Source: an uncultured virus (IMG/VR IMGVR_UViG_3300032278_000001) (taxonomy: Duplodnaviria; Heunggongvirae; Uroviricota; Caudoviricetes). Taken from it: DNA of 64,000 bases. The DNA lies in the IMG/VR virus record IMGVR_UViG_3300032278_000001, one strand, 5' to 3'. A program made the translations under genes and the position numbers. This document shows positions 1 to 64,000 of the stretch, piece by piece; position 1 is the stretch's first letter; each line of letters opens with the position of its first letter. Under the pieces are notes generated by a model, which was not told where the DNA came from, did no database searches, and worked only from the letters and a program-made list of their open reading frames with translations.

Positions 1-182
1 CAGCCTCTTTGGGGAGAAGTGTTTGTGTACCGGGATGTCTTCCGGTCTGAAGATAAGATGTCAATATATTGATCTAATGAGGTACTTCTCCGGGAGTTTT
101 TGTTTATAAAAACATTTTATCCTTTCATACCTCTCAATCTTAATCAAGACTGACTGATGGAAAGACATCACCCTTTGGGGTT
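1..182 (+). ncRNA. Candidate structured non-coding RNA (possibly truncated at window start)
   Basis: More GC-rich than the flanking DNA with several pairings: GGAGAAGT(13-20)/ACTTCTCC(84-91), ACCGGGA(29-35)/TTCCGGT(40-46), palindrome TCAATATATTGA(61-72), TGATG-GAAAGA-CATCA(155-170); CTTTGGGG at 7-14 and 173-180. No ORF in the track. Confidence 0.3.
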
Positions 183-221
183 ATCTAGAATTATATATAT
201 AAAATTAGAATTAGGAATGTT

Positions 222-380
222 ATGAAAGAAATAAAATTGACTTTTAGTGAATGGGTTAAAAAACAATTAACTCAAAAACAGGTGGAAGAGAGATTAAAAA
301 AACTTAATAAAAAAAAAGGATCTGACTTTGATGCAGATATGGATGCACAGGATCCTAAATGGGGAAAATATAAAATTTAG
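222..380 (+). CDS. Hypothetical protein, 52 aa (MKEIKLTFSEWVKKQL...KWGKYKI)
   Basis: Translated by hand (below track cutoff); ATG at 222, TAG at 378-380, next ORF starts 5 nt later. Confidence 0.6.
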   Translation: MKEIKLTFSEWVKKQLTQKQVEERLKKLNKKKGSDFDADMDAQDPKWGKYKI

Positions 381-385
381 TTATT

Positions 386-589
386 ATGGAAAAAGAATTA
401 GAAGAATTATTACATATAGGTTGGTGGTTTAGTTTATCACCAAAAGGAAAACAATGGACATCTAGAATTTATAGAAAAAATAATAAAACTAAAAAATGGG
501 TAACTATAGAATCTAAAACCCATAGAGATGTAGAAAAAGCTATGACTTGGGTATCAAATAAACTAGCACCTAAATTAATACCAGAATAA
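386..589 (+). CDS. Hypothetical protein, 67 aa
   Basis: ORF track; tightly packed between neighbouring plus-strand ORFs. Confidence 0.7.
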   Translation: MEKELEELLHIGWWFSLSPKGKQWTSRIYRKNNKTKKWVTIESKTHRDVEKAMTWVSNKLAPKLIPE

Positions 590-670
590 ATGACAGCATT
601 CAATCTGGTATTAATATTTTTTGCTTTATTATTTTTTTATGCTAAAAGTACAGAAGATAAAAATAATTAA
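590..670 (+). CDS. Putative small membrane peptide, 26 aa (MTAFNLVLIFFALLFFYAKSTEDKNN)
   Basis: ATG directly after the previous stop; one hydrophobic stretch; stop overlaps the convergent gene's stop. Confidence 0.45.
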   Translation: MTAFNLVLIFFALLFFYAKSTEDKNN

Positions 671-921
671 GCTTTTTTTCTTTTACTACCTTTTAGTCTT
701 GATTTTTCTCTAATACCTCTATTCTTAGAACGGGACAATACTGTTGTTCTACTAGAGTTAATACCCTTAGAGTGATGTATATCTTTATTATCTCCTTTTC
801 TTACCTTACCAACTTTAAGAGCAGCCCTACGGGCCTTATTTCTTTTAGCTCTATTTTTCTTTGAGGTAGTAGAAGATTGAAACTTTTTGTATTCTTTTTT
901 ATAGTTTCTTTTAGCCGCCAT
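667..921 (-). CDS. Highly basic protein, HNH-like (degenerate)
   Basis: RNYKKEY...RAKRNKARR...KGDNKDIHH...SKNR resembles small HNH-like phage proteins; probable ATG at 921 rather than the track start at 939. Confidence 0.6.
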   Translation of the reverse strand: MAAKRNYKKEYKKFQSSTTSKKNRAKRNKARRAALKVGKVRKGDNKDIHHSKGINSSRTTVLSRSKNRGIREKSRLKGSKRKKA

Positions 922-1075
922 GACAGATGCAAACTCCAAAATTTAATACCATCAATTCATACTCATTACCAAAATCTAACATTAATTTTAGAACTGTAAT
1001 TCTACCAAGTCTAACTTCAATATCAATCTTAGTACTTTTTTTGTTTCCTTTTGCCCAACTGTTTATAAAATTCAT
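911..1075 (-). CDS. Hypothetical protein, 54 aa (MNFINSWAKGNKKSTKIDIEVRLGRITVLKL...)
   Basis: Translated by hand; fills the gap between the 1086 and 921 genes; stop overlaps the next start. Confidence 0.65.
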   Translation of the reverse strand: MNFINSWAKGNKKSTKIDIEVRLGRITVLKLMLDFGNEYELMVLNFGVCICHGG

Positions 1076-1085
1076 AATTTTTTTT

Positions 1086-1502
1086 TTAAAGTTTATAGGA
1101 TAGACCTAAATTAAAAATACCTTCTCTTTCACCATTCTCATCTTCTTTTATACCTACCATATAGTTTGGTTCAATATTAAGACCTTTCCATATATTATAA
1201 GAATAACCAATACCAATTGTTAAATTATCTGTTATATCTTTCATTGAAGACTCTGCTTTAATATATACATTTTCATTTATAGAATATGTACCCCAAAGAT
1301 TTAATGAATCTTCTGCAACTTTAACTACACCAACTACATATTTATCATTTAAAGTATATCCTACTCCTATCTTATCAGTTAAACTAGTAGTTTCCCAATC
1401 TGCACCGTCTTCTGGCGCTACATATGTTGTTATTACTACAAATTGTGCAGAAGCTACTAAAGTTGATAAAGCTATTACTGCTGTTAAAAATAATTTTTTC
1501 AT
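1086..1502 (-). CDS. Outer-membrane beta-barrel protein with signal peptide
   Basis: Sec signal MKKLFLTAVIALSTLVASA-Q; amphipathic strands (IGVGYTL, IGIGYSY, NIEPNY); C-terminal beta-signal-like FNLGLSYKL. Confidence 0.8.
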   Translation of the reverse strand: MKKLFLTAVIALSTLVASAQFVVITTYVAPEDGADWETTSLTDKIGVGYTLNDKYVVGVVKVAEDSLNLWGTYSINENVYIKAESSMKDITDNLTIGIGYSYNIWKGLNIEPNYMVGIKEDENGEREGIFNLGLSYKL

Positions 1503-1527
1503 TTTTTTTGTTTTTTAATTATTAAAT

Positions 1528-1947
1528 TTATTTTATTGTATCTGTATTACTATTATTGTTCTTTACTTTTTCTAGTGATCTACCACCAAAATAAGCACCT
1601 ATTACTGTTATTAATACTATTTGTAATAGATTTGTCCATTTTTCTTCAACTACAAAATCTATTGTCCCAGCATCAATAAAAATCATTAACACTGTGCTTA
1701 CTACTAAAAATATTAAAGTCATTGGTCTAACATTTTTACTCAACCATGAATCTGAAGCCATATCAGATTTCCATCTATCAGTTACTGTCTTCTCCATTTC
1801 TACTTCATAATTGGAGATTAATTCTTTTACTTTTAACTCTGCAGCTAGCTTCTCTTCTTTAGATGTATGTAATTCATCTATAACATCTCCTACTCCCTTT
1901 ACTAACTCTGTAGCCCCGCTACTAAATATGTTTGTTAATATACTCAT
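1528..1947 (-). CDS. Holin, 3TM (GTA-type) family
   Basis: RWKSDMASDSWLSKNVRP, two hydrophobic helices and GAYFGGRSLEK, characteristic of the family. Confidence 0.85.
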   Translation of the reverse strand: MSILTNIFSSGATELVKGVGDVIDELHTSKEEKLAAELKVKELISNYEVEMEKTVTDRWKSDMASDSWLSKNVRPMTLIFLVVSTVLMIFIDAGTIDFVVEEKWTNLLQIVLITVIGAYFGGRSLEKVKNNNSNTDTIK

Positions 1948-1964
1948 AATTTTATATTTTTATT

Positions 1965-3278
1965 TTATATTTGTGCATGCATATAAAAAGTTAACTGTTC
2001 TATTTCAGTATCAGTTAACTCTCCTTTATATACTATAATTTCGTGTATTCCTCCTAACATACCAAGTTGTCCACCATTTTTAGCACCTATTTCATCTAAC
2101 TCATGAAAATCATAACCATCAGGGAATGTAAACCCATCAGTTTGTTTTTCTCCATTAATCCATAGAGCAGCATCATTAGTAGTAGGATTCATATTAATGA
2201 TAAATACATATGGAGTACCTTGCGCAAGAACTGCTGGATTATTAATAGTAACTCCTTTAGTACTTGAAGTTGCTAGTGTTGGATTATATAATTTCAAATG
2301 AACTGCTGTTTCTGAATCAAATTTAATTAAATTATTATTAGAATCTTTATCACCAATTATTACTTCAGTATTGTTCCAATCTTCCATATATGTTGTTACT
2401 GCAATACACCATCCCAGATCTGTTTCTGTATCTAAATTTATTGTATCTGCAGTCTGCATAAAATCAGCTCCATCAAATGTAACCCATCCATTATTTAAAC
2501 CATTCCAAGATGGATAAGTATCATCACCAAGTCCTAGTGCCCCAAATTCAAGCGCTGGATTAGGCCATCTGTGATCTTTCCATTTAGAAATATATGGGCC
2601 ACCAAAAGCAATTAAAACATCATCTTCACTAGCATGTAACCATAATGTCATACCCTCAATAGCTCCTGGACCAAATTCACAACCTGAATCTGTACACTCT
2701 GCAATAGTAGAATAATCTCCACTTCCATCTCCAGGATCAAGACATATATAAGTTGATGATCCAGTAGAACTACATTGACAAGGATTAGCATTTATTGCTA
2801 TGTATGTTGATTCATCCATACATACAAGAAGTTCAGCACTAACTTGTGCAAAATCCATACCTAAAGTTACTGATGTACAACCATCTGCAATTACCCAATT
2901 AATCAAATCATTCCAAGATTGATTAGGGGGGCCACTAAAGTTTGGAGAGTATGCTGCTCCATCTCTATAAATAATGACTGCATTGAAAAAATAATAAGGT
3001 TCTCCATTAGGGTCTAAACAGGGAGTTTTACTAGTGCCCTGACCAGTGAATGCAAACTTCCAACTCCTTATAGGGGTTGACGGTTGATTTGCTATATACC
3101 AATCCCGGAAAGCACCAAAGCTAGTTTGGCCGCTATCAGTCATACTAGAACAAGTATTTGTTCCTGAATTTATAACACAATCATAACTAACAGCTATACC
3201 ACTTCCTTCACATTGGCCTATGATATTATCAATCTTATTCCCTACTCTTTTACAATTATTTATATTTGTTCTTTTCAT
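1965..3278 (-). CDS. Putative virion protein: Cys-rich N-terminal domain plus LamG/concanavalin-like C-terminal domain
   Basis: LWLHAS...ISKWKD...VTFDGADFM...LWING...IHEIIVYKGELTDTEIEQL pattern typical of LamG-like beta-sandwich domains. Confidence 0.7.
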   Translation of the reverse strand: MKRTNINNCKRVGNKIDNIIGQCEGSGIAVSYDCVINSGTNTCSSMTDSGQTSFGAFRDWYIANQPSTPIRSWKFAFTGQGTSKTPCLDPNGEPYYFFNAVIIYRDGAAYSPNFSGPPNQSWNDLINWVIADGCTSVTLGMDFAQVSAELLVCMDESTYIAINANPCQCSSTGSSTYICLDPGDGSGDYSTIAECTDSGCEFGPGAIEGMTLWLHASEDDVLIAFGGPYISKWKDHRWPNPALEFGALGLGDDTYPSWNGLNNGWVTFDGADFMQTADTINLDTETDLGWCIAVTTYMEDWNNTEVIIGDKDSNNNLIKFDSETAVHLKLYNPTLATSSTKGVTINNPAVLAQGTPYVFIINMNPTTNDAALWINGEKQTDGFTFPDGYDFHELDEIGAKNGGQLGMLGGIHEIIVYKGELTDTEIEQLTFYMHAQI

Positions 3279-3766
3279 CTAATATATTTCTTTCTATTCT
3301 TAATATATATTGTTCCTGTTGATACTTCAAATAATTCTCTACCTAATAAATCATACATTTTACCATCATTAATTTTATCAACTATTAATTCTTTAATTCC
3401 TACTGGTTGCGCTGACATTAGTTCCCATTGATATGAATTTGGATTATATACTAATGAATCACAATCCATACAAATATAAGTTGCTCCCATAAAACATATG
3501 TAAGCATCATAACATACTTTAACTGTATCAGTTGATAATATATTTACAAATGATGCTGTATCACCTGATCCTGAATAGCATAATGTTGAATTACATGCTT
3601 GCCAACTCCATGTTATAGAATCTACCATATTAGATAATGATGAATTCCCAATTACAGTTAATGTTTGTTGTGGTAATGTTGTGTATGATACTGAATCACA
3701 CCAGTTTACTTGTGCTTGTGTTTGTAAACCAAAGATTACTAATAATATAAATAATAATTTCTTCAT
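3275..3766 (-). CDS. Secreted protein with signal peptide and T9SS-type C-terminal sorting-like domain
   Basis: MKKLLFILLVIFGLQTQA-Q signal; C-terminus GIKEL...KMYDLLGRE...GTIYIKNRKKYIR; start 3766 overlaps the ferredoxin stop (ATGA). Confidence 0.7.
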   Translation of the reverse strand: MKKLLFILLVIFGLQTQAQVNWCDSVSYTTLPQQTLTVIGNSSLSNMVDSITWSWQACNSTLCYSGSGDTASFVNILSTDTVKVCYDAYICFMGATYICMDCDSLVYNPNSYQWELMSAQPVGIKELIVDKINDGKMYDLLGRELFEVSTGTIYIKNRKKYIR

Positions 3767-4071
3767 CCTTCCCACGTTTGACTAAAAAATTCATAATTCT
3801 TTTTAACTGATTCATCATTACCTTCATGATCTATACATGTATCTTCATCTTCATATATTGCATCAGGAGGACAAGCGGGAACACACGCATCACATTCAAT
3901 GCATTCATCTGGATTGATATAAAGCTGTAAACCTTCTATACTATCTAATGTAGCTACCTCAGCACCTGCACCATCAATATCTATTGGTCCATGTATGCAA
4001 TCTACTGGACAAGCATCTACACATGCTGTGTCACATGTACTTATACATTTTGTTCCTATAATAAAACTCAT
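3763..4071 (-). CDS. Ferredoxin (FdxA-like dicluster Fe-S protein)
   Basis: CISTCDTACVDACPVDCIH and LYINPDECIECDACVPACP cluster-binding motifs. Confidence 0.9.
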   Translation of the reverse strand: MSFIIGTKCISTCDTACVDACPVDCIHGPIDIDGAGAEVATLDSIEGLQLYINPDECIECDACVPACPPDAIYEDEDTCIDHEGNDESVKKNYEFFSQTWEG

Positions 4072-4235
4072 TTTTTCTTTTTTCTTTTTTTAGCCATCTT
4101 TTTAAAAGTCTTAGCAAGAGTTTTAGCTTTTCCAGTGCAACCTTTTTTAGTTATAGGCGTACACTTCCCTTTAGTACCTCTCTTCTTAATGGATTTATTT
4201 ACTTTTTGTATCCAATTTTTCTTCTTAGTTGCCAT
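4068..4235 (-). CDS. Small Lys-rich protein, 55 aa (MATKKKNWIQKVNKSIKKRGTKGKCTPITKKGCTGKAKTLAKTFKKMAKKRKKKK)
   Basis: Translated by hand; ATGA overlap with the ferredoxin start and overlap with the upstream stop. Confidence 0.75.
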   Translation of the reverse strand: MATKKKNWIQKVNKSIKKRGTKGKCTPITKKGCTGKAKTLAKTFKKMAKKRKKKK

Positions 4236-4629
4236 CTATTAAGAGATCATTTATTAATTCTTGTACATCTTCTCGTTTAACTCCTATTTTAAATCTTAAA
4301 CAAGCTTGATATCTTTCAACTTCTTCTTCCCTAAAAATTATTATTGTAGGTACATTCTGTATCTTATATTTCTTTTGGACTTTTGCTAGCATTTGTTTAT
4401 CTGTTACGAGTATTCTTGTTACTCCACAGTTTTCTAAACTATCTAACCAGGGAACACTATTATCTTTATTCCAATAAGCATTAAACTCTACAACACAAAT
4501 TTCTTGTTTACAGAATTTTGTTTGCCCAAGAGCATTCCCAGACATTAATAGTAGTAGAAATAATACTAGTAAATAACTAGCAAATAATTTCCAAACAGGA
4601 TTTCTAAGTTCTTTAATTAAATGCTCCAT
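4225..4629 (-). CDS. Thioredoxin-fold protein lacking CxxC, with N-terminal signal/TM segment
   Basis: VVEFNAYWN in place of VDFxAxWCxxC; YKIQNVPTIIIFREEEVER matches the thioredoxin cis-Pro region. Confidence 0.7.
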   Translation of the reverse strand: MEHLIKELRNPVWKLFASYLLVLFLLLLMSGNALGQTKFCKQEICVVEFNAYWNKDNSVPWLDSLENCGVTRILVTDKQMLAKVQKKYKIQNVPTIIIFREEEVERYQACLRFKIGVKREDVQELINDLLIDGN

Positions 4630-5011
4630 ATTCTAATGTTGTATCAACGTCACTAGCAAAAACTTTTATATCATTTTGACCAGTATTCTCTTCAGGACAC
4701 TCTGCTGTCCAAGGAAAAAATGCAGCTTGACCAGGAGTTAAAGTTATTTGATGATCTGTAGCATTAATACTAGAAAGTTTAAACTTTAGAGTATTTGTAG
4801 TATCTTTATTCTTTAGATATATATATGTTCCCAGTGGATAATCACAAGCACCAAATATTGATACTGCAGTTGATTCTAATACTGCATCAATTTCTGTTAC
4901 TAAAATCCCTCCTTCAGTAACTGTAAGATCTTTTTTAATTGTTGTAATTAAATCTACTACAGATGTTACTTTTTCTGAGCCTAATACAAGAGTTGTTTTT
5001 AAAGTTGCCAT
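4613..5011 (-). CDS. Hypothetical beta-rich protein, paralog of 5033-5440
   Basis: Shares YIYLKN / TLxxGxxAFFPW / LEYGxF pattern with its neighbour. Confidence 0.75.
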   Translation of the reverse strand: MATLKTTLVLGSEKVTSVVDLITTIKKDLTVTEGGILVTEIDAVLESTAVSIFGACDYPLGTYIYLKNKDTTNTLKFKLSSINATDHQITLTPGQAAFFPWTAECPEENTGQNDIKVFASDVDTTLEYGAFN

Positions 5012-5032
5012 ATTATATTTTCATTTTTTTAA

Positions 5033-5440
5033 TTAAGCTGGTTTACCAAATACACCATATTCAAATATATTTCCAGAAGTTCCTGCAGTTACATTTATAT
5101 CATCACCAGATTGTCCAGCAGACCATGGAAAAAGCGCCCAATCTCCTGCTGCTAATGTCATAATATCTTGACCTCCAATCTCTATTGTTATATTTCCTGT
5201 TGCTTCTGTGTCAGTACCTGGATTATATACATATATAATAGCACCTTCTTCAAAATGAGTTTCTTCAGCAATTTCTTCTGCAGATCCAGTTCCAGTAACT
5301 CTATATGCCATTCTTCTAAGTATGCCTCCCATAGTTATAGGAGCTACATCTATATATGTTACAAGAGATAACGCATCTGTTGTTAAATCAGTTGATTCTA
5401 ATGTTATACTTACATTTACTGCTGTTTCTGCTACTGCCAT
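5033..5440 (-). CDS. Hypothetical beta-rich protein, paralog of 4613-5011
   Basis: IYVYN / TLAAGDWALFPW / FEYGVF. Confidence 0.75.
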   Translation of the reverse strand: MAVAETAVNVSITLESTDLTTDALSLVTYIDVAPITMGGILRRMAYRVTGTGSAEEIAEETHFEEGAIIYVYNPGTDTEATGNITIEIGGQDIMTLAAGDWALFPWSAGQSGDDINVTAGTSGNIFEYGVFGKPA

Positions 5441-5452
5441 AGTTTTATATTT

Positions 5453-5728
5453 TTATCTTAATTGATCTATTTTATCTTCCATACGTTTTAAATCTTCTTT
5501 AATTTCCTTAACATCTTCCAAAGTATTCATAATAGTTTGACGTATTAATTCATCTTTCATATCAAATTCTATCCTAGTTATACTTGGTTTTGGTAACTCT
5601 TTAGCATCAGCTATATCACCCTGAAGTATAAACCACATACTAATAACTGTAGCCATAGCAGCACCAATAGCAATAAGTGTTTTAAAACTTATTTTAATTC
5701 CTGTAGGTTCATTAAAGAATTTTACCAT
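5453..5728 (-). CDS. Single-TM membrane protein with coiled-coil tail
   Basis: TLIAIGAAMATVISMWFIL TM; C-terminal heptads. Confidence 0.7.
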   Translation of the reverse strand: MVKFFNEPTGIKISFKTLIAIGAAMATVISMWFILQGDIADAKELPKPSITRIEFDMKDELIRQTIMNTLEDVKEIKEDLKRMEDKIDQLR

Positions 5729-6267
5729 TATCCAAAAATATTTTTTATTGCATCATTACAATGATCAACAAATGATTTACCGTCATTATCTACTGCTTTA
5801 GTATCTATATTAATGTCCACATCTCCTTTAAGGCCAATTAAAGCTGCTACCTTTCCTTTAACCCCTACACTTAGTACACCATCCTTCATAGTAGCATGAC
5901 AGCTTCCTGTAGCTCCTATTTGATCTCCTACACTTACATTACTTGATACATCAACTTTAGTTCTACCATACTTAACACCACCACTTGCTCCTGCTGTTAC
6001 TCCGTCACCTGCTATAGCTCCACCACCAACACTTACTCCATCTTTTAAAGATGCATGCCCACCTGCTTTAGTTTCTTCATAAACACCTACATGTTCATTA
6101 GCATTATCAGTAACTCCATCATAACCACCTTGTTCAGTTGCACCAACATTAGCTTGAGCACTTTGACCTACTTCATCTTTATTAAGTTCTCCTTTTACTT
6201 GTCCTGACGCATCAACATCAAGTCCTGGAACTATTTCTTTTTTTGATTCTGTTTTATCTTCTGACAT
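5728..6267 (-). CDS. Gly/Val/Ala-rich beta-strand-repeat protein
   Basis: ATG at 6267 just after the upstream stop; repeated GVxVG/AxAG strands. Confidence 0.7.
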   Translation of the reverse strand: MSEDKTESKKEIVPGLDVDASGQVKGELNKDEVGQSAQANVGATEQGGYDGVTDNANEHVGVYEETKAGGHASLKDGVSVGGGAIAGDGVTAGASGGVKYGRTKVDVSSNVSVGDQIGATGSCHATMKDGVLSVGVKGKVAALIGLKGDVDINIDTKAVDNDGKSFVDHCNDAIKNIFG

Positions 6268-6268
6268 A

Positions 6269-6577
6269 TTACCAAAATAAAATTTTAACAATCCATGCTG
6301 TTACCGCTGCATATAATCCCCATAATGCTTTTGTTACCGTACCCTTCCATCTTTGTAGTTCTTTAAACTCACTTATTATTTTATTATATCCTGGCATAGA
6401 TTCATCATGAGATTTCCTAAATGCTGTATTCTTATTCACTCTAGATACTACTCCATCATCCGGATCTAATAACTTTAAAGTTAAGTTATCAATCTTTTGA
6501 TTAATTTCTTTTACCTCTTGACTAAGACTCTCAATATCTTTCTTCATAAGTGCTATTTCTTGTTTAGTAGTAGACAT
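6269..6577 (-). CDS. Coiled-coil protein with C-terminal TM helix (possibly lysis-related)
   Basis: N-terminal heptads; ALWGLYAAVTAWIVKILFW TM. Confidence 0.65.
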   Translation of the reverse strand: MSTTKQEIALMKKDIESLSQEVKEINQKIDNLTLKLLDPDDGVVSRVNKNTAFRKSHDESMPGYNKIISEFKELQRWKGTVTKALWGLYAAVTAWIVKILFW

Positions 6578-6580
6578 CTC

Positions 6581-6856
6581 TTAATATGTTCCTGCAACAA
6601 TAGCATCTGCTGCATCAACAGTAAACATTCCTGAATCATATCTATTTATTACACTTTCTTCAGTAGGTGCATCCCAAGTTACAGTTACACCTACAGGAAC
6701 AGCTACAGTATTAGGACCAACTGTTACTGAACATGATCCTGTATTATTATACACAGAAAAAGATCTAAATTTTTGAAGATATTTAACAGCCTCTATAGCT
6801 CCTGATTCACCAAAAGCTCTTACAACATTATTTAATTTATTTTTTTTAACTAACAT
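6581..6856 (-). CDS. Hypothetical protein, 91 aa
   Basis: ORF track; first gene downstream of the 6903-6919 motif. Confidence 0.7.
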   Translation of the reverse strand: MLVKKNKLNNVVRAFGESGAIEAVKYLQKFRSFSVYNNTGSCSVTVGPNTVAVPVGVTVTWDAPTEESVINRYDSGMFTVDAADAIVAGTY

Positions 6857-6902
6857 AAGTGTTTATTTTTTTTAATTACTTTTGTGAACTCTCTAATATA
6901 CA

Positions 6903-6919
6903 TATATAATATACTAAAT
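6903..6919 (-). promoter_or_regulatory. Putative late promoter motif ATTTAGTATATTATATA
   Basis: 17 bp identical to 44523-44539; lies upstream of a minus-strand operon. Confidence 0.6.
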
Positions 6920-7052
6920 ATTTATCATAAAATAAAGTAAAAATTACATGAAAAATTATTTTTACAAATTTACTGCATTTCCCTTTTAAATAAGATTATC
7001 TTTTACTATCTTGTTTTTATTCCTATAACTCTATAATATAAAACTAACTAAT

Positions 7053-8912
7053 ATGAAAATAAACAACAAAATTCTAAGTGACATCACTGTTCACATGAAA
7101 TATGCAAGATATATACCAGAACTAAACAGAAGAGAGACGTGGGAAGAACTAGTGAATAGAAATATATCAATGCATTTAAAAAAATATCCTAAACTACAGG
7201 ATGAAATTAAAAATGCATATGAATTTGTTTATGATAAAAAGATTCTTCCATCAATGAGATCTATGCAATTTGGTGGTAAACCAATTGAAATATCCCCAAA
7301 TAGAATTTATAATTGTGCCTACATGCCAATTGATTCAGTTGATTCATTCTCAGAGTGCATGTTTCTACTATTAGGGGGAACCGGAGTAGGTTACTCTGTA
7401 CAAAAACATCATGTTGTACAATTACCGTCAATTAATAAACCTTACACAAAAAGAACAAAAAGATTTTTAATTAGTGACTCAATAGAAGGATGGGCTGACT
7501 CAGTAAAGGTTCTTATTAAATCATACCTTAATGGTAGATCATCTCAAATTGAATTTGATTTCTCAGACATTAGACCTAAAGGTGCTAGACTAGTAACATC
7601 AGGAGGTAAAGCCCCTGGACCTCAACCACTTAAGGAGTGTCTAGTTAAAATTGAAGGTCTTTTAAATGCTAAAGAAAATGGTGATACATTATCTACATTA
7701 GAAGCTCATGATATTGTGTGCCACATTGCTGATGCTGTATTAGCGGGTGGCATAAGAAGAGCTGCATTAATTAGTTTATTTTCAGCATATGATGAAGAAA
7801 TGATTTCATGTAAAACTGGAAACTGGTGGGAAACAAATCCTCAGAGAGGAAGATCTAACAATTCTGCCGTATTAATGAGACATAAGATAACTAAAAGATT
7901 CTTTATGGATTTATGGAAACGTATAGAGTTATCTGGATCTGGTGAACCGGGTATTTACTTTAATAATGACAAAGATTGGGGTACTAATCCTTGTTGTGAA
8001 ATTGCTTTACGTCCTTATCAGTTCTGTAACTTATGTGAAGTAAACGTTTCAAATGTAGAATCACAAGAAGACTTAAATGAAAGAGTTAAGAGAGCAACAT
8101 TCATTGGAACACTCCAGGCCGGGTATACTAACTTTCATTATTTAAGAGACGTATGGCAAGAGACTACTGAAAAAGATGCACTGATTGGTATATCAATGAC
8201 TGGAATTGCAAGCGGTAAAGTATTAAAGCTTAATATGTCTGAGTCAGCAGAAATAGTAAAGAAAGAGAATACACGTGTAGCTAAACTAATAGGCATTAAA
8301 AGATCTGCAAGAACTACTGCTGTTAAACCTGCTGGGACAACATCATTAACATTAGGAACAAGTTCAGGTATCCATGCTTGGCATTCTAATTATTATGTAC
8401 GTAGATTACGTGTAGGTAAAAATGAGTCAATATATACTTATCTTTCAGTTAATCATCCTGAGTTAGTTGAAGATGAATACTTTAGACCACATGATACAGC
8501 AGTTATTAGTATTCCACAAAAAGCTCCAGAAGGAGCTATCTTAAGAACAGAGTCTCCATTTGAACTATTAGAAAGAGTAAAAAGAGTTGCTACAGAATGG
8601 GTTAGACCAGGGCATAGGAAAGGATCTAATACTCACAATGTTTCAGCTACAATTTCCTTAAAGGAAAATGATTGGGATGAAGCAGGAGAATGGATGTGGA
8701 AAAATAAAGACTACTATAATGGGTTAGCTGTTTTACCTTATGATGGTGGTAACTATACTCAAGCACCCTTTGAAAGTATACCAAAAAGAAAATATATAGA
8801 AATGTTAAAACACTTAGTAGATATTGATCTATCTAAGATAATAGAAAAAGATGATAATACAGATCTTAAAGGTGAACTAGCTTGTGCTGGCGGATCCTGT
8901 GAAGTTAGATAA
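7053..8912 (+). CDS. nrdJ: Class II (adenosylcobalamin-dependent) ribonucleotide reductase
   Basis: KYAR..RRETWEE, LPSMR, YNCAY, GGIRRAALI, TNPCCEI, FCNL, VKPAGT and C-terminal ACAGGSCE; no adjacent small subunit. Confidence 0.92.
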   Translation: MKINNKILSDITVHMKYARYIPELNRRETWEELVNRNISMHLKKYPKLQDEIKNAYEFVYDKKILPSMRSMQFGGKPIEISPNRIYNCAYMPIDSVDSFSECMFLLLGGTGVGYSVQKHHVVQLPSINKPYTKRTKRFLISDSIEGWADSVKVLIKSYLNGRSSQIEFDFSDIRPKGARLVTSGGKAPGPQPLKECLVKIEGLLNAKENGDTLSTLEAHDIVCHIADAVLAGGIRRAALISLFSAYDEEMISCKTGNWWETNPQRGRSNNSAVLMRHKITKRFFMDLWKRIELSGSGEPGIYFNNDKDWGTNPCCEIALRPYQFCNLCEVNVSNVESQEDLNERVKRATFIGTLQAGYTNFHYLRDVWQETTEKDALIGISMTGIASGKVLKLNMSESAEIVKKENTRVAKLIGIKRSARTTAVKPAGTTSLTLGTSSGIHAWHSNYYVRRLRVGKNESIYTYLSVNHPELVEDEYFRPHDTAVISIPQKAPEGAILRTESPFELLERVKRVATEWVRPGHRKGSNTHNVSATISLKENDWDEAGEWMWKNKDYYNGLAVLPYDGGNYTQAPFESIPKRKYIEMLKHLVDIDLSKIIEKDDNTDLKGELACAGGSCEVR

Positions 8913-8941
8913 ATAAATTTAGTTTAATTTAAAATTATTAA

Positions 8942-9274
8942 ATGGAGAAATGTAAGAAAGAACGTTACAAACCCTTACCTGATTATCTTGCTATAGGTCC
9001 TTCTAGTATACATGGAGCGGGTATATTTGCTACAGAAGATATACCAAAAGAAATAATTATAGGTATAACTCATATATATGACCCAGAATTTCAACATAAC
9101 TTTATAAGAACTCCTTTAGGAGGATTTGTTAATCATTCTGAGTCAGCTAATTGTGAATTGATTGAAGAAGATAATGATTACCATTATAAGAAATTAAAAA
9201 CACTTAGAAAGATAGAACATGGAGAAGAACTTACATTAAAGTATTCTCTTTATGATATATGTGATTACTTATAA
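8942..9274 (+). CDS. SET-domain protein (putative lysine methyltransferase)
   Basis: SSIHGAGIFATEDI, GFVNHSESANC, IEHGEELTLKY. Confidence 0.88.
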   Translation: MEKCKKERYKPLPDYLAIGPSSIHGAGIFATEDIPKEIIIGITHIYDPEFQHNFIRTPLGGFVNHSESANCELIEEDNDYHYKKLKTLRKIEHGEELTLKYSLYDICDYL

Positions 9275-9277
9275 TAA

Positions 9278-12200
9278 TTACTTTATATAGAAACTTTTTC
9301 TTCGTTTAAATGATTCCCACTTATTATAGGTATACCAAATTGGGACAACGTCTCCCCATTCTTTGTTTAATTTCATCATACCTTTCTTAGGTTTTCTTTG
9401 ATAGTAGAATCTCTTATCATTTAACATTTCTTCTTCTGTATTCCATAATGAGTATAAAGGATGTCTAAAAGTTAATGAGACAGCACCACCAATTTCTCCT
9501 AAAGTTCTTGTAGCCGCAATAGGGGATTTCATCATCTGCATTACTTGCTCATATGATTCACTTGCAAGAGGCCAAAATAATACTTGTTCTTTATATAATC
9601 TATCTGTTTGATATAATGCTACATTCTGTAGTCTTCTTCCAAAGGTATCTGCTTTACACTCTCTACCTTTTCCTTCACAATCCCACATATGCATCATTAA
9701 AGATTTTAAATAGAAAGTCATATAGAATAACATAACTTCTGCAGCAGTTCTCATAATATTCCTCATATCATTCTTTCCTCTTTCACCTCTAAACTCTTTA
9801 TAGTTCTGACCCATATTCATAAGAGTCTCCATTGATCTTACAGTTTTTATAGAATATAAAAGGAATTTACCCGTGGTTATATATCTTCCTTCTAACCAAC
9901 CTAAATTCTCATCAAAGTATTCTGATCTAAATCTTGCTTTTATTGCTGGAGCAACCCACTTGTGAAACTGTGCAGCTAATTGACCAAGAGCATATTGTTG
10001 AATAGCCATTCTATCTTCCTTAGCATAGTTACCATGAACTTGTTTATTTACTTCTCTTATATAATTTCTTAACTCATGTCTTGCAGCAGAATTCCAATCC
10101 ATCTTTTTATCTCTTCCATATATTTGGATTTGATCATATCCCTCTTTCATTTTAAATTCTCCTGTCTGATTATTATAGGTAAGAGCTTTATATAATGAAT
10201 CACTTTCTCCTGTTTCAGAATTCCAAGCTTTAGAGCTTAATACAATAGCAAGTCCAACTTTACTTTGTACATTCCATTCTCCAGCATCTTGAAGAATATA
10301 TCCAAAATTCATAAATTTTTGCCAATAAGAGTCTCTACCTGTTGTTCTTGCTGTCTCACGCATATCTGACTTTAAATCCAACATTCTAAGATATTGTATA
10401 AAAGCTATAGTTTTATTAGGTGCTGCAGATTTATTATTACCCTTCCCTACTTCAGCTATACTTTGGAACATACCTTCTATACCGTGTGTATTAAGTAAAG
10501 CAACTGCTTCAATATGTGCTTTAGTTCCAAAATATCTTCCCCCTAAACCTTCAATAGCATTATTTGCTCTACCCATTAAATAGTTATTAAGGTTACCAAA
10601 TACATTAAATGCTACATAAGTTGCTGATGAAACTTGTATAAGTCCTGCTGAAACCTTATCCATAAATTTCTTTGTTTGCTTGTCATTATCATAAAATACC
10701 ATTTTCATCCATTGCTTTGCTTTCCGTACAGTACGTGCCTCAGTTCTAGTTGTAGATGTACCCTGTCTTCCTACAACAGCACTTGCTTTATTTTTAGTCC
10801 ATGCTAATCCTTGATCAGTTAGATCCGCCCCAAGATTAAATGTTCTATTAACTAAATTCTCATCTTTATTATTAAATGTTTTTCTCTGAAGAACTTCAAT
10901 CATGGCTTTATATGTATCTTCTAACTCAGACATAACATGATAATTTTCAGTCATACCAATCATAAGTTTTAAGCTTTCTCCCATATCCTGACTAATCTCA
11001 GACTTTAAAGGTGTTTCTTTTCTTCTTCTTACTTCTCCTCTAAGAAAAGATAATTGGTCAGCATATCTTTTTGACATTTCTTCAGATTTTGCTTTACTCT
11101 TTTTATCTTTGAGTATTTCAATATTTTTTTCCAATTCAGCTATATCTCTTTCTTCTCTTGCACTACCAACATAATATAGTGGTAAATTATCTTCTGTTAT
11201 ATTACCATGCTCATCAACAAATACTTTAGTGACATTAGTTGTTGTTCTAAAAATATTTCTAACACCTCCAGGTAGATCTTTAATTGCTCCCATTGTTTTA
11301 GCCCACATGTGTGCTATAATGTTAGGTTTTGTGGATAACTCTTCTGTCATAGCTGCAGCAACTGTTGGTGCTTTACCAAGCATATGTAGTGTCTCAGGAA
11401 GTTTCTGCAATAGATCATCTTCATACATCTTTACAAATAAACTATAAAACTCTGTTTCTGCTCTCTCAACTTCAGTAACAGGATTTTGTAATTTAACCCA
11501 TTTCTCACTTAACATACTTTTCCCATCAACTGATGTTTGTTCTGTTACCCAATCCTTTTTAACTATTCGTAATGGTCTATCTTTTGTTCTTTCTACTTGA
11601 CCAGTAAAATCATCATTCTCTCTAGTGACTCTATCATAGTCTACAAATTCATAATATTTATTTTCATATTCATCAAAAGCTTCATCCTCAATTCCTGCAC
11701 GTCTTGTCCAATATCCACCATAAGTAGTAGAAACAAATCTTTCAAATTGATGTCTTTCATCTTTAAACTCTTCTGTAAATTTATGATACTTCCCATCCTT
11801 ATATCCTTCAGGACTTCTGATTTCAGCTCTCATAAAATCAGTTTTTTCTTGACGATTCTTATATACCTTTTTATTGTGTGCTATCTCTTCATCCGTAGCA
11901 TCCTCTAAGTTTTCAATATAATTATATTTTATCCAATCACCGTTTGAATTTTTTAGTTTTTTATCAATAGAATTTAATATATCATAAAATTGCTTACCTA
12001 TTTTCTTTACATAACTACCATCAAAAGTACCATCATCATTATAATTTAACATCCAAGTAAATATATTTCCTTTGGTTTTACCTTTAAGTCTTTCTAGTTT
12101 TCCTAGGGCTCTATTAACCATTTCAACTTTTAAAGCAATCTCATCCAACATCTCCTGTCTTTTAGATTTAAACATCTTATCCATTACAGCAAGTATTGTG

Positions 12201-14905
12201 TCAGACGATGTTGACATATCACCCGTCATAGCCTCCATAACACCTATATCTTGACCTTCAATAGATCTTACACCTTTTATAATATCATGTAATGTGTCTT
12301 CATCAAGATCAGTTCTCATTGATTTCTCCTTTATAACTGCTTTAACATAGTTATCAATAGCAATATCAAACACACCTTCTGTTCTAGTAAGCTTGCCATC
12401 TACAGATTTAATTCCTGATAGCATATCAAGCGCATTTGTTAATTTTAATATTAAAGTCTGTTGCTCCTTAGAAAGACCTTCTACATATTTAAGTTGTGTA
12501 AGACCCCTATAATTCTCTATCATACGTCTAAAATTAAGAATTCTATTTATGTATTCTTTCTTACCAAAGTTATCCGGATTTGCAGCATACTCAGTAAATT
12601 CCTTAACATGATTAATACTGCTTTCTAAAAACTCTGTATACGTTGAGTCAACATGATTAGCTCTTAATGCAGCATTAAGCGCTGATATTTGAACATCTAT
12701 TTCTCTTATTACTTCTTTCTTAGTATTATCTAATGATAAATAACCTTTATTCTGTTTAGTAACTTCATTAAGAGATACCAAACCAGAACTAAGATTTGTT
12801 AATGCATCAACCATTGCATCATATAAATCTATAGATAAACCTTCTGAGTCAGCATATAATTCTTCTTCACTTAAGAAATCATCTAGAGCAACAACATTTA
12901 ATCTTGAATCAGATTCTTTTTGAAGATCATCTCTTTGCGTATTGTTTACACTCTCAGGAACAATATCATGTACAAGATCTTCATTCTTCATCAATGAATG
13001 AAATGTAGTACCTTTTATTGTAAACTTACCTGAAAACTCTTGGCCTTCTTTAGTGTTTGCAACATCTACTAATACATGATATGTTTGTGACTCATCATTA
13101 ACCTTATATCCTTGGTTAAGAAGTATTTGAGCATAAGTATTAGTTTGTATAGAATGCTTCATCTTTGTAGTTAACTTGAACTGTTCTTCTTTATTTCTAC
13201 TTGCTCTATACCAAACACTTCCTTCATTAACTGGGAACATTGATCTTCTATACATATTACTTAAGTAATCATGCTTGCTACTCTTTAGATCTATTATAGT
13301 AAGTTTACCATCTCTATCAATTTTAAGTAAATCAATTGTACCTGCAACCTTGCTAATTTCATCTGCAACCACAACCTGTGGTAATAGAATAGCTCCACTT
13401 CCTAATAATCCATCTACATAACTGCTAAGGGTGTTAAAAGCTTCTCTTCCTTGTTCTTCTGTTAATACCGCTCCCTCAAGGACTATATCTTCATAGACTT
13501 TACCAGACACAACACCATTGAGTATAGAATCAAAATCATTGCCCAGGTCCCTACTTAGTTCATACATTCCTTGATCCTCAAACTTACCACTTATCTTTTC
13601 TGTAGTTGATGCATAAATATCACCCGTGTCTATATTTACATATGTATGGGAATCTCTATCTAAGATTACAGGAGTAGTATTAAGATCAATAAATACATCC
13701 TCAGATTCAATAGCTACTTTAAAGAGGTTATCAATAATATTTTTTTGTATCTCATTTGCCTGACCCTTTGCGTTATCTACAATACGTTGTGTCTCAGTGG
13801 ATAATGAGTATTGTATCTTCTTAGACTTTTCAATCTTCATATCAAATTGAAGATTCTTTGTATTAAGCATCTTAGCTAATTCAGTCATTGACATTGACTT
13901 AATATTAGCCGGGTTGACCTTTAGAGTTCTACCTGTATAAGAAACAAGATAAGAAGAAACAAGATCTGCAAACCATTGCAATAACTCAGCAATCTTATCT
14001 GTCCATGATCTAGTTGGCGTTGTTTCATATTCTTTATTAAAATGTCTTGAGAGAGCCTGTGTTACTAATTCAAGATCTCTTTCTGTCTGATCAATGATTC
14101 TCTTATCTCTATATGAGTCATTAATCTCTTGCTTCAATTGAGGGAAATTCTTCCCAGCTTCATTTAAAAGAGAGTTAAACAGTTGTCTATTCCCACTTCT
14201 TACTGAGTTAATAAAAGGATGCAATACTTCTTCTACTGCTGTCTCAGTTGTTACTCTCCCTTTTATCAATATTACATTACCCCCAAAATAAAAACTTTTA
14301 ACTTTATCAAATCGTACTTTCCTTCCTGGAAGTTGTTCGTGAAGTTCTTCAGCTTCCTTAACTGTCATCCAATATGATTTTACATTTGGAAATAACTTTA
14401 ATAGATGTCTAACAAGTTCGTATATGTATGTCTTATCTTTATTGTTTCGTTCTTCTATAATGTCTTGTGTGGTAAACATATTGTTGTTAACCGTGACTCT
14501 GTATGTCTTTTTACTTCTGATTCGTTGTAGATTAATGGTATCTGCACTAATATTGTTATGTATAAGATATTTAGTTAATCTATTTAAGTTGTGTTCTAAT
14601 ACAACCGGGTCATGTGCTCTAGTTTCTTTATTACCGTGTACAACAAAAAATTCTCCTTGATGATTTGTTATGATACCATTTCTAGATAAGTTATTTAATA
14701 AAGCTTCTCCAAACTTACTCTTATCAAGAGAATATAAAACTTGCGTGTCATTTATAAGATCAGAAGCTTCCTCAGCAGATGGTATTTCATCTGTTTTAGC
14801 AGATTTTTGAAATCTGTCAATAATACTGTCAACAATTAAGTTATTGCCGTAGACCTCTTTTAAAGCCTTGTATTCAGTTGTATTTTTATTAAAGCACTTT
14901 GCCAT
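9278..14905 (-). CDS. Large putative ejection/cargo protein with PD-(D/E)XK nuclease-like domain and degenerate zincin domain
   Basis: AGTIDLL...IIDLKS...HSIQTNTY (about 13060-13670); AVEEVLHPF (about 14211-14240); directly downstream of the vRNAP gene. Confidence 0.75.
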   Translation of the reverse strand: MAKCFNKNTTEYKALKEVYGNNLIVDSIIDRFQKSAKTDEIPSAEEASDLINDTQVLYSLDKSKFGEALLNNLSRNGIITNHQGEFFVVHGNKETRAHDPVVLEHNLNRLTKYLIHNNISADTINLQRIRSKKTYRVTVNNNMFTTQDIIEERNNKDKTYIYELVRHLLKLFPNVKSYWMTVKEAEELHEQLPGRKVRFDKVKSFYFGGNVILIKGRVTTETAVEEVLHPFINSVRSGNRQLFNSLLNEAGKNFPQLKQEINDSYRDKRIIDQTERDLELVTQALSRHFNKEYETTPTRSWTDKIAELLQWFADLVSSYLVSYTGRTLKVNPANIKSMSMTELAKMLNTKNLQFDMKIEKSKKIQYSLSTETQRIVDNAKGQANEIQKNIIDNLFKVAIESEDVFIDLNTTPVILDRDSHTYVNIDTGDIYASTTEKISGKFEDQGMYELSRDLGNDFDSILNGVVSGKVYEDIVLEGAVLTEEQGREAFNTLSSYVDGLLGSGAILLPQVVVADEISKVAGTIDLLKIDRDGKLTIIDLKSSKHDYLSNMYRRSMFPVNEGSVWYRASRNKEEQFKLTTKMKHSIQTNTYAQILLNQGYKVNDESQTYHVLVDVANTKEGQEFSGKFTIKGTTFHSLMKNEDLVHDIVPESVNNTQRDDLQKESDSRLNVVALDDFLSEEELYADSEGLSIDLYDAMVDALTNLSSGLVSLNEVTKQNKGYLSLDNTKKEVIREIDVQISALNAALRANHVDSTYTEFLESSINHVKEFTEYAANPDNFGKKEYINRILNFRRMIENYRGLTQLKYVEGLSKEQQTLILKLTNALDMLSGIKSVDGKLTRTEGVFDIAIDNYVKAVIKEKSMRTDLDEDTLHDIIKGVRSIEGQDIGVMEAMTGDMSTSSDTILAVMDKMFKSKRQEMLDEIALKVEMVNRALGKLERLKGKTKGNIFTWMLNYNDDGTFDGSYVKKIGKQFYDILNSIDKKLKNSNGDWIKYNYIENLEDATDEEIAHNKKVYKNRQEKTDFMRAEIRSPEGYKDGKYHKFTEEFKDERHQFERFVSTTYGGYWTRRAGIEDEAFDEYENKYYEFVDYDRVTRENDDFTGQVERTKDRPLRIVKKDWVTEQTSVDGKSMLSEKWVKLQNPVTEVERAETEFYSLFVKMYEDDLLQKLPETLHMLGKAPTVAAAMTEELSTKPNIIAHMWAKTMGAIKDLPGGVRNIFRTTTNVTKVFVDEHGNITEDNLPLYYVGSAREERDIAELEKNIEILKDKKSKAKSEEMSKRYADQLSFLRGEVRRRKETPLKSEISQDMGESLKLMIGMTENYHVMSELEDTYKAMIEVLQRKTFNNKDENLVNRTFNLGADLTDQGLAWTKNKASAVVGRQGTSTTRTEARTVRKAKQWMKMVFYDNDKQTKKFMDKVSAGLIQVSSATYVAFNVFGNLNNYLMGRANNAIEGLGGRYFGTKAHIEAVALLNTHGIEGMFQSIAEVGKGNNKSAAPNKTIAFIQYLRMLDLKSDMRETARTTGRDSYWQKFMNFGYILQDAGEWNVQSKVGLAIVLSSKAWNSETGESDSLYKALTYNNQTGEFKMKEGYDQIQIYGRDKKMDWNSAARHELRNYIREVNKQVHGNYAKEDRMAIQQYALGQLAAQFHKWVAPAIKARFRSEYFDENLGWLEGRYITTGKFLLYSIKTVRSMETLMNMGQNYKEFRGERGKNDMRNIMRTAAEVMLFYMTFYLKSLMMHMWDCEGKGRECKADTFGRRLQNVALYQTDRLYKEQVLFWPLASESYEQVMQMMKSPIAATRTLGEIGGAVSLTFRHPLYSLWNTEEEMLNDKRFYYQRKPKKGMMKLNKEWGDVVPIWYTYNKWESFKRRKSFYIK

Positions 14906-14916
14906 ATTATATTAGT

Positions 14917-17900
14917 TTAGTAACAGCTCTTTAGTCTGTCTATAAATTGTTTTTCATTATCCAGATTATTTTGATTTTCAAAGATAGTAAATAATTCATT
15001 AATAGTAGTTATATCTAAAGCATCCATTAATTTAAGTTTACCTCTACTGTCAAGACTATTCCAGTATTCAGTGATAAGTGGGTATTGATCACTATCATCA
15101 GTCTGTTCACTAGTATCTTTAGACTTATTTAATATTGCATCTAAATCAACAAATCTTCTGTTATCTATTTCAAACCCTCCTTCAGCATCAGTTTCAAGAG
15201 TAGATTCAATTGAATTCTCATCTTGTTCTTCTCCTTGCTTCTTAGTTGCTGTATATCCTTTATCAGTAGCCTTTACATCATCAGTTTCAGAAAAAGCTTT
15301 ATTTTCTCCTCTCTTAGCATCAAAGTCAAACATTTCTTCAAAGCCTTCACCTATATCATCTCCTATACCAAGAACAAGATCATCCCATCCTTCTGCTTTA
15401 TCTTCTTCATTCTGTCTTAATTGTTTATATGTTGGTCTTTGTCCATATAAGTAAGCCGGTCCTTTCTGTTGACGTGATCCTAATTGATCATATTTAACAT
15501 ATTCAGCAATTTGACCTAAGAACTCTCCATCATTATTCATTACATCAAACATGTCTACATTAATTGTTCCATCCCCTGGTTGGATCATTCCTTCTAGTTT
15601 ATAATGTCTATATTCTTTATTACCTCTTAAGTCTTCATCTATAACAGTAAGAGCATACGGGAAGTTTGCAATTATTCTAGGTCTTCCTTTTTTATCTGAT
15701 ACAGTATATCCTATTCCTAAATCTTTAAGTATATCCTTAGTTGTATTAAGGGCACTCAGTTTTTTACCAGTTAATGGTTTACCATTAGCAAACATTGAAT
15801 TTTTACCTAGATCAAATAATGCGTTAATTCTAAGAGTACCCTCATCTAATCTTTCATTTGTTCTATTGTTAAATGTCTTTGATGCATGTTTAGCTCTATA
15901 TTTCACATAATCTCTTGTTACATATCTTCCAGTTTCTTTATTAGTAACAAATTCTGTCTGAGCCATTTTTAAACCATCAAGCATTGCTCTATCAATTACA
16001 GTAAGACCTTGACTAATTGTGAAGTCTGAATGACTCATTAACATTTTAATTAGTTTATCATTTAAATGATTCTGAGTAAGAGATGTTATTACTAACTCTC
16101 TCATTAAAGCAAGTGGATCTATATTTTCACTTGTTTCTTTGCCTTCTATAACTACACCATATCCATCCTTCTTCTTATACTTATCATATGTTTTCTGATC
16201 AAATTCACCTGATCTTAAAGATTGAAATGCTTGTTCTACACTGCTATATTTTTTTGTTTTTCCTTTAAAGTCATATTTAAATTTACGTTCAGCAAGGTTA
16301 GATAACAATTTAGTATTAGAGTCACCTTCTTCTGCATAATAATTAATATTTATTGTTGACTCAGGAATAATAGCTTCTTCAGCATCAACAACAAATGATT
16401 GATCTAATTTCTTTGAATTAATCTGAGTGATAAACTTATTACTATTTACACCTTCAGTAAATCCTACTATAAGTTCATATTGTAATTCTTTATATGTAGC
16501 ACCAAATATACGGTCATATAGTTTATCTGAAGGTTTACTGTCTAAGAATAACTTATGAACAGGAGTAACAACATTAAGTTGATTTTGAAGTAAAGATGCA
16601 GGAACTACATTTATAAAACTTTCAGAATTAAATCTAAGACCATCTTTTACTGTTAAATAGTTAATTAAATGCATCAGATCTTGTCTTGTGTTAACATCAC
16701 TATATAACTCTAACATTGATGATTGTAAATTATTTAATTCTTCATCAGTGAATTGTGTCCAGTTACTTGTTATTAATCTACTAAACCCTTGTTTATTATC
16801 CTCATGTTTTGTATCTATAGCTACTATATGTTCATTTAAGAAATAATTATCTCTACCTTTTGATGTGATGTATCTTCTCATCCTATCTACAACAGATATT
16901 ACTGTAAACTCTTCACCTAGTGCATCATATATATATCCATTACTTAAGGATGCAAGTTGATCAGCATGTGTGTCATCAAACTTTAACCATTGTATATATG
17001 CTTTACCTGCTAGGTAACTTGTTATTTCACTAGATAATACTCTTCTTTGTTCAGAGTTTATTCTTCCTTGATTTAGATTATTTAATAGAGAGTCTCTTAA
17101 TCTTAAAAATGGGGTTGTTCTATTTAATAAGACTTTAGGTAAAACTTTTTCATTAATTTCTTGTAATATTTGCCAATATGTAGATTGGAATGTCTTACCA
17201 TCATTAAATATACTTCTAACATCAAAAGGTATATTTGTTTTACTAAATTCTTTATTGTTTAGATCTAATCCTAACTCTGCAGCTGCATCATAAGCATCCT
17301 CTATTGCTGCTGTATCTTGTCCAGTTCCTTTTGCAATATTAAGTAGTACACCAACATTTCTTACAAAATCTGTATATGCTTTTGCTTTTTGGAATTCTTG
17401 TAATACAGCTAAGTCAAATAATGCTTGATCATTTGTTAATACTTCAAAGTTAGATCCTTTAGCTTCTTTAACATATCCTGCTTTTGTACTTCCTGCACTA
17501 CGGTTAATTTTTGTTTCATTAATAAATTTAACCATTTCTTCTGTGGATACTTCTGGATTTGCTTGAGTTTCTTTATCAGTTGCTTTACGTTTAAGAACTG
17601 ATTTTTCAATAAAAATAATTCTATCATTTAATCTCTTATCAAAACCAGCTTCCATCTTTCTTTTTGTACCCAACTCTTCGTAAATTAAATTAATAGCAGG
17701 GTGATTTATCATTACTACTGCTGTATTTATATCTACTCCCATAGCAAGTAAAGTACCTAATACTGGAAGAGCTGGTTTAACTATACCTAATTTTTGTGCA
17801 AGTTGTTCATTTGCATTATCAACAATACCAGAAATAAGTGCAGAAATAGCAAATTGTTTTCTATATAAGTTAGAATCTTCTTCTCCTGTCTCAGTATTAA

Positions 17901-20900
17901 TAGCATATTTCTTTACAAAACCCTTATATGGTTGACCATTAAGCTCAAGAACTTTAATAAATTCATCATTTCTTAATTTAATTGCATGTTCACTCAGTAC
18001 ATTAAGTGGTAAGTTAGGTGCAACAATAGATCCAATTCCTCTTGAGAATTCTTTATTACTATTAAATGCTACAGCTTGCCCAAGTAAGTTATATGGATCA
18101 TATTCTTGAGCTTTTCTTTCTTCTGCTAATCCAGGCATCTGTGATTCAAAAAATTCCCAAGCTTCTTCTAATGGTGTAACTACTGCAGATTGATATGCTG
18201 GTGCAACATGATCACCTTTACCAGGTTTTGTTTTACCTGGATTACCTAATAAAGCATATTTAAGATCTAAAGCATCGTTATTAAGAGCTGCATCATATGG
18301 TTCACGTCCATATTCATCTCTATATTGATTATATTCTTCAAGAGTTGATGGTAATCCTATTAACCATAATCCTCCTTGAATATCTTCATTTCTTTTCCAT
18401 AATTTTAAAACTTGTTGATCAGTAAGAGGATCTGATATAGAAAGAGCTTCATGAATAATAAAAGCATTAATCTTTGGCTGGACTATGTTTCTATTTCCGT
18501 CATTATCAATTATCATTTCTCCATTTAATATTTCATCTACTGTGTATTCTGTACCATTCTCTTTATTAAAACTAGTAATTGTTCTCTCAGTAACTGCAGG
18601 TACAAAATCTCCTCTATCTGCCCAAACTTCTGTTGCCATGAATATATCACTCTTCTTATTTCCATATTGAGTAATTATATTTCTTATATAATCTGCATAT
18701 TGTTGTCTTCTATTTGCTCCTTTACCATACTCTTTAAACACTCCTTTCTTATAATAAAATTCTTTAAGTTGTGTATATAGTTTATCAATATCAAAATCCG
18801 CTCCTGATATTTCAATTAGTCTTTTAGAGAATATTGCTGTAGATCCCATAACTGCTGGTAAAAAGTCAACCATTATTAAATTTACAGCTGAATGATCATC
18901 CTGTGATGGGATTCTTATTCCAAAGGCTTTAGCAATCACATCTGGAATTTTATCTCCAGGTTTAATATGATCCATAACAGATTTAAAATGAGGAGACATC
19001 ATAAATTCAGAACCTGTTACATCTGTTGGTTCACCTTTTTCATTATATATCATTACATCATGTCTAAGAACATCTAGATAAATATCACCTTCTTCCATAT
19101 TTACAAATGTCTCAGCATTTTCATCTGCAAATTCTTTATGTTGTATTTCTACTCCTTTTGGTCTATAGTTTGTTTCCCAATCCTCACTTCTAATAACATC
19201 CCATCTAATAGGTTGACCTGTTTCTTTATCTAATTCCACAACTTTCTTAACTACTTTAAATCCAAATTCAGGCATTAATGCTAAGGATGTTCCTGGTAAA
19301 CGTTCTGATAGAACTCCTTTACTAAAGAATGTTAAAAATAATTTTTCAAAGTGTTTTTCTGTTATCTGATTATTTAAGTTAAACTTAGGTGCACCATTCT
19401 CTGTCTCAAATAGATCTAACATTTGTACTTTAGCTTGAGAAGCTTCAAGCGCATTCTGTGCATAATCCACAAAAGCTTTAAGATTTACAGTTGCTTTTCC
19501 TATTTCTTTACTTTTTGCAAGTTCATTTAAAGAACTTTCCATTGTAAATATTAAATTTCTTCTTCTAAAATATTTATTAGCTAATCTTGCTTGTACAGTC
19601 TTGTGATACTTATCCATAACTTCTCTCATGGAATATGACTTATTATCTATTTTAATAGTCTTACCCTCAATTTGTTCAGAAGGAAGCTTATGTTTCATTT
19701 GAACAGCATCTACAATCTCCAGCTTATTAGAAGGATTAATCATTTGTCTTCTTAAGTATTTAGCTTGAATAGTAGTAAACATATTAGATACATCTGTTTG
19801 ACTGAATGCATCTTTAGTATCAACTACATTTATCTTAGCTGCTTTAGATGCTGACTCAAAGGCAGCCATACTAAATGTTTCTGTATCTGCTTCTTGAGCT
19901 TCTAATTTTAAACGTAGATCATGCCACTCTTCTCTACCAATTCTTGCAACCCATTCTCCATTTATTTTTACAGATGTAAGTTCTGGTATTAAAGTAACTA
20001 CAGACATTTTTAAATATGTAGTACCATCAAAATACATGAATTTCTTAGAATTTAAGAATGCATCTAGTTTCTTTAATCCTTTATTCTGTACATGAGCAAT
20101 ATCAAACTTAATCATTCCACTGAGATTATTCTTATTCTCAACAAACTGTGTGTGCATTCTATCAATAACATGTTCAGGAACAACTGCTCTCTTCTTACCA
20201 GAAGCAATATCCTTCTCAATTCTTTGTTTAACTGTTACAGGATCAACATCAAACATTTCATAATATGTTGTGAATTCTTTCCCTGACATCTTTTTAAGGT
20301 TCTCTATCAAAGCTGTTCTACCAAAAGGTCCCTCTTGCATTGTATTAGTAGCATCAAATACTACTAGTTTACCTTGTCTTAATCCTGTTGCTGCTCTCTC
20401 ATGTGCTAATTTAAATACTAATGCATTATTAGACTGATCAGAAACATCAGTTAATTCAGCTCTAATTGCATCAGGAGAAATAACTAATACATTTCTTCCT
20501 TCTGCTCTTAACTTGTTGATCCAAGTTGACTTACCACTCCCTGGTATTCCAATTGGTAAGATTAGACCTCCCTGAAATTTATTATCTCCAAATACTTCAC
20601 TACTAGATATTTTATCACCATTAGCTAGTTTCTTCATTAATTGTGCTTGATTCCAACTTAATCTACCATCTCCAAAAGCTGTATGTAAGAAAGCTTTACT
20701 TGTCATTACAGCAAATGCATCAGCTGTTTGTCCTGGTTTACCAACATCACCTGTACCAAAAATATCATTATATAATTTTTGAAACTTAGGATCTCTAATA
20801 GTTAATAAGTTAATATCCTTATTCTTATGATGAATACCTAATTCAGGAGCTATAACATCAGTTGCAAAGTTAGTACCTCCACCGTGTTCTCCTTTAGCTC

Positions 20901-23900
20901 TCTTAGTTAAATTTACAAACATATCTGTAAAACTCATTGCAGCATCACCTGTAGTATGTTTTGCAAATCTTCTTGCATTTATTGAAAAGTTAAAAAATAA
21001 CTGAGCTAAATTATATTCTCTATTTCCATGTTTAATGTTATATAGTTTTTCTAAGTAGTCTGTTTCTTGAGTTGTTGAATATGTAACACCACCTGCACTA
21101 CCTGTATCTACATCAATTAATCCTTCACGGACATCAAGAGGTAATGATGCCATGATATTTTGTTCATATAACATGTTTGTAAAGTCACCAAGTTCTTGCA
21201 TTTGTTTTTGCTTAACTCTTTCCTCAAGTGTTGTTGTTACTTTTTTACCATTTGCATCTGTATAAGTAATAGGTTCTTTAGAAGCTACTGCCCAACTATC
21301 TCCTGCAAGAGCTCTTCTTTCCATTTCTTCTTTAACAGATGTGTCTAATGTATAAAGCTTATTTGCTTTAGATTCTGCAGTTTCTCCTACCCATGTATAT
21401 CCTATATCATCACCAACTATAGATTTTGTTTTTGCATCAACTATTTCTTGAGCTAATCCTTCTCTAACCAAGCTTTCCCAAACACGCTGTGCTTTAGCAG
21501 ATACAATAAGATTGTCTGATATTAATCCACCAAGTTTTTTAGCAGCTGCTTTATAAAGTTTAACTCCTAAACCTAATCTTCTAAATTCTGGTATTATTTC
21601 TACATCAATTATTTTATTACTTCTAGAATCTACAGCTAATACTCCTATATTATTTCCTTTTACCTTTAAATTAAAAATAACTGCATTTTCAACAGTCAGT
21701 TGTTCCTCTTTGGTCATCTTAGAATTAATTGCTTTCTTAGAGATAGTATTTATAGATAATATTATAGGAGTTCCTGAATCATATGAATCTCTTAAAGATT
21801 TTCTCTTTTCTTTATCAATTAATATACTAGATTCCTCATATTCTTTTTGAGTCAGATATTCTCCTTCTTTAATTTCAAATTCAGAAACTTCAGATCTACT
21901 ATCTAATTCATTAGTTAACTGTTGTGCTAACTCATATTCTTCTCTTTCTACAGCATCATCTCTTAGTTCTGTTAGTTCTTGAACTGTTCTTTCAGAAATA
22001 TTATATTCAGCTGTTGGATCAATTATACCTGCTTCTCCTTCAATGTTTGTATTATATCTTAGAATATAGAAATCTTGCTTTCCATTAACAAAGTTTACTA
22101 GGTTCCAACTAAATGTCCAAAACTTCTTTTTTCTATAAGTAAAAGATAATGGTTCTTTTTTACCTCTAGCTTCTGGTCTAGTTCTATAAACCATAGTACC
22201 AAGATCTTCTATAACTCTAGCTAAGTCAACATCTTCTACATTTGATAAACCCTTATTTGTTATTGCTACATATTCACCACCCGCTTTATCTCTTTTTATT
22301 AATTCAACAACAGCTGTAGTTCCAACAGCTATTCTTACTTTTCCAGATTGAGCTTTACTTAATAATGTTATTTTTTGATTTCCTTCTAGTATACCTTCTA
22401 TAGTAACATCTGCTAATGAAGGAGGTTGAACTCTAATTGTTGATTTAATATTACCTTCTCTTATATTCATCAAGTTACCTGTATTAAAGAGTTGTAACCC
22501 TCTCATTTCTCCAGTATTAAATCCTTCTATAGTTCTTTCATCTTTTGTCTCAAGATCGTTTTCTTTTTGTATTCTTGCATATTCTTCTTGTATATCATTG
22601 ATATATAGATCTAGTCCTTCTTCTGTTAATTCTATCTCACCCTCATCTGTTTGATGTATCATATGATTAACAGGCATAACAACCATGTCTAAAGTACTTG
22701 CATCTGAAAGAATCTTAATTGGAACAGGAGCCATTACAAATTTTTGTCCATCTTTTGTTTCAAATACAGGAGTTTTCTTTAATGGAGAAGATTTATCATA
22801 AGTGTATGTTGCCATAGCTAACATATTCTTAATAAAATCTTTCATAGATAAATCACCATAAGATACACCATTACCAGAACCTAATTCAAATTCTCCAGTA
22901 TCCATTCCTAAAGGTGCTAGTTTATGACCACTTAATCTAATATGTCTTATCTCACCTTTTCTTACAGCTTCTAAGAATTTTTCATCTTTTATTAATGAAT
23001 TAAATGTGAAATTATCATCATCTTGAATCTTCTTAATCCATTCATTACCTCTCATTTCAGCAATTGTTTCTAAATGAAATGTTGGAACTTGATGTCCCCA
23101 AATTTGATGATTATCTGCTGACATAAATGTTGATTCCCCAACAGATTCATCAAACTGTGCATTATTTGCTGCAAGTTTTCTTATTCTTCCTTTTACTCCA
23201 CCTTTCTCAAATCCTAAACTTTCTCCTGTTTCTTCATCAAACAATTCTTGATAGTCTCTATATAGGTGTTCTCCCTTCTGAAGTGACATTTTGATTTCAC
23301 GTATTGCTTCAGTATCTACAGCTTCTATATAATTATTTAATATATACAGTGCTTGTTGTTGGTTTGTTCTGTCTTCTTCTGCTATATTATTTGTAACACT
23401 ATATTTAATGTATTCACTTCTAAGACTCATTCCTAATGCTTCATTAAGTACAGAACTAATGTAGTTTGCTCTTCCTTCAAGTGAATCATCTTTTGAAACA
23501 TCATAATTCTTTATCTTAGATAGTTGTTCTGTTGTTAATCTATCTGCAATAGATGTCTCTTCTAGTAAGTCTATTAAATCATCTAGTGCTCTTATCACTT
23601 CTCTTTGTAATTCTGAATCTTTAAGTAATCGTGGAGCTTTTTGAATAAATTTAGCAGCCCAAACTTTTGTTTGTGAATGCTCATCATCTTGTCTATTAGC
23701 CTCATACATATAATATATACCTGATTCTCTTCCTCCTCTAATATCTCTATGTACTATTGCATTAGTGGTTCTATATAATCTAAAAGCATTTACAACTCTT
23801 TGAAACTTAATTGCATCTTTAACATTTTCACCTAATTGCCAATCATCTGATAATACTTCTGACTCAGTTAATCCTATATCAGTTAAGAATTTATCTACAA

Positions 23901-26900
23901 AAGCTCTAGTGTGTTTATTATCTGATCTTGAGAACATTACCATCTTCTTTATTAATTCTTGATCATTTCTAGAATTTTTTACAGATTTTAATATTCCTCT
24001 ATATACAAACATGAAATCAACAGGAACTGTTACTCTTTCTCTGAGGTGTTGAGGTGCTTCAGGATTAATAAATTCATTACCATATTCATCAACTTCTGTT
24101 AATGTAGTTAATCCAATATATTGACGTACCCATTGACTAAGTTTACTCCAACCACCAATCATTGATTGATCCTTACTATATTGTGAAGTGGATCTTAAAC
24201 CATACTCTTGTGCTTCTTCAGATTCTTCTATATCATTTTCATTTTCTTTTACTTCAAATGCTCCTATATAACTTAATACAGCATCTTTTATTAAACTTTC
24301 ATGTTCGGCTAATGCCTCATAATGTTTTTTTAATTTAGGAGCAAATTGGATAAAACCTTCTTGTTCTTGATAAAACTCAATTCTATCTGTTACATTATAC
24401 ATATTTACAAAATCAGAGATGGTATTATCAAGAAGAGCTGAGTCAGCAATACTGCTCTTTTCTCTTCTATTCATAAACAATTGACCTATTGTAAAGATCA
24501 TTTTCTGAGCATCATCTGCAGGAAGATAAGATGTAACATCCATTGTTCTTTCTTCTCCTGTTCTAGCATCCGTACTAGTTGTAGTGATTACACCTGTTGG
24601 TATATTAACAATAGCAAAAGCTACAGGTTTGTTTCTATATGTATTTCCACTAGAAGATTCAGCAGCTCTGGTAAACATATTATTCTTAGTAGCTTTTGTT
24701 CTAAAAACACCTGAGTCTATTTCATTAAATAAATCATTTATAGATTTTTCACGTGTGTATCCTAAAAGATGTTTAATGAAATCCATTATTTTCTGGAATA
24801 AACTTCTTGTCTCAGTAGATACTGATTGAGGATTCATTTTCCAGTTATCAAATTGATTAGCTAAATATTCTTCATATAAAGTTTCTTCAAGTTTTGCTCT
24901 TGTCATCTCTGCATACTTAGGATGAACTTTTCTCATTTCTTTTAGTGCATCATTGACATTTTTAACAACTACACCATGTGTTAGCTTTATCCCTCCATCT
25001 CTCATCTTAGCTCTAACTTCTTTTTTAGCTAATCCTAAATAATGTTTAATCTCTTGATCTGTAAGTAACATTCTAAATACCCCATGAAATGCCTCATGAT
25101 ATTTAAGAGGAGTATATTTTCCAACAGATATCTCACCTTGCAGTTCTGAAATTGTCTCTCCATGCATCAAGAATCTCCCAACTTTATACTTTGCCTCTTT
25201 AAGTTTAATACCCAGCTCATCTATCTGCTGTAGGTGATCTACTCTCGTATACAGTTGTTCAGGTAAAGATTCCTTTGCCCAAGCTATAAAATTATCTATT
25301 TTTTCAACATCATAACCATCCCAAACACCTGGTATAACTGCTAAAGCACTATTACTATTAAGATCTTCATATTCTTCAATTAGTTTTAAATATACTGGAT
25401 CATTCATTACAGTTAAATATGCTGCTCCTTTAGCTTGTGCGGATGTTTGACCTTGTTTTACAAGTTCCTCTATTATTTCATTTGTTTTTATATTATAATA
25501 ATCTTCAGCTTTTTGTTTTGCAATATTAACTTTTTTTCTATATTCCTCTTTTACAGATTCATCCATTGTTTCTTGTGCCTCTGCTCTAGCTAATGCTTCA
25601 TCAATTCTCTCTTTAGCAATATTTTCATATAGATTTGCCTCACCTGGATTTAATCCTTCTCCTGATTGAATTTTTCCAACAATCCCTGCAATTACATTAC
25701 TAGGTATAGATTCAGGATTTTCATATGCATCTGCTATAGTTTCTGGTGTTACTTCTGCCGTTTCTATAATTTCTGTAGGTGTCTCTTCTTCAATAATTGT
25801 TTTTGCATTTCCTTCATTTGCAAGTCTTCTTATTGTTTTTAATCTATCTGCTGTTGAATCCATACCAGCAGAATCAGAAGCTGACATAAGAAGTTTTATA
25901 TTCTTTCTTACTCTTGCCTCATATGATGTTTCTGCAGGTAATAAATATTGTGTCAGGATCTTTTTAGAAGAAATACCTTTATCTGGAATAGACTCTTTGA
26001 AAGCATTTACTGTAAGATTTAACTTAATCTTGTTAGCTTCTTTGGTTATTGCTGTATCATTTTGTGTTTTAGCAAAATTCTTTGAATCTGTAGATAATTT
26101 ATTAATATAATTTATAAGATCTCTTGCTGTTTTAATCTTAGCAAGTTCTTCTCCTTTAACTAATCTCTTTCTTTCAAATATAGCAACCTTACCATCTTTC
26201 TTTTCAAAAGCCTTTTTATTGTATAATGTTATTTCTAATTCACCATAAGGTGTAACATTGAGTTGAACATCTGTACCAACATCATTAGCTATAAATAGAG
26301 CTTCCATGAGTTTATCATTATATTCATGGTTGAATGATGTTGATTTTGGTTTAACTTTATCATCTTTTGTTTTAGTAATATTCTCATCTAATGTTTTCTC
26401 TACTTGTTTATGTATACTACTTATTATATTATTTGCTTTTTCATCAGACATTGTTGGTGCTTTCACCTCAATAAGACTATATGATCCATTTGGTAATTGT
26501 ACAACGGCAACATATGCCCCTAATTTTGCTAATTGATTTCCTCTTGTACGTACTAATTCATCTACAATATCTTCATATTGTTTTCTTTGACTACGTTTTA
26601 CATTAGTTATATGTCTATCTAATGTTTTAATTTTACCACCTGATGTTATACTATAATCACGTCTATATTGTAAGATCCAATATGTACTTTTTCCATCAAT
26701 ATATTTATATTCTAAATCTTCAAACTTTACTCCTTTTGTTCCTTTTTCTACAAATGCCTCATTTCCTCTTGATATTTTAATATCAATATAATCTAAATCA
26801 GATAACTTTAAATCTACGGTAGAACCTTCTCCTTTACCTTTAAGTGCATTATTGAATTGTTCATATAAATAGTATGCCTGTATATAATGATTTCTTATAT

Positions 26901-29900
26901 CCTTAGTTACTTTTGTTATATTTTGGTTACCATATGTTCTAAATAGTTTTAAAACTTGTGATTCAGTAATTACTTCTGGATGTATTGCCATATCCATACT
27001 ATCTAAAAGAATAAGTGATGTTGGTCCATTCAAGTATCCTAAACTTGTTTTTCCATTCAGAACTTCAACTGAATACTCTTGTGCATGTTTAAGAATATTT
27101 TTATTTTCAGCATATTCTTTACCATGATTATCAGCAACAGTTTTTTTATCAACTGGAACACCTTCAGCGTGTGCCCATTTAGGACCATATGATATTCTTA
27201 ATGTTAACCCAGCTAATTCTGCTGGTTCTAAGTTTCTAAGCATTGTTTGTTGACGTTCATCTGCTTCTTGCTTTGTCTCAATATCTTCTAGATTATCTTC
27301 TCCTTTATAATAACCATTTGTATCTTTTTTCTTTTTTCTTGTTGAACTAATATATAATGGTTCTTCTGGTCTAAGTTGACTTACTTTTTCTTTTGCCTTT
27401 TTGTCTATAGATTGATCACTTGATCTACTCCATTCTTCACTTGTAAACTTACCTGTCTTAATTACCTTTGTTCTTTTTATTTTCTTTTTAAAGTCTTGTA
27501 TAGGTGTTACATATAAGTCATTACCATTAAATGTATCCCGTTTGCTAATCACAACCCAACTATTATCTTCTTTATCTTTAAGTACTTCTCCATGTTTAAA
27601 TGCTTTACCTTCAAATATAATACTTCCTCCTTCAGTAGATTTATTTATTAACTCTTGTTGTTTCTTTTTTGCTTCGTTTAAAGCATCCTCTCCTTCAATG
27701 GGTTTTAATATTAAACTATTCTTATAGTCATCTGTGATGTCATACATGTGTCTTTCATTTCCATCCTCATCTACTAGTGTTTTTCTAATTATATTAACTC
27801 CTTTACCTAATAAAACAGTTTCTCTTGCACCTTTATCAAGTGTGGATTTTTGAAAACCTTTAGGTTCTTTTACTGCAATATCAGTATATGTTAATGCAAA
27901 CTGTGAATGATATATTTTTCTAACTTGTGGAGTAGTTCTATTATTTTCTAACCATTCACCGAAGTCTTCAGTGGAACGTTCTAATGCATAGATTTTATAT
28001 ATTTCAGTTAAAGCTTTATATATTGCTTTTATTTTTGGTTGTTCTCTCCATTGTTCTATCTCCATATAATCCTCAGTAGTATCACTAAGTTTCCAATTTC
28101 TTATATAGTTTGCATGTCTTCTGTTTAATACTGCTTTAATAAAGGAAGGGACACGTAATCTATTATCATCAACACCTTCTTCCATCTCTTCAGCATCTTT
28201 GATACGCTGATCTAGGTTCTCTTCTTGTTTTTTTATAGGATCCTCTACTTGTTCTTCTTCTACAAAATCTTGAAATGATTTAACTTCTTTTTTGACGGTT
28301 TCCTTTTCTGCTTTTTTCTCTTCCTTCTTTTCTTCTTTTTTAAATAAACTCTCCATACTCTCTTTAAAGTTAATACGGATTGTGTTTAACTGGCTATATT
28401 TTAAAGCATCAGTCTCTTTAGTTAACATACCATTTTCTGTTCTGTATGTTCTAGGAATATTGTTTTGTGGATCCTTTAAGAAGGCTTCCATTTCTTCATC
28501 AATAGGATATATACCTGCATTAGCTAAATCATTTAAGAATACATTAACTGATTGTGTTCCAACCCATTTCCTTAATCTTTCCTCAATTTTTCCTCTATTC
28601 TCTCTATAAGCTTTCAGCATACCTAAGGCCATTCTGTCTTGCATTTCTAATGCGTGATCAGGATTAATCATCATGTTTATAGCCTTATTGAATTCTATAG
28701 ATCTTCCTTTAAGTGCCTTATGATCCATAATACCCTTTATGAAATCCTCAAATTTAGTCATATCTACAATACCATCTCCACCTTCTTGTTTAGATAAATA
28801 TTCTACATATGCTTGAATAACAGGTCTTAACTTACCAACCTTTCTTCTATCAAAGAATCCAAAGTTCTTCTCAACAGATTTGATCTCATACTGAAGAATT
28901 CTTCTTGCTATTTCTTGTTTCTTTTGTTCCTCATCTAGACTGTCATCTTTATTAACCTTAGCTTTTATTAACCTTAATACTTCTTTAGAATCAGTGGTTT
29001 TAATAACATTCTCTTTATCTGTAAGAACTTCAAAAATCTCTTTTAATAAAGCTGATCTCTCTTGTTGATCTAAATATTGCTTTCTTTCATCTTCAGACAT
29101 CTGAAGCATTGCTTCATCCTCAGTTAATTCTTCTCCAGATTTTATTCTTGTTTTAGTTTCTGTAGTTTCAGCTTCAGTTTCTGAAGATTTTTCTGCTGCT
29201 CTTTCAGAATCTACTCTTTCTTTTTGATCTGCAGTTAATCTGTCCCACATTTTAGGATTCATAACTGTACTATAGTCTTCAACTTTTCCTACTGTATATG
29301 TATCACCAGAAGGAATCATCTTATCTGTTTTAGAATCTCTTACTTTTACTTCAGTATATAATTTAATAGCTTCTTCATTAGAAATATTATCTCTCTGTTG
29401 TATTTTAGCATCAATTACAGTAGCATCTACCCAGAAGTCATCAGCTTTCATAGTCCATACTACACTACCGTCTAATCTTGTTGTAGCTCTAAATATAATT
29501 ACATCTCCATCCTCAGTAGTAACAGTAAATTCTTCTCTTTTAACAGGAACTCTATTATCATCATATCTTGGTTTTTCTTCTGTTGTTTCTTCTGCCTCAA
29601 ATATTTCTCTTTCATTAAGAGCAGCTTCTTCTGCATCATATTTCTCCTGAACTTTTGTTACATTAGCATAGTCTGCCTTTCCAGCTGCCTTTAATTTATC
29701 TAACTCAGCTTGTCGTCTTTTTGCAATATCTTGATATAGTCTTTTATACTCACTTTTACTTATCATTTCTATCTCAAAATCCTCTGTTGTTCTTGCTAAC
29801 TCCATCTCCACCTCAAGCATAGACATTTCTTTTACTAAAGCTGAAATGTTTGTTAGAACATCAATATCTTTACTTTGTATATTCTTTGATACACCACTTT

Positions 29901-32337
29901 TAAGTAAGTCCCCATAAACAGAGTTGTATCTTTCTACAGCTCGTTTCATCATCTGAGTATTAAACATAAACATCATCTTGAACTGATTATACATAACTTC
30001 ATTTATATATTCATATGTATATTCATCAGTTCCTGGCTTATACTTATTTCTGTCAAAAGGGTTTGTTAATTCTTGATTTAATTCTTTCCAAGCTTTTTCA
30101 GTCTCATCTATTCTTTCTACTGATGCCACCATTCTACTTCTTACTTTATCAATACCATCCTGACTTGACTCTTCTGGAAATGCTTCAGCTAAGGCTTTGT
30201 CATCTAACTCTAAGAAATCTTGAAACTGAGCTTTAAAGAAGTGTGACTTTCCTGTCATATGCAAGGAATTTAAGTGTGAATATATTGATGCATCTTTTGC
30301 ATCATGATATTCTAATGCACTATATCTTTGATCAGCTTCAAACATTATTTCACTCAAATGTTTTTGTGTAGCAGAATTCAATTTAGAAATATCAAAATAT
30401 CTACCTACTCCACTTGCAGCATCATCATACATCTCTTGTAAGTGTTTAACTGCAATATCTAAGTTTTCTTCTTGCTGTTCTCTATGTGCTTTCCATTCTT
30501 GTTTATTAGTTGCATAATGAAATCCACTAGGAATAGTCTTAAACATTATATGTTGTGGTATTTGTACTAATCCTCCCATTACAAATCCTGATGCAAATAT
30601 TTCAGCTCCTTGCTTAGTCATCATTGCACTAACACCTCTACCTTTAGAAGCACTCCATTCTGAGGAAGCTTTTTGAGCATCCCATCCTACAACTACATTA
30701 TCATTATGGAGGTTTGTATAATAATCCTTCATTGCAACTGCAAGTCCTTCTTGATAAAGTTCTTGAAACCCTTCAGCTAAATTTGCTCTACCATATAATA
30801 ATCCAGCTCCTAATATTTGTTGCATGTTACCTTTAAATCCTCTTGCCATAACTCTTGGTAACCACCATTTACTTCCTTTCTTTATTGCTTCCTTACCTGT
30901 TTTCTTCCCAGCAAAAGTAAGTACTCTTCTACCCATACCTCTTGCTGCTGCCGCAGTTGCTGCTGCTAAACCTCTAAATCCTTTTAAAGCTGTTCCTATT
31001 ACTAATTTATTTGTTAAGAATATAACAGGTGCATTATATATAACTGTCTGAAATTCAGCCTCTTTTGAATGTTTATAAACATTTTCTAATGCTTCCATAC
31101 TAGGATCTCCCCCATTTAATTTTGCTCTTTCTTCTAAATATAAGTTGTCTACCATTTCATTAAATACCATACCACCCTCAAGTTTGGATTCTGCTACAGC
31201 TAAATTTACAGCTCTAAGATCTCTGTAGAATGCTCCAAAATATTGTGCGTTTTTTGCAAAACCTTGTATACCGTTAGCAACATTTTTTGTAGTATTAAGT
31301 GTTCTCCATGCTGCAGCTGTTTCTGGAGCAATCATATGAGCACCAAATCTTAACCCAGCTCTCCAATAGTCTTTTGCATTTTCTGCTTTTCTTAATGATC
31401 TTATTAATGCACTACCACCACTAACAGCTCTTGTTAATCCAAAATTATTATAAACTCTTGAAAAGTATTTAGGTATGTCAAATGCTCTCTTTACATTTTT
31501 ACCAGTTCTTGCAACTGCTACTGCACCAACACCAGGATTTCCACCAGATAAAGCTGTAACACCTGCTAATACTAGCTCTTCTAGGGCAATACTTGTTATA
31601 ATACCCATTGTAAATCCAGTTTGTAAAAGTGTGTTATTTACCCAATCTCCACCACCTTTTCTCATTGCATCATGAAATGATACAGCACCTAAATAATCAC
31701 CTTCTAAGTAGGTTCTTTCACCACTTAGCATATCTCCTATTGCTCTCCAACCAGATGAAAATGCTGGCCAAAATAATTTACCATAATTATCTTGCATTCT
31801 AGAATTACGGTCCCAAAAGTCTTCACTTACCTTATATAATGCTTCATTATTTCTAAAAGGATGAAACCCAACTTCTTGGAAATCAGCTGATCCCTGCCAT
31901 TTATCAAAATTAAAACCTTTGGTGCTAAAATGAATAGTTTTAGGACTAGCACCAAAATAAGCAGGTGCGGTATTTGTTGAATAGGTAAGCATGTTATTAA
32001 AATCTCTTCTTCTTTGTTCAGCAATATTAGCTACTTTACTTTTTTGTTGTTGTTCTGGAAGAGGTGGAAGAAGTTCTTGATTAATTCCTGGAGCATAAGA
32101 TGTAGGAATCTGGTTAATAATTTGTGCAGTAGCTTGCCAATTATTTACCATATCATTAGCAGGACTTAATGTACCTATTGGAAAAGTAAAATAATTATTT
32201 TCAAGTGCCTCTATATCAACATTTTCCATTGATGCATCATGAAGAGGTACAGCTGTAAGTTCTTGAGTATTACTAACTGTTTCATCACTTATCCCAGGTA
32301 TTGTACTATTTGCTTGGTTTTGATCAAATTCTGCCAT
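14917..32337 (-). CDS. Virion RNA polymerase polyprotein (crAss-like two-barrel RNAP), 5806 aa, with accessory domains
   Basis: RIPSQ...GADFDIDKLY (18775-18915), the DFDID catalytic motif of crAss-like vRNAPs such as phi14:2 gp66; HEAFH zincin, GNAT, P-loop kinase and NADAR-like segments; N-terminal hydrophobic helices. Confidence 0.9.
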   Translation of the reverse strand: MAEFDQNQANSTIPGISDETVSNTQELTAVPLHDASMENVDIEALENNYFTFPIGTLSPANDMVNNWQATAQIINQIPTSYAPGINQELLPPLPEQQQKSKVANIAEQRRRDFNNMLTYSTNTAPAYFGASPKTIHFSTKGFNFDKWQGSADFQEVGFHPFRNNEALYKVSEDFWDRNSRMQDNYGKLFWPAFSSGWRAIGDMLSGERTYLEGDYLGAVSFHDAMRKGGGDWVNNTLLQTGFTMGIITSIALEELVLAGVTALSGGNPGVGAVAVARTGKNVKRAFDIPKYFSRVYNNFGLTRAVSGGSALIRSLRKAENAKDYWRAGLRFGAHMIAPETAAAWRTLNTTKNVANGIQGFAKNAQYFGAFYRDLRAVNLAVAESKLEGGMVFNEMVDNLYLEERAKLNGGDPSMEALENVYKHSKEAEFQTVIYNAPVIFLTNKLVIGTALKGFRGLAAATAAAARGMGRRVLTFAGKKTGKEAIKKGSKWWLPRVMARGFKGNMQQILGAGLLYGRANLAEGFQELYQEGLAVAMKDYYTNLHNDNVVVGWDAQKASSEWSASKGRGVSAMMTKQGAEIFASGFVMGGLVQIPQHIMFKTIPSGFHYATNKQEWKAHREQQEENLDIAVKHLQEMYDDAASGVGRYFDISKLNSATQKHLSEIMFEADQRYSALEYHDAKDASIYSHLNSLHMTGKSHFFKAQFQDFLELDDKALAEAFPEESSQDGIDKVRSRMVASVERIDETEKAWKELNQELTNPFDRNKYKPGTDEYTYEYINEVMYNQFKMMFMFNTQMMKRAVERYNSVYGDLLKSGVSKNIQSKDIDVLTNISALVKEMSMLEVEMELARTTEDFEIEMISKSEYKRLYQDIAKRRQAELDKLKAAGKADYANVTKVQEKYDAEEAALNEREIFEAEETTEEKPRYDDNRVPVKREEFTVTTEDGDVIIFRATTRLDGSVVWTMKADDFWVDATVIDAKIQQRDNISNEEAIKLYTEVKVRDSKTDKMIPSGDTYTVGKVEDYSTVMNPKMWDRLTADQKERVDSERAAEKSSETEAETTETKTRIKSGEELTEDEAMLQMSEDERKQYLDQQERSALLKEIFEVLTDKENVIKTTDSKEVLRLIKAKVNKDDSLDEEQKKQEIARRILQYEIKSVEKNFGFFDRRKVGKLRPVIQAYVEYLSKQEGGDGIVDMTKFEDFIKGIMDHKALKGRSIEFNKAINMMINPDHALEMQDRMALGMLKAYRENRGKIEERLRKWVGTQSVNVFLNDLANAGIYPIDEEMEAFLKDPQNNIPRTYRTENGMLTKETDALKYSQLNTIRINFKESMESLFKKEEKKEEKKAEKETVKKEVKSFQDFVEEEQVEDPIKKQEENLDQRIKDAEEMEEGVDDNRLRVPSFIKAVLNRRHANYIRNWKLSDTTEDYMEIEQWREQPKIKAIYKALTEIYKIYALERSTEDFGEWLENNRTTPQVRKIYHSQFALTYTDIAVKEPKGFQKSTLDKGARETVLLGKGVNIIRKTLVDEDGNERHMYDITDDYKNSLILKPIEGEDALNEAKKKQQELINKSTEGGSIIFEGKAFKHGEVLKDKEDNSWVVISKRDTFNGNDLYVTPIQDFKKKIKRTKVIKTGKFTSEEWSRSSDQSIDKKAKEKVSQLRPEEPLYISSTRKKKKDTNGYYKGEDNLEDIETKQEADERQQTMLRNLEPAELAGLTLRISYGPKWAHAEGVPVDKKTVADNHGKEYAENKNILKHAQEYSVEVLNGKTSLGYLNGPTSLILLDSMDMAIHPEVITESQVLKLFRTYGNQNITKVTKDIRNHYIQAYYLYEQFNNALKGKGEGSTVDLKLSDLDYIDIKISRGNEAFVEKGTKGVKFEDLEYKYIDGKSTYWILQYRRDYSITSGGKIKTLDRHITNVKRSQRKQYEDIVDELVRTRGNQLAKLGAYVAVVQLPNGSYSLIEVKAPTMSDEKANNIISSIHKQVEKTLDENITKTKDDKVKPKSTSFNHEYNDKLMEALFIANDVGTDVQLNVTPYGELEITLYNKKAFEKKDGKVAIFERKRLVKGEELAKIKTARDLINYINKLSTDSKNFAKTQNDTAITKEANKIKLNLTVNAFKESIPDKGISSKKILTQYLLPAETSYEARVRKNIKLLMSASDSAGMDSTADRLKTIRRLANEGNAKTIIEEETPTEIIETAEVTPETIADAYENPESIPSNVIAGIVGKIQSGEGLNPGEANLYENIAKERIDEALARAEAQETMDESVKEEYRKKVNIAKQKAEDYYNIKTNEIIEELVKQGQTSAQAKGAAYLTVMNDPVYLKLIEEYEDLNSNSALAVIPGVWDGYDVEKIDNFIAWAKESLPEQLYTRVDHLQQIDELGIKLKEAKYKVGRFLMHGETISELQGEISVGKYTPLKYHEAFHGVFRMLLTDQEIKHYLGLAKKEVRAKMRDGGIKLTHGVVVKNVNDALKEMRKVHPKYAEMTRAKLEETLYEEYLANQFDNWKMNPQSVSTETRSLFQKIMDFIKHLLGYTREKSINDLFNEIDSGVFRTKATKNNMFTRAAESSSGNTYRNKPVAFAIVNIPTGVITTTSTDARTGEERTMDVTSYLPADDAQKMIFTIGQLFMNRREKSSIADSALLDNTISDFVNMYNVTDRIEFYQEQEGFIQFAPKLKKHYEALAEHESLIKDAVLSYIGAFEVKENENDIEESEEAQEYGLRSTSQYSKDQSMIGGWSKLSQWVRQYIGLTTLTEVDEYGNEFINPEAPQHLRERVTVPVDFMFVYRGILKSVKNSRNDQELIKKMVMFSRSDNKHTRAFVDKFLTDIGLTESEVLSDDWQLGENVKDAIKFQRVVNAFRLYRTTNAIVHRDIRGGRESGIYYMYEANRQDDEHSQTKVWAAKFIQKAPRLLKDSELQREVIRALDDLIDLLEETSIADRLTTEQLSKIKNYDVSKDDSLEGRANYISSVLNEALGMSLRSEYIKYSVTNNIAEEDRTNQQQALYILNNYIEAVDTEAIREIKMSLQKGEHLYRDYQELFDEETGESLGFEKGGVKGRIRKLAANNAQFDESVGESTFMSADNHQIWGHQVPTFHLETIAEMRGNEWIKKIQDDDNFTFNSLIKDEKFLEAVRKGEIRHIRLSGHKLAPLGMDTGEFELGSGNGVSYGDLSMKDFIKNMLAMATYTYDKSSPLKKTPVFETKDGQKFVMAPVPIKILSDASTLDMVVMPVNHMIHQTDEGEIELTEEGLDLYINDIQEEYARIQKENDLETKDERTIEGFNTGEMRGLQLFNTGNLMNIREGNIKSTIRVQPPSLADVTIEGILEGNQKITLLSKAQSGKVRIAVGTTAVVELIKRDKAGGEYVAITNKGLSNVEDVDLARVIEDLGTMVYRTRPEARGKKEPLSFTYRKKKFWTFSWNLVNFVNGKQDFYILRYNTNIEGEAGIIDPTAEYNISERTVQELTELRDDAVEREEYELAQQLTNELDSRSEVSEFEIKEGEYLTQKEYEESSILIDKEKRKSLRDSYDSGTPIILSINTISKKAINSKMTKEEQLTVENAVIFNLKVKGNNIGVLAVDSRSNKIIDVEIIPEFRRLGLGVKLYKAAAKKLGGLISDNLIVSAKAQRVWESLVREGLAQEIVDAKTKSIVGDDIGYTWVGETAESKANKLYTLDTSVKEEMERRALAGDSWAVASKEPITYTDANGKKVTTTLEERVKQKQMQELGDFTNMLYEQNIMASLPLDVREGLIDVDTGSAGGVTYSTTQETDYLEKLYNIKHGNREYNLAQLFFNFSINARRFAKHTTGDAAMSFTDMFVNLTKRAKGEHGGGTNFATDVIAPELGIHHKNKDINLLTIRDPKFQKLYNDIFGTGDVGKPGQTADAFAVMTSKAFLHTAFGDGRLSWNQAQLMKKLANGDKISSSEVFGDNKFQGGLILPIGIPGSGKSTWINKLRAEGRNVLVISPDAIRAELTDVSDQSNNALVFKLAHERAATGLRQGKLVVFDATNTMQEGPFGRTALIENLKKMSGKEFTTYYEMFDVDPVTVKQRIEKDIASGKKRAVVPEHVIDRMHTQFVENKNNLSGMIKFDIAHVQNKGLKKLDAFLNSKKFMYFDGTTYLKMSVVTLIPELTSVKINGEWVARIGREEWHDLRLKLEAQEADTETFSMAAFESASKAAKINVVDTKDAFSQTDVSNMFTTIQAKYLRRQMINPSNKLEIVDAVQMKHKLPSEQIEGKTIKIDNKSYSMREVMDKYHKTVQARLANKYFRRRNLIFTMESSLNELAKSKEIGKATVNLKAFVDYAQNALEASQAKVQMLDLFETENGAPKFNLNNQITEKHFEKLFLTFFSKGVLSERLPGTSLALMPEFGFKVVKKVVELDKETGQPIRWDVIRSEDWETNYRPKGVEIQHKEFADENAETFVNMEEGDIYLDVLRHDVMIYNEKGEPTDVTGSEFMMSPHFKSVMDHIKPGDKIPDVIAKAFGIRIPSQDDHSAVNLIMVDFLPAVMGSTAIFSKRLIEISGADFDIDKLYTQLKEFYYKKGVFKEYGKGANRRQQYADYIRNIITQYGNKKSDIFMATEVWADRGDFVPAVTERTITSFNKENGTEYTVDEILNGEMIIDNDGNRNIVQPKINAFIIHEALSISDPLTDQQVLKLWKRNEDIQGGLWLIGLPSTLEEYNQYRDEYGREPYDAALNNDALDLKYALLGNPGKTKPGKGDHVAPAYQSAVVTPLEEAWEFFESQMPGLAEERKAQEYDPYNLLGQAVAFNSNKEFSRGIGSIVAPNLPLNVLSEHAIKLRNDEFIKVLELNGQPYKGFVKKYAINTETGEEDSNLYRKQFAISALISGIVDNANEQLAQKLGIVKPALPVLGTLLAMGVDINTAVVMINHPAINLIYEELGTKRKMEAGFDKRLNDRIIFIEKSVLKRKATDKETQANPEVSTEEMVKFINETKINRSAGSTKAGYVKEAKGSNFEVLTNDQALFDLAVLQEFQKAKAYTDFVRNVGVLLNIAKGTGQDTAAIEDAYDAAAELGLDLNNKEFSKTNIPFDVRSIFNDGKTFQSTYWQILQEINEKVLPKVLLNRTTPFLRLRDSLLNNLNQGRINSEQRRVLSSEITSYLAGKAYIQWLKFDDTHADQLASLSNGYIYDALGEEFTVISVVDRMRRYITSKGRDNYFLNEHIVAIDTKHEDNKQGFSRLITSNWTQFTDEELNNLQSSMLELYSDVNTRQDLMHLINYLTVKDGLRFNSESFINVVPASLLQNQLNVVTPVHKLFLDSKPSDKLYDRIFGATYKELQYELIVGFTEGVNSNKFITQINSKKLDQSFVVDAEEAIIPESTININYYAEEGDSNTKLLSNLAERKFKYDFKGKTKKYSSVEQAFQSLRSGEFDQKTYDKYKKKDGYGVVIEGKETSENIDPLALMRELVITSLTQNHLNDKLIKMLMSHSDFTISQGLTVIDRAMLDGLKMAQTEFVTNKETGRYVTRDYVKYRAKHASKTFNNRTNERLDEGTLRINALFDLGKNSMFANGKPLTGKKLSALNTTKDILKDLGIGYTVSDKKGRPRIIANFPYALTVIDEDLRGNKEYRHYKLEGMIQPGDGTINVDMFDVMNNDGEFLGQIAEYVKYDQLGSRQQKGPAYLYGQRPTYKQLRQNEEDKAEGWDDLVLGIGDDIGEGFEEMFDFDAKRGENKAFSETDDVKATDKGYTATKKQGEEQDENSIESTLETDAEGGFEIDNRRFVDLDAILNKSKDTSEQTDDSDQYPLITEYWNSLDSRGKLKLMDALDITTINELFTIFENQNNLDNEKQFIDRLKSCY

Positions 32338-35300
32338 TATTTGGATTTCTTAGCGTTATAACCCTTATCAGCTGCTTGAAGATTTAGATTCATTGTTTGT
32401 TGATTTAGAAGAAATTGAATTGTATTTTGCTCTAAATTTGCCCAAGTTTGAAAACCTTTATGATCTCCAACATCTTCTTTATATATTTGTGTTACATCTA
32501 CAGGATCATCAACATATTGATGTAAGTCAGCATCCCATGTTTGAATATATTTTTCTGCTTGAATAGAATTAATAACATTACCTTCTTCATAAATATTTCT
32601 AAAAATTACCTTACCTCCACCTGGTCTTGTAATTACAACAGGTACTCCAGATTGTAAATAGTCCTCAAAATGATGTCTTGGTTGATTATCCGCTTTATTA
32701 AAGAATTCTCCTTTTGGCCATATAACTGTTAATGTATTGGATGTTAAACCTGCTGCTTCTTTATCACCATCTTGTACTATAGGATCCATATATGCATTAG
32801 CAAACTTCTCATCTAACTGTATAACAACACCACTATAATCTGTTTCTGGATTACCATCCGCAAAAGCTAATTCCCTTCCACCTATGTTTTGATTATATTG
32901 AATAACAGCTTTTAATCTACTTTCTTTACTTTTATCAGAATCTTCATTACTAAGAGAACTTAAATATAATTGTTTTAATATTTCTTTACCGTGTGGCATG
33001 TTACTAAGTTCTACAAATGATGATGATTTATCACCTGCCTTAATAAACATTTTTCCACTACCTTTTAAGTAGTTCTCTATAAATTGTGCCCATTGATATT
33101 CACCAGGATTATCACCAGGAGCATTTGCTATATCCATAGCCCCACCAAATGAAGGTGATATTGATGAACCTGCACCATATTGATCTGAACCTTCATACCA
33201 AGCATCAGCATTAAATACTGGAAAACTGTCTTTAGTACCTGTTCCTTTTTCTTGTACTGCATTTACAGTCTCGGTTAATAGTTTATATTGTTCTTTAGCT
33301 TGTGCTGTTGCTCCAACTTTATCAAATGTATATTTTACTCCAGCAATATCATAAACACCTGCTTCTGCTCTTAATCCTGATTGAAGGCTTTCTTTTGAAA
33401 ATAAAGATTTCTTCTTTGGTACATCTATAACACTTACCTTAAGGAATTCATCACTTTTAGGTTTAAGATCAATTAACTTTTTCTCATTCACTTCTTTGTT
33501 TGCTCCCGTGAAATAAGGTAACCATTCTCCCAGTGCTGTTAGAGTAGAACTACCTGTACCTTCAATTCGTACTTCATCAAATGCAACAGATGATACAAAA
33601 TCATTAACAAATTCAGTTTCAGTTTTATAGTTATAATTTTTATCAAAAATACTAATACCATATTCATCTAGAAGTTTTTGAAATTTTTGACCTCCTGAAT
33701 CATTCGTTACAACAAGATCATATGCTGCTTTATTTGCTTCAGCCTGCTTCTCTCTAGATGTTTTAATCATTAATTGTTTACCATCTAAGATCTCATCCAT
33801 ACGTGTAATACCATTAAGCATCTCTGTATAATCTCCCAACCAACCATTAGTTCCATCAAAACCTTCTATCTGTGTCATCATTTTATCATAGAGTATATTA
33901 ACATTTGCTGAATTTCCTTTATCAAGTTGTTCTTTTAATTGATCCCAGTTGTTAATTCCTAAACCTTGAAGCATGTCAGCTCCACCTGCCCCAGAAACTC
34001 CATCTACTCCTGAATCTTTTAGATTTTTATAATATTGCTGTATGATAGCTGGATCTACTTCCATATCCTTTTTTTGTTCACGAGCAGGTAATATTTGTGC
34101 AAATAACTCCTCTGTAGTAACTGGCTCACCTGTTGCAGCATTCATCTGATTGTAAAATTTTACAATCTCATTAAACATTTGTGTTTCAACATCTAATAAT
34201 TGTTTAGCATCCCTCTTCTTATTCTTTTGATCAATTGTAAAAAGAGTAAATACTTCATCATTATCCTCATCAAGAGCATAATTAGCTGTATTAGCATTTC
34301 CTTGTCCATCCCAAACATGTTGTGGTACACCTGGATTCTCTGCTTTAAGAGATGCTTCAAACGCTTTCTCTATCATTTTTAGATCACTTTTATATTTTGC
34401 TAATGATAATCTATTACTCTGTTTAACTTTTTCTAAGTAACTTTTTGTTTCATCCCATTCTGTTTTAGCATCTACACTTGCATATGAATTGGCAGCTAGA
34501 TCAACATCTTTTGCAATAAGGAAGGACATCTCTGCTATATATGCTTTTGTAAGTTGATCATTAGGTCCCATATTTTCCTTAGTTACATCATTATAATTCT
34601 TTGTAAGTGCTGCTTTTGCCTTCTTAATTGATTCTAATTCACCTAAGGTAGATAACCATTCTATTTCTTCTTTACTAGCATTTATAATACCATTTCTTTT
34701 TCTATATTGGTCCCAATGTTGTTTTTTTACCTTTTGATTTTTTTCTTTCTCTTTTAAATCATCAATTGCCTCTTGACCTTTAACTGTATATTTTTCAATT
34801 GTATCATTTATCCAAACATCTAAAGCTGCATCTACACCTCCATATTGCTCTTGATTTTCTTCAGACCATACTCTTCCATTAACATATGATCTTGTTTTAT
34901 AGTACTCCATCATCTTAGGATTTTGTAATACAACAGCTTTAATATAATCACCTGCAGGATCTGTATATGTCATCTTACCTTCCTTATTAAGAACTCCTGT
35001 AGGTTGTGCTCTTAATAGACTACCATTTTTTTGTGTTATCTTCCATTGACCGTTAGGTGTGAATCTAACATCCTCAATATTCATATCTAATTCCTTAAGA
35101 GCAGCAATCCCATCTGTTATAAGGTCCATCTTATCCACCCATTTAGGAAGTGGTTTATTCATGGCTTCTTCATCTGTAGCATTTACAAAATCATCCATTT
35201 TAAATTGAAGAAATTGTTCAGCACCTTTCCAGTATTTTTTATTTTCATCAGGATTACTACTGTTTAATAATGATTGACCTCTTGCCATTTGTTTTTTATA

Positions 35301-35642
35301 CTCTTTAGTATAAACAAGATCTCTAACTAGGTTTTTATTCTCATAGAATGGTTTAAACAATGCTTTAGCAGAATCAACGTTTTCTTGTAAAGAAAGATCT
35401 AATCCTGCAATTTGTTTCATTTTTGGAATTAAATGTTCAGTATATTGATCCCTTGTGCTTTTATTGTTAGCTCTTGATAAATCTGCATGAACAACACTTC
35501 CATACATGTTATTCATATGCTTGTAGTTGGTATTATATCTGTCTTGTCTAATGTCTAATACATCAGATAAAAACTTATAATCAGGAGTAAATGTCTCCGT
35601 CTGTGGTATATAATCCGTTACGTTTGGTAGGTACGTTGCCAT
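32337..35642 (-). CDS. Putative virion cargo/ejection protein, 1101 aa
   Basis: Mostly helical; coupled to the vRNAP gene (TAATG overlap); position matches crAss-like cargo genes. Confidence 0.65.
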   Translation of the reverse strand: MATYLPNVTDYIPQTETFTPDYKFLSDVLDIRQDRYNTNYKHMNNMYGSVVHADLSRANNKSTRDQYTEHLIPKMKQIAGLDLSLQENVDSAKALFKPFYENKNLVRDLVYTKEYKKQMARGQSLLNSSNPDENKKYWKGAEQFLQFKMDDFVNATDEEAMNKPLPKWVDKMDLITDGIAALKELDMNIEDVRFTPNGQWKITQKNGSLLRAQPTGVLNKEGKMTYTDPAGDYIKAVVLQNPKMMEYYKTRSYVNGRVWSEENQEQYGGVDAALDVWINDTIEKYTVKGQEAIDDLKEKEKNQKVKKQHWDQYRKRNGIINASKEEIEWLSTLGELESIKKAKAALTKNYNDVTKENMGPNDQLTKAYIAEMSFLIAKDVDLAANSYASVDAKTEWDETKSYLEKVKQSNRLSLAKYKSDLKMIEKAFEASLKAENPGVPQHVWDGQGNANTANYALDEDNDEVFTLFTIDQKNKKRDAKQLLDVETQMFNEIVKFYNQMNAATGEPVTTEELFAQILPAREQKKDMEVDPAIIQQYYKNLKDSGVDGVSGAGGADMLQGLGINNWDQLKEQLDKGNSANVNILYDKMMTQIEGFDGTNGWLGDYTEMLNGITRMDEILDGKQLMIKTSREKQAEANKAAYDLVVTNDSGGQKFQKLLDEYGISIFDKNYNYKTETEFVNDFVSSVAFDEVRIEGTGSSTLTALGEWLPYFTGANKEVNEKKLIDLKPKSDEFLKVSVIDVPKKKSLFSKESLQSGLRAEAGVYDIAGVKYTFDKVGATAQAKEQYKLLTETVNAVQEKGTGTKDSFPVFNADAWYEGSDQYGAGSSISPSFGGAMDIANAPGDNPGEYQWAQFIENYLKGSGKMFIKAGDKSSSFVELSNMPHGKEILKQLYLSSLSNEDSDKSKESRLKAVIQYNQNIGGRELAFADGNPETDYSGVVIQLDEKFANAYMDPIVQDGDKEAAGLTSNTLTVIWPKGEFFNKADNQPRHHFEDYLQSGVPVVITRPGGGKVIFRNIYEEGNVINSIQAEKYIQTWDADLHQYVDDPVDVTQIYKEDVGDHKGFQTWANLEQNTIQFLLNQQTMNLNLQAADKGYNAKKSK

Positions 35643-35646
35643 ATTA

Positions 35647-35660
35647 CAAAATTACTAAAT
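35647..35660 (-). promoter_or_regulatory. Bacteroidota -7 promoter element TAATTTTG (ATTTAGTAATTTTG)
   Basis: Exact TAnnTTTG, 4 nt before the ATG at 35642; shares the ATTTAGTA prefix with the repeated motif. Confidence 0.55.
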
Positions 35661-35701
35661 TTATTTTATTTATAAAAATTATTGATACAAACTTTTTAAG
35701 T

Positions 35702-38700
35702 TTATTTCATTCCTCCTCTCATCCATTGTCTTAATGCTGCTCCACTTCTTCGTCTTTGTCTTTCTCCTCCATATCTAGCTGGATAACCAGCTACATTTCC
35801 ATCAGTTCCATATCCACTAGCAAAATTAGAACTATTGCCTTTATTTGCTGCTATATAGTTTTTTGCCCAAATATTTGCTTCTGTATTGTCTAATCCTAGA
35901 CCATCTGGTTTTGGTGTACTTGCATGTGTAAAAGCTTCTGCAAATGACATTCCAACTGTACCTCCACCTCCACCACCAACTTCATCTTGATATGCTTTTG
36001 CATTAGCAAACTCAATTAGACTTTGATTATTCCATGGTGTTGCTTGAGGATTAATATTATAGTTAGGTCTCAATTGACTCATTGCTTGAGTATTCTGTGC
36101 ATTAGTAAGAAGAGCGTTTTGCATCTTTACAATATTCTCATTATCAGCTATTTGAGTATTAATTCTATTTGTTCCTACAGTATTTACATCATCTACATAT
36201 TGTTTTCTTGCTAACATATTTGCTTGATCTATAGTCTGTTTCCCTGTCATATTTGCTCTATCAAGAGCATTATATTCTGCAACATCTCTTGATTGTACGT
36301 CTGCTATTGACTTTCTGTTTTCTGCAGCAGCTTGACTAAATATTGTATAAGGATCAGCTCCAGCGTCAATAGCTGTTTGAGCAAGAGAGTTACTAGCATG
36401 AATTCTTGATAAAGGATCATCTCTTAACATATCTGCAGGAGTGAAATTATATTGTTCCATCATAGGATAAAAGTCCTCTCTCATACTTTTATTCATAATA
36501 GAATTTGTTAAGTTATTCTGATCTTGTCTCCATGGAATCATTGGAACTCTATCAGGTGGAATATAATCTCCAGGAGCATGTTCACATTCACAATTATGTG
36601 CATTCCACATATATGCATCAGTTACCCCTCCTTTTGTGGTACCCTCAGCATCTACAGCTAATGCATTTTTCTTTTCACATGCTATTCTAGCAGCTTCAAC
36701 ATCAAAATCCATAGGTTTACCTGGACAAGGCGGATCTTTTTCAGGTGTAATAATAGGATTAACAGCTGATGAAAATTGTCTTTTACTTGTTTTTCCAATT
36801 TTAGCATCTATACTTGATACAGGATTACCCCATTGATCACGGTGCTCATCCGTTTCCCAATCTTCTCCTTCTGGTAATGTTTCTATATTTGTAAAAAGTC
36901 CAGATGTTGCCTCAGTACGTTTAGCAATGTTTAATGCTCTATACATACCTTGGAAATTCATACTCATTGTTTTAACTTCATCTTCTGTTTCTCCATTCTG
37001 AAAATATCCTAAACTTTTTGCATGTTCATAAAACTTTCCTCCAGCATCTCCAGGATCTAAATTATGTTGATCAAGATCATGTAATATTTGATTATATAAG
37101 AAATAATTATCTATCATTTCCTCTTTAGTACCTTCTTTAAAATGTTCTTCATTATCACCTATATGAAATGATTCACCTTCACCGCTCATATCTTTTCTTC
37201 CCTTTGTATATACATCCCACCATACATCTCTAGCAGTTCCAAAATCTTCATGTCTCATAACATCTTCAAATGTTGTATGTGTTTTGTATGCTGTTTGATA
37301 TGATATACATTCACCATTTGCATCTACATCAGTACACGTATAATCAACATCTCCTTTTGCACCATGAGATTCACCTACATGATCAGCTGCATCATGATCA
37401 GGTATTCCATCATCATTATGATCATGTGATAAATCAATTTCAGTCTCATCATCTATAACTCCACCCATAACAACACATCCAGATCCCATCCAATCTAATC
37501 CTTCTGGACATTTACATTGACAGTTTGTACCACTTTTAACCCATGTAGCTCCCTCACTTGCAGCTGCTTCACATTTTGCTTGAAGTGCAGGATCACAAGG
37601 ATCTGTTGTTTCTTCACTTTTCTGAGCTTTAGGTAATGATCCTCCATATACAAATTTATGTAAAGGATTAGTTGCAAAAGGATCTCCTCCATATTTTTTC
37701 TTGTAAAAATCCATTACTTTTTCCTTTCCACCTCCATCCCATATATGTTGATTACCAGGTCCTCCTGCACTTCCCATTCTCAACTGAGCTAAATGATTTT
37801 TTATTTGATAATACTGTTGAAGAAGTTGCTGTTTTGCCTGAATAGGCATATTAGGACTCATCTGCAGCATCATTTCTATTTGATGTATTCTTTGTACTAA
37901 TTGTAATTCAAATTGTTGTTTAGTACCTTGAAATTCTTCAGCTTCATGAAAGGGTTGCTGAATAATTTCCTCTTCCAATTGGGGTGTTACATTTTCAACC
38001 ATGCACTTCTGTATATCTCTATCTACTTGTTGTAATTTTTTATGTAATCCTTCTACAACATCTCTATTATCATTGTTCCAACCACTTTCCCTAAATGGGT
38101 CTATTTCCTGTAATAATTGTTGTCTTATTATCACTAATTCTTGACATTGTTGAGGAAGAGGATTTGCTCTCTGGTCAGTATATTCACTTGGTCCTCTTTC
38201 TCCTTGAAATTTAGGTACATGACCACCACATTCATAACATGGTTTTGCATCTCCACCATAAACAAATTCACTTAATGGAATTTGGGAACCAGTGAATGTT
38301 TTATCCCAAGGACCTGAAGGTATATATTCTTCTACATTTGTGGATGGAGTTACATTACCCCATGGATCACTAAATTGAGCTCTAGTGGCACGTCCTAAAG
38401 GTAGTCCTCTTCCTGTTGATATAGAACTTTTTAAATTAGATATAAGATCAGCACGATGCACTGGACTGTTAATTACTGATTCTGATATTGTTGGATTACC
38501 ATATTCATCTTTAATTTGATGTGATTTCTCATGTGGTATAGTTCCAAAATCTCTATTCTCTAGATTAATAGCATCTGCATTCTCTTTAGCTATTAGGTTT
38601 GAAACTGCAACATCATAATCTGCTTGAGATAAATCATGAAATTGTGCATATTTTTGTTCATCACCATGTCTGGCACTTGGTAATGATCCTCCATATCTAG

Positions 38701-39766
38701 CCATACCTGGAGGTGGTATCATTCCTGGAGGTGGTCCTTGTGGAGGCATTCCTTGACCTTGTTGTTGCATAGCCATCATCATTTCTGGTGGCATTCCACC
38801 CTGTGATGGTCCACCTTGTGGAGGCATTGGTGGAGGAGGTCCTTGTGCTGACATACCTTGAGGTGGTCCTTGTTGTCCTTGAACATCTTGTATTACTTTT
38901 TGGAGTAAGGCCATAGCTTGTTCTTCTGGTATTCCCAATTTAACTAACTGTTGCATTATTTGTTCAGGTTGCATACCTTGTTGTAATGCTTCAATAACTC
39001 TTGCTATTATTTCTTGTACTCCTTGAGAAGGTCCTTGTTGTGGCCCTTGTGGGGGTCCCTGTTGAGGTCCTTGTGGTCCTCCTGTAAAATCTTGTAATTG
39101 TGGAGCTGGTTGTTGCATAGCCTGTTCTCTATTGTCTGGACTTTGTAATGGAGCCTGTTGTGTTTTTTCTTTAGCTGCTTTTATTTCTTCTAGTTTAGCA
39201 ATAAATTCTTTTGGGTCTATTCCTTTAGATATAAGAAATGGATATGCTGCTAGTGGTACACTAATATTACCTTCTTCATCTAAAAAATCTTTTTTTGCTT
39301 CTGCCATAAAAGCAATTTTAGAAAGTTGTAATTTATTTTTATCTAACATCAATTCTGATGTCTCGTCTGATATTTTATCTGAATGTTCGCTATCCATATT
39401 TTTAATAAATTTATTTAACTTAAACCTTTTAGATGCCCAAGCTGGTGTTTGTTTCTTCTTTGAATCAAGGCCTAATTCAGCTAACTCATCAGTGGAAAAT
39501 TTCATTTTTGCTGTATCAGAAAATATAAATGATTGAGGTGGTAAACTTAATGGAGTACCACCTTCTGAATGTCTGTTACCTCCTATATTATATAACTCAT
39601 GTGCACCATCATTATCCAAATCTGTTAATACTGTCTCACCCTTTTCTGCCTCAAGATTTGCTTTATCTCTAGGTACTCCACCTAAAGCCATTGTTTTAAT
39701 AACTTCTCCATTAGCTAGTTTATATCCTTTAGGTAATCTCTTTATTTTTATTTTTCTTTTTGCCAT
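35702..39766 (-). CDS. Putative cargo protein, 1354 aa, with Q/P/G-rich region and YGG motifs
   Basis: N-terminal EAEKGE...HSEGG segment; repeated YGG(xLPKAQ) motifs; QGP repeats. Confidence 0.7.
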   Translation of the reverse strand: MAKRKIKIKRLPKGYKLANGEVIKTMALGGVPRDKANLEAEKGETVLTDLDNDGAHELYNIGGNRHSEGGTPLSLPPQSFIFSDTAKMKFSTDELAELGLDSKKKQTPAWASKRFKLNKFIKNMDSEHSDKISDETSELMLDKNKLQLSKIAFMAEAKKDFLDEEGNISVPLAAYPFLISKGIDPKEFIAKLEEIKAAKEKTQQAPLQSPDNREQAMQQPAPQLQDFTGGPQGPQQGPPQGPQQGPSQGVQEIIARVIEALQQGMQPEQIMQQLVKLGIPEEQAMALLQKVIQDVQGQQGPPQGMSAQGPPPPMPPQGGPSQGGMPPEMMMAMQQQGQGMPPQGPPPGMIPPPGMARYGGSLPSARHGDEQKYAQFHDLSQADYDVAVSNLIAKENADAINLENRDFGTIPHEKSHQIKDEYGNPTISESVINSPVHRADLISNLKSSISTGRGLPLGRATRAQFSDPWGNVTPSTNVEEYIPSGPWDKTFTGSQIPLSEFVYGGDAKPCYECGGHVPKFQGERGPSEYTDQRANPLPQQCQELVIIRQQLLQEIDPFRESGWNNDNRDVVEGLHKKLQQVDRDIQKCMVENVTPQLEEEIIQQPFHEAEEFQGTKQQFELQLVQRIHQIEMMLQMSPNMPIQAKQQLLQQYYQIKNHLAQLRMGSAGGPGNQHIWDGGGKEKVMDFYKKKYGGDPFATNPLHKFVYGGSLPKAQKSEETTDPCDPALQAKCEAAASEGATWVKSGTNCQCKCPEGLDWMGSGCVVMGGVIDDETEIDLSHDHNDDGIPDHDAADHVGESHGAKGDVDYTCTDVDANGECISYQTAYKTHTTFEDVMRHEDFGTARDVWWDVYTKGRKDMSGEGESFHIGDNEEHFKEGTKEEMIDNYFLYNQILHDLDQHNLDPGDAGGKFYEHAKSLGYFQNGETEDEVKTMSMNFQGMYRALNIAKRTEATSGLFTNIETLPEGEDWETDEHRDQWGNPVSSIDAKIGKTSKRQFSSAVNPIITPEKDPPCPGKPMDFDVEAARIACEKKNALAVDAEGTTKGGVTDAYMWNAHNCECEHAPGDYIPPDRVPMIPWRQDQNNLTNSIMNKSMREDFYPMMEQYNFTPADMLRDDPLSRIHASNSLAQTAIDAGADPYTIFSQAAAENRKSIADVQSRDVAEYNALDRANMTGKQTIDQANMLARKQYVDDVNTVGTNRINTQIADNENIVKMQNALLTNAQNTQAMSQLRPNYNINPQATPWNNQSLIEFANAKAYQDEVGGGGGGTVGMSFAEAFTHASTPKPDGLGLDNTEANIWAKNYIAANKGNSSNFASGYGTDGNVAGYPARYGGERQRRRSGAALRQWMRGGMK
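38700..39160 (-). repeat. Low-complexity Gln/Pro/Gly/Met repeats (GPQGPQQGPPQG...) around a small helical segment
   Basis: Seen in translation and as repeated ggtccttg units in the DNA. Confidence 0.8.
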
Positions 39767-39768
39767 AA

Positions 39769-42700
39769 TTATAATATTTCTATATCTGCACCAGCAGTTA
39801 TTAATTCTTGTAACAATTGTTCATCTATATCTACTTGTTCTCCACCGTATTTTTGTTCTCTATTACTAAGATTTATTCCAAGTCCAATGTTAGCACCCCA
39901 ATCATTTGTAACTGGGTTATAATTTCCACTAAATCTAAAAGGTCCTGTTTGTAAATATGGACCAACAGTAAGATCTTTATTTAATAAATCATAATTTGCA
40001 TATCCTCCAAAATTAGTTCTCCATTTATCTTGCCAGTTATTTTCAAAATATCCAAGATTTCCTGTAATATTTGCTAAAGCTCCCATATTAAGTTCAGGAT
40101 TTTCTTCAAGAAGATTGGTATATGCTCTAAGTCCTCCTGTTATATTAAGATTTCCTTCAATTCCACTTCCTCCTGATCCACTTGTTGATGTTCCTAATCT
40201 TAATCCTGCAGTAGCTTTAAGAGCAGCATTAGCATCACCACCTTCAGGATTATAACCAAATTCAAATTGAAAAGGATTAATAGTACCCATAAAAGGAGGT
40301 GTTCTATAACTACATCTTGAACCTGTTCCCTCTCCACAATCATAATATAAAGGTTGATTTCCACTAAGTTTATAATCTCCAGTATTACTTCCAGATATAT
40401 TAACTCCTTCAGTAATAGATGGAATATAAGAATCTGTTAATCCAGTTTGAGCTTTTGGTAGATCTCCTCCCATCTTATAATTACATCCACATTGTGATTT
40501 TAATTTTCCACAAATAGGGCATATATTTGATCCTCCGTTTTTCATTTGTGCAAGAGATAACTTTTGATTTAATATATCTTCTTCATTATATCCTATTTCA
40601 GTAGGTAGTTCCTCTGTAAATCTTCGTAATGATGTTAAAGATTCTGGTTCACCACCCATTTGATATTTTGGTGCTAAGTAAGGATTCTTTATATGCATTT
40701 CAGTTCTTTTATGTTGTCTATTTTTTTCTTCAGTTTTCCTTTTCTTCTTATATGCTGCATCTGTATTTTCTCCAGCAACCTGCATTGCAACTGGGTTACT
40801 TTTCCAAAGATCTACCCATTCATCATTTTCATCTAAATATGAATAATCACCATATAGTGATTGTCCAGTTATTGGATCTTTTTCTGTACTAGCATGTTTA
40901 GACTTATCATATATTTTATAATTTATTGGTTGAAGGTCAACACTCTCTCCATTTATACTAGCATTCCCACTTGCATCCAGTAATACTGGAATTAATTCTC
41001 CTGCTTTATTATATAGATTCTGATAATAATCACCCGTTTTCTCCTCATTTGTATATGTGTAGCTTTTGTTAGGGTTAACCTTTATTTTTTTATTATTATG
41101 TTTTACAGTAATGGTTTTATTTTGCTTCATATTCTCCTCATCATATATTTTTTGAGATATAGTAGATTTTTCCTCTGCAATTTCTTCATCACTGTCCCAC
41201 CATTGTGCTCCAAAAATAGGATCTATACCTTCATGCCACCATCTTTGCATTCTAGGAAATGCTCCATATTTTTCCATTGCAGGATTACGTCTATCTTCAC
41301 CAAAGACACCTTCCCATGCATCAGAAATAGGTTGACCTTTTTGATGCATAGCTCCTGTAACTGTATTCATTGCATCTGGAACCATTAAACCTCTTGCTAT
41401 AGTTTTCCAGAACCAAGGATTATTAATAAATTTACCATAAGGAATTTTTGAGTTTCTTAAGGAGTTAGCTAAGGTTTTTCCAGATTTATCATAAGGAGCA
41501 GTAACTCCAGATCCTGGTGCTCCATATATCATCTCCCCCATATAATCTAAACCTTGTGGGATTTTTAATCTACTTAAGTGTGCTGCTGGATTAAGTCTAC
41601 TCCATCCTGTAGGTTTTTGAGTTAACCATTTACCTGTATTTATTTTTGCTGTAATTTCACCATAAGCTGTTTTCATTGCATTTGATCTTGTAAGATTCTT
41701 GTCTGCCTTCATTAAATCTTCCGCAAGTTCTATAACCTCTTCTTTTATTTGAGCAAATCCTCCTATGAAACCTTGTTCAATATTTTTAGTTATTTTAAAA
41801 TTAGGAATTACATTCCCACCTTTAATTCCTGTTTTTCCACCTAATCCAACACCTGTTCCACTAAACGGATTATGAATTGTTCTTCCTCTAAATAAATCTG
41901 GTGATTTCCAAGGTTCTGCCATAACATTAAATGGATTATGGATACTTAACTGTCCACCAATTCTTGGGGGACTATTCCATGCATGTAGTCCTGGACCCAT
42001 ACCATGCATAAAGGCTCTTGCAGTATTGGATTTCCATTCATTTTCAGGTAATTGAAGCCAGTGCTCTAAATTTTCCATATCATCTAAAGTAACTGTAGCA
42101 CCTACAAATGGTGCTGGAACATTACCAGCAACTTCTACTCCTGCATATAAAAATCCTGGTGGCAAATTTGGATTTTCAAACCAATTTCCTACACTATTAT
42201 CACCAATTGCATTTGCTAAAGTATTACTCCATTCTCTTAATTTACCTGTATTAAGTAATATTCCTGTACCAGGTCCAGTAGGATCAAGATCAAATTCCCA
42301 TCCAACTCCTAATGGGTCTGAATAAGGAAAGTAGGTTCTAAAACCACCACCAGGTCCTCCTGCTGAAGTAAATGTAAATGTAGGTTCTACACCTGTTCTA
42401 TCCCATTCATTCATAAAAGAGGTAGTATACTCCTCATCTTTCCATTCTCCAGTTTTTGGATCTAACCCTGGAATCATGTATGTTTGTTCATTACGCAATC
42501 CTAAGTGATCTTGCCATGCACCTTCCCAATTAATAGATAAAGGATTTAATGATCCCTCATCATCTGTTTGCATAAAGTTAGGATTCATACGTAATTGAGG
42601 AAAAAGATTAGATGGTATATATGGTCCAATAGTTTGTTGATTATTCTTTGCATATTCCTGCATCTGCTGTACTTCTGATGGTGAGAATTGTCCTTGATAT

Positions 42701-44496
42701 TCTTTTAATTCTTTTCCATCTCTTGCAAGTTCTGATACAACAGCATCATCCATTCTGAGTAATCCTGTAAGTGTATCAAAATTACCCCGTGTTCCTTCTG
42801 CGTTTGCTTCTAGAGGATCTACTAGATTATCAATAGTATTCATTCCCATGAACTTCTTATTATCCATTCTCTCTGCTTCTCTTGCATCAGCAAAATCAGT
42901 ATAGATACTAGCAGCATCTTTTACCATATCTAAAATTGCAACAGGTTTTGAATTTGCAATTTTATCAATAGCATAATTACCAAAATTAGTTGCTTGTTGA
43001 CCAAGTGTATCTCCCCACATTTTTCTTTTCTTTGCTCTTTGTTGTTTGTTTGCTAATTTTAATGCTTTTTTGTCAGCCTTATTTTTTGCCTTTAGACTCT
43101 TTTGTGCAGTCTTCATCTGATCTTTATCTAATGTATTATATATCTGATAACCCTCATCATCATATTGTTTTAAAACTGGTTCTCCATCAACCCATTCACC
43201 AGCTTCATTTTGATTTTGTCCTGGTATCATAGAATACTTACTTCTATCTGCAAAAGGTACTTCTGCATTCATATTTACAGACATCACTCCCTCATCATCT
43301 ATACTACCAATGGCTGTATTAGCCCATCCTCCTTCAGGATCCAGATCCTCTGTTGTTGGTGTTACACCTTCAACATCCTCCCAGCTTCCCTCCGGATAAA
43401 GGTTTGTTCCCCATACTTCTCCGTATGCACTTAATGAACCCATCATAGGCATTCCTGTCTTAGGATCTATATCTTTCGCATCAGCAATACCATAACTTTC
43501 TGCTTGAGCGGCTAATGCTACATCTAAATCTTCTTTCCCTACAGCACCAGCAGCAAATTGATCATTCCAATTTTCAAATACTACTTCTTCACTATTTTGT
43601 GCTTTAGGAAGTTGACCTCCATATTTTACATCTGTTTTTGTTTTATCATCAATATCCTTATTTATATTCTTTAGATATTCCTCAGTTATTTGTTTTTGAG
43701 ATTTAGGATGAATATTTTCATTAACATCTACCTCAACTATATCCTTTTTAAAATACTCATCACTTATATCTTTCTGTTTTGAATATGGATCTTTAATGTT
43801 AAAAGGATTATTTACATCATATGGATTTGTTATGATTTCAGTAGGTTCATTATAATCATTATATTTAGTTGTGTTCCAACTAACAACTTCATTATCTTTA
43901 TTAAAATTAAATGATTCAGCATTATAAGCTTGAAGTTGATCCTCAGCAATATCTCCTGATGTACGTACTGATCCATCTGAATTAACATATTCAACCCTTC
44001 CTGTTACTGGATTAACTCTTCTTGCTGTAAATCTTCCTGACTTAACTCTCTCACTGTCAGCTCCAAAGATTGGATTTAACAATTTAGCACGATTTTGACC
44101 ATATGTTAACATAACTGGATTATTCTTCTCATCCATACTTAAGTATCTGTTTCCTGTATCATATAAAGGATTAGGTATTTTCTTATTGTTTTCATCAACT
44201 TGAAAAGTTCCATCATCCTTCATTAAGAATTCTGTTTCATCTCCTGACAAATCACCAGCTTTAGCTGTATTTGTAAGAGAAAACTTCATATAATCCTTAG
44301 CTTTTATATCTTTATTGCTAACATTTTTAAAATTAGAAAGTTTGTTTCCAAGGTTTGCTATCTTAAACCATGGATTAGTAGCAGGAAAAGGTCCACCTGG
44401 ACCATGTTGAGGTAAATATCTTGAATAATAATCTTGAAGTTCATCTTGAGAAACTTCAAAAGTTTGTTCTTTATTTTTTATTTTTCTTCTTGCCAT
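39769..44496 (-). CDS. Putative cargo protein (about 1575 aa) with YGG motifs and a C-terminal beta-barrel-like module
   Basis: Probable ATG at 44496 (MARRKIK); repeated GG motifs; amphipathic strands near the C-terminus. Confidence 0.7.
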   Translation of the reverse strand: MARRKIKNKEQTFEVSQDELQDYYSRYLPQHGPGGPFPATNPWFKIANLGNKLSNFKNVSNKDIKAKDYMKFSLTNTAKAGDLSGDETEFLMKDDGTFQVDENNKKIPNPLYDTGNRYLSMDEKNNPVMLTYGQNRAKLLNPIFGADSERVKSGRFTARRVNPVTGRVEYVNSDGSVRTSGDIAEDQLQAYNAESFNFNKDNEVVSWNTTKYNDYNEPTEIITNPYDVNNPFNIKDPYSKQKDISDEYFKKDIVEVDVNENIHPKSQKQITEEYLKNINKDIDDKTKTDVKYGGQLPKAQNSEEVVFENWNDQFAAGAVGKEDLDVALAAQAESYGIADAKDIDPKTGMPMMGSLSAYGEVWGTNLYPEGSWEDVEGVTPTTEDLDPEGGWANTAIGSIDDEGVMSVNMNAEVPFADRSKYSMIPGQNQNEAGEWVDGEPVLKQYDDEGYQIYNTLDKDQMKTAQKSLKAKNKADKKALKLANKQQRAKKRKMWGDTLGQQATNFGNYAIDKIANSKPVAILDMVKDAASIYTDFADAREAERMDNKKFMGMNTIDNLVDPLEANAEGTRGNFDTLTGLLRMDDAVVSELARDGKELKEYQGQFSPSEVQQMQEYAKNNQQTIGPYIPSNLFPQLRMNPNFMQTDDEGSLNPLSINWEGAWQDHLGLRNEQTYMIPGLDPKTGEWKDEEYTTSFMNEWDRTGVEPTFTFTSAGGPGGGFRTYFPYSDPLGVGWEFDLDPTGPGTGILLNTGKLREWSNTLANAIGDNSVGNWFENPNLPPGFLYAGVEVAGNVPAPFVGATVTLDDMENLEHWLQLPENEWKSNTARAFMHGMGPGLHAWNSPPRIGGQLSIHNPFNVMAEPWKSPDLFRGRTIHNPFSGTGVGLGGKTGIKGGNVIPNFKITKNIEQGFIGGFAQIKEEVIELAEDLMKADKNLTRSNAMKTAYGEITAKINTGKWLTQKPTGWSRLNPAAHLSRLKIPQGLDYMGEMIYGAPGSGVTAPYDKSGKTLANSLRNSKIPYGKFINNPWFWKTIARGLMVPDAMNTVTGAMHQKGQPISDAWEGVFGEDRRNPAMEKYGAFPRMQRWWHEGIDPIFGAQWWDSDEEIAEEKSTISQKIYDEENMKQNKTITVKHNNKKIKVNPNKSYTYTNEEKTGDYYQNLYNKAGELIPVLLDASGNASINGESVDLQPINYKIYDKSKHASTEKDPITGQSLYGDYSYLDENDEWVDLWKSNPVAMQVAGENTDAAYKKKRKTEEKNRQHKRTEMHIKNPYLAPKYQMGGEPESLTSLRRFTEELPTEIGYNEEDILNQKLSLAQMKNGGSNICPICGKLKSQCGCNYKMGGDLPKAQTGLTDSYIPSITEGVNISGSNTGDYKLSGNQPLYYDCGEGTGSRCSYRTPPFMGTINPFQFEFGYNPEGGDANAALKATAGLRLGTSTSGSGGSGIEGNLNITGGLRAYTNLLEENPELNMGALANITGNLGYFENNWQDKWRTNFGGYANYDLLNKDLTVGPYLQTGPFRFSGNYNPVTNDWGANIGLGINLSNREQKYGGEQVDIDEQLLQELITAGADIEIL

Positions 44497-44522
44497 AATT
44501 TTTAACAACAATAATCTTATAC

Positions 44523-44539
44523 TATAATATACTAAATTC
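44523..44539 (-). promoter_or_regulatory. Putative late promoter motif ATTTAGTATATTATATA
   Basis: Identical to 6903-6919; in a short intergenic gap upstream of the cargo gene. Confidence 0.6.
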
Positions 44540-44551
44540 TAAGCACATAAT

Positions 44552-47500
44552 CTAACTTAATATTGACTTCATGTAATCTAAGACACTCATATTTAATACT
44601 CTTGCTTTATCATAATAAACTCTATTAAGTTTATCATATAATTTTTTTCCTAATTTTTCAGAGAACATCATATAATCTCCATTTACATAACTTGAATATA
44701 ACTTAATTTGAGTATCTAATGGCATATTTTTAAATATACCATAATCTCCAAGTTTATGTGCTTCTTTTTTAATCTCTAATGGTGTTTTTGCTATTGGTTC
44801 TGGTATGTTAATGACTTGTCCTTTATATAAAGGTTCTGTATCAATTAGATTATTATATTTATTTATATCTTTCTCTGTAGTATTATATTCTTTTGCAATA
44901 CCTAATAATGTTTCTTCATCATTAATATTATAAGTTGTTCCTCCTTCTTTATATTCAGGAATAATCCCAATTTCTTCTAGATGTTTAGTAGCTAAACCAG
45001 ACAATTCTCCTCCTAATTTATATGTTCTTATTAGTTGTTTTGTTCTATTTACTGATCCACCTTCTTTATATGAATAGAATTTTTTTGCTTTTTTCTTATA
45101 GTCTTCAAACTTTTTAGTACTCTTTATACGGCTCTCATATTTCTTTTTACCATGATCCTTAATATATTGCTCAGGAAACATTATTAAATTTATATAATCT
45201 ACAGTTTCTTGAGGTATAGTCCATCTTGTATCATCTTTACTTGAATCTAATATTGTCATCCAACTATCCATATCAAATGGATCTCTGCGTTCAGCTTCAG
45301 GAACTAATATTGGATTACCATTCTCATCAAGTTTATTTCTAAAACCACTTTCTATAACATTTCCCTCCTTATCTTTTATAGTTTCATTTGTAGCAACATA
45401 ATTTATATTCTTAAAGAATGTAGGTGTGTTACCTCTACCCCAGTTGTATGCAGATAATGCTCTTGCTAATTTCTCATTATCAGATGTAGCATCTGTTACA
45501 AATTCAGCATTCATTAAACTATTCATATAATATCTCTGAAATAATAAGGAATGATGTATATTAGTTCTATCTGCATTTTCAGGAAGAATACCTTTTCTGA
45601 TTGCATCATTCCATGCATCTGGCATTGCTTGAACTAAACCTAATGCACCTTTATTACTCCCTGCTTTAGGTTTACCATCTGATTCAATGTATTGTTGGTT
45701 TATTAATAGATCATCAGTTAGTAAAGAATTAGTAGTTATTTCTTTATTTAATAATTTATTATCTAAAAGATAATTATTTAATGCATTATATGTTTGATCA
45801 CCCCAACCATTGTCTTTTTTAATATCATAACCTTGTTCAAGTAACCACTCTTGAACTTCTCCCACACCTTTTTCATCCAAACCTCTATAATATTCTTTAT
45901 TTGCCCAACCCTTCTTTGTTCTATTAGTGTAAGGGCTAAATATATTCATTCTCCAATCTTTATATTTAGGATTTCTAATATATTTTCTAAATTGTTCAAT
46001 TGTAGCTAATGGTTTTTCTATTTTATATTCATCCCAACTTAATGGTATATATGATTTATTTTTAGCACTTTCTGGATCTTCTGGTGGTGGTGGTGGAATA
46101 GGTACTGTTTCATTTTCATTTGTAAGATATCTCCAACTATCTGCAGGATTATACCAATTCCATTCTCCATCTGGATAAATAGATCTTTCTGTAGCAATTT
46201 CCCAATCAAACTCACCTTTCTTTTGAAATCTAGGCAACTCTTTACCATATCTAGACATTCCTTCTGGCATTCCGGTATTAACATCAGCAACTCTATTATT
46301 AAAATCTACCAGACTCTCATCATTAAAAAACTTAAAGTTTCTATCATCTGTTAGACTAGGATGAGGATTTTCATTCAGATATTGTTTGTATTGTTGTAAG
46401 ATCTCATTAGTCATTGGGGTTGTTCTATAATCATATCCTATAGCATTGTACATTTTCCATCTTAATGCATCAAGATCTGACTTTCTTTCATAAGGAGAAG
46501 CATCATGATCATTAAGAGTACTCCTGTCAATTCCACTAGCATCCATTAACTCATAAATAGTGTTTATGTCAGTTTCATTAAGTGCAAAATCTTGAGCACT
46601 TTTAGCACCTGTTGACCCCATCATATGTCCTAACTCATGAGCAGAGGTATCATCTAAAGAACTCTTAAGCTGTTCTGTACTTCCATCTCCTCCCAAATCT
46701 ATATTAAGCTGTTGAGACTGTCTAGGAGATAACATTATATCTCCTGAATGATCACCATGCTGTCCTGTATAAGCTCTTGACCCACTCTCTCCAAATAATA
46801 TATTATCACCTAAATATTTTCCTGCAGGAAATCCTCTTCCATATTCTGACCAAAATAAAGCATCATCTTCATCTCCTGAATAAAAACTACCGCTAGGAGC
46901 GGTCTCATCTCCAAAAGGAGTATATAAATTTGACGGGTTAAATGCAGTATCCATACTAAAATCCATTCCTTCTTTCTTATATAAATCACTTAACAGAGAA
47001 ATTTTATCTTGAATCCTAAATATTCTATTGGTATGAACAGGATATGCAGGATCATCTCTGTCTTTAGCCATACTACTCCCTGGTCCACCTTTAAATGTAA
47101 CATCTTCAGTATTGTAGTGATCTGCAGTATCATCATAATTAAATGATGCACTTGCTAAATGTTCTTCTCTTTTTGCAATTATATCATCTGCATTTTCATA
47201 TCCAGCATTAATTAACTTTTCTCTGTATAAATCTGAATTAATACCCTCTGTAAAAAAGTCTTTTTGTAATTGAAAGTCTTCTTTTTTAAATGGATTTACT
47301 TTACTTTCAAAAATTTGTTTAAAATAATTTTCTTGCTCTACTGATTTAATTTGAGGATGAAATACATCTCCTGATTTATATCTCTCTATAAATTCTCTTT
47401 TAGACATCTTTCCAAATCCTGGAGAGTTCTTATACGTTTTATATAATTTTTTTAATTCTTTTTCAGTTAAGTTTTTAAAACTACCATACTTTTCTCCTTC

Positions 47501-48742
47501 TTCTGGAGAAATATAAGTTCTAAACTTGTCACTATCTTCATCATATCCCATATTTCCTCCAGGAGTTATTCCCTCGTCTCCCCATCCTGACTCAGAACCC
47601 TCAAACCACTCTGATGCCCATCTTCCCTCAGTAATTGCATTGTTTGGAGCATCATCAGGATTAGTTCCAAAAGGACGTAAATATCTTTGTGATCCTATTT
47701 GTTGTTGATATTCAGGTCTTACATTTCCATTTTCATCATATATTTTATTTATAAGACTTTGATTAAAACGAGCTCTATTCTCAGATTTTAATCTATCTTC
47801 ATCCCACACAAGAGGATGTTCCATGTTTGTATTTCCATATTCATTCTTAAACATATAAGGATTAAAGTTATAACCTGAAGTTTTAAAATCATCCCAAGTT
47901 CTTCCACTACCTTCCTCATTGTCTGGATTATAATACTCATAAGGATCAAAACCTTTTACAAACCAATCAGGATTATATGTTCCTGTTTTATCATAGTACT
48001 CCCCCCAGCTATCTGTTTCATCAACCCAATCTCTCGTTTTATATGTAAAATCTCCTGTAGGCATTGTGAAGTGTTCTTGAGGAATATATTTATATTGACT
48101 ATAATCAATTGGCTTAACCTCACTATTTATATCTTGAAACTTTGGTAATGAACCTCCATACTTTGCTTCTCCAGGTTGTTGTATCTGATCAGAATTTTCT
48201 GGAGGATAAGGAACAAAACCTTCTTGGTTATATTCTCCTTGAGGTGTCATAGTTGGATTTTTCCATGTTCCATCAACTGCAAAACTGGCTGCATGTGATT
48301 CATTCTCAAAAGGACCATATACTTCATTACGTTTTAAAGCATATTGATAATTCTCCCACCAACCATCTCTTTCATTTATTTCTTCAAAATTTTTCCATTC
48401 TCCATTTTCATCTTGAAATATTTTTGGAAAAGCAATCCATGTGCCATCTTGAAGTCTTTCATGTTGCATTAAGTGGGTACTATCAGGAAGACCAATAGAT
48501 CCTGCTCTACCTTCTCTACCTTTTACAGTTAATGCTGGATGTTCTGTTACAATAGAATTTGGTTCAAATTGATGATGACCTGAATAAGGAGGTAAGTATC
48601 TATTATTAGCCATTAAAGGAATTCCTGTATTGGTCATATCTATTATACCATTATCTCCTGTCCTTATATCTAGACTGTCTTCATTTCTAAGGGGAGAGTT
48701 ATCACTATAACCCATCATTGATATGAATTCTTCTCTAGTCAT
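44552..48742 (-). CDS. Virion-associated muralytic multidomain protein: zincin, peptidoglycan-binding, lytic transglycosylase (SLT), LysM
   Basis: AHELGH; VGEVQEWLLEQGY...DNGWGDQT; IESDG...GALGLVQAMP...AYNWG...ETVDY; YNINDEETLLGIAKEYNTT...LYKGQVINIP. Confidence 0.85.
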   Translation of the reverse strand: MTREEFISMMGYSDNSPLRNEDSLDIRTGDNGIIDMTNTGIPLMANNRYLPPYSGHHQFEPNSIVTEHPALTVKGREGRAGSIGLPDSTHLMQHERLQDGTWIAFPKIFQDENGEWKNFEEINERDGWWENYQYALKRNEVYGPFENESHAASFAVDGTWKNPTMTPQGEYNQEGFVPYPPENSDQIQQPGEAKYGGSLPKFQDINSEVKPIDYSQYKYIPQEHFTMPTGDFTYKTRDWVDETDSWGEYYDKTGTYNPDWFVKGFDPYEYYNPDNEEGSGRTWDDFKTSGYNFNPYMFKNEYGNTNMEHPLVWDEDRLKSENRARFNQSLINKIYDENGNVRPEYQQQIGSQRYLRPFGTNPDDAPNNAITEGRWASEWFEGSESGWGDEGITPGGNMGYDEDSDKFRTYISPEEGEKYGSFKNLTEKELKKLYKTYKNSPGFGKMSKREFIERYKSGDVFHPQIKSVEQENYFKQIFESKVNPFKKEDFQLQKDFFTEGINSDLYREKLINAGYENADDIIAKREEHLASASFNYDDTADHYNTEDVTFKGGPGSSMAKDRDDPAYPVHTNRIFRIQDKISLLSDLYKKEGMDFSMDTAFNPSNLYTPFGDETAPSGSFYSGDEDDALFWSEYGRGFPAGKYLGDNILFGESGSRAYTGQHGDHSGDIMLSPRQSQQLNIDLGGDGSTEQLKSSLDDTSAHELGHMMGSTGAKSAQDFALNETDINTIYELMDASGIDRSTLNDHDASPYERKSDLDALRWKMYNAIGYDYRTTPMTNEILQQYKQYLNENPHPSLTDDRNFKFFNDESLVDFNNRVADVNTGMPEGMSRYGKELPRFQKKGEFDWEIATERSIYPDGEWNWYNPADSWRYLTNENETVPIPPPPPEDPESAKNKSYIPLSWDEYKIEKPLATIEQFRKYIRNPKYKDWRMNIFSPYTNRTKKGWANKEYYRGLDEKGVGEVQEWLLEQGYDIKKDNGWGDQTYNALNNYLLDNKLLNKEITTNSLLTDDLLINQQYIESDGKPKAGSNKGALGLVQAMPDAWNDAIRKGILPENADRTNIHHSLLFQRYYMNSLMNAEFVTDATSDNEKLARALSAYNWGRGNTPTFFKNINYVATNETIKDKEGNVIESGFRNKLDENGNPILVPEAERRDPFDMDSWMTILDSSKDDTRWTIPQETVDYINLIMFPEQYIKDHGKKKYESRIKSTKKFEDYKKKAKKFYSYKEGGSVNRTKQLIRTYKLGGELSGLATKHLEEIGIIPEYKEGGTTYNINDEETLLGIAKEYNTTEKDINKYNNLIDTEPLYKGQVINIPEPIAKTPLEIKKEAHKLGDYGIFKNMPLDTQIKLYSSYVNGDYMMFSEKLGKKLYDKLNRVYYDKARVLNMSVLDYMKSILS

Positions 48743-51700
48743 TATCTTTGTGATACATTAATTTTAGTGTTATTTAATCTTAATAACATTTTTCTATCTC
48801 CTGATACAGTTCTTCTAAGAATAACATTATTATAGTAATGTCTAAATTTCTTTCTTTGAAGAGCTGGTTTATTATAATTTAAGTTTGCTGCATTTAAATC
48901 TCTTATATATCCATTTAATCTAGTTATATATATTGGTTGCTCAACACCTGTAAATTCACCTCTATCATTTGTAATATCCCAGAATTGATTAAATCTATAC
49001 TTTTGTTCTTCTTTACTATATAGTATTCTAATATCGTTTACTCCTATGATTGGATATGTAAGAATTAAAGGAACATTATTTTTAGGAGATAAATCTAACA
49101 TAAGTAATCCTGAAACTTGTTCTGTATTTCGTATTATTGCTTCATCAAAATTAAAATCTAAATCATGCCATCTATCTCTACCAATATTTGGTTGTATATT
49201 ATTTTTATATACATATGATTCTAAATAATACTCAACACTTCTTACAGTATTAACAATTTGTCCTGTTGATTCAAGAAGATCTATTTCCCATGGATAATCT
49301 ACCCCATAATAATTTGCATATAAATCTGTTCTATAATTATGTTTCCATATACCACCTACAATATAATTTGCAGGTACACAATCATCATATTCCCATTCAC
49401 ATGTTACAGGATCAGGATCTACCCAACCAGCTGTTCCCGCATTTATCCAAGCAGTGGTAGGGAAAGCAGGACAAGTTCCTGTCTGAGTAAGTGTAGCAGC
49501 TGGATTTGGTGGATTAATACAATCACAGGTAACTTTCTTACACATTGGTATATTGGTTGATGAACATGTTTGTCCTGGTAGCATATTATAAGTAGGAAGA
49601 CATTCACATTTTACACATCTTGGTGGTGGTGCAGGATCTGGTAAACAAGGATTAGGTTGAGGAGTATCCTCTACCCATCCACCAGCAGTATCACACTCAC
49701 ATTCTATTAAACTATCAATAATCTCAACAGCAACATCATCAAAAGTGGCTGGTGTTACAGCATATTGTTCATTAGGTGGATTCTCTACTAAGCAATCAGA
49801 GTTAGCTGCCCAACCTGGTGCAGGTGCTACACTACTTGAGAATACAGCTTTTGATTCAATACCAGCTCCCCAGAAATTAGAATTCATCCAAGCATTATTA
49901 TATGTATCATCTAATGCTCCACCACAACAACCATCATCTGAACAACTATCACATGCACTATCTGTAATAAATATTACCATTTTTCTAGTAGCACTACCAC
50001 CAGCTATTTGTGCCATACTCTGAGCAACAGCAATATCATATGATGTACAATTAGTATTTGGTGGTCCTGCTGCAGTTGTACAATTAGTATTTGTCCAATT
50101 TATAGCAGTACAAGGATTACCTGTTAATGCACCTGAAGTTGTATTATTTAATTGACCAGCAGAACTCCATGTATTAACACCTACATTAATTGTTCCTGCA
50201 CCTGCAGGTTGGCCTCCTATTGGACAAGGAGCACCAGTAAGATCAGTATCCATACCTGGTGATAATAATTCTATCATTCTCTCAACAAATTGTCCTTGAA
50301 TTTCAAACAAGCAAGGAGCACAACCGGGAGGATTAGTACTTCCTGACATATCAATAGAGAATACAATATCTAATGTTCTAGCAAAATTATTAACTGTTGC
50401 ATCTTCTGTATCAGCTATTGCTGGTAAATTTGAAATGTCTAAGAAACCTAAATTTGTTTGTTGTATGTTTAGACAACATTCTGTTCCATTCCATGCGTAT
50501 TGTGGTGGACATCCTGGAACAGTTGTTGTTCCTGTATTTGTAGTCATAAAGTGATTTATACTATGCATAGCAAGTTCAGGATGCCAATCATGGAATGAAA
50601 TCCATGCGTTTGCTTTAGCATCAAAACTTACTGTCCATGATACATCTTCAAAAAATGCTTCATCATCTAAAAAAACTTGATAATCTTCACCTGTTTCATC
50701 TCTATAGAAGAAACCAAGACAAGGATAATAATCAACATTAGCTAACCATTGTTCTTTAAGTACATAATCTCTCTTGGAAAAATATACAATATCATTATTT
50801 GGGTCATATATTGTTTGACAACCTGCTGCCATTAATGGATTGTCTACTGCATCTGGACAATCTTCAATAGCTGGAAATTGTGCAAGTAATTGAGATGGTA
50901 AATATTTGTTAAACCACCACTTCATTCCTTGATTTGCAATATTAACTAACCCTTTACTGGTGTATTGAAATATTTTACCTTGTGCTTGTGATATATAAAA
51001 TACACCTGCTGGAGTACTAACAGCACTTCTAGCACTTTCACAAGATCCATATTCATGTGAAATATCTGAATTAACAACATTCATAGGAGGTTTGCTAAAT
51101 AATCCTCCATCACCTATTGTATATTTAGTTTTTGATTGAGTTTGTAAAACATCAACACCCATAAATTTCTTAGGAGAAACGTATGGAAATAATATTAATG
51201 CACCTATTTCAGATATAGGTAATATTGTATTTACTTTTGATTTAAAATCTACATAATTTTTAGGAAGGAATACTCTCCAGAAATCTTTCTTAGCTTCTTG
51301 AGTTGATTGTAATGAATATATTAATCTTTTAGGATATGTAGTCCAACAAGTTTCAGCTATTAAAGGATCATAATAATTAGGCTGAATCTCTCCAAAAGAA
51401 GCAGAAATACTTAATTGAAAATATTTTTTACTTAATGCCTTATCATATTTATAGAAGTTACCATCATTAATAATCTCAGCATCAAATAAATCATCTACAT
51501 CTGTATATTCAAATTTGTCATAAAATCTTTTATTCTTAGTCTCTTCCCAATCTCTAAATGCAAGGTTTATTTCTGACTCAACAAAGAAATCATTTATACC
51601 ACTATTGTGTGTATACATATACCCATCTTGTACTGTGAAAAGACCACCAGGATTACTAAGTGCTGCTGATCCTGGAACTATAGCTATAGACCCACCAACA

Positions 51701-54700
51701 CAAGATGCTGGATCTCTATCAAGATGATACATATCATTAGGTAATGCATTAGCAAATAGAAAAGTAAGACTAGCTATTGGTTTTATTAATTCATCCATTC
51801 TATATTGTGCAGTATTCATCCAATATCTAGGAAATGGTACATTTGCATATAATCTATAGTCATAAGCAGTTCCATCATCTTCACCATGTTGGAAATTCCA
51901 ATAGAAAGGCATTATAACTTTCTCAGTATATCTATTAACATAATTATCTCCAACAAATAGAGGTCCAGTTATAAATCTATCAGTTGTAATAATTGGTACT
52001 AAATCTCCATTAGCATCTATTGCTTGTTGAGGTTCAAATAAAAATCTACAACCTCTTGCAGGAAATTGTTTTATGTTTTGTAATTGACCATATTGATTAT
52101 CATTATCAACCTTAAGTCCAATATAATTAGCTGATATAGGAGTTAATACTTCTCCACTTGGATTATACCAATTTACTGTATCTCCATTTGCAGATGTCAT
52201 CCCGTTACCTATTACAAATTTAGAAGTATCACCAGTTAATGGATTTGGTAAAGGAATAGTTGTTTCTAATGCAACTGTTCTTGGTCTCTTAAAATTATTT
52301 ATTTTTACAGATGCATTAAGATTTTGAACTGTATTTTTAATGTACCTTCCATTATTAACACCTGTTCTAAACTGTGTAGCGTTATTTATAGGTGTAGCAT
52401 TAAGATATAAACCGTGTGCATTATATTTCCAGGCATAATCTTGCCATGAGAACATATGATAAAAAGCATCAATCATTTCTTGTCCACCCTGAGCCATATA
52501 ATTTAAGAATGCCATAATACCTGGTATTGATCCCATTCCTGATGGTACACTCATAAATTTAGATCCTTCATAATTGTATGTTCCTCCAGGACCAATAAAA
52601 CCAGTTGTACCTGCTCCTGCTACTGCTACGTTTTCTGCTGTTGCTGCAATATACCATGCTGGTGTAGTAAATTGAGATGATATTCTTGTACCACCAGCTA
52701 GTGCAGTGAGATCATCTGCTGTATTCTTAACTCCTATACTAGTATCCATTAGCTCTGCGGCTATTCCATATCCTGCAGCTGAAGCAGCAGCACCTGGTAC
52801 AGCAACACCTGTAAGAGCAGGTGCAGCCCCAGTATTTAAAAGATTAATATTAATTGGTGTTTCTGTTGCTGCACCTACACCATAAGGAGCTGTATACGCC
52901 CAAGTTGTACTAGTAGGATGATAATCTGGAGCTTTACCTATAGATAATGCAGATCCTGTACTAAAGGTTTCATTTCTTTTTCCCCTCGTTTCCATAAAGG
53001 CATATCCCATACCAACTATTGCACCAATTACTGCTGTTACATTACGTAAAAGTTTATGTTGAGGATGTTTCTCTGATGGTTTAAAATGTCCTGACTGAGT
53101 ACCTGCTAATGATGTATATATTTTTGCTTCAGATGCATTTAGGTATATTTTGTCAAAAGATGTTTCAGGTGAATGAAATGAAAATAAATCACAAGATGTA
53201 TTTGCTACACCGTTTACACCTCTATAACTATTCCATCCTGGAGAACCACCACTAGCTAATGTAGGAGGACATCCATCTAACCAGTTGTTTGGTCCAAAAC
53301 CACCTCCAGATCCTTGACCTGCAGGCATAATATAAGGATCCATACCTAAATCATTAAATGGATAATTTGGCATAAAAGCTCTTGAACCACCTGTACCTTC
53401 AACCCCATTACCATCTACAGGGTTATATTCCATCATATTTCTTATAATACCTTTTGCTATAATACTTTTATTACCTTCTCTTCCTCCTGTAAGGACTTCA
53501 TATCCTACTATATTTTGTATAACAGCACCACTATTATCAATTGGTGGAGCAATATTGTTAAACTGAACACCAAGTAAATATATTATATCTCCTCCTTGAT
53601 TTAATGCACATGTTGCATGTGTTGTCTCATCAGGCATCTTATGGTGTCTAATAGGCATTCCACATAAACCACCCCATCTTGATGTATTCATAGGATATTG
53701 TTCTGTAGATTGCCAATAACCCATTGAACCTCTAGTTACAATTGTACCTCCATCATCTGTTGGTATACTTAATCCAGCAGCATTAACTCCTGCAGTATTA
53801 AAAACTTTAAAAACAGGATCAACTCCTGTTATATTATTTGGTCCTGCAGCTATAATTGGTGTTATTCCATCTACTGGATTAACCTCAGCTGCACTTCCTG
53901 GTCTACCTGGTATATGATATGATGATGATCTTTCTCCTGTATTGTATATAAATCTAATAAAGAAAGCATATTGTTCATCTCTTAGGAATGTTGGTTTACT
54001 TCCTCCGTTAGTATAATAGTCTGCTGAATATGCTGCTGATACCCATTCTGTAACAATATTATTTGCTAAAGGTTGATAATTAAAATCAAATTGTTCTGTT
54101 GGCTGTGATCTGATTAAATACTCATTAACTACAAACATTCCATTTGACTTTTCATATGCAGGAGTTTGCAATGGAAGATATTCAATAGGAAAATCTTTAA
54201 GAGAAGAATTTATAGAATCAATATTTATACTTGTTTGTTCTGTACTGTATAGACCTAATTCTTTTGAAATTATTGAACCTTCAAATCTATATACAACAAC
54301 TAATCTATAAAAGTCAAATTCATTTCTATCTAATCCAGTAAGTGTTATATCTAATGAACATTGTGTATTTTCGTGTGTCCATAATGGTTGGATATTAGAT
54401 ATACCAATATAATCACCAATAGTTTGTTCATTAAGTGTATATGCTAAAAATACTTGATAACTACCATTCCTTAAAGATCCTCCTTCAGGTGCTTTAGATA
54501 ATGTTATACATGGTGTATCAACTAATGGTGCTAATCTAATTTTTTCACAATCTAATCTTAAAGGAGTATCATCACAATATACTACACAAGGATCATTTGG
54601 AAGAGAGCATATGGATTGTTGATATGGTATATCTTGTAAGTTAAGGGTTCTGGAAGGATTTAACATATCATCCCAATATACTTGCCAAGTACAATCAAAG

Positions 54701-55107
54701 TTTTCTTTAGAAGCACCAATAATAAGATTTCTTCTATTGAAGTTCAAACATCTATCATTCACTAATGTTTGATATTCACATTGACTATCGTCAAAAGTTC
54801 CTATCTCTGATTCAGTATCATTAGATAAAAATAAAACCCATTTGTCAGCATAAAGATGTATTGTTCCTATAACAGGATATGGTACCTCTGCACAACTTAA
54901 ATTTGCAGGTTCATTACCAACAACTCCTGTATCACCATCAATTGAGTTATTGATAGCATTAATTGCATGTGACCAGTTTTTATTACCAAGATAAGCAGCA
55001 TCTGTATCCTTAATCATCCCTTTAGGGGTTAGATTAGTACTTATATTAGATGTAGTCTGTCCCTTAGCTGCTGAGGATTTACTTTTCTTATTACTTTTTT
55101 TAGCCAT
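48742..55107 (-). CDS. Tail stabilisation / muzzle-like protein with vWA and Cys-rich insertion
   Basis: Beta-propeller-like N-terminus (KGMIKD, AINA, GNE), WTVSFD...WISFHDW and IWKHN motifs; follows tail ring genes as in crAss-like genomes; DMSGS MIDAS motif. Confidence 0.75.
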   Translation of the reverse strand: MAKKSNKKSKSSAAKGQTTSNISTNLTPKGMIKDTDAAYLGNKNWSHAINAINNSIDGDTGVVGNEPANLSCAEVPYPVIGTIHLYADKWVLFLSNDTESEIGTFDDSQCEYQTLVNDRCLNFNRRNLIIGASKENFDCTWQVYWDDMLNPSRTLNLQDIPYQQSICSLPNDPCVVYCDDTPLRLDCEKIRLAPLVDTPCITLSKAPEGGSLRNGSYQVFLAYTLNEQTIGDYIGISNIQPLWTHENTQCSLDITLTGLDRNEFDFYRLVVVYRFEGSIISKELGLYSTEQTSINIDSINSSLKDFPIEYLPLQTPAYEKSNGMFVVNEYLIRSQPTEQFDFNYQPLANNIVTEWVSAAYSADYYTNGGSKPTFLRDEQYAFFIRFIYNTGERSSSYHIPGRPGSAAEVNPVDGITPIIAAGPNNITGVDPVFKVFNTAGVNAAGLSIPTDDGGTIVTRGSMGYWQSTEQYPMNTSRWGGLCGMPIRHHKMPDETTHATCALNQGGDIIYLLGVQFNNIAPPIDNSGAVIQNIVGYEVLTGGREGNKSIIAKGIIRNMMEYNPVDGNGVEGTGGSRAFMPNYPFNDLGMDPYIMPAGQGSGGGFGPNNWLDGCPPTLASGGSPGWNSYRGVNGVANTSCDLFSFHSPETSFDKIYLNASEAKIYTSLAGTQSGHFKPSEKHPQHKLLRNVTAVIGAIVGMGYAFMETRGKRNETFSTGSALSIGKAPDYHPTSTTWAYTAPYGVGAATETPININLLNTGAAPALTGVAVPGAAASAAGYGIAAELMDTSIGVKNTADDLTALAGGTRISSQFTTPAWYIAATAENVAVAGAGTTGFIGPGGTYNYEGSKFMSVPSGMGSIPGIMAFLNYMAQGGQEMIDAFYHMFSWQDYAWKYNAHGLYLNATPINNATQFRTGVNNGRYIKNTVQNLNASVKINNFKRPRTVALETTIPLPNPLTGDTSKFVIGNGMTSANGDTVNWYNPSGEVLTPISANYIGLKVDNDNQYGQLQNIKQFPARGCRFLFEPQQAIDANGDLVPIITTDRFITGPLFVGDNYVNRYTEKVIMPFYWNFQHGEDDGTAYDYRLYANVPFPRYWMNTAQYRMDELIKPIASLTFLFANALPNDMYHLDRDPASCVGGSIAIVPGSAALSNPGGLFTVQDGYMYTHNSGINDFFVESEINLAFRDWEETKNKRFYDKFEYTDVDDLFDAEIINDGNFYKYDKALSKKYFQLSISASFGEIQPNYYDPLIAETCWTTYPKRLIYSLQSTQEAKKDFWRVFLPKNYVDFKSKVNTILPISEIGALILFPYVSPKKFMGVDVLQTQSKTKYTIGDGGLFSKPPMNVVNSDISHEYGSCESARSAVSTPAGVFYISQAQGKIFQYTSKGLVNIANQGMKWWFNKYLPSQLLAQFPAIEDCPDAVDNPLMAAGCQTIYDPNNDIVYFSKRDYVLKEQWLANVDYYPCLGFFYRDETGEDYQVFLDDEAFFEDVSWTVSFDAKANAWISFHDWHPELAMHSINHFMTTNTGTTTVPGCPPQYAWNGTECCLNIQQTNLGFLDISNLPAIADTEDATVNNFARTLDIVFSIDMSGSTNPPGCAPCLFEIQGQFVERMIELLSPGMDTDLTGAPCPIGGQPAGAGTINVGVNTWSSAGQLNNTTSGALTGNPCTAINWTNTNCTTAAGPPNTNCTSYDIAVAQSMAQIAGGSATRKMVIFITDSACDSCSDDGCCGGALDDTYNNAWMNSNFWGAGIESKAVFSSSVAPAPGWAANSDCLVENPPNEQYAVTPATFDDVAVEIIDSLIECECDTAGGWVEDTPQPNPCLPDPAPPPRCVKCECLPTYNMLPGQTCSSTNIPMCKKVTCDCINPPNPAATLTQTGTCPAFPTTAWINAGTAGWVDPDPVTCEWEYDDCVPANYIVGGIWKHNYRTDLYANYYGVDYPWEIDLLESTGQIVNTVRSVEYYLESYVYKNNIQPNIGRDRWHDLDFNFDEAIIRNTEQVSGLLMLDLSPKNNVPLILTYPIIGVNDIRILYSKEEQKYRFNQFWDITNDRGEFTGVEQPIYITRLNGYIRDLNAANLNYNKPALQRKKFRHYYNNVILRRTVSGDRKMLLRLNNTKINVSQR

Positions 55108-55113
55108 TACAGG

Positions 55114-55992
55114 TTATCCGTTTGTGGGTGTACTTTTGAACATGTTATAATAGTTATCATATTGAGCTCTTCTATTAACAGTCCATATTTTTCTCATTTC
55201 AGCAAAATCAGGAGTATTAACAAAACCTAATGCATTATTTCTTGCAGCTCTTAATTTTTGTTCCATAAATTGAAGTTGATTAATTACCTGTTCTCCTGCC
55301 ATAACCATATTTTCTAATATTCTTTGTTTTAATGCATATTCATAATATTCATTACAATAAGGATGATCAAGAACAATTAAGTTCCCACCTTCATCTTCCA
55401 TAGATCCTTGATAACTTATATAAATTTTACCTGATGTAAAATTAGTTAATATAAAACCATCTTTGATTTCTGCTGTATCAACAGATTGCATTCTAATATT
55501 AGGACAATCACATTCAATACCAACACCATCTTTAATACGCAGAGGCATCATATATTCATATTCCCTAAAAGAAGCAGCTCCTATTTTCTGTATAACCATA
55601 AATGGTGATTTTGGACAACTTTGTACAACACATACATCATTACATTCAGGATCTTCACATGGACCAGTATTTCCTGGTTCAGGAATATATTTAGGTTGTG
55701 TTGTATCAATGTGTGTTCCACTAGGTAATGTAGAATTTACAAAGTATGTTCCACATACAGCTCCAAAGTTTAATACATTAAAATCTGTAGGTAATTTACC
55801 TTTACTGTTTTCAATATCTATAATAGCATGTTTAGTTCTTTGGATTCTAAGACCTAAATCATAATTTACTTTAACTGCAACTTTAATAAGTTGTTGAGGT
55901 TCAATCATTCCTTCTAAAGCATATGTTCTGAAATCCACAGTAACATCTTCTAGTAGTTGATCAAACGTTCTATATTTATGTGATACGCTCAT
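55114..55992 (-). CDS. Putative tail ring/tubular protein
   Basis: GKLPTDF, DGFILTNFTSGKIYISY pattern; position upstream of the stabilisation gene. Confidence 0.65.
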   Translation of the reverse strand: MSVSHKYRTFDQLLEDVTVDFRTYALEGMIEPQQLIKVAVKVNYDLGLRIQRTKHAIIDIENSKGKLPTDFNVLNFGAVCGTYFVNSTLPSGTHIDTTQPKYIPEPGNTGPCEDPECNDVCVVQSCPKSPFMVIQKIGAASFREYEYMMPLRIKDGVGIECDCPNIRMQSVDTAEIKDGFILTNFTSGKIYISYQGSMEDEGGNLIVLDHPYCNEYYEYALKQRILENMVMAGEQVINQLQFMEQKLRAARNNALGFVNTPDFAEMRKIWTVNRRAQYDNYYNMFKSTPTNG

Positions 55993-56660
55993 TATCTATT
56001 TATATTTTGTTTATTATCAGCATCCTCTGCTGGAATTTTCAATGTATTCATTAATACATTCATTATCTGTTGTTCAATTTCAGCAAATAAGAATTCAGGA
56101 ATATATATATTTTGTAAATATCTAGGGATACAATCATCATCTTTACATGTCCATGTAGAAATGTCTTCTTCAAATATTCCTTCTAATTTTATAGCATCCC
56201 ATTCAACATTAGGTAAATATATATGACCATCAATAAACCAATAATACTTATTATTATTATATTTAAATGTTGTTGTTTTTGTCATTGATACATATGAACC
56301 GGGTGAAGTTGGTTGTACCTCCACATGTCCATCAATAGAACTTACAGTACGAATTAATGGTCCCCAATAACCTTCCATAAATGTTGGTAACTTATTAATG
56401 CTTTTTTTAATAGTACATCCACTCTTAATACCAACACAATTTGCCTCAATTAGATCTACTTCTTCTAATTCAACAAAGTTCAACGCTTGCCATACACTAT
56501 TAAATTTCATTAGTTTATTAGAATGATCTTGTCTTCTCATATATAATTGTGCATATTTGAGAATGAGACTATAAATATATCTATCAGTCATGAAAGAATC
56601 TTGAACTTCTGCTTTAAGTTGACCTCTTAGTCTTGATACTGTTTCTCCTATAGTTGTCAT
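55992..56660 (-). CDS. Putative tail ring/adaptor protein
   Basis: YYWFIDGHIY...IKLEGIFE pattern; tail-module synteny. Confidence 0.6.
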   Translation of the reverse strand: MTTIGETVSRLRGQLKAEVQDSFMTDRYIYSLILKYAQLYMRRQDHSNKLMKFNSVWQALNFVELEEVDLIEANCVGIKSGCTIKKSINKLPTFMEGYWGPLIRTVSSIDGHVEVQPTSPGSYVSMTKTTTFKYNNNKYYWFIDGHIYLPNVEWDAIKLEGIFEEDISTWTCKDDDCIPRYLQNIYIPEFLFAEIEQQIMNVLMNTLKIPAEDADNKQNINR

Positions 56661-56661
56661 A

Positions 56662-57186
56662 TTACTTCTTTTTATTTTTATACATATCTGCTACTCTCAT
56701 CTTACCCTTCATTGTTACATACTTTTTCCAATTCTTAGGGTATATTTTTGCAACAGCTCTTTTGAATTGTCTTATTGCAATAAATTGCCATAACTCTCTA
56801 GTTTTAAACCGGTACTTAGGTGAATAGTTTGTATAAAAGATCTTACCAACATTACCATCAGTATCCCAATTTTTATTCTGGATTACCTTACCATATTTCT
56901 TAGATAAGGCATAATCCATATTAACTTTTTTTGTAGCAGGACAAGTCCCTATAAATAAATAACCTAAAGAATCAGGTAATTCTACCCCATTTCTATTGTT
57001 TATAACATTATCCCAAATTTTACCATTAAAAGATTTTATAACGTTCTTAAGTTTTGTATCATTAACACTTGAATATGAAGGATGTTTATCCTTAAATTTC
57101 ATTAGTGTATCACTATTTAATAAACTTAAAACCTTTTCTCTATGTCTAGGTTTATTTAAATCTGGTCCTTTAAAGTTATTAATCAT
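56662..57186 (-). CDS. IHF/HU-like protein
   Basis: Helix followed by GVELPDSLGYLFI; IHF-like genes precede tail genes in crAss-like phages. Confidence 0.55.
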   Translation of the reverse strand: MINNFKGPDLNKPRHREKVLSLLNSDTLMKFKDKHPSYSSVNDTKLKNVIKSFNGKIWDNVINNRNGVELPDSLGYLFIGTCPATKKVNMDYALSKKYGKVIQNKNWDTDGNVGKIFYTNYSPKYRFKTRELWQFIAIRQFKRAVAKIYPKNWKKYVTMKGKMRVADMYKNKKK

Positions 57187-57197
57187 ATTGCTTACAT

Positions 57198-57210
57198 TAT
57201 AATTTACAAA
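57198..57210 (-). promoter_or_regulatory. Putative late promoter motif variant TTTGTAAATTATA
   Basis: Matches TT[AT]GTA[TA]ATTAT; upstream of the tail operon. Confidence 0.45.
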
Positions 57211-57231
57211 AAATTAGGCAGTTATAAAAGT

Positions 57232-58413
57232 TTATTCAGGTGAATATGTTAATTCACATATTTCACCTTTTGTTGGACTATGGAGAGATAATACTCCTGA
57301 TCTCTTAGATCCTATGAATTTATTATGATAATGGTAATAATCTGTACGTGAAAGACTAGGTAAGATCTTAAGCATAAAACCTGTCTTTTCATGTTCAGTT
57401 ATATATTCTATTTTCTTTTTATGGTGGTAATGTCCTGTATATAATGTTCTGTATAATGTTTTTCCCCATTGTCTAGGATATTCCATTGAATAAACTAATA
57501 ATGAATTCTTAGTATTAACATCACCATGTTCAAAAGCAAAGAAATTATCTTCATATACAAATACTTTTCTTTCTAAATATATAGTATCCCAGAGAATTGA
57601 TGGATTATCAAAACACTTAGATAAAGCATGAGCTAAATGAAATGATGATAATCTATCATGATTACCTGGTATATAGATAACCTGCAATTCATCACAAAAC
57701 TGTTTAATATAGTTGATACTCCACTGTAATGCATCAAAAGCTTGTGTATAAGCCTCTGTAGCTGTCATACAGTTATCTAAAGGTGTTCCAGCAGTGGTAG
57801 TCCCACTCCAAGTATCCATGTTGATTACATCACCTCCTATGACATAATATAGTTTTTCTAAATGATGAGAATTTGACGCTCTCTGTATTAAATCTTTTAT
57901 TGTTTCTTCAAAACATTTATCAATAGTTTCATTTCCTTCTTTGCCAAAGTGTATATCTTGTAATGATAAAACTCCAGCTGTTTTAATTTTACCTGGAGTT
58001 TCTATTCTTTTTACTTCTTTATATTTTTTTGGTTTAAAACCTTTTAATAATTCAGCAACATTATCTACTTCATTATCTTTTAATTTAGTAACCATTGCAG
58101 ATACCCTCCAATGATCACCCATTTGTTTATTCCAATAGCTAGATAATTTCCATTGAGTTATATCAATATTTAATATCTCAATTATTTCTTCAGGTGATTT
58201 TGGTTCTGAAGCACTCATTGCTTCCATTTTTGCTTCACCTTTCTCTAAATTATACTCATATGATGTTGATGAGTTCTCTAGTAATTCTTGTGATTTCACA
58301 TAATCCTTTAATTTGTCGTAATCTTCTACTGTAATATCTAGTTTTTCTGCACAGTAATCAGAAGTTTTTTTCCATTTGAATGATGCCTTAATTTTGCTAA
58401 ATAATGAGTCCAT
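57232..58413 (-). CDS. Calcineurin-like metallophosphoesterase
   Basis: DIHFG, GGD, PGNHD, EHGD and GHYHH motifs. Confidence 0.88.
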   Translation of the reverse strand: MDSLFSKIKASFKWKKTSDYCAEKLDITVEDYDKLKDYVKSQELLENSSTSYEYNLEKGEAKMEAMSASEPKSPEEIIEILNIDITQWKLSSYWNKQMGDHWRVSAMVTKLKDNEVDNVAELLKGFKPKKYKEVKRIETPGKIKTAGVLSLQDIHFGKEGNETIDKCFEETIKDLIQRASNSHHLEKLYYVIGGDVINMDTWSGTTTAGTPLDNCMTATEAYTQAFDALQWSINYIKQFCDELQVIYIPGNHDRLSSFHLAHALSKCFDNPSILWDTIYLERKVFVYEDNFFAFEHGDVNTKNSLLVYSMEYPRQWGKTLYRTLYTGHYHHKKKIEYITEHEKTGFMLKILPSLSRTDYYHYHNKFIGSKRSGVLSLHSPTKGEICELTYSPE

Positions 58414-58441
58414 TTATAGTTTTTTAATGATTAATATGCTG

Positions 58442-58449
58442 CAAAGATA
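58442..58449 (-). promoter_or_regulatory. Bacteroidota -7 promoter element TATCTTTG
   Basis: Exact TAnnTTTG ending 28 nt upstream of the phosphoesterase ATG. Confidence 0.65.
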
Positions 58450-58465
58450 TAAAAAAAAATAATAT

Positions 58466-58499
58466 AAAAGAAAGAGGCCCAGTGTTAACCCTGAGCCTC
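58466..58499 (-). terminator. Rho-independent terminator
   Basis: Minus strand GAGGCTCAG-GGTTAACA-CTGGGCCTC-TTTCTTTT: 9-bp stem with one G-U pair, then a U tract. Confidence 0.85.
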
Positions 58500-58548
58500 A
58501 TACAATTAAGTTTAGGAAAACCAATAAACCTTCACTTTCTTGTTTTCT

Positions 58549-59082
58549 TTATACTGTTAATGTTGTTGCATATATTTCAACTGATTCACATAATCCATTT
58601 ACTACTCTAAACATATAATCTGTGTTAGGTGCTAATAATGTTATTTCATGTGAAACTGTTCCAGCAGGTATAGATGATGCTGCAGTAGTCCATCCTCCTG
58701 ATAGAACTTGTTTATATTGTAGATCTACTACAGCTGCAGGAGGTAATCCTGACCATACAACTGTTACTGTTGTTGAAGTAATGGCTGATATATATATAAG
58801 TGATGCGGCTGTATCTACACAAGCTGGATCTTTTATAAATAATGCTATATTTTGTAATATCTCATTTAGTCTTGTTCCTGTTTCAATCATGAATGTGTTT
58901 GATCCAACATCAACACTAAATGTTTCATCACAATATGAAACACATTCTGCACATTGAATATCCTCACATTGTTCTGCTGTTGATTCTCTACAATCACTAT
59001 ATACACATGGTGTAGTTAGTGAATGATCTGCACAACCACATTTTAATTTATTACATATACTACTATTACAATGACAACCCAT
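58549..59082 (-). CDS. Cys-rich protein with fibronectin type III domain
   Basis: ITSTTVTVVW...LAPNTDYMFRV FN3 pattern; Cys-rich N-terminus. Confidence 0.75.
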   Translation of the reverse strand: MGCHCNSSICNKLKCGCADHSLTTPCVYSDCRESTAEQCEDIQCAECVSYCDETFSVDVGSNTFMIETGTRLNEILQNIALFIKDPACVDTAASLIYISAITSTTVTVVWSGLPPAAVVDLQYKQVLSGGWTTAASSIPAGTVSHEITLLAPNTDYMFRVVNGLCESVEIYATTLTV

Positions 59083-59099
59083 TTTATTTTATTTTATTA

Positions 59100-60281
59100 T
59101 TAAACACAAGCTTCACCTCCAGCATCACATGTTGTATTACCAGTCCAATGTGGATATGTTGTGCTATATTTTGCAACTATTGTATTTCCACCAGGACATA
59201 TTGCATACCATTGATCATTTGTAAGTTCAGTTGTCATAGTAGACTCTAAGTATGCTTTAACATTTGTATCAAATAATATACCACTACTATTCCATATTGC
59301 ATAACATGCTGCTGCTACATCTCCTTCTGGTGCTGCTGCTGTACATGCTGCACTACAAGTTGCTCCATTCATATATAATGTTGATGCATCAAGCATTCTA
59401 TAACTTCCTGAAGATGATGAACAACAATTATTTTCAATTACTGCAATACGTGCTTCAAGACTTTGAGAATATTCTCTTAAATCATCTGCCACTGCCCATG
59501 CATTAGCAAGACTCTGTCCTGCAACTGTTGGATTTGCATCATAAGATGCAGGCCAACTCGCTTTAATAAGTGGTTGTAAGTTTGCTGGTTGTGCACTAAC
59601 CGCAGTATTCCAAGTTCCAACTTCTCCAGTTGCAGATCTAAATGTTACATAGTCAGTATCTAATGCATCTAGTAATGTATCAATAGGATATGTTTGACCA
59701 GCTGTAACTGCTCCTCCAGCTAAATTACCAGCTGCTACTCTTGTTGGAGTTGTATATTCCCCTTGAGCTTCTAATGCTGTTATTCTTTGTTCATTTCCAG
59801 TAATTTGTGCTTGTAATAGAGCAATCTGATCCTGTATATCACAAATTAATACAGCTAAGAAATTAATATAATCATGCAATGACATTACTTCCTGAGTTGT
59901 TTGTTCTCTAAGACATTCAGCTACTGTTATCGGACACTTCATTACATCAGAACAATCAAAATCACCATGTCCTGTACTTGTACTTCCTCCTATATTATTA
60001 ATTATTAATTGAATAAGTTCTTCTAAGGTAGTAGCTGGTCCACCATCTAAGGTTGTTTGATTTATAACATCTATATCAAAAGCATTAATTGATGCTTCTT
60101 CACAACATACTACAAGTTGTTCACATAAAGCAGCAATAACATTACTTATAGTATCACCATGGCATACATCAACACATGTTAAATCTGGTCCTTGCCATAC
60201 AACACAATTAGATGAAATTGCCTCACATCCACTCATATCATTGGTATTATTATTACTTGCTGAAGAATTACTTGCTATCAT
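59100..60281 (-). CDS. Cys-rich coiled-coil protein, putative tail fibre component
   Basis: ISSNCVVWQGPDLTC N-terminus; heptad segments IALLQAQITGNEQRITALE and LEARIAVIE. Confidence 0.6.
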   Translation of the reverse strand: MIASNSSASNNNTNDMSGCEAISSNCVVWQGPDLTCVDVCHGDTISNVIAALCEQLVVCCEEASINAFDIDVINQTTLDGGPATTLEELIQLIINNIGGSTSTGHGDFDCSDVMKCPITVAECLREQTTQEVMSLHDYINFLAVLICDIQDQIALLQAQITGNEQRITALEAQGEYTTPTRVAAGNLAGGAVTAGQTYPIDTLLDALDTDYVTFRSATGEVGTWNTAVSAQPANLQPLIKASWPASYDANPTVAGQSLANAWAVADDLREYSQSLEARIAVIENNCCSSSSGSYRMLDASTLYMNGATCSAACTAAAPEGDVAAACYAIWNSSGILFDTNVKAYLESTMTTELTNDQWYAICPGGNTIVAKYSTTYPHWTGNTTCDAGGEACV

Positions 60282-60309
60282 ATTTATTTTAATTATCTAG
60301 TATACATTA

Positions 60310-60323
60310 ATAATATACAAATT
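60310..60323 (-). promoter_or_regulatory. Putative late promoter motif variant AATTTGTATATTAT
   Basis: Matches the repeated motif; upstream of the 60281 ATG. Confidence 0.5.
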
Positions 60324-60370
60324 ATTAATGATACAACCAAGTTATTTATTTTGTTTATTATCTTTTCATG

Positions 60371-63300
60371 TTATACAAATGTTACACCTGCGTCAATAGT
60401 TGGATTCCCACCTCCAGATGTGTATGTGGTCTCTGCATATCCACCTACACTTGGATCATCAACAGTAATAGTAGTTAGATTATTAGAAATTGTTTGAAGC
60501 TCAGGGTTAGCACCCATGTTAATATTATTTCCATTTGCTATATTAAGGTATGTTAACTGATTTGATTGACAATTCAAAGTAGTTAAAGAAGTACAACTAC
60601 TTGCATCAATGCTTGTTAATGCACAACCATTAACCAGAATACTATCTAAAGCAGGATTATTACTTATATCAATACTTGTCATGTTTGGATTATTAAAAGC
60701 CTGTAAAAGAACTAAAGCAGGATTATTACTTAGATCTAAGCTTGTGAGTTGATTCTGATAAATTCTCAATTCTTCTAAAAGAGGATTATTGCTTAGATCA
60801 ATGGTTGTTAAGCTATTAGCATAAATTTGTAATTCTATTAAATTTACATTCTGACTTACATTAAGAGTGGTAAGATTAATACTGCAGCACACATGTAAAT
60901 CCTCTAAGGCAGTAAAATCTTGTAATCCTGTCATGTCTGAAATACCATGTGGATCAGGGGTAGTGATGCCATTACAAACAAATGTAGTTAGAGTATTAAT
61001 ATCAGATGTTAAAACATAACATGAATTTATATCACCATTATACCACGTAGGTGACTCTGCATTATCTAACCTTTCTCTAAAATTAGCGTCAGGAATATAA
61101 GTGTAACCAGATGGTGGATCACAAGGCTCTAGTGTATTGAATGTTACACCTCCATCAATTATTCCTAATGCTGTTGTCCAAGCACCTGTACAATAGGCAG
61201 GATCATCAACTGAAATTTCAGTAAAACTATTACCTGTGAACTTTAAATTCATATCATTAATAGGTACCATATTCAGATTATTCCCATTTTGAATATTGAG
61301 ACATAGCATACTATTATTCTCACACCTTGCTTTAGTTAAAAGAATGTTATAGCTTAGATCCAATACCTGAATTTGATTAGAACGGCAATTCAAATCAGTT
61401 AAAGCAGGATTATTACTTAAATCAAGGGTTGTGAGTTGATTACCTTCACAATTCAAAAGCTGGAGAACGGAAAGATTACTTATCCATAGACTTGATAATC
61501 CTGAATTAGAATTTACCTTCAGATGATAAATTAGAGGATTAGTACTAAAATCAAAACTTGGAATTAAGTTATGGTTAATCTGGAGATTTTCTAATAAAGT
61601 ATTATTAGTTGTATCCAAACTAGTGAGATCATTAACACTTGCAATTAGTATTGTTAAAACAGTCTGAACACTTATATCAAGGCTATTCATTCTATTAGTA
61701 GTATTCCCAATGACTTGTTCTGCTACACCTATGTACTCAATTAAAGGATTTTGACTTATATCAACTTCTGTTGTATTATCACCCATGCTTGCAATTTTGT
61801 TACCTCTAACTCTAAGCCAAACTAAAAGAGGACATTGAGTTACGTCAACAGTTGTGAGGTTATTATATGTACATATAAAGTGTTCTAAAAGAGGATTTTG
61901 AGTAAAATCAAGAATTGTTAGTATACCATAATCTATTCTAACATAACTCAATTCTGGATTACCATTAAAGTCAATCGTAGGAACACTATAGTAGTAATTA
62001 AGCACTCCCCTCATTTCAAAGTGTGTTAATAAACTAAGTGTGTCTATAAAAGAAGTAACACTTGTAAAAGTATTATTCATTCCGGTATCATTACTATTAG
62101 CTACAAAAGTAGTTAAACCCACCATATCTTGAAGTCCTGTTAAATCAGCAACTCCCTTATCAGTTAAATTTAAAGTTGCAAAATTATCTATCTCAGATGT
62201 AAAACAATACTCACCACCTGCTACTGTACCTGTTATATCCCACCAACCAGAAACTTGACTAATATTAGTTAAATGAGTTCTAAAATTTTGATCAGGTACC
62301 CATGTCATTTCGTTATCATATTCACAACAACCATCATCAATATAGTTAAATCCTGTATAAAGCTCACCTAAAGGGTTACTCCCTATAAATTCATAATCAT
62401 TACAATCAAAATTATAATTTGTAGCTAATACATCTGTACATGCCATATATACACATGAACCATCATTAATTACTGCTGCAGCGTTATAGTTAAATCCACC
62501 AGGAGTAATTGCTGGTGATACACCGTTACAATAGAAAGTATTGTAGAGAGAGGCTTCATATATATAACCACAATCCATACAACCAGGTAGCTGTGTAGGA
62601 TACTCACAAGTAGTACCATCATCACAAGTAGCTAATGGGTTGTAGTTAGAAGCTAAAATATCACAACATCCAGGTGTTGTATTATTTGTAGAATTACAAG
62701 GTTCACATTCAAGATCACAACAATTATCTCCAGACATTTCACATTCAATTTTATTATTATGTGTACCTGCAGGATCCTCTATACACTCACAGTCAGTACC
62801 TGTACATATACAATTTGAGCTGCTACACCACAATACCCAATCTGTTGACCACTCACCATTAAATTGAGTTAATGCTACTAGAACTTGTGCATAAGTCATA
62901 CCACCATCAACATTCCATCCAGGTAAACTAATATCACCCAATGCCATCAGAGCATTCCAAGTTGTTGCACTAATTGTAGAACCTGATCCAATATTATTAT
63001 CTGTAAGTTGAAACAAATTTGAATACCAGTAGTAGTCACCAGGATCATCACATGGGCATCCATCTTGACCTACAGGTGTAAGTGGCTGACAAAACTTATA
63101 TGTTGATATATCAGCCGAATGTAAAGGAGCATCAATAAGATATTCTATTAAATCATTACAACTATCAATATTTAATTCACCAGCTGGTATAGTCTTGGAC
63201 TCACACGAGTCAGAGGTTGCAGTTCCCTCCTGACATAACCACTTATATTCACATGAACCATCATCTATTGTTGCTTGTGGGTCATAGTTTGTTGCTAATG

Positions 63301-64000
63301 GATCCATACAACCAAGATAGTTACAACAACTTGTATCTCCATAACCTGCTGTAGGGACTTCACATGGATCTGCACAATCTCCATTAGCTGATAGATTGTA
63401 GTTAGATGCAGCAGGATCTAAACATCCACATATGTTTCCACAACAATTAGCAGAAGTTTCACAATCATTTTGATCATCATATTGTCCATTACCAGAAACA
63501 TCTTCTATACATGTACATCCTTGTGCATCTGTACAAGTGCACCATCCCCAACCCATACCAAGAAAAGCTTTCATTGGTAATCCTTGAAGATCAACATAAG
63601 TCATACCAGCAGTAACTCCAGGAACACTATTAGAAATAAGATCATTAACAAAACCAGTCCATGTTTGAGTTACAGTTCCAAGAATGACTGTACCTGCTTG
63701 ATCATCATAAAAATGTTCAATATTAAAATAATAATTTCCGGTAGGACCACCTCCATTATCTCCACATGGACATACCCAGGTATTTGCATTGGGATACATA
63801 TATGTACTACAGAAATATAAATCTTGAGCTGCAACATTAGGATATGTTGTAGATATTAGAACGCTCCAATTATATGGAGTACTTGTATCAGTAGGATTAC
63901 CTGTTGTTATGTCTGTAGCACCCAATTCCTCACAATAATTTATAGTTGTTATACCACCATCCTCACATTGACAAAACTCCCACTCAATCTCCATAGTATA
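60371..64000 (-). CDS. Large Cys-rich-repeat and leucine-rich-repeat protein (probably 5'-truncated by the window)
   Basis: Frame is open to the window edge (TAT ACT ATG); GCxDxxAxNY...DDGSC repeats; two LRR blocks (LTTLDLSNNPALTDLNC) each headed by TxxPDxNFR. Confidence 0.85.
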   Translation of the reverse strand, partial: YTMEIEWEFCQCEDGGITTINYCEELGATDITTGNPTDTSTPYNWSVLISTTYPNVAAQDLYFCSTYMYPNANTWVCPCGDNGGGPTGNYYFNIEHFYDDQAGTVILGTVTQTWTGFVNDLISNSVPGVTAGMTYVDLQGLPMKAFLGMGWGWCTCTDAQGCTCIEDVSGNGQYDDQNDCETSANCCGNICGCLDPAASNYNLSANGDCADPCEVPTAGYGDTSCCNYLGCMDPLATNYDPQATIDDGSCEYKWLCQEGTATSDSCESKTIPAGELNIDSCNDLIEYLIDAPLHSADISTYKFCQPLTPVGQDGCPCDDPGDYYWYSNLFQLTDNNIGSGSTISATTWNALMALGDISLPGWNVDGGMTYAQVLVALTQFNGEWSTDWVLWCSSSNCICTGTDCECIEDPAGTHNNKIECEMSGDNCCDLECEPCNSTNNTTPGCCDILASNYNPLATCDDGTTCEYPTQLPGCMDCGYIYEASLYNTFYCNGVSPAITPGGFNYNAAAVINDGSCVYMACTDVLATNYNFDCNDYEFIGSNPLGELYTGFNYIDDGCCEYDNEMTWVPDQNFRTHLTNISQVSGWWDITGTVAGGEYCFTSEIDNFATLNLTDKGVADLTGLQDMVGLTTFVANSNDTGMNNTFTSVTSFIDTLSLLTHFEMRGVLNYYYSVPTIDFNGNPELSYVRIDYGILTILDFTQNPLLEHFICTYNNLTTVDVTQCPLLVWLRVRGNKIASMGDNTTEVDISQNPLIEYIGVAEQVIGNTTNRMNSLDISVQTVLTILIASVNDLTSLDTTNNTLLENLQINHNLIPSFDFSTNPLIYHLKVNSNSGLSSLWISNLSVLQLLNCEGNQLTTLDLSNNPALTDLNCRSNQIQVLDLSYNILLTKARCENNSMLCLNIQNGNNLNMVPINDMNLKFTGNSFTEISVDDPAYCTGAWTTALGIIDGGVTFNTLEPCDPPSGYTYIPDANFRERLDNAESPTWYNGDINSCYVLTSDINTLTTFVCNGITTPDPHGISDMTGLQDFTALEDLHVCCSINLTTLNVSQNVNLIELQIYANSLTTIDLSNNPLLEELRIYQNQLTSLDLSNNPALVLLQAFNNPNMTSIDISNNPALDSILVNGCALTSIDASSCTSLTTLNCQSNQLTYLNIANGNNINMGANPELQTISNNLTTITVDDPSVGGYAETTYTSGGGNPTIDAGVTFV

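Follow-up and report, generated by a model that had tools for sequence, protein, structure and literature searches.

A di-glycine motif marks exchangeable module joints in three probable cargo proteins of a crassvirus and may serve as a recognition and processing signal

In the window analysed here, a stretch of 64,000 nucleotides from an uncultured virus (IMG/VR record IMGVR_UViG_3300032278_000001), three adjacent genes (A, B and a C1-like gene, Table 1) carry a short di-glycine motif that marks the joints between protein modules, and relatives gain, lose and swap modules exactly at these places. The motif is confirmed as real by its counts in the window and in homologues, is restricted to these three genes within the window, and had not been described in the mostly open-access literature searched. 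Our leading interpretation, tentative and given slightly less than an even chance, is that the motif is a signal by which cargo is recognised and that cutting, N-terminal of GG, goes with this recognition.

Table 1. Genes, modules and motif sites of the cargo block in the window (residue numbers are given under remarks).
Feature	Position	Strand	Remarks
Muzzle gene	48742..55107	(-)	PF25731, E 3.5e-18; marks Crassvirales cargo block
Gene A	44552..48742	(-)	1396 aa; first gene after muzzle
Gene A, modules			N-terminal 1-195; 196-832 (HELGH at 702); 833-1225 (SLT lytic transglycosylase)
Gene A, C-terminal part			Three short units 1225-1268; LysM 1275-1314; then conserved C-terminal domain
Gene A, joint KYGG-S-LPKFQ	48134..48163	(-)	GG 48152-48157
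Gene A, joint RYGK-E-LPRFQ	46223..46252	(-)	G-K variant 46241-46246
Gene A, cluster YKEGG, YKLGG, YKEGG	44939..45070	(-)	Before LysM
Gene B	39769..44511	(-)	1580 aa (1575 counted from ATG)
Gene B, modules			Bounds 298, 599, 1286, 1326, 1348, 1556; conserved tail beyond last motif
Gene B, joint KYGG-Q-LPKAQ	43597..43626	(-)	GG 43615-43620
Gene B, degenerate joint ARDGKELKEYQ	42694..42726	(-)
Gene B, cluster YQMGG, MKNGG, Cys-rich mini-module, YKMGG-D-LPKAQ	40447..40665	(-)
Gene B, last motif KYGG	39841..39852	(-)	About 24 residues ahead of stop
C1-like gene	35702..39766	(-)	1354 aa
C1-like gene, order			Starts with basic leader and motif; then probable portal-binding C1 domain (~31-200), linker rich in P/Q/G, inserts bounded by motifs, and conserved C-terminal region
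C1-like gene, N-terminal motif MALGG (M26-A-L-G-G)	39677..39691	(-)	Abuts C1 domain
C1-like gene, joint RYGG-S-LPSAR	38666..38698	(-)
C1-like gene, cluster FVYGG, YECGG-H-VPKFQ	38204..38266	(-)
C1-like gene, cluster KYGG, FVYGG-S-LPKAQ	37622..37696	(-)
C1-like gene, C-terminal motifs RYGG and MRGG	35711..35776	(-)
1101-aa gene, C2 (gp46) position	32337..35642	(-)	Assigned by position only
vRNAP-associated ORF	14917-32337	(-)	5806 aa
vRNAP-associated ORF, HEAFH	25084..25098	(-)	Downstream E-x-x-A

The block has the layout of a Crassvirales structural block, with the muzzle gene and, upstream of it, ring genes (PF24228 and PF25702, Pfam), followed by cargo and giant vRNAP genes, and the same gene order was observed in 79 related loci. 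The window's own head genes lie beyond it, and head genes were studied in three complete relatives (G003, G004 and G006); capsid (PF23898) and portal were found in one complete relative. The three ORFs probably encode virion cargo that is packed and injected, as suggested by gene position, a weak fold match and the virion annotation of relatives.

The N-terminal domain of the 1354-aa ORF is a probable portal-binding C1 domain. No Pfam match to crAss_CARG1 (PF25725) was obtained for this ORF, and comparison with the sequence of gp45, the C1 protein of crAss001, gave no significant similarity (BLASTP E 0.78, hhalign probability 0.2%, profile E 2.7). The domain was modelled with a pLDDT of 85.9 and matched the portal-bound gp45 chain 7QOG_M weakly (Z 5.5, rmsd 5.2, 93 aligned); this chain of 126 residues, aligned to 551, gave the longest alignment among tied rows, and Foldseek returned no match. 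Profile searches recovered C1-position genes of csAssE-Sib (E 1.6e-12), of phi17:2 (gp41) and of Fpv3 (gp30, E 1.2e-6), and phi17:2 gp41 is annotated as a virion structural protein. The 1354-aa gene precedes the C2-position gene and is homologous to C1-position virion genes. For gene A, the zincin, PG-binding/SLT and LysM regions proposed in the earlier note held in part: Pfam located SLT (1018-1111) and LysM, a PG-binding match was weak (E 0.067), and the putative zincin is marked by an HELGH, with no Pfam match and Atlas hits below 0.9.

Each of the 17 sites listed in the earlier note was located again, no more than a few bases from its stated position, and all lie in the three minus-strand ORFs; two more, MALGG and the C-terminal MRGG of the 1354-aa ORF, had been missed. 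The GG of MALGG is kept in 45 of 46 aligned relatives. What had been read as a single YGG-xLPKxQ unit resolves into two tandem units of the form (L-P-K)-[AFYM]-[QK]-x-G-(G). The three ORFs (4330 aa) together contain 16 matches (7/5/4) to the pattern [YFM][AKQE]xGG or YGG; 1000 shuffles gave 2.36, with a maximum of 11. The other 26 ORFs (16434 aa) contain five, against 5.0 expected. A longer form, G[GK]x[LV]P[KRS][AF][QR], was observed seven times in the three ORFs and never in the shuffles or elsewhere in the window. These patterns were drafted after the motif had been seen, which makes the window statistic on its own partly circular. An independent check on 120 homologues of the 1354-aa ORF, with a slightly wider pattern, gave 482 matches against 88+-9.

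As the earlier note had also stated for the vRNAP, muzzle and fibre genes, the full motif is absent from them according to the window ORF counts and the homologues. Nor was it found in portal, scaffold or capsid genes: across 80 head loci, the portal had 6 matches (6.5 expected), the scaffold 0 (3.6) and the capsid 1 (17.7), and the crAss001 portal, gp31 and gp32 have none. The C2-position gene class was at background level.

The motif coincides with the joints of relatives, which bears out the earlier proposal that it is conserved at the boundaries of exchangeable modules. At KYGG-S-LPKFQ of gene A, homology to relatives either stops at residues 203-209 or begins at 193-215, and three relatives match residues 214-833, ending at RYGK-E-LPRFQ. 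A 680-residue deletion in the relative P0277 has its left end at ARDGKELKEYQ of gene B. The Cys-rich mini-module of gene B, located between two motifs, recurs within the C1-family proteins of relatives, contrary to the earlier statement that the three proteins share no other similarity. Cultured crassviruses likewise exchange modules at the motif. PhiCrAssBcn1 is without residues 266-375 of gp45. In cr112_1, the chain equivalent to crAss001 gp45 is split over two genes, and the second begins just ahead of the motif equivalent to gp45 424-428.

The gene of crAss001 gp45 (PDB 7QOG chain M; PF25725; Bayfield et al. 2023, PMC10172136) belongs to the same muzzle-to-vRNAP block; the protein has a mass of 90.7 kDa and is present in 12 copies by cryo-EM, with segments in two compartments 420 A apart, residues 214-245 in the tail and 425-552 at the portal. 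We identified eight motifs of the window's kind in gp45; seven of the eight share N/S at -5 together with hydrophobicity at -4, and one of the eight starts the portal-bound domain. The window differs in having three much larger genes instead of one, a C1 domain in N-terminal position, SLT and LysM enzyme modules, and the LPKxQ extension.

To examine the virion itself, we re-matched 13 MALDI peak lists of crAss001 virion bands (PMC6235969 supplement 8). Intact gp45 (91-kDa C1) was not found in any of the 13 bands (at most 1 of 16 Arg-ending peptides per band), and every band was accounted for by other proteins. Of the portal (92.9 kDa, 12 copies, hence equimolar with gp45), band 5 showed 6 out of 13 Arg-ending peptides, and of the muzzle (6 copies), band 4 showed 12 out of 20; gp45 differed from the portal with a Fisher p of 0.004 for band 5 and 0.026 for the best band of gp45. 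This re-reading gives a hint, though no proof, of cargo chains being cut within the particle.

Under the favoured reading, the three ORFs would encode crassvirus cargo (ejection) polyproteins, and the unit would be a signal recognised during head or tail assembly, bringing cargo modules into the particle. The same unit would mark the places of cutting, most likely on the N-terminal side of GG, so that the tag would head each released module, much as the capsid-targeting leaders of T4 are tag and cut site at once, and the freed modules could take separate places as a portal-bound C1 domain, a tail-barrel helix and peptidoglycan hydrolases. Recombination between repeated signals would then add, delete and swap modules in frame, since any signal-flanked module would be loaded and freed. 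Cutting is suggested by the missing intact gp45 where portal and muzzle were detected, and by the two gp45 segments, each of which begins at or just past a motif; the module exchange seen at the motif also speaks for this reading. A covalent link also appears dispensable, because cr112_1 splits the chain and genes B and C1 are separate in the window's family.

Several results argue against cutting. The motif-free gp46 is missing from the gel as well, with no more than 1 of 11 peptides (the 58-kDa band has just 7 peaks), the ring proteins appeared in the top bands alone, no gp45 fragments were found in any of the 13 bands, and the gp45 signal could be suppressed by co-migrating fibre proteins. 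The scaffold, capsid and portal lack the motif, and the residues flanking GG vary by lineage and by site, so no single cut register fits all. A cut after GG, with neo-termini there as proposed earlier, is unlikely, because A425-F-G-G lies intact inside the modelled, ordered portal-bound segment (7QOG) and, of 104 homologous C-terminal sites, 74 have another residue in place of the second G; the two broader readings of the earlier note, processing and loading tag, both survive. Bayfield et al. modelled gp45 as one continuous chain, and their paper is silent on motifs, cleavage and proteases (PMC10172136).

The candidate processing enzyme, judged by its sequence, is the zincin of the vRNAP-associated protein, whose HEAFH and E-x-x-A recur in crAss001 gp47 and three complete relatives as well as in the window. 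The residues shared at -5 and -4 in gp45 would fit a cut ahead of a hydrophobic residue, a zincin-like specificity. In 10.1101/2020.03.07.982082 this zincin is described as conserved, with its function left open. Alternatively, a host peptidase could act, as for P22 gp7. No known prohead protease was detected among the 83 ORFs of G003 (Pfam; many ORFs unassigned) or among 29 of its unassigned ORFs (PHROGs), which also argues against cutting. A hidden protease was sought in the conserved gene that follows the capsid gene, and this candidate was rejected: its model (pLDDT 83) best matched a RecA C-terminal domain (Z 9.9, residues 271-337), with no protease among the matches listed, the N-terminal half barely covered and Atlas uninformative. 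The crAss001 aspartyl protease gp66 had no match in five relatives, in a search run without a positive control. The full proposal, an undescribed system in which a portable signal loads modules and is cut by a zincin of the virion RNA-polymerase complex, with cargo made as polyproteins of recombining modules, is unlikely to hold in all its parts.

The main rival, only somewhat less probable than the favoured reading, is that the motif is an uncut docking tag that would bind a presumed repeated prohead site (scaffold, portal wing or other cargo), the intact chain threading the portal and tail. Consistent with this, a terminus is no more than 40 residues away for 110 of 458 sites (7.7% expected), where cutting would separate nothing, and a 172-aa standalone gene, which carries a module found inserted in the C1 of other phages, ends three residues past its motif. 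Motif-bearing genes are also present outside the cargo block, no prohead protease emerged from the searches of G003, and the ejection proteins of P22 are recruited via the scaffold. The AFGG of gp45 is ordered on the portal, as would suit a binding role, but has low confidence in the monomer model. In the model of the window's C1-like protein, MALGG has low confidence (pLDDT <50 at 26-28). However, intact gp45 was not seen in the gel, threading would require twelve chains to pass the portal channel, and the packaging of gp46 and the vRNAP proteins does without the motif. Co-folding of a 36-residue motif peptide with the scaffold of a relative (residues 128-447, alignment of 34 rows) scored 0.00, which counts neither for nor against docking.

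It is improbable that the motif is a passive joint, which would serve as a flexible linker while its DNA offers micro-homology for recombination and no protein reads it. Indels and fusions do fall within the motif, and its copies agree to 61-80% across some 40 nt of DNA, but it is the protein sequence that is conserved, while synonymous codons vary and glycine codons (22 GGA/10 GGT) are used as in the remaining sequence; a DNA-level repeat as the primary feature was rejected on this comparison. The specific consensus of 7-8 residues moreover persists in different families, in marine as well as gut phages, and at termini, where there is nothing to link.

Di-glycine proteases (adenain, ASFV pS273R, SUMO/JAB) cut after an obligatory GG, and their sites share the Hydrophobic-x-(x)-Gly-Gly look of the motif, whose second G, in contrast, varies and whose GG is intact in the one solved site. 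Ubiquitin-like processing, in which cutting after GG by a JAB or Ulp1/adenain-type enzyme would be followed by conjugation of the freed C-terminal GG through an E1 (ThiF), draws on the adjacent ThiF and Prok-JAB genes of crAss001; it is largely refuted on these same two grounds and by the absence of ThiF from the complete motif-rich relatives of the window (0 of 4; control detected in 12 of 14), and can hardly be correct.

The motif resembles the signals of T4, phiKZ and SPN3US prohead maturation in being short, shared and often repeated in internal head proteins. The phiKZ protease recognises S/A/G-X-E. That of SPN3US cleaves at A-X-E (PMC10052503). In crassviruses, by contrast, capsid, portal and scaffold do not carry the same motif, which is internal and C-terminal, between retained modules. 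The likeness is partial: a G-x-E variant occurs in 72 of 104 cases at one C1 site, a partly circular count that favoured matches followed by E/Q/D, and, of 454 sites, only 99 have a Glu after GG. A Glu-specific cutting rule was rejected, as it fits one site class only. The T4 capsid-targeting sequence and the P22 gp7 leader are also short ejection-protein signals acting as tag and/or cut; in P22, which has no head protease, a host enzyme makes the cut, and the mature end is Lys-Gly-Gly-Lys-Gly (PMC8402733). Those signals are single and N-terminal, whereas the crassvirus motif occurs in 5-8 copies per protein, punctuates the putative polyproteins and marks exchange points.

Crassviruses are the commonest gut phages and are abundant in the sea. 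The motif bears on the loading and ejection of their cargo, which amounts to about 5.5 MDa, predicts which uncharacterised ORFs are virion cargo, in the cargo block or elsewhere, and delimits hundreds of uncharacterised injected modules. If the chains are cut, the published model of one gp45 chain spanning capsid and tail changes, and if they are zincin-cut polyproteins, the view that crAss001 C1 is ejected as a continuous thread would have to be revised. With its eight sites in a cultured phage, gp45 offers a direct and cheap test system. Fpv3 gp30 and Lbo-JY46 have few motifs, and the signal is thus unevenly developed among relatives.

The Gly-Gly motif is real and conserved, a signal that sits where modules meet in probable crassvirus cargo polyproteins. 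The three minus-strand ORFs described in the earlier note are present as given, and all 17 of its motif sites were located in them, together with MALGG at residue 26 and MRGG at the very end of the 1354-aa ORF. With search patterns written after the motif was seen, the homologue counts being the independent test, [YFM][AKQE]xGG or YGG occurred 16 times in the three ORFs versus 2.36 in 1000 shuffles (maximum 11); the remaining 26 window ORFs contained 5 matches (5.0 shuffled). The long form was found 7 times in the three ORFs versus 0, and 16/49 GG pairs lay inside a motif versus 5/92 in the remaining ORFs. Among non-redundant proteins of 79 related loci, the motif was enriched over shuffles in genes A/B (315 vs 79) and C1 (126 vs 33). 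In agreement with the earlier note, muzzle (30 vs 26) and vRNAP proteins (16 vs 33) were not enriched, nor was the C2-position gene (36 vs 26). Across 80 head loci, the portal (6 vs 6.5), scaffold (0 vs 3.6), capsid (1 vs 17.7), ring and auxiliary proteins lacked the motif.

The same 79-locus proteins did not bear out YGG-xLPKxQ as one unit. Of 117 LPK[AFYM][QKE] matches, 75 run on into x-G and 61 come after G[GK]-x, so LPKxQ heads a second unit; the unit is (L-P-K)-[AFYM]-[QK]-x-G-(G), and two copies often stand one behind the other. Its second G is optional: the homologous C-terminal site, alignable in 104 of 120 C1 homologues, has this residue replaced in 74, and 72 of these replacements stand before Glu. 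Motif copies also show synonymous codon variation.

Upstream of the three ORFs lie muzzle and two ring genes (Pfam), with a 1101-aa gene and giant vRNAP-associated genes downstream; this is the Crassvirales cargo block of the available part of PMC10172136, and 79 related viral loci keep its order. For the N-terminal domain of the 1354-aa ORF, which forms 1756 clusters at 50% identity, the predicted fold is confident from about residue 31, with motif residues 26-28 at pLDDT <50. Its model matched C1 of the cultured Bacteroides phage crAss001 weakly (Z 5.5), and the ORF gave no sequence or Pfam match to that protein, but by profile the domain did match the C1-position genes of csAssE-Sib, phi17:2 and Fpv3. 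We call the ORF C1-like, short of a proven C1 member. The best muzzle match, PP438436.1, is labelled a Leptolyngbya (cyanobacterial) phage and has a crassvirus-type cargo block; to our knowledge, crassviruses are otherwise described from Bacteroidota.

Features of the window and of related loci (L-numbers)
Feature	Location	Strand	Remark
SET-domain gene	window 8942-9274	+	
vRNAP-associated ORF	window 14917-32337	-	5806 aa; AAA_33 and weak GNAT inserts
HEAFH zincin motif	window 25084-25098		in vRNAP-associated protein
C1-like ORF	window 35702-39766	-	1354 aa
P/Q/G-rich low-complexity linker	window 38700-39170	-	flanks short helical segment of C1-like protein; length differs between close relatives
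Gene B	window 39769-44511	-	1580 aa
Cys-rich mini-module (CPxCG...CGC)	window 40465-40545	-	22 residues, between two gene B motifs
Gene A	window 44552-48742	-	1396 aa
C1-like gene	L016:8455-10946		two abutting ORFs (401 + 428 aa)
ThiF (E1-like) and Prok-JAB	L086:35394-37792		adjacent crAss001 gp76-77
Motif genes outside cargo block	L088:13550-15616; L098:5664-6179; L104:10080-15446		share cargo modules
Conserved gene after capsid gene (G003)	L089:8219-9238		RecA C-terminal-domain-like end (Z 9.9, rmsd 1.7, 61 aligned)
SprB-repeat genes (G003)	L092:6991-10926; 13485-16835		
Split gp45 homologue (cr112_1)	L188:2009-5058		first gene's tail weakly resembles marine-family gene-B tail (E 0.016)

We tentatively favour a motif that would be recognised and coupled to cutting of the cargo chain, at a little under an even chance. 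The C1 protein of crAss001, gp45, carries eight motifs (GG at 20, 209, 263, 332, 373, 427, 562 and 828). Cleavage after GG, suggested in the earlier note, does not occur at gp45 425-428, because the portal-bound segment, given as 425-552 in the available part of PMC10172136, starts A-F-G-G; the chain might still be cut ahead of residue 425. We took the MALDI peak lists for the 13 bands of the crAss001 virion gel, from the accessible part of PMC6235969, and re-matched them against 30 phage proteins, with band masses assigned from band order rather than the gel image. The bands followed the expected mass order (gp47/50, gp49/44, portal, gp26/22, gp22/25, gp25, gp23, capsid, gp36, gp29), and the top two also contained ring and muzzle peptides. 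Arg-ending peptides were matched for portal (6/13) and muzzle (12/20); gp45, equal to portal in mass and copy number, gave at most 1/16 in any of the 13 bands (Fisher p 0.004 in band 5; p 0.026 against its best band). The motif may instead be a docking tag that stays uncut, which has a considerable chance, clearly below even; intact gp45, however, was not identified in these spectra. Motif-free gp46 was likewise unidentified in the 13 bands, the 58-kDa band was poor in peaks, and fibre proteins may suppress the gp45 signal. No gp45 fragment was matched in any band. The available part of PMC10172136 names gp45 peptides from four regions, none of which crosses a motif. In our judgement, the gel evidence favours processing roughly threefold.

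Modules are exchanged at the motif. When we masked the motifs together with equal decoy windows, alignments ended ≤20 residues from an internal motif at 202/344 sites versus 136/444 decoys, and at a site in both partners 183 times for motifs versus 46 for decoys, of 6284 ends, the sequences being related and the counts thus not independent. In two close relatives (P0003, P0007), entire motif-bounded modules of the 1354-aa ORF are missing. For the 1396-aa ORF, the segment in common with relatives is 1-203/209, 214-833 or 844-1396. In P0277, the 1580-aa ORF has a gap of exactly 680 residues that runs between the degenerate DGKEL site and YQMGG. Some gaps of this ORF in P0275, P0276 and P0278 do not end at motifs, and these regions align poorly. 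The cultured gut phage PhiCrAssBcn1 lacks gp45 residues 266-375, bounded by two motifs, and crAss002 has only module 254-329 in common with gp45. In cr112_1, an HNH-like gene divides the gp45 homologue into two genes, the second of which begins just before the motif; an intron may be involved. Motif sites lie ≤40 residues from a protein terminus in 110/458 cases (expected 7.7%), and a standalone gene of 172 aa carries a module otherwise inserted in C1 and closes with the motif. Together with exchange, these indicate that the motif does more than part modules, and it behaves as a portable signal; a passive joint is unlikely. Other phages have the Cys-rich mini-module of gene B, at ~70% identity, within proteins of the C1 family; this module moves between different genes. 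The motif-bearing genes outside the cargo block are candidate extra virion cargo.

For cutting coupled to recognition, no prohead protease of known type was found in one complete relative, and the gene after the capsid gene resembles a DNA-binding protein in predicted structure. The HEAFH zincin, a candidate enzyme, is the one protease motif common to the window, three relatives and crAss001 gp47. Zincins cut before a hydrophobic residue, and 7/8 gp45 motifs have N/S at -5 and a hydrophobic residue at -4 from GG, a pattern that would suit such a cut. The available part of 10.1101/2020.03.07.982082 leaves the function of this zincin, in a virion-packaged vRNAP-associated protein, open. A host peptidase could act instead, by analogy with P22 gp7 (PMC8402733, available part). 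Ubiquitin-like processing is very improbable, ThiF being missing from four complete relatives; the crAss001 ThiF/Prok-JAB pair may form a ubiquitin-like module that has nothing to do with the cargo motif.

In manner of working, the motif resembles the T4 capsid-targeting/processing signal and the P22 gp7 leader. Membership in T4/SPN3US-type maturation (PMC10052503, available part) was rejected because, unlike in that system, crassvirus shell and scaffold are unmarked; di-glycine processing was also rejected as a class. Literature searches, and term searches of the available text of PMC10136315 and PMC10172136, found no description of the motif, and the cargo-joint signal is apparently unpublished. 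Elsewhere in the window, the small SET-domain gene adjoins a class II ribonucleotide reductase and occurs in two complete relatives. Outside the window, two phage genes of the complete relative G003 encode SprB repeats and a type IX secretion C-terminal sorting domain.
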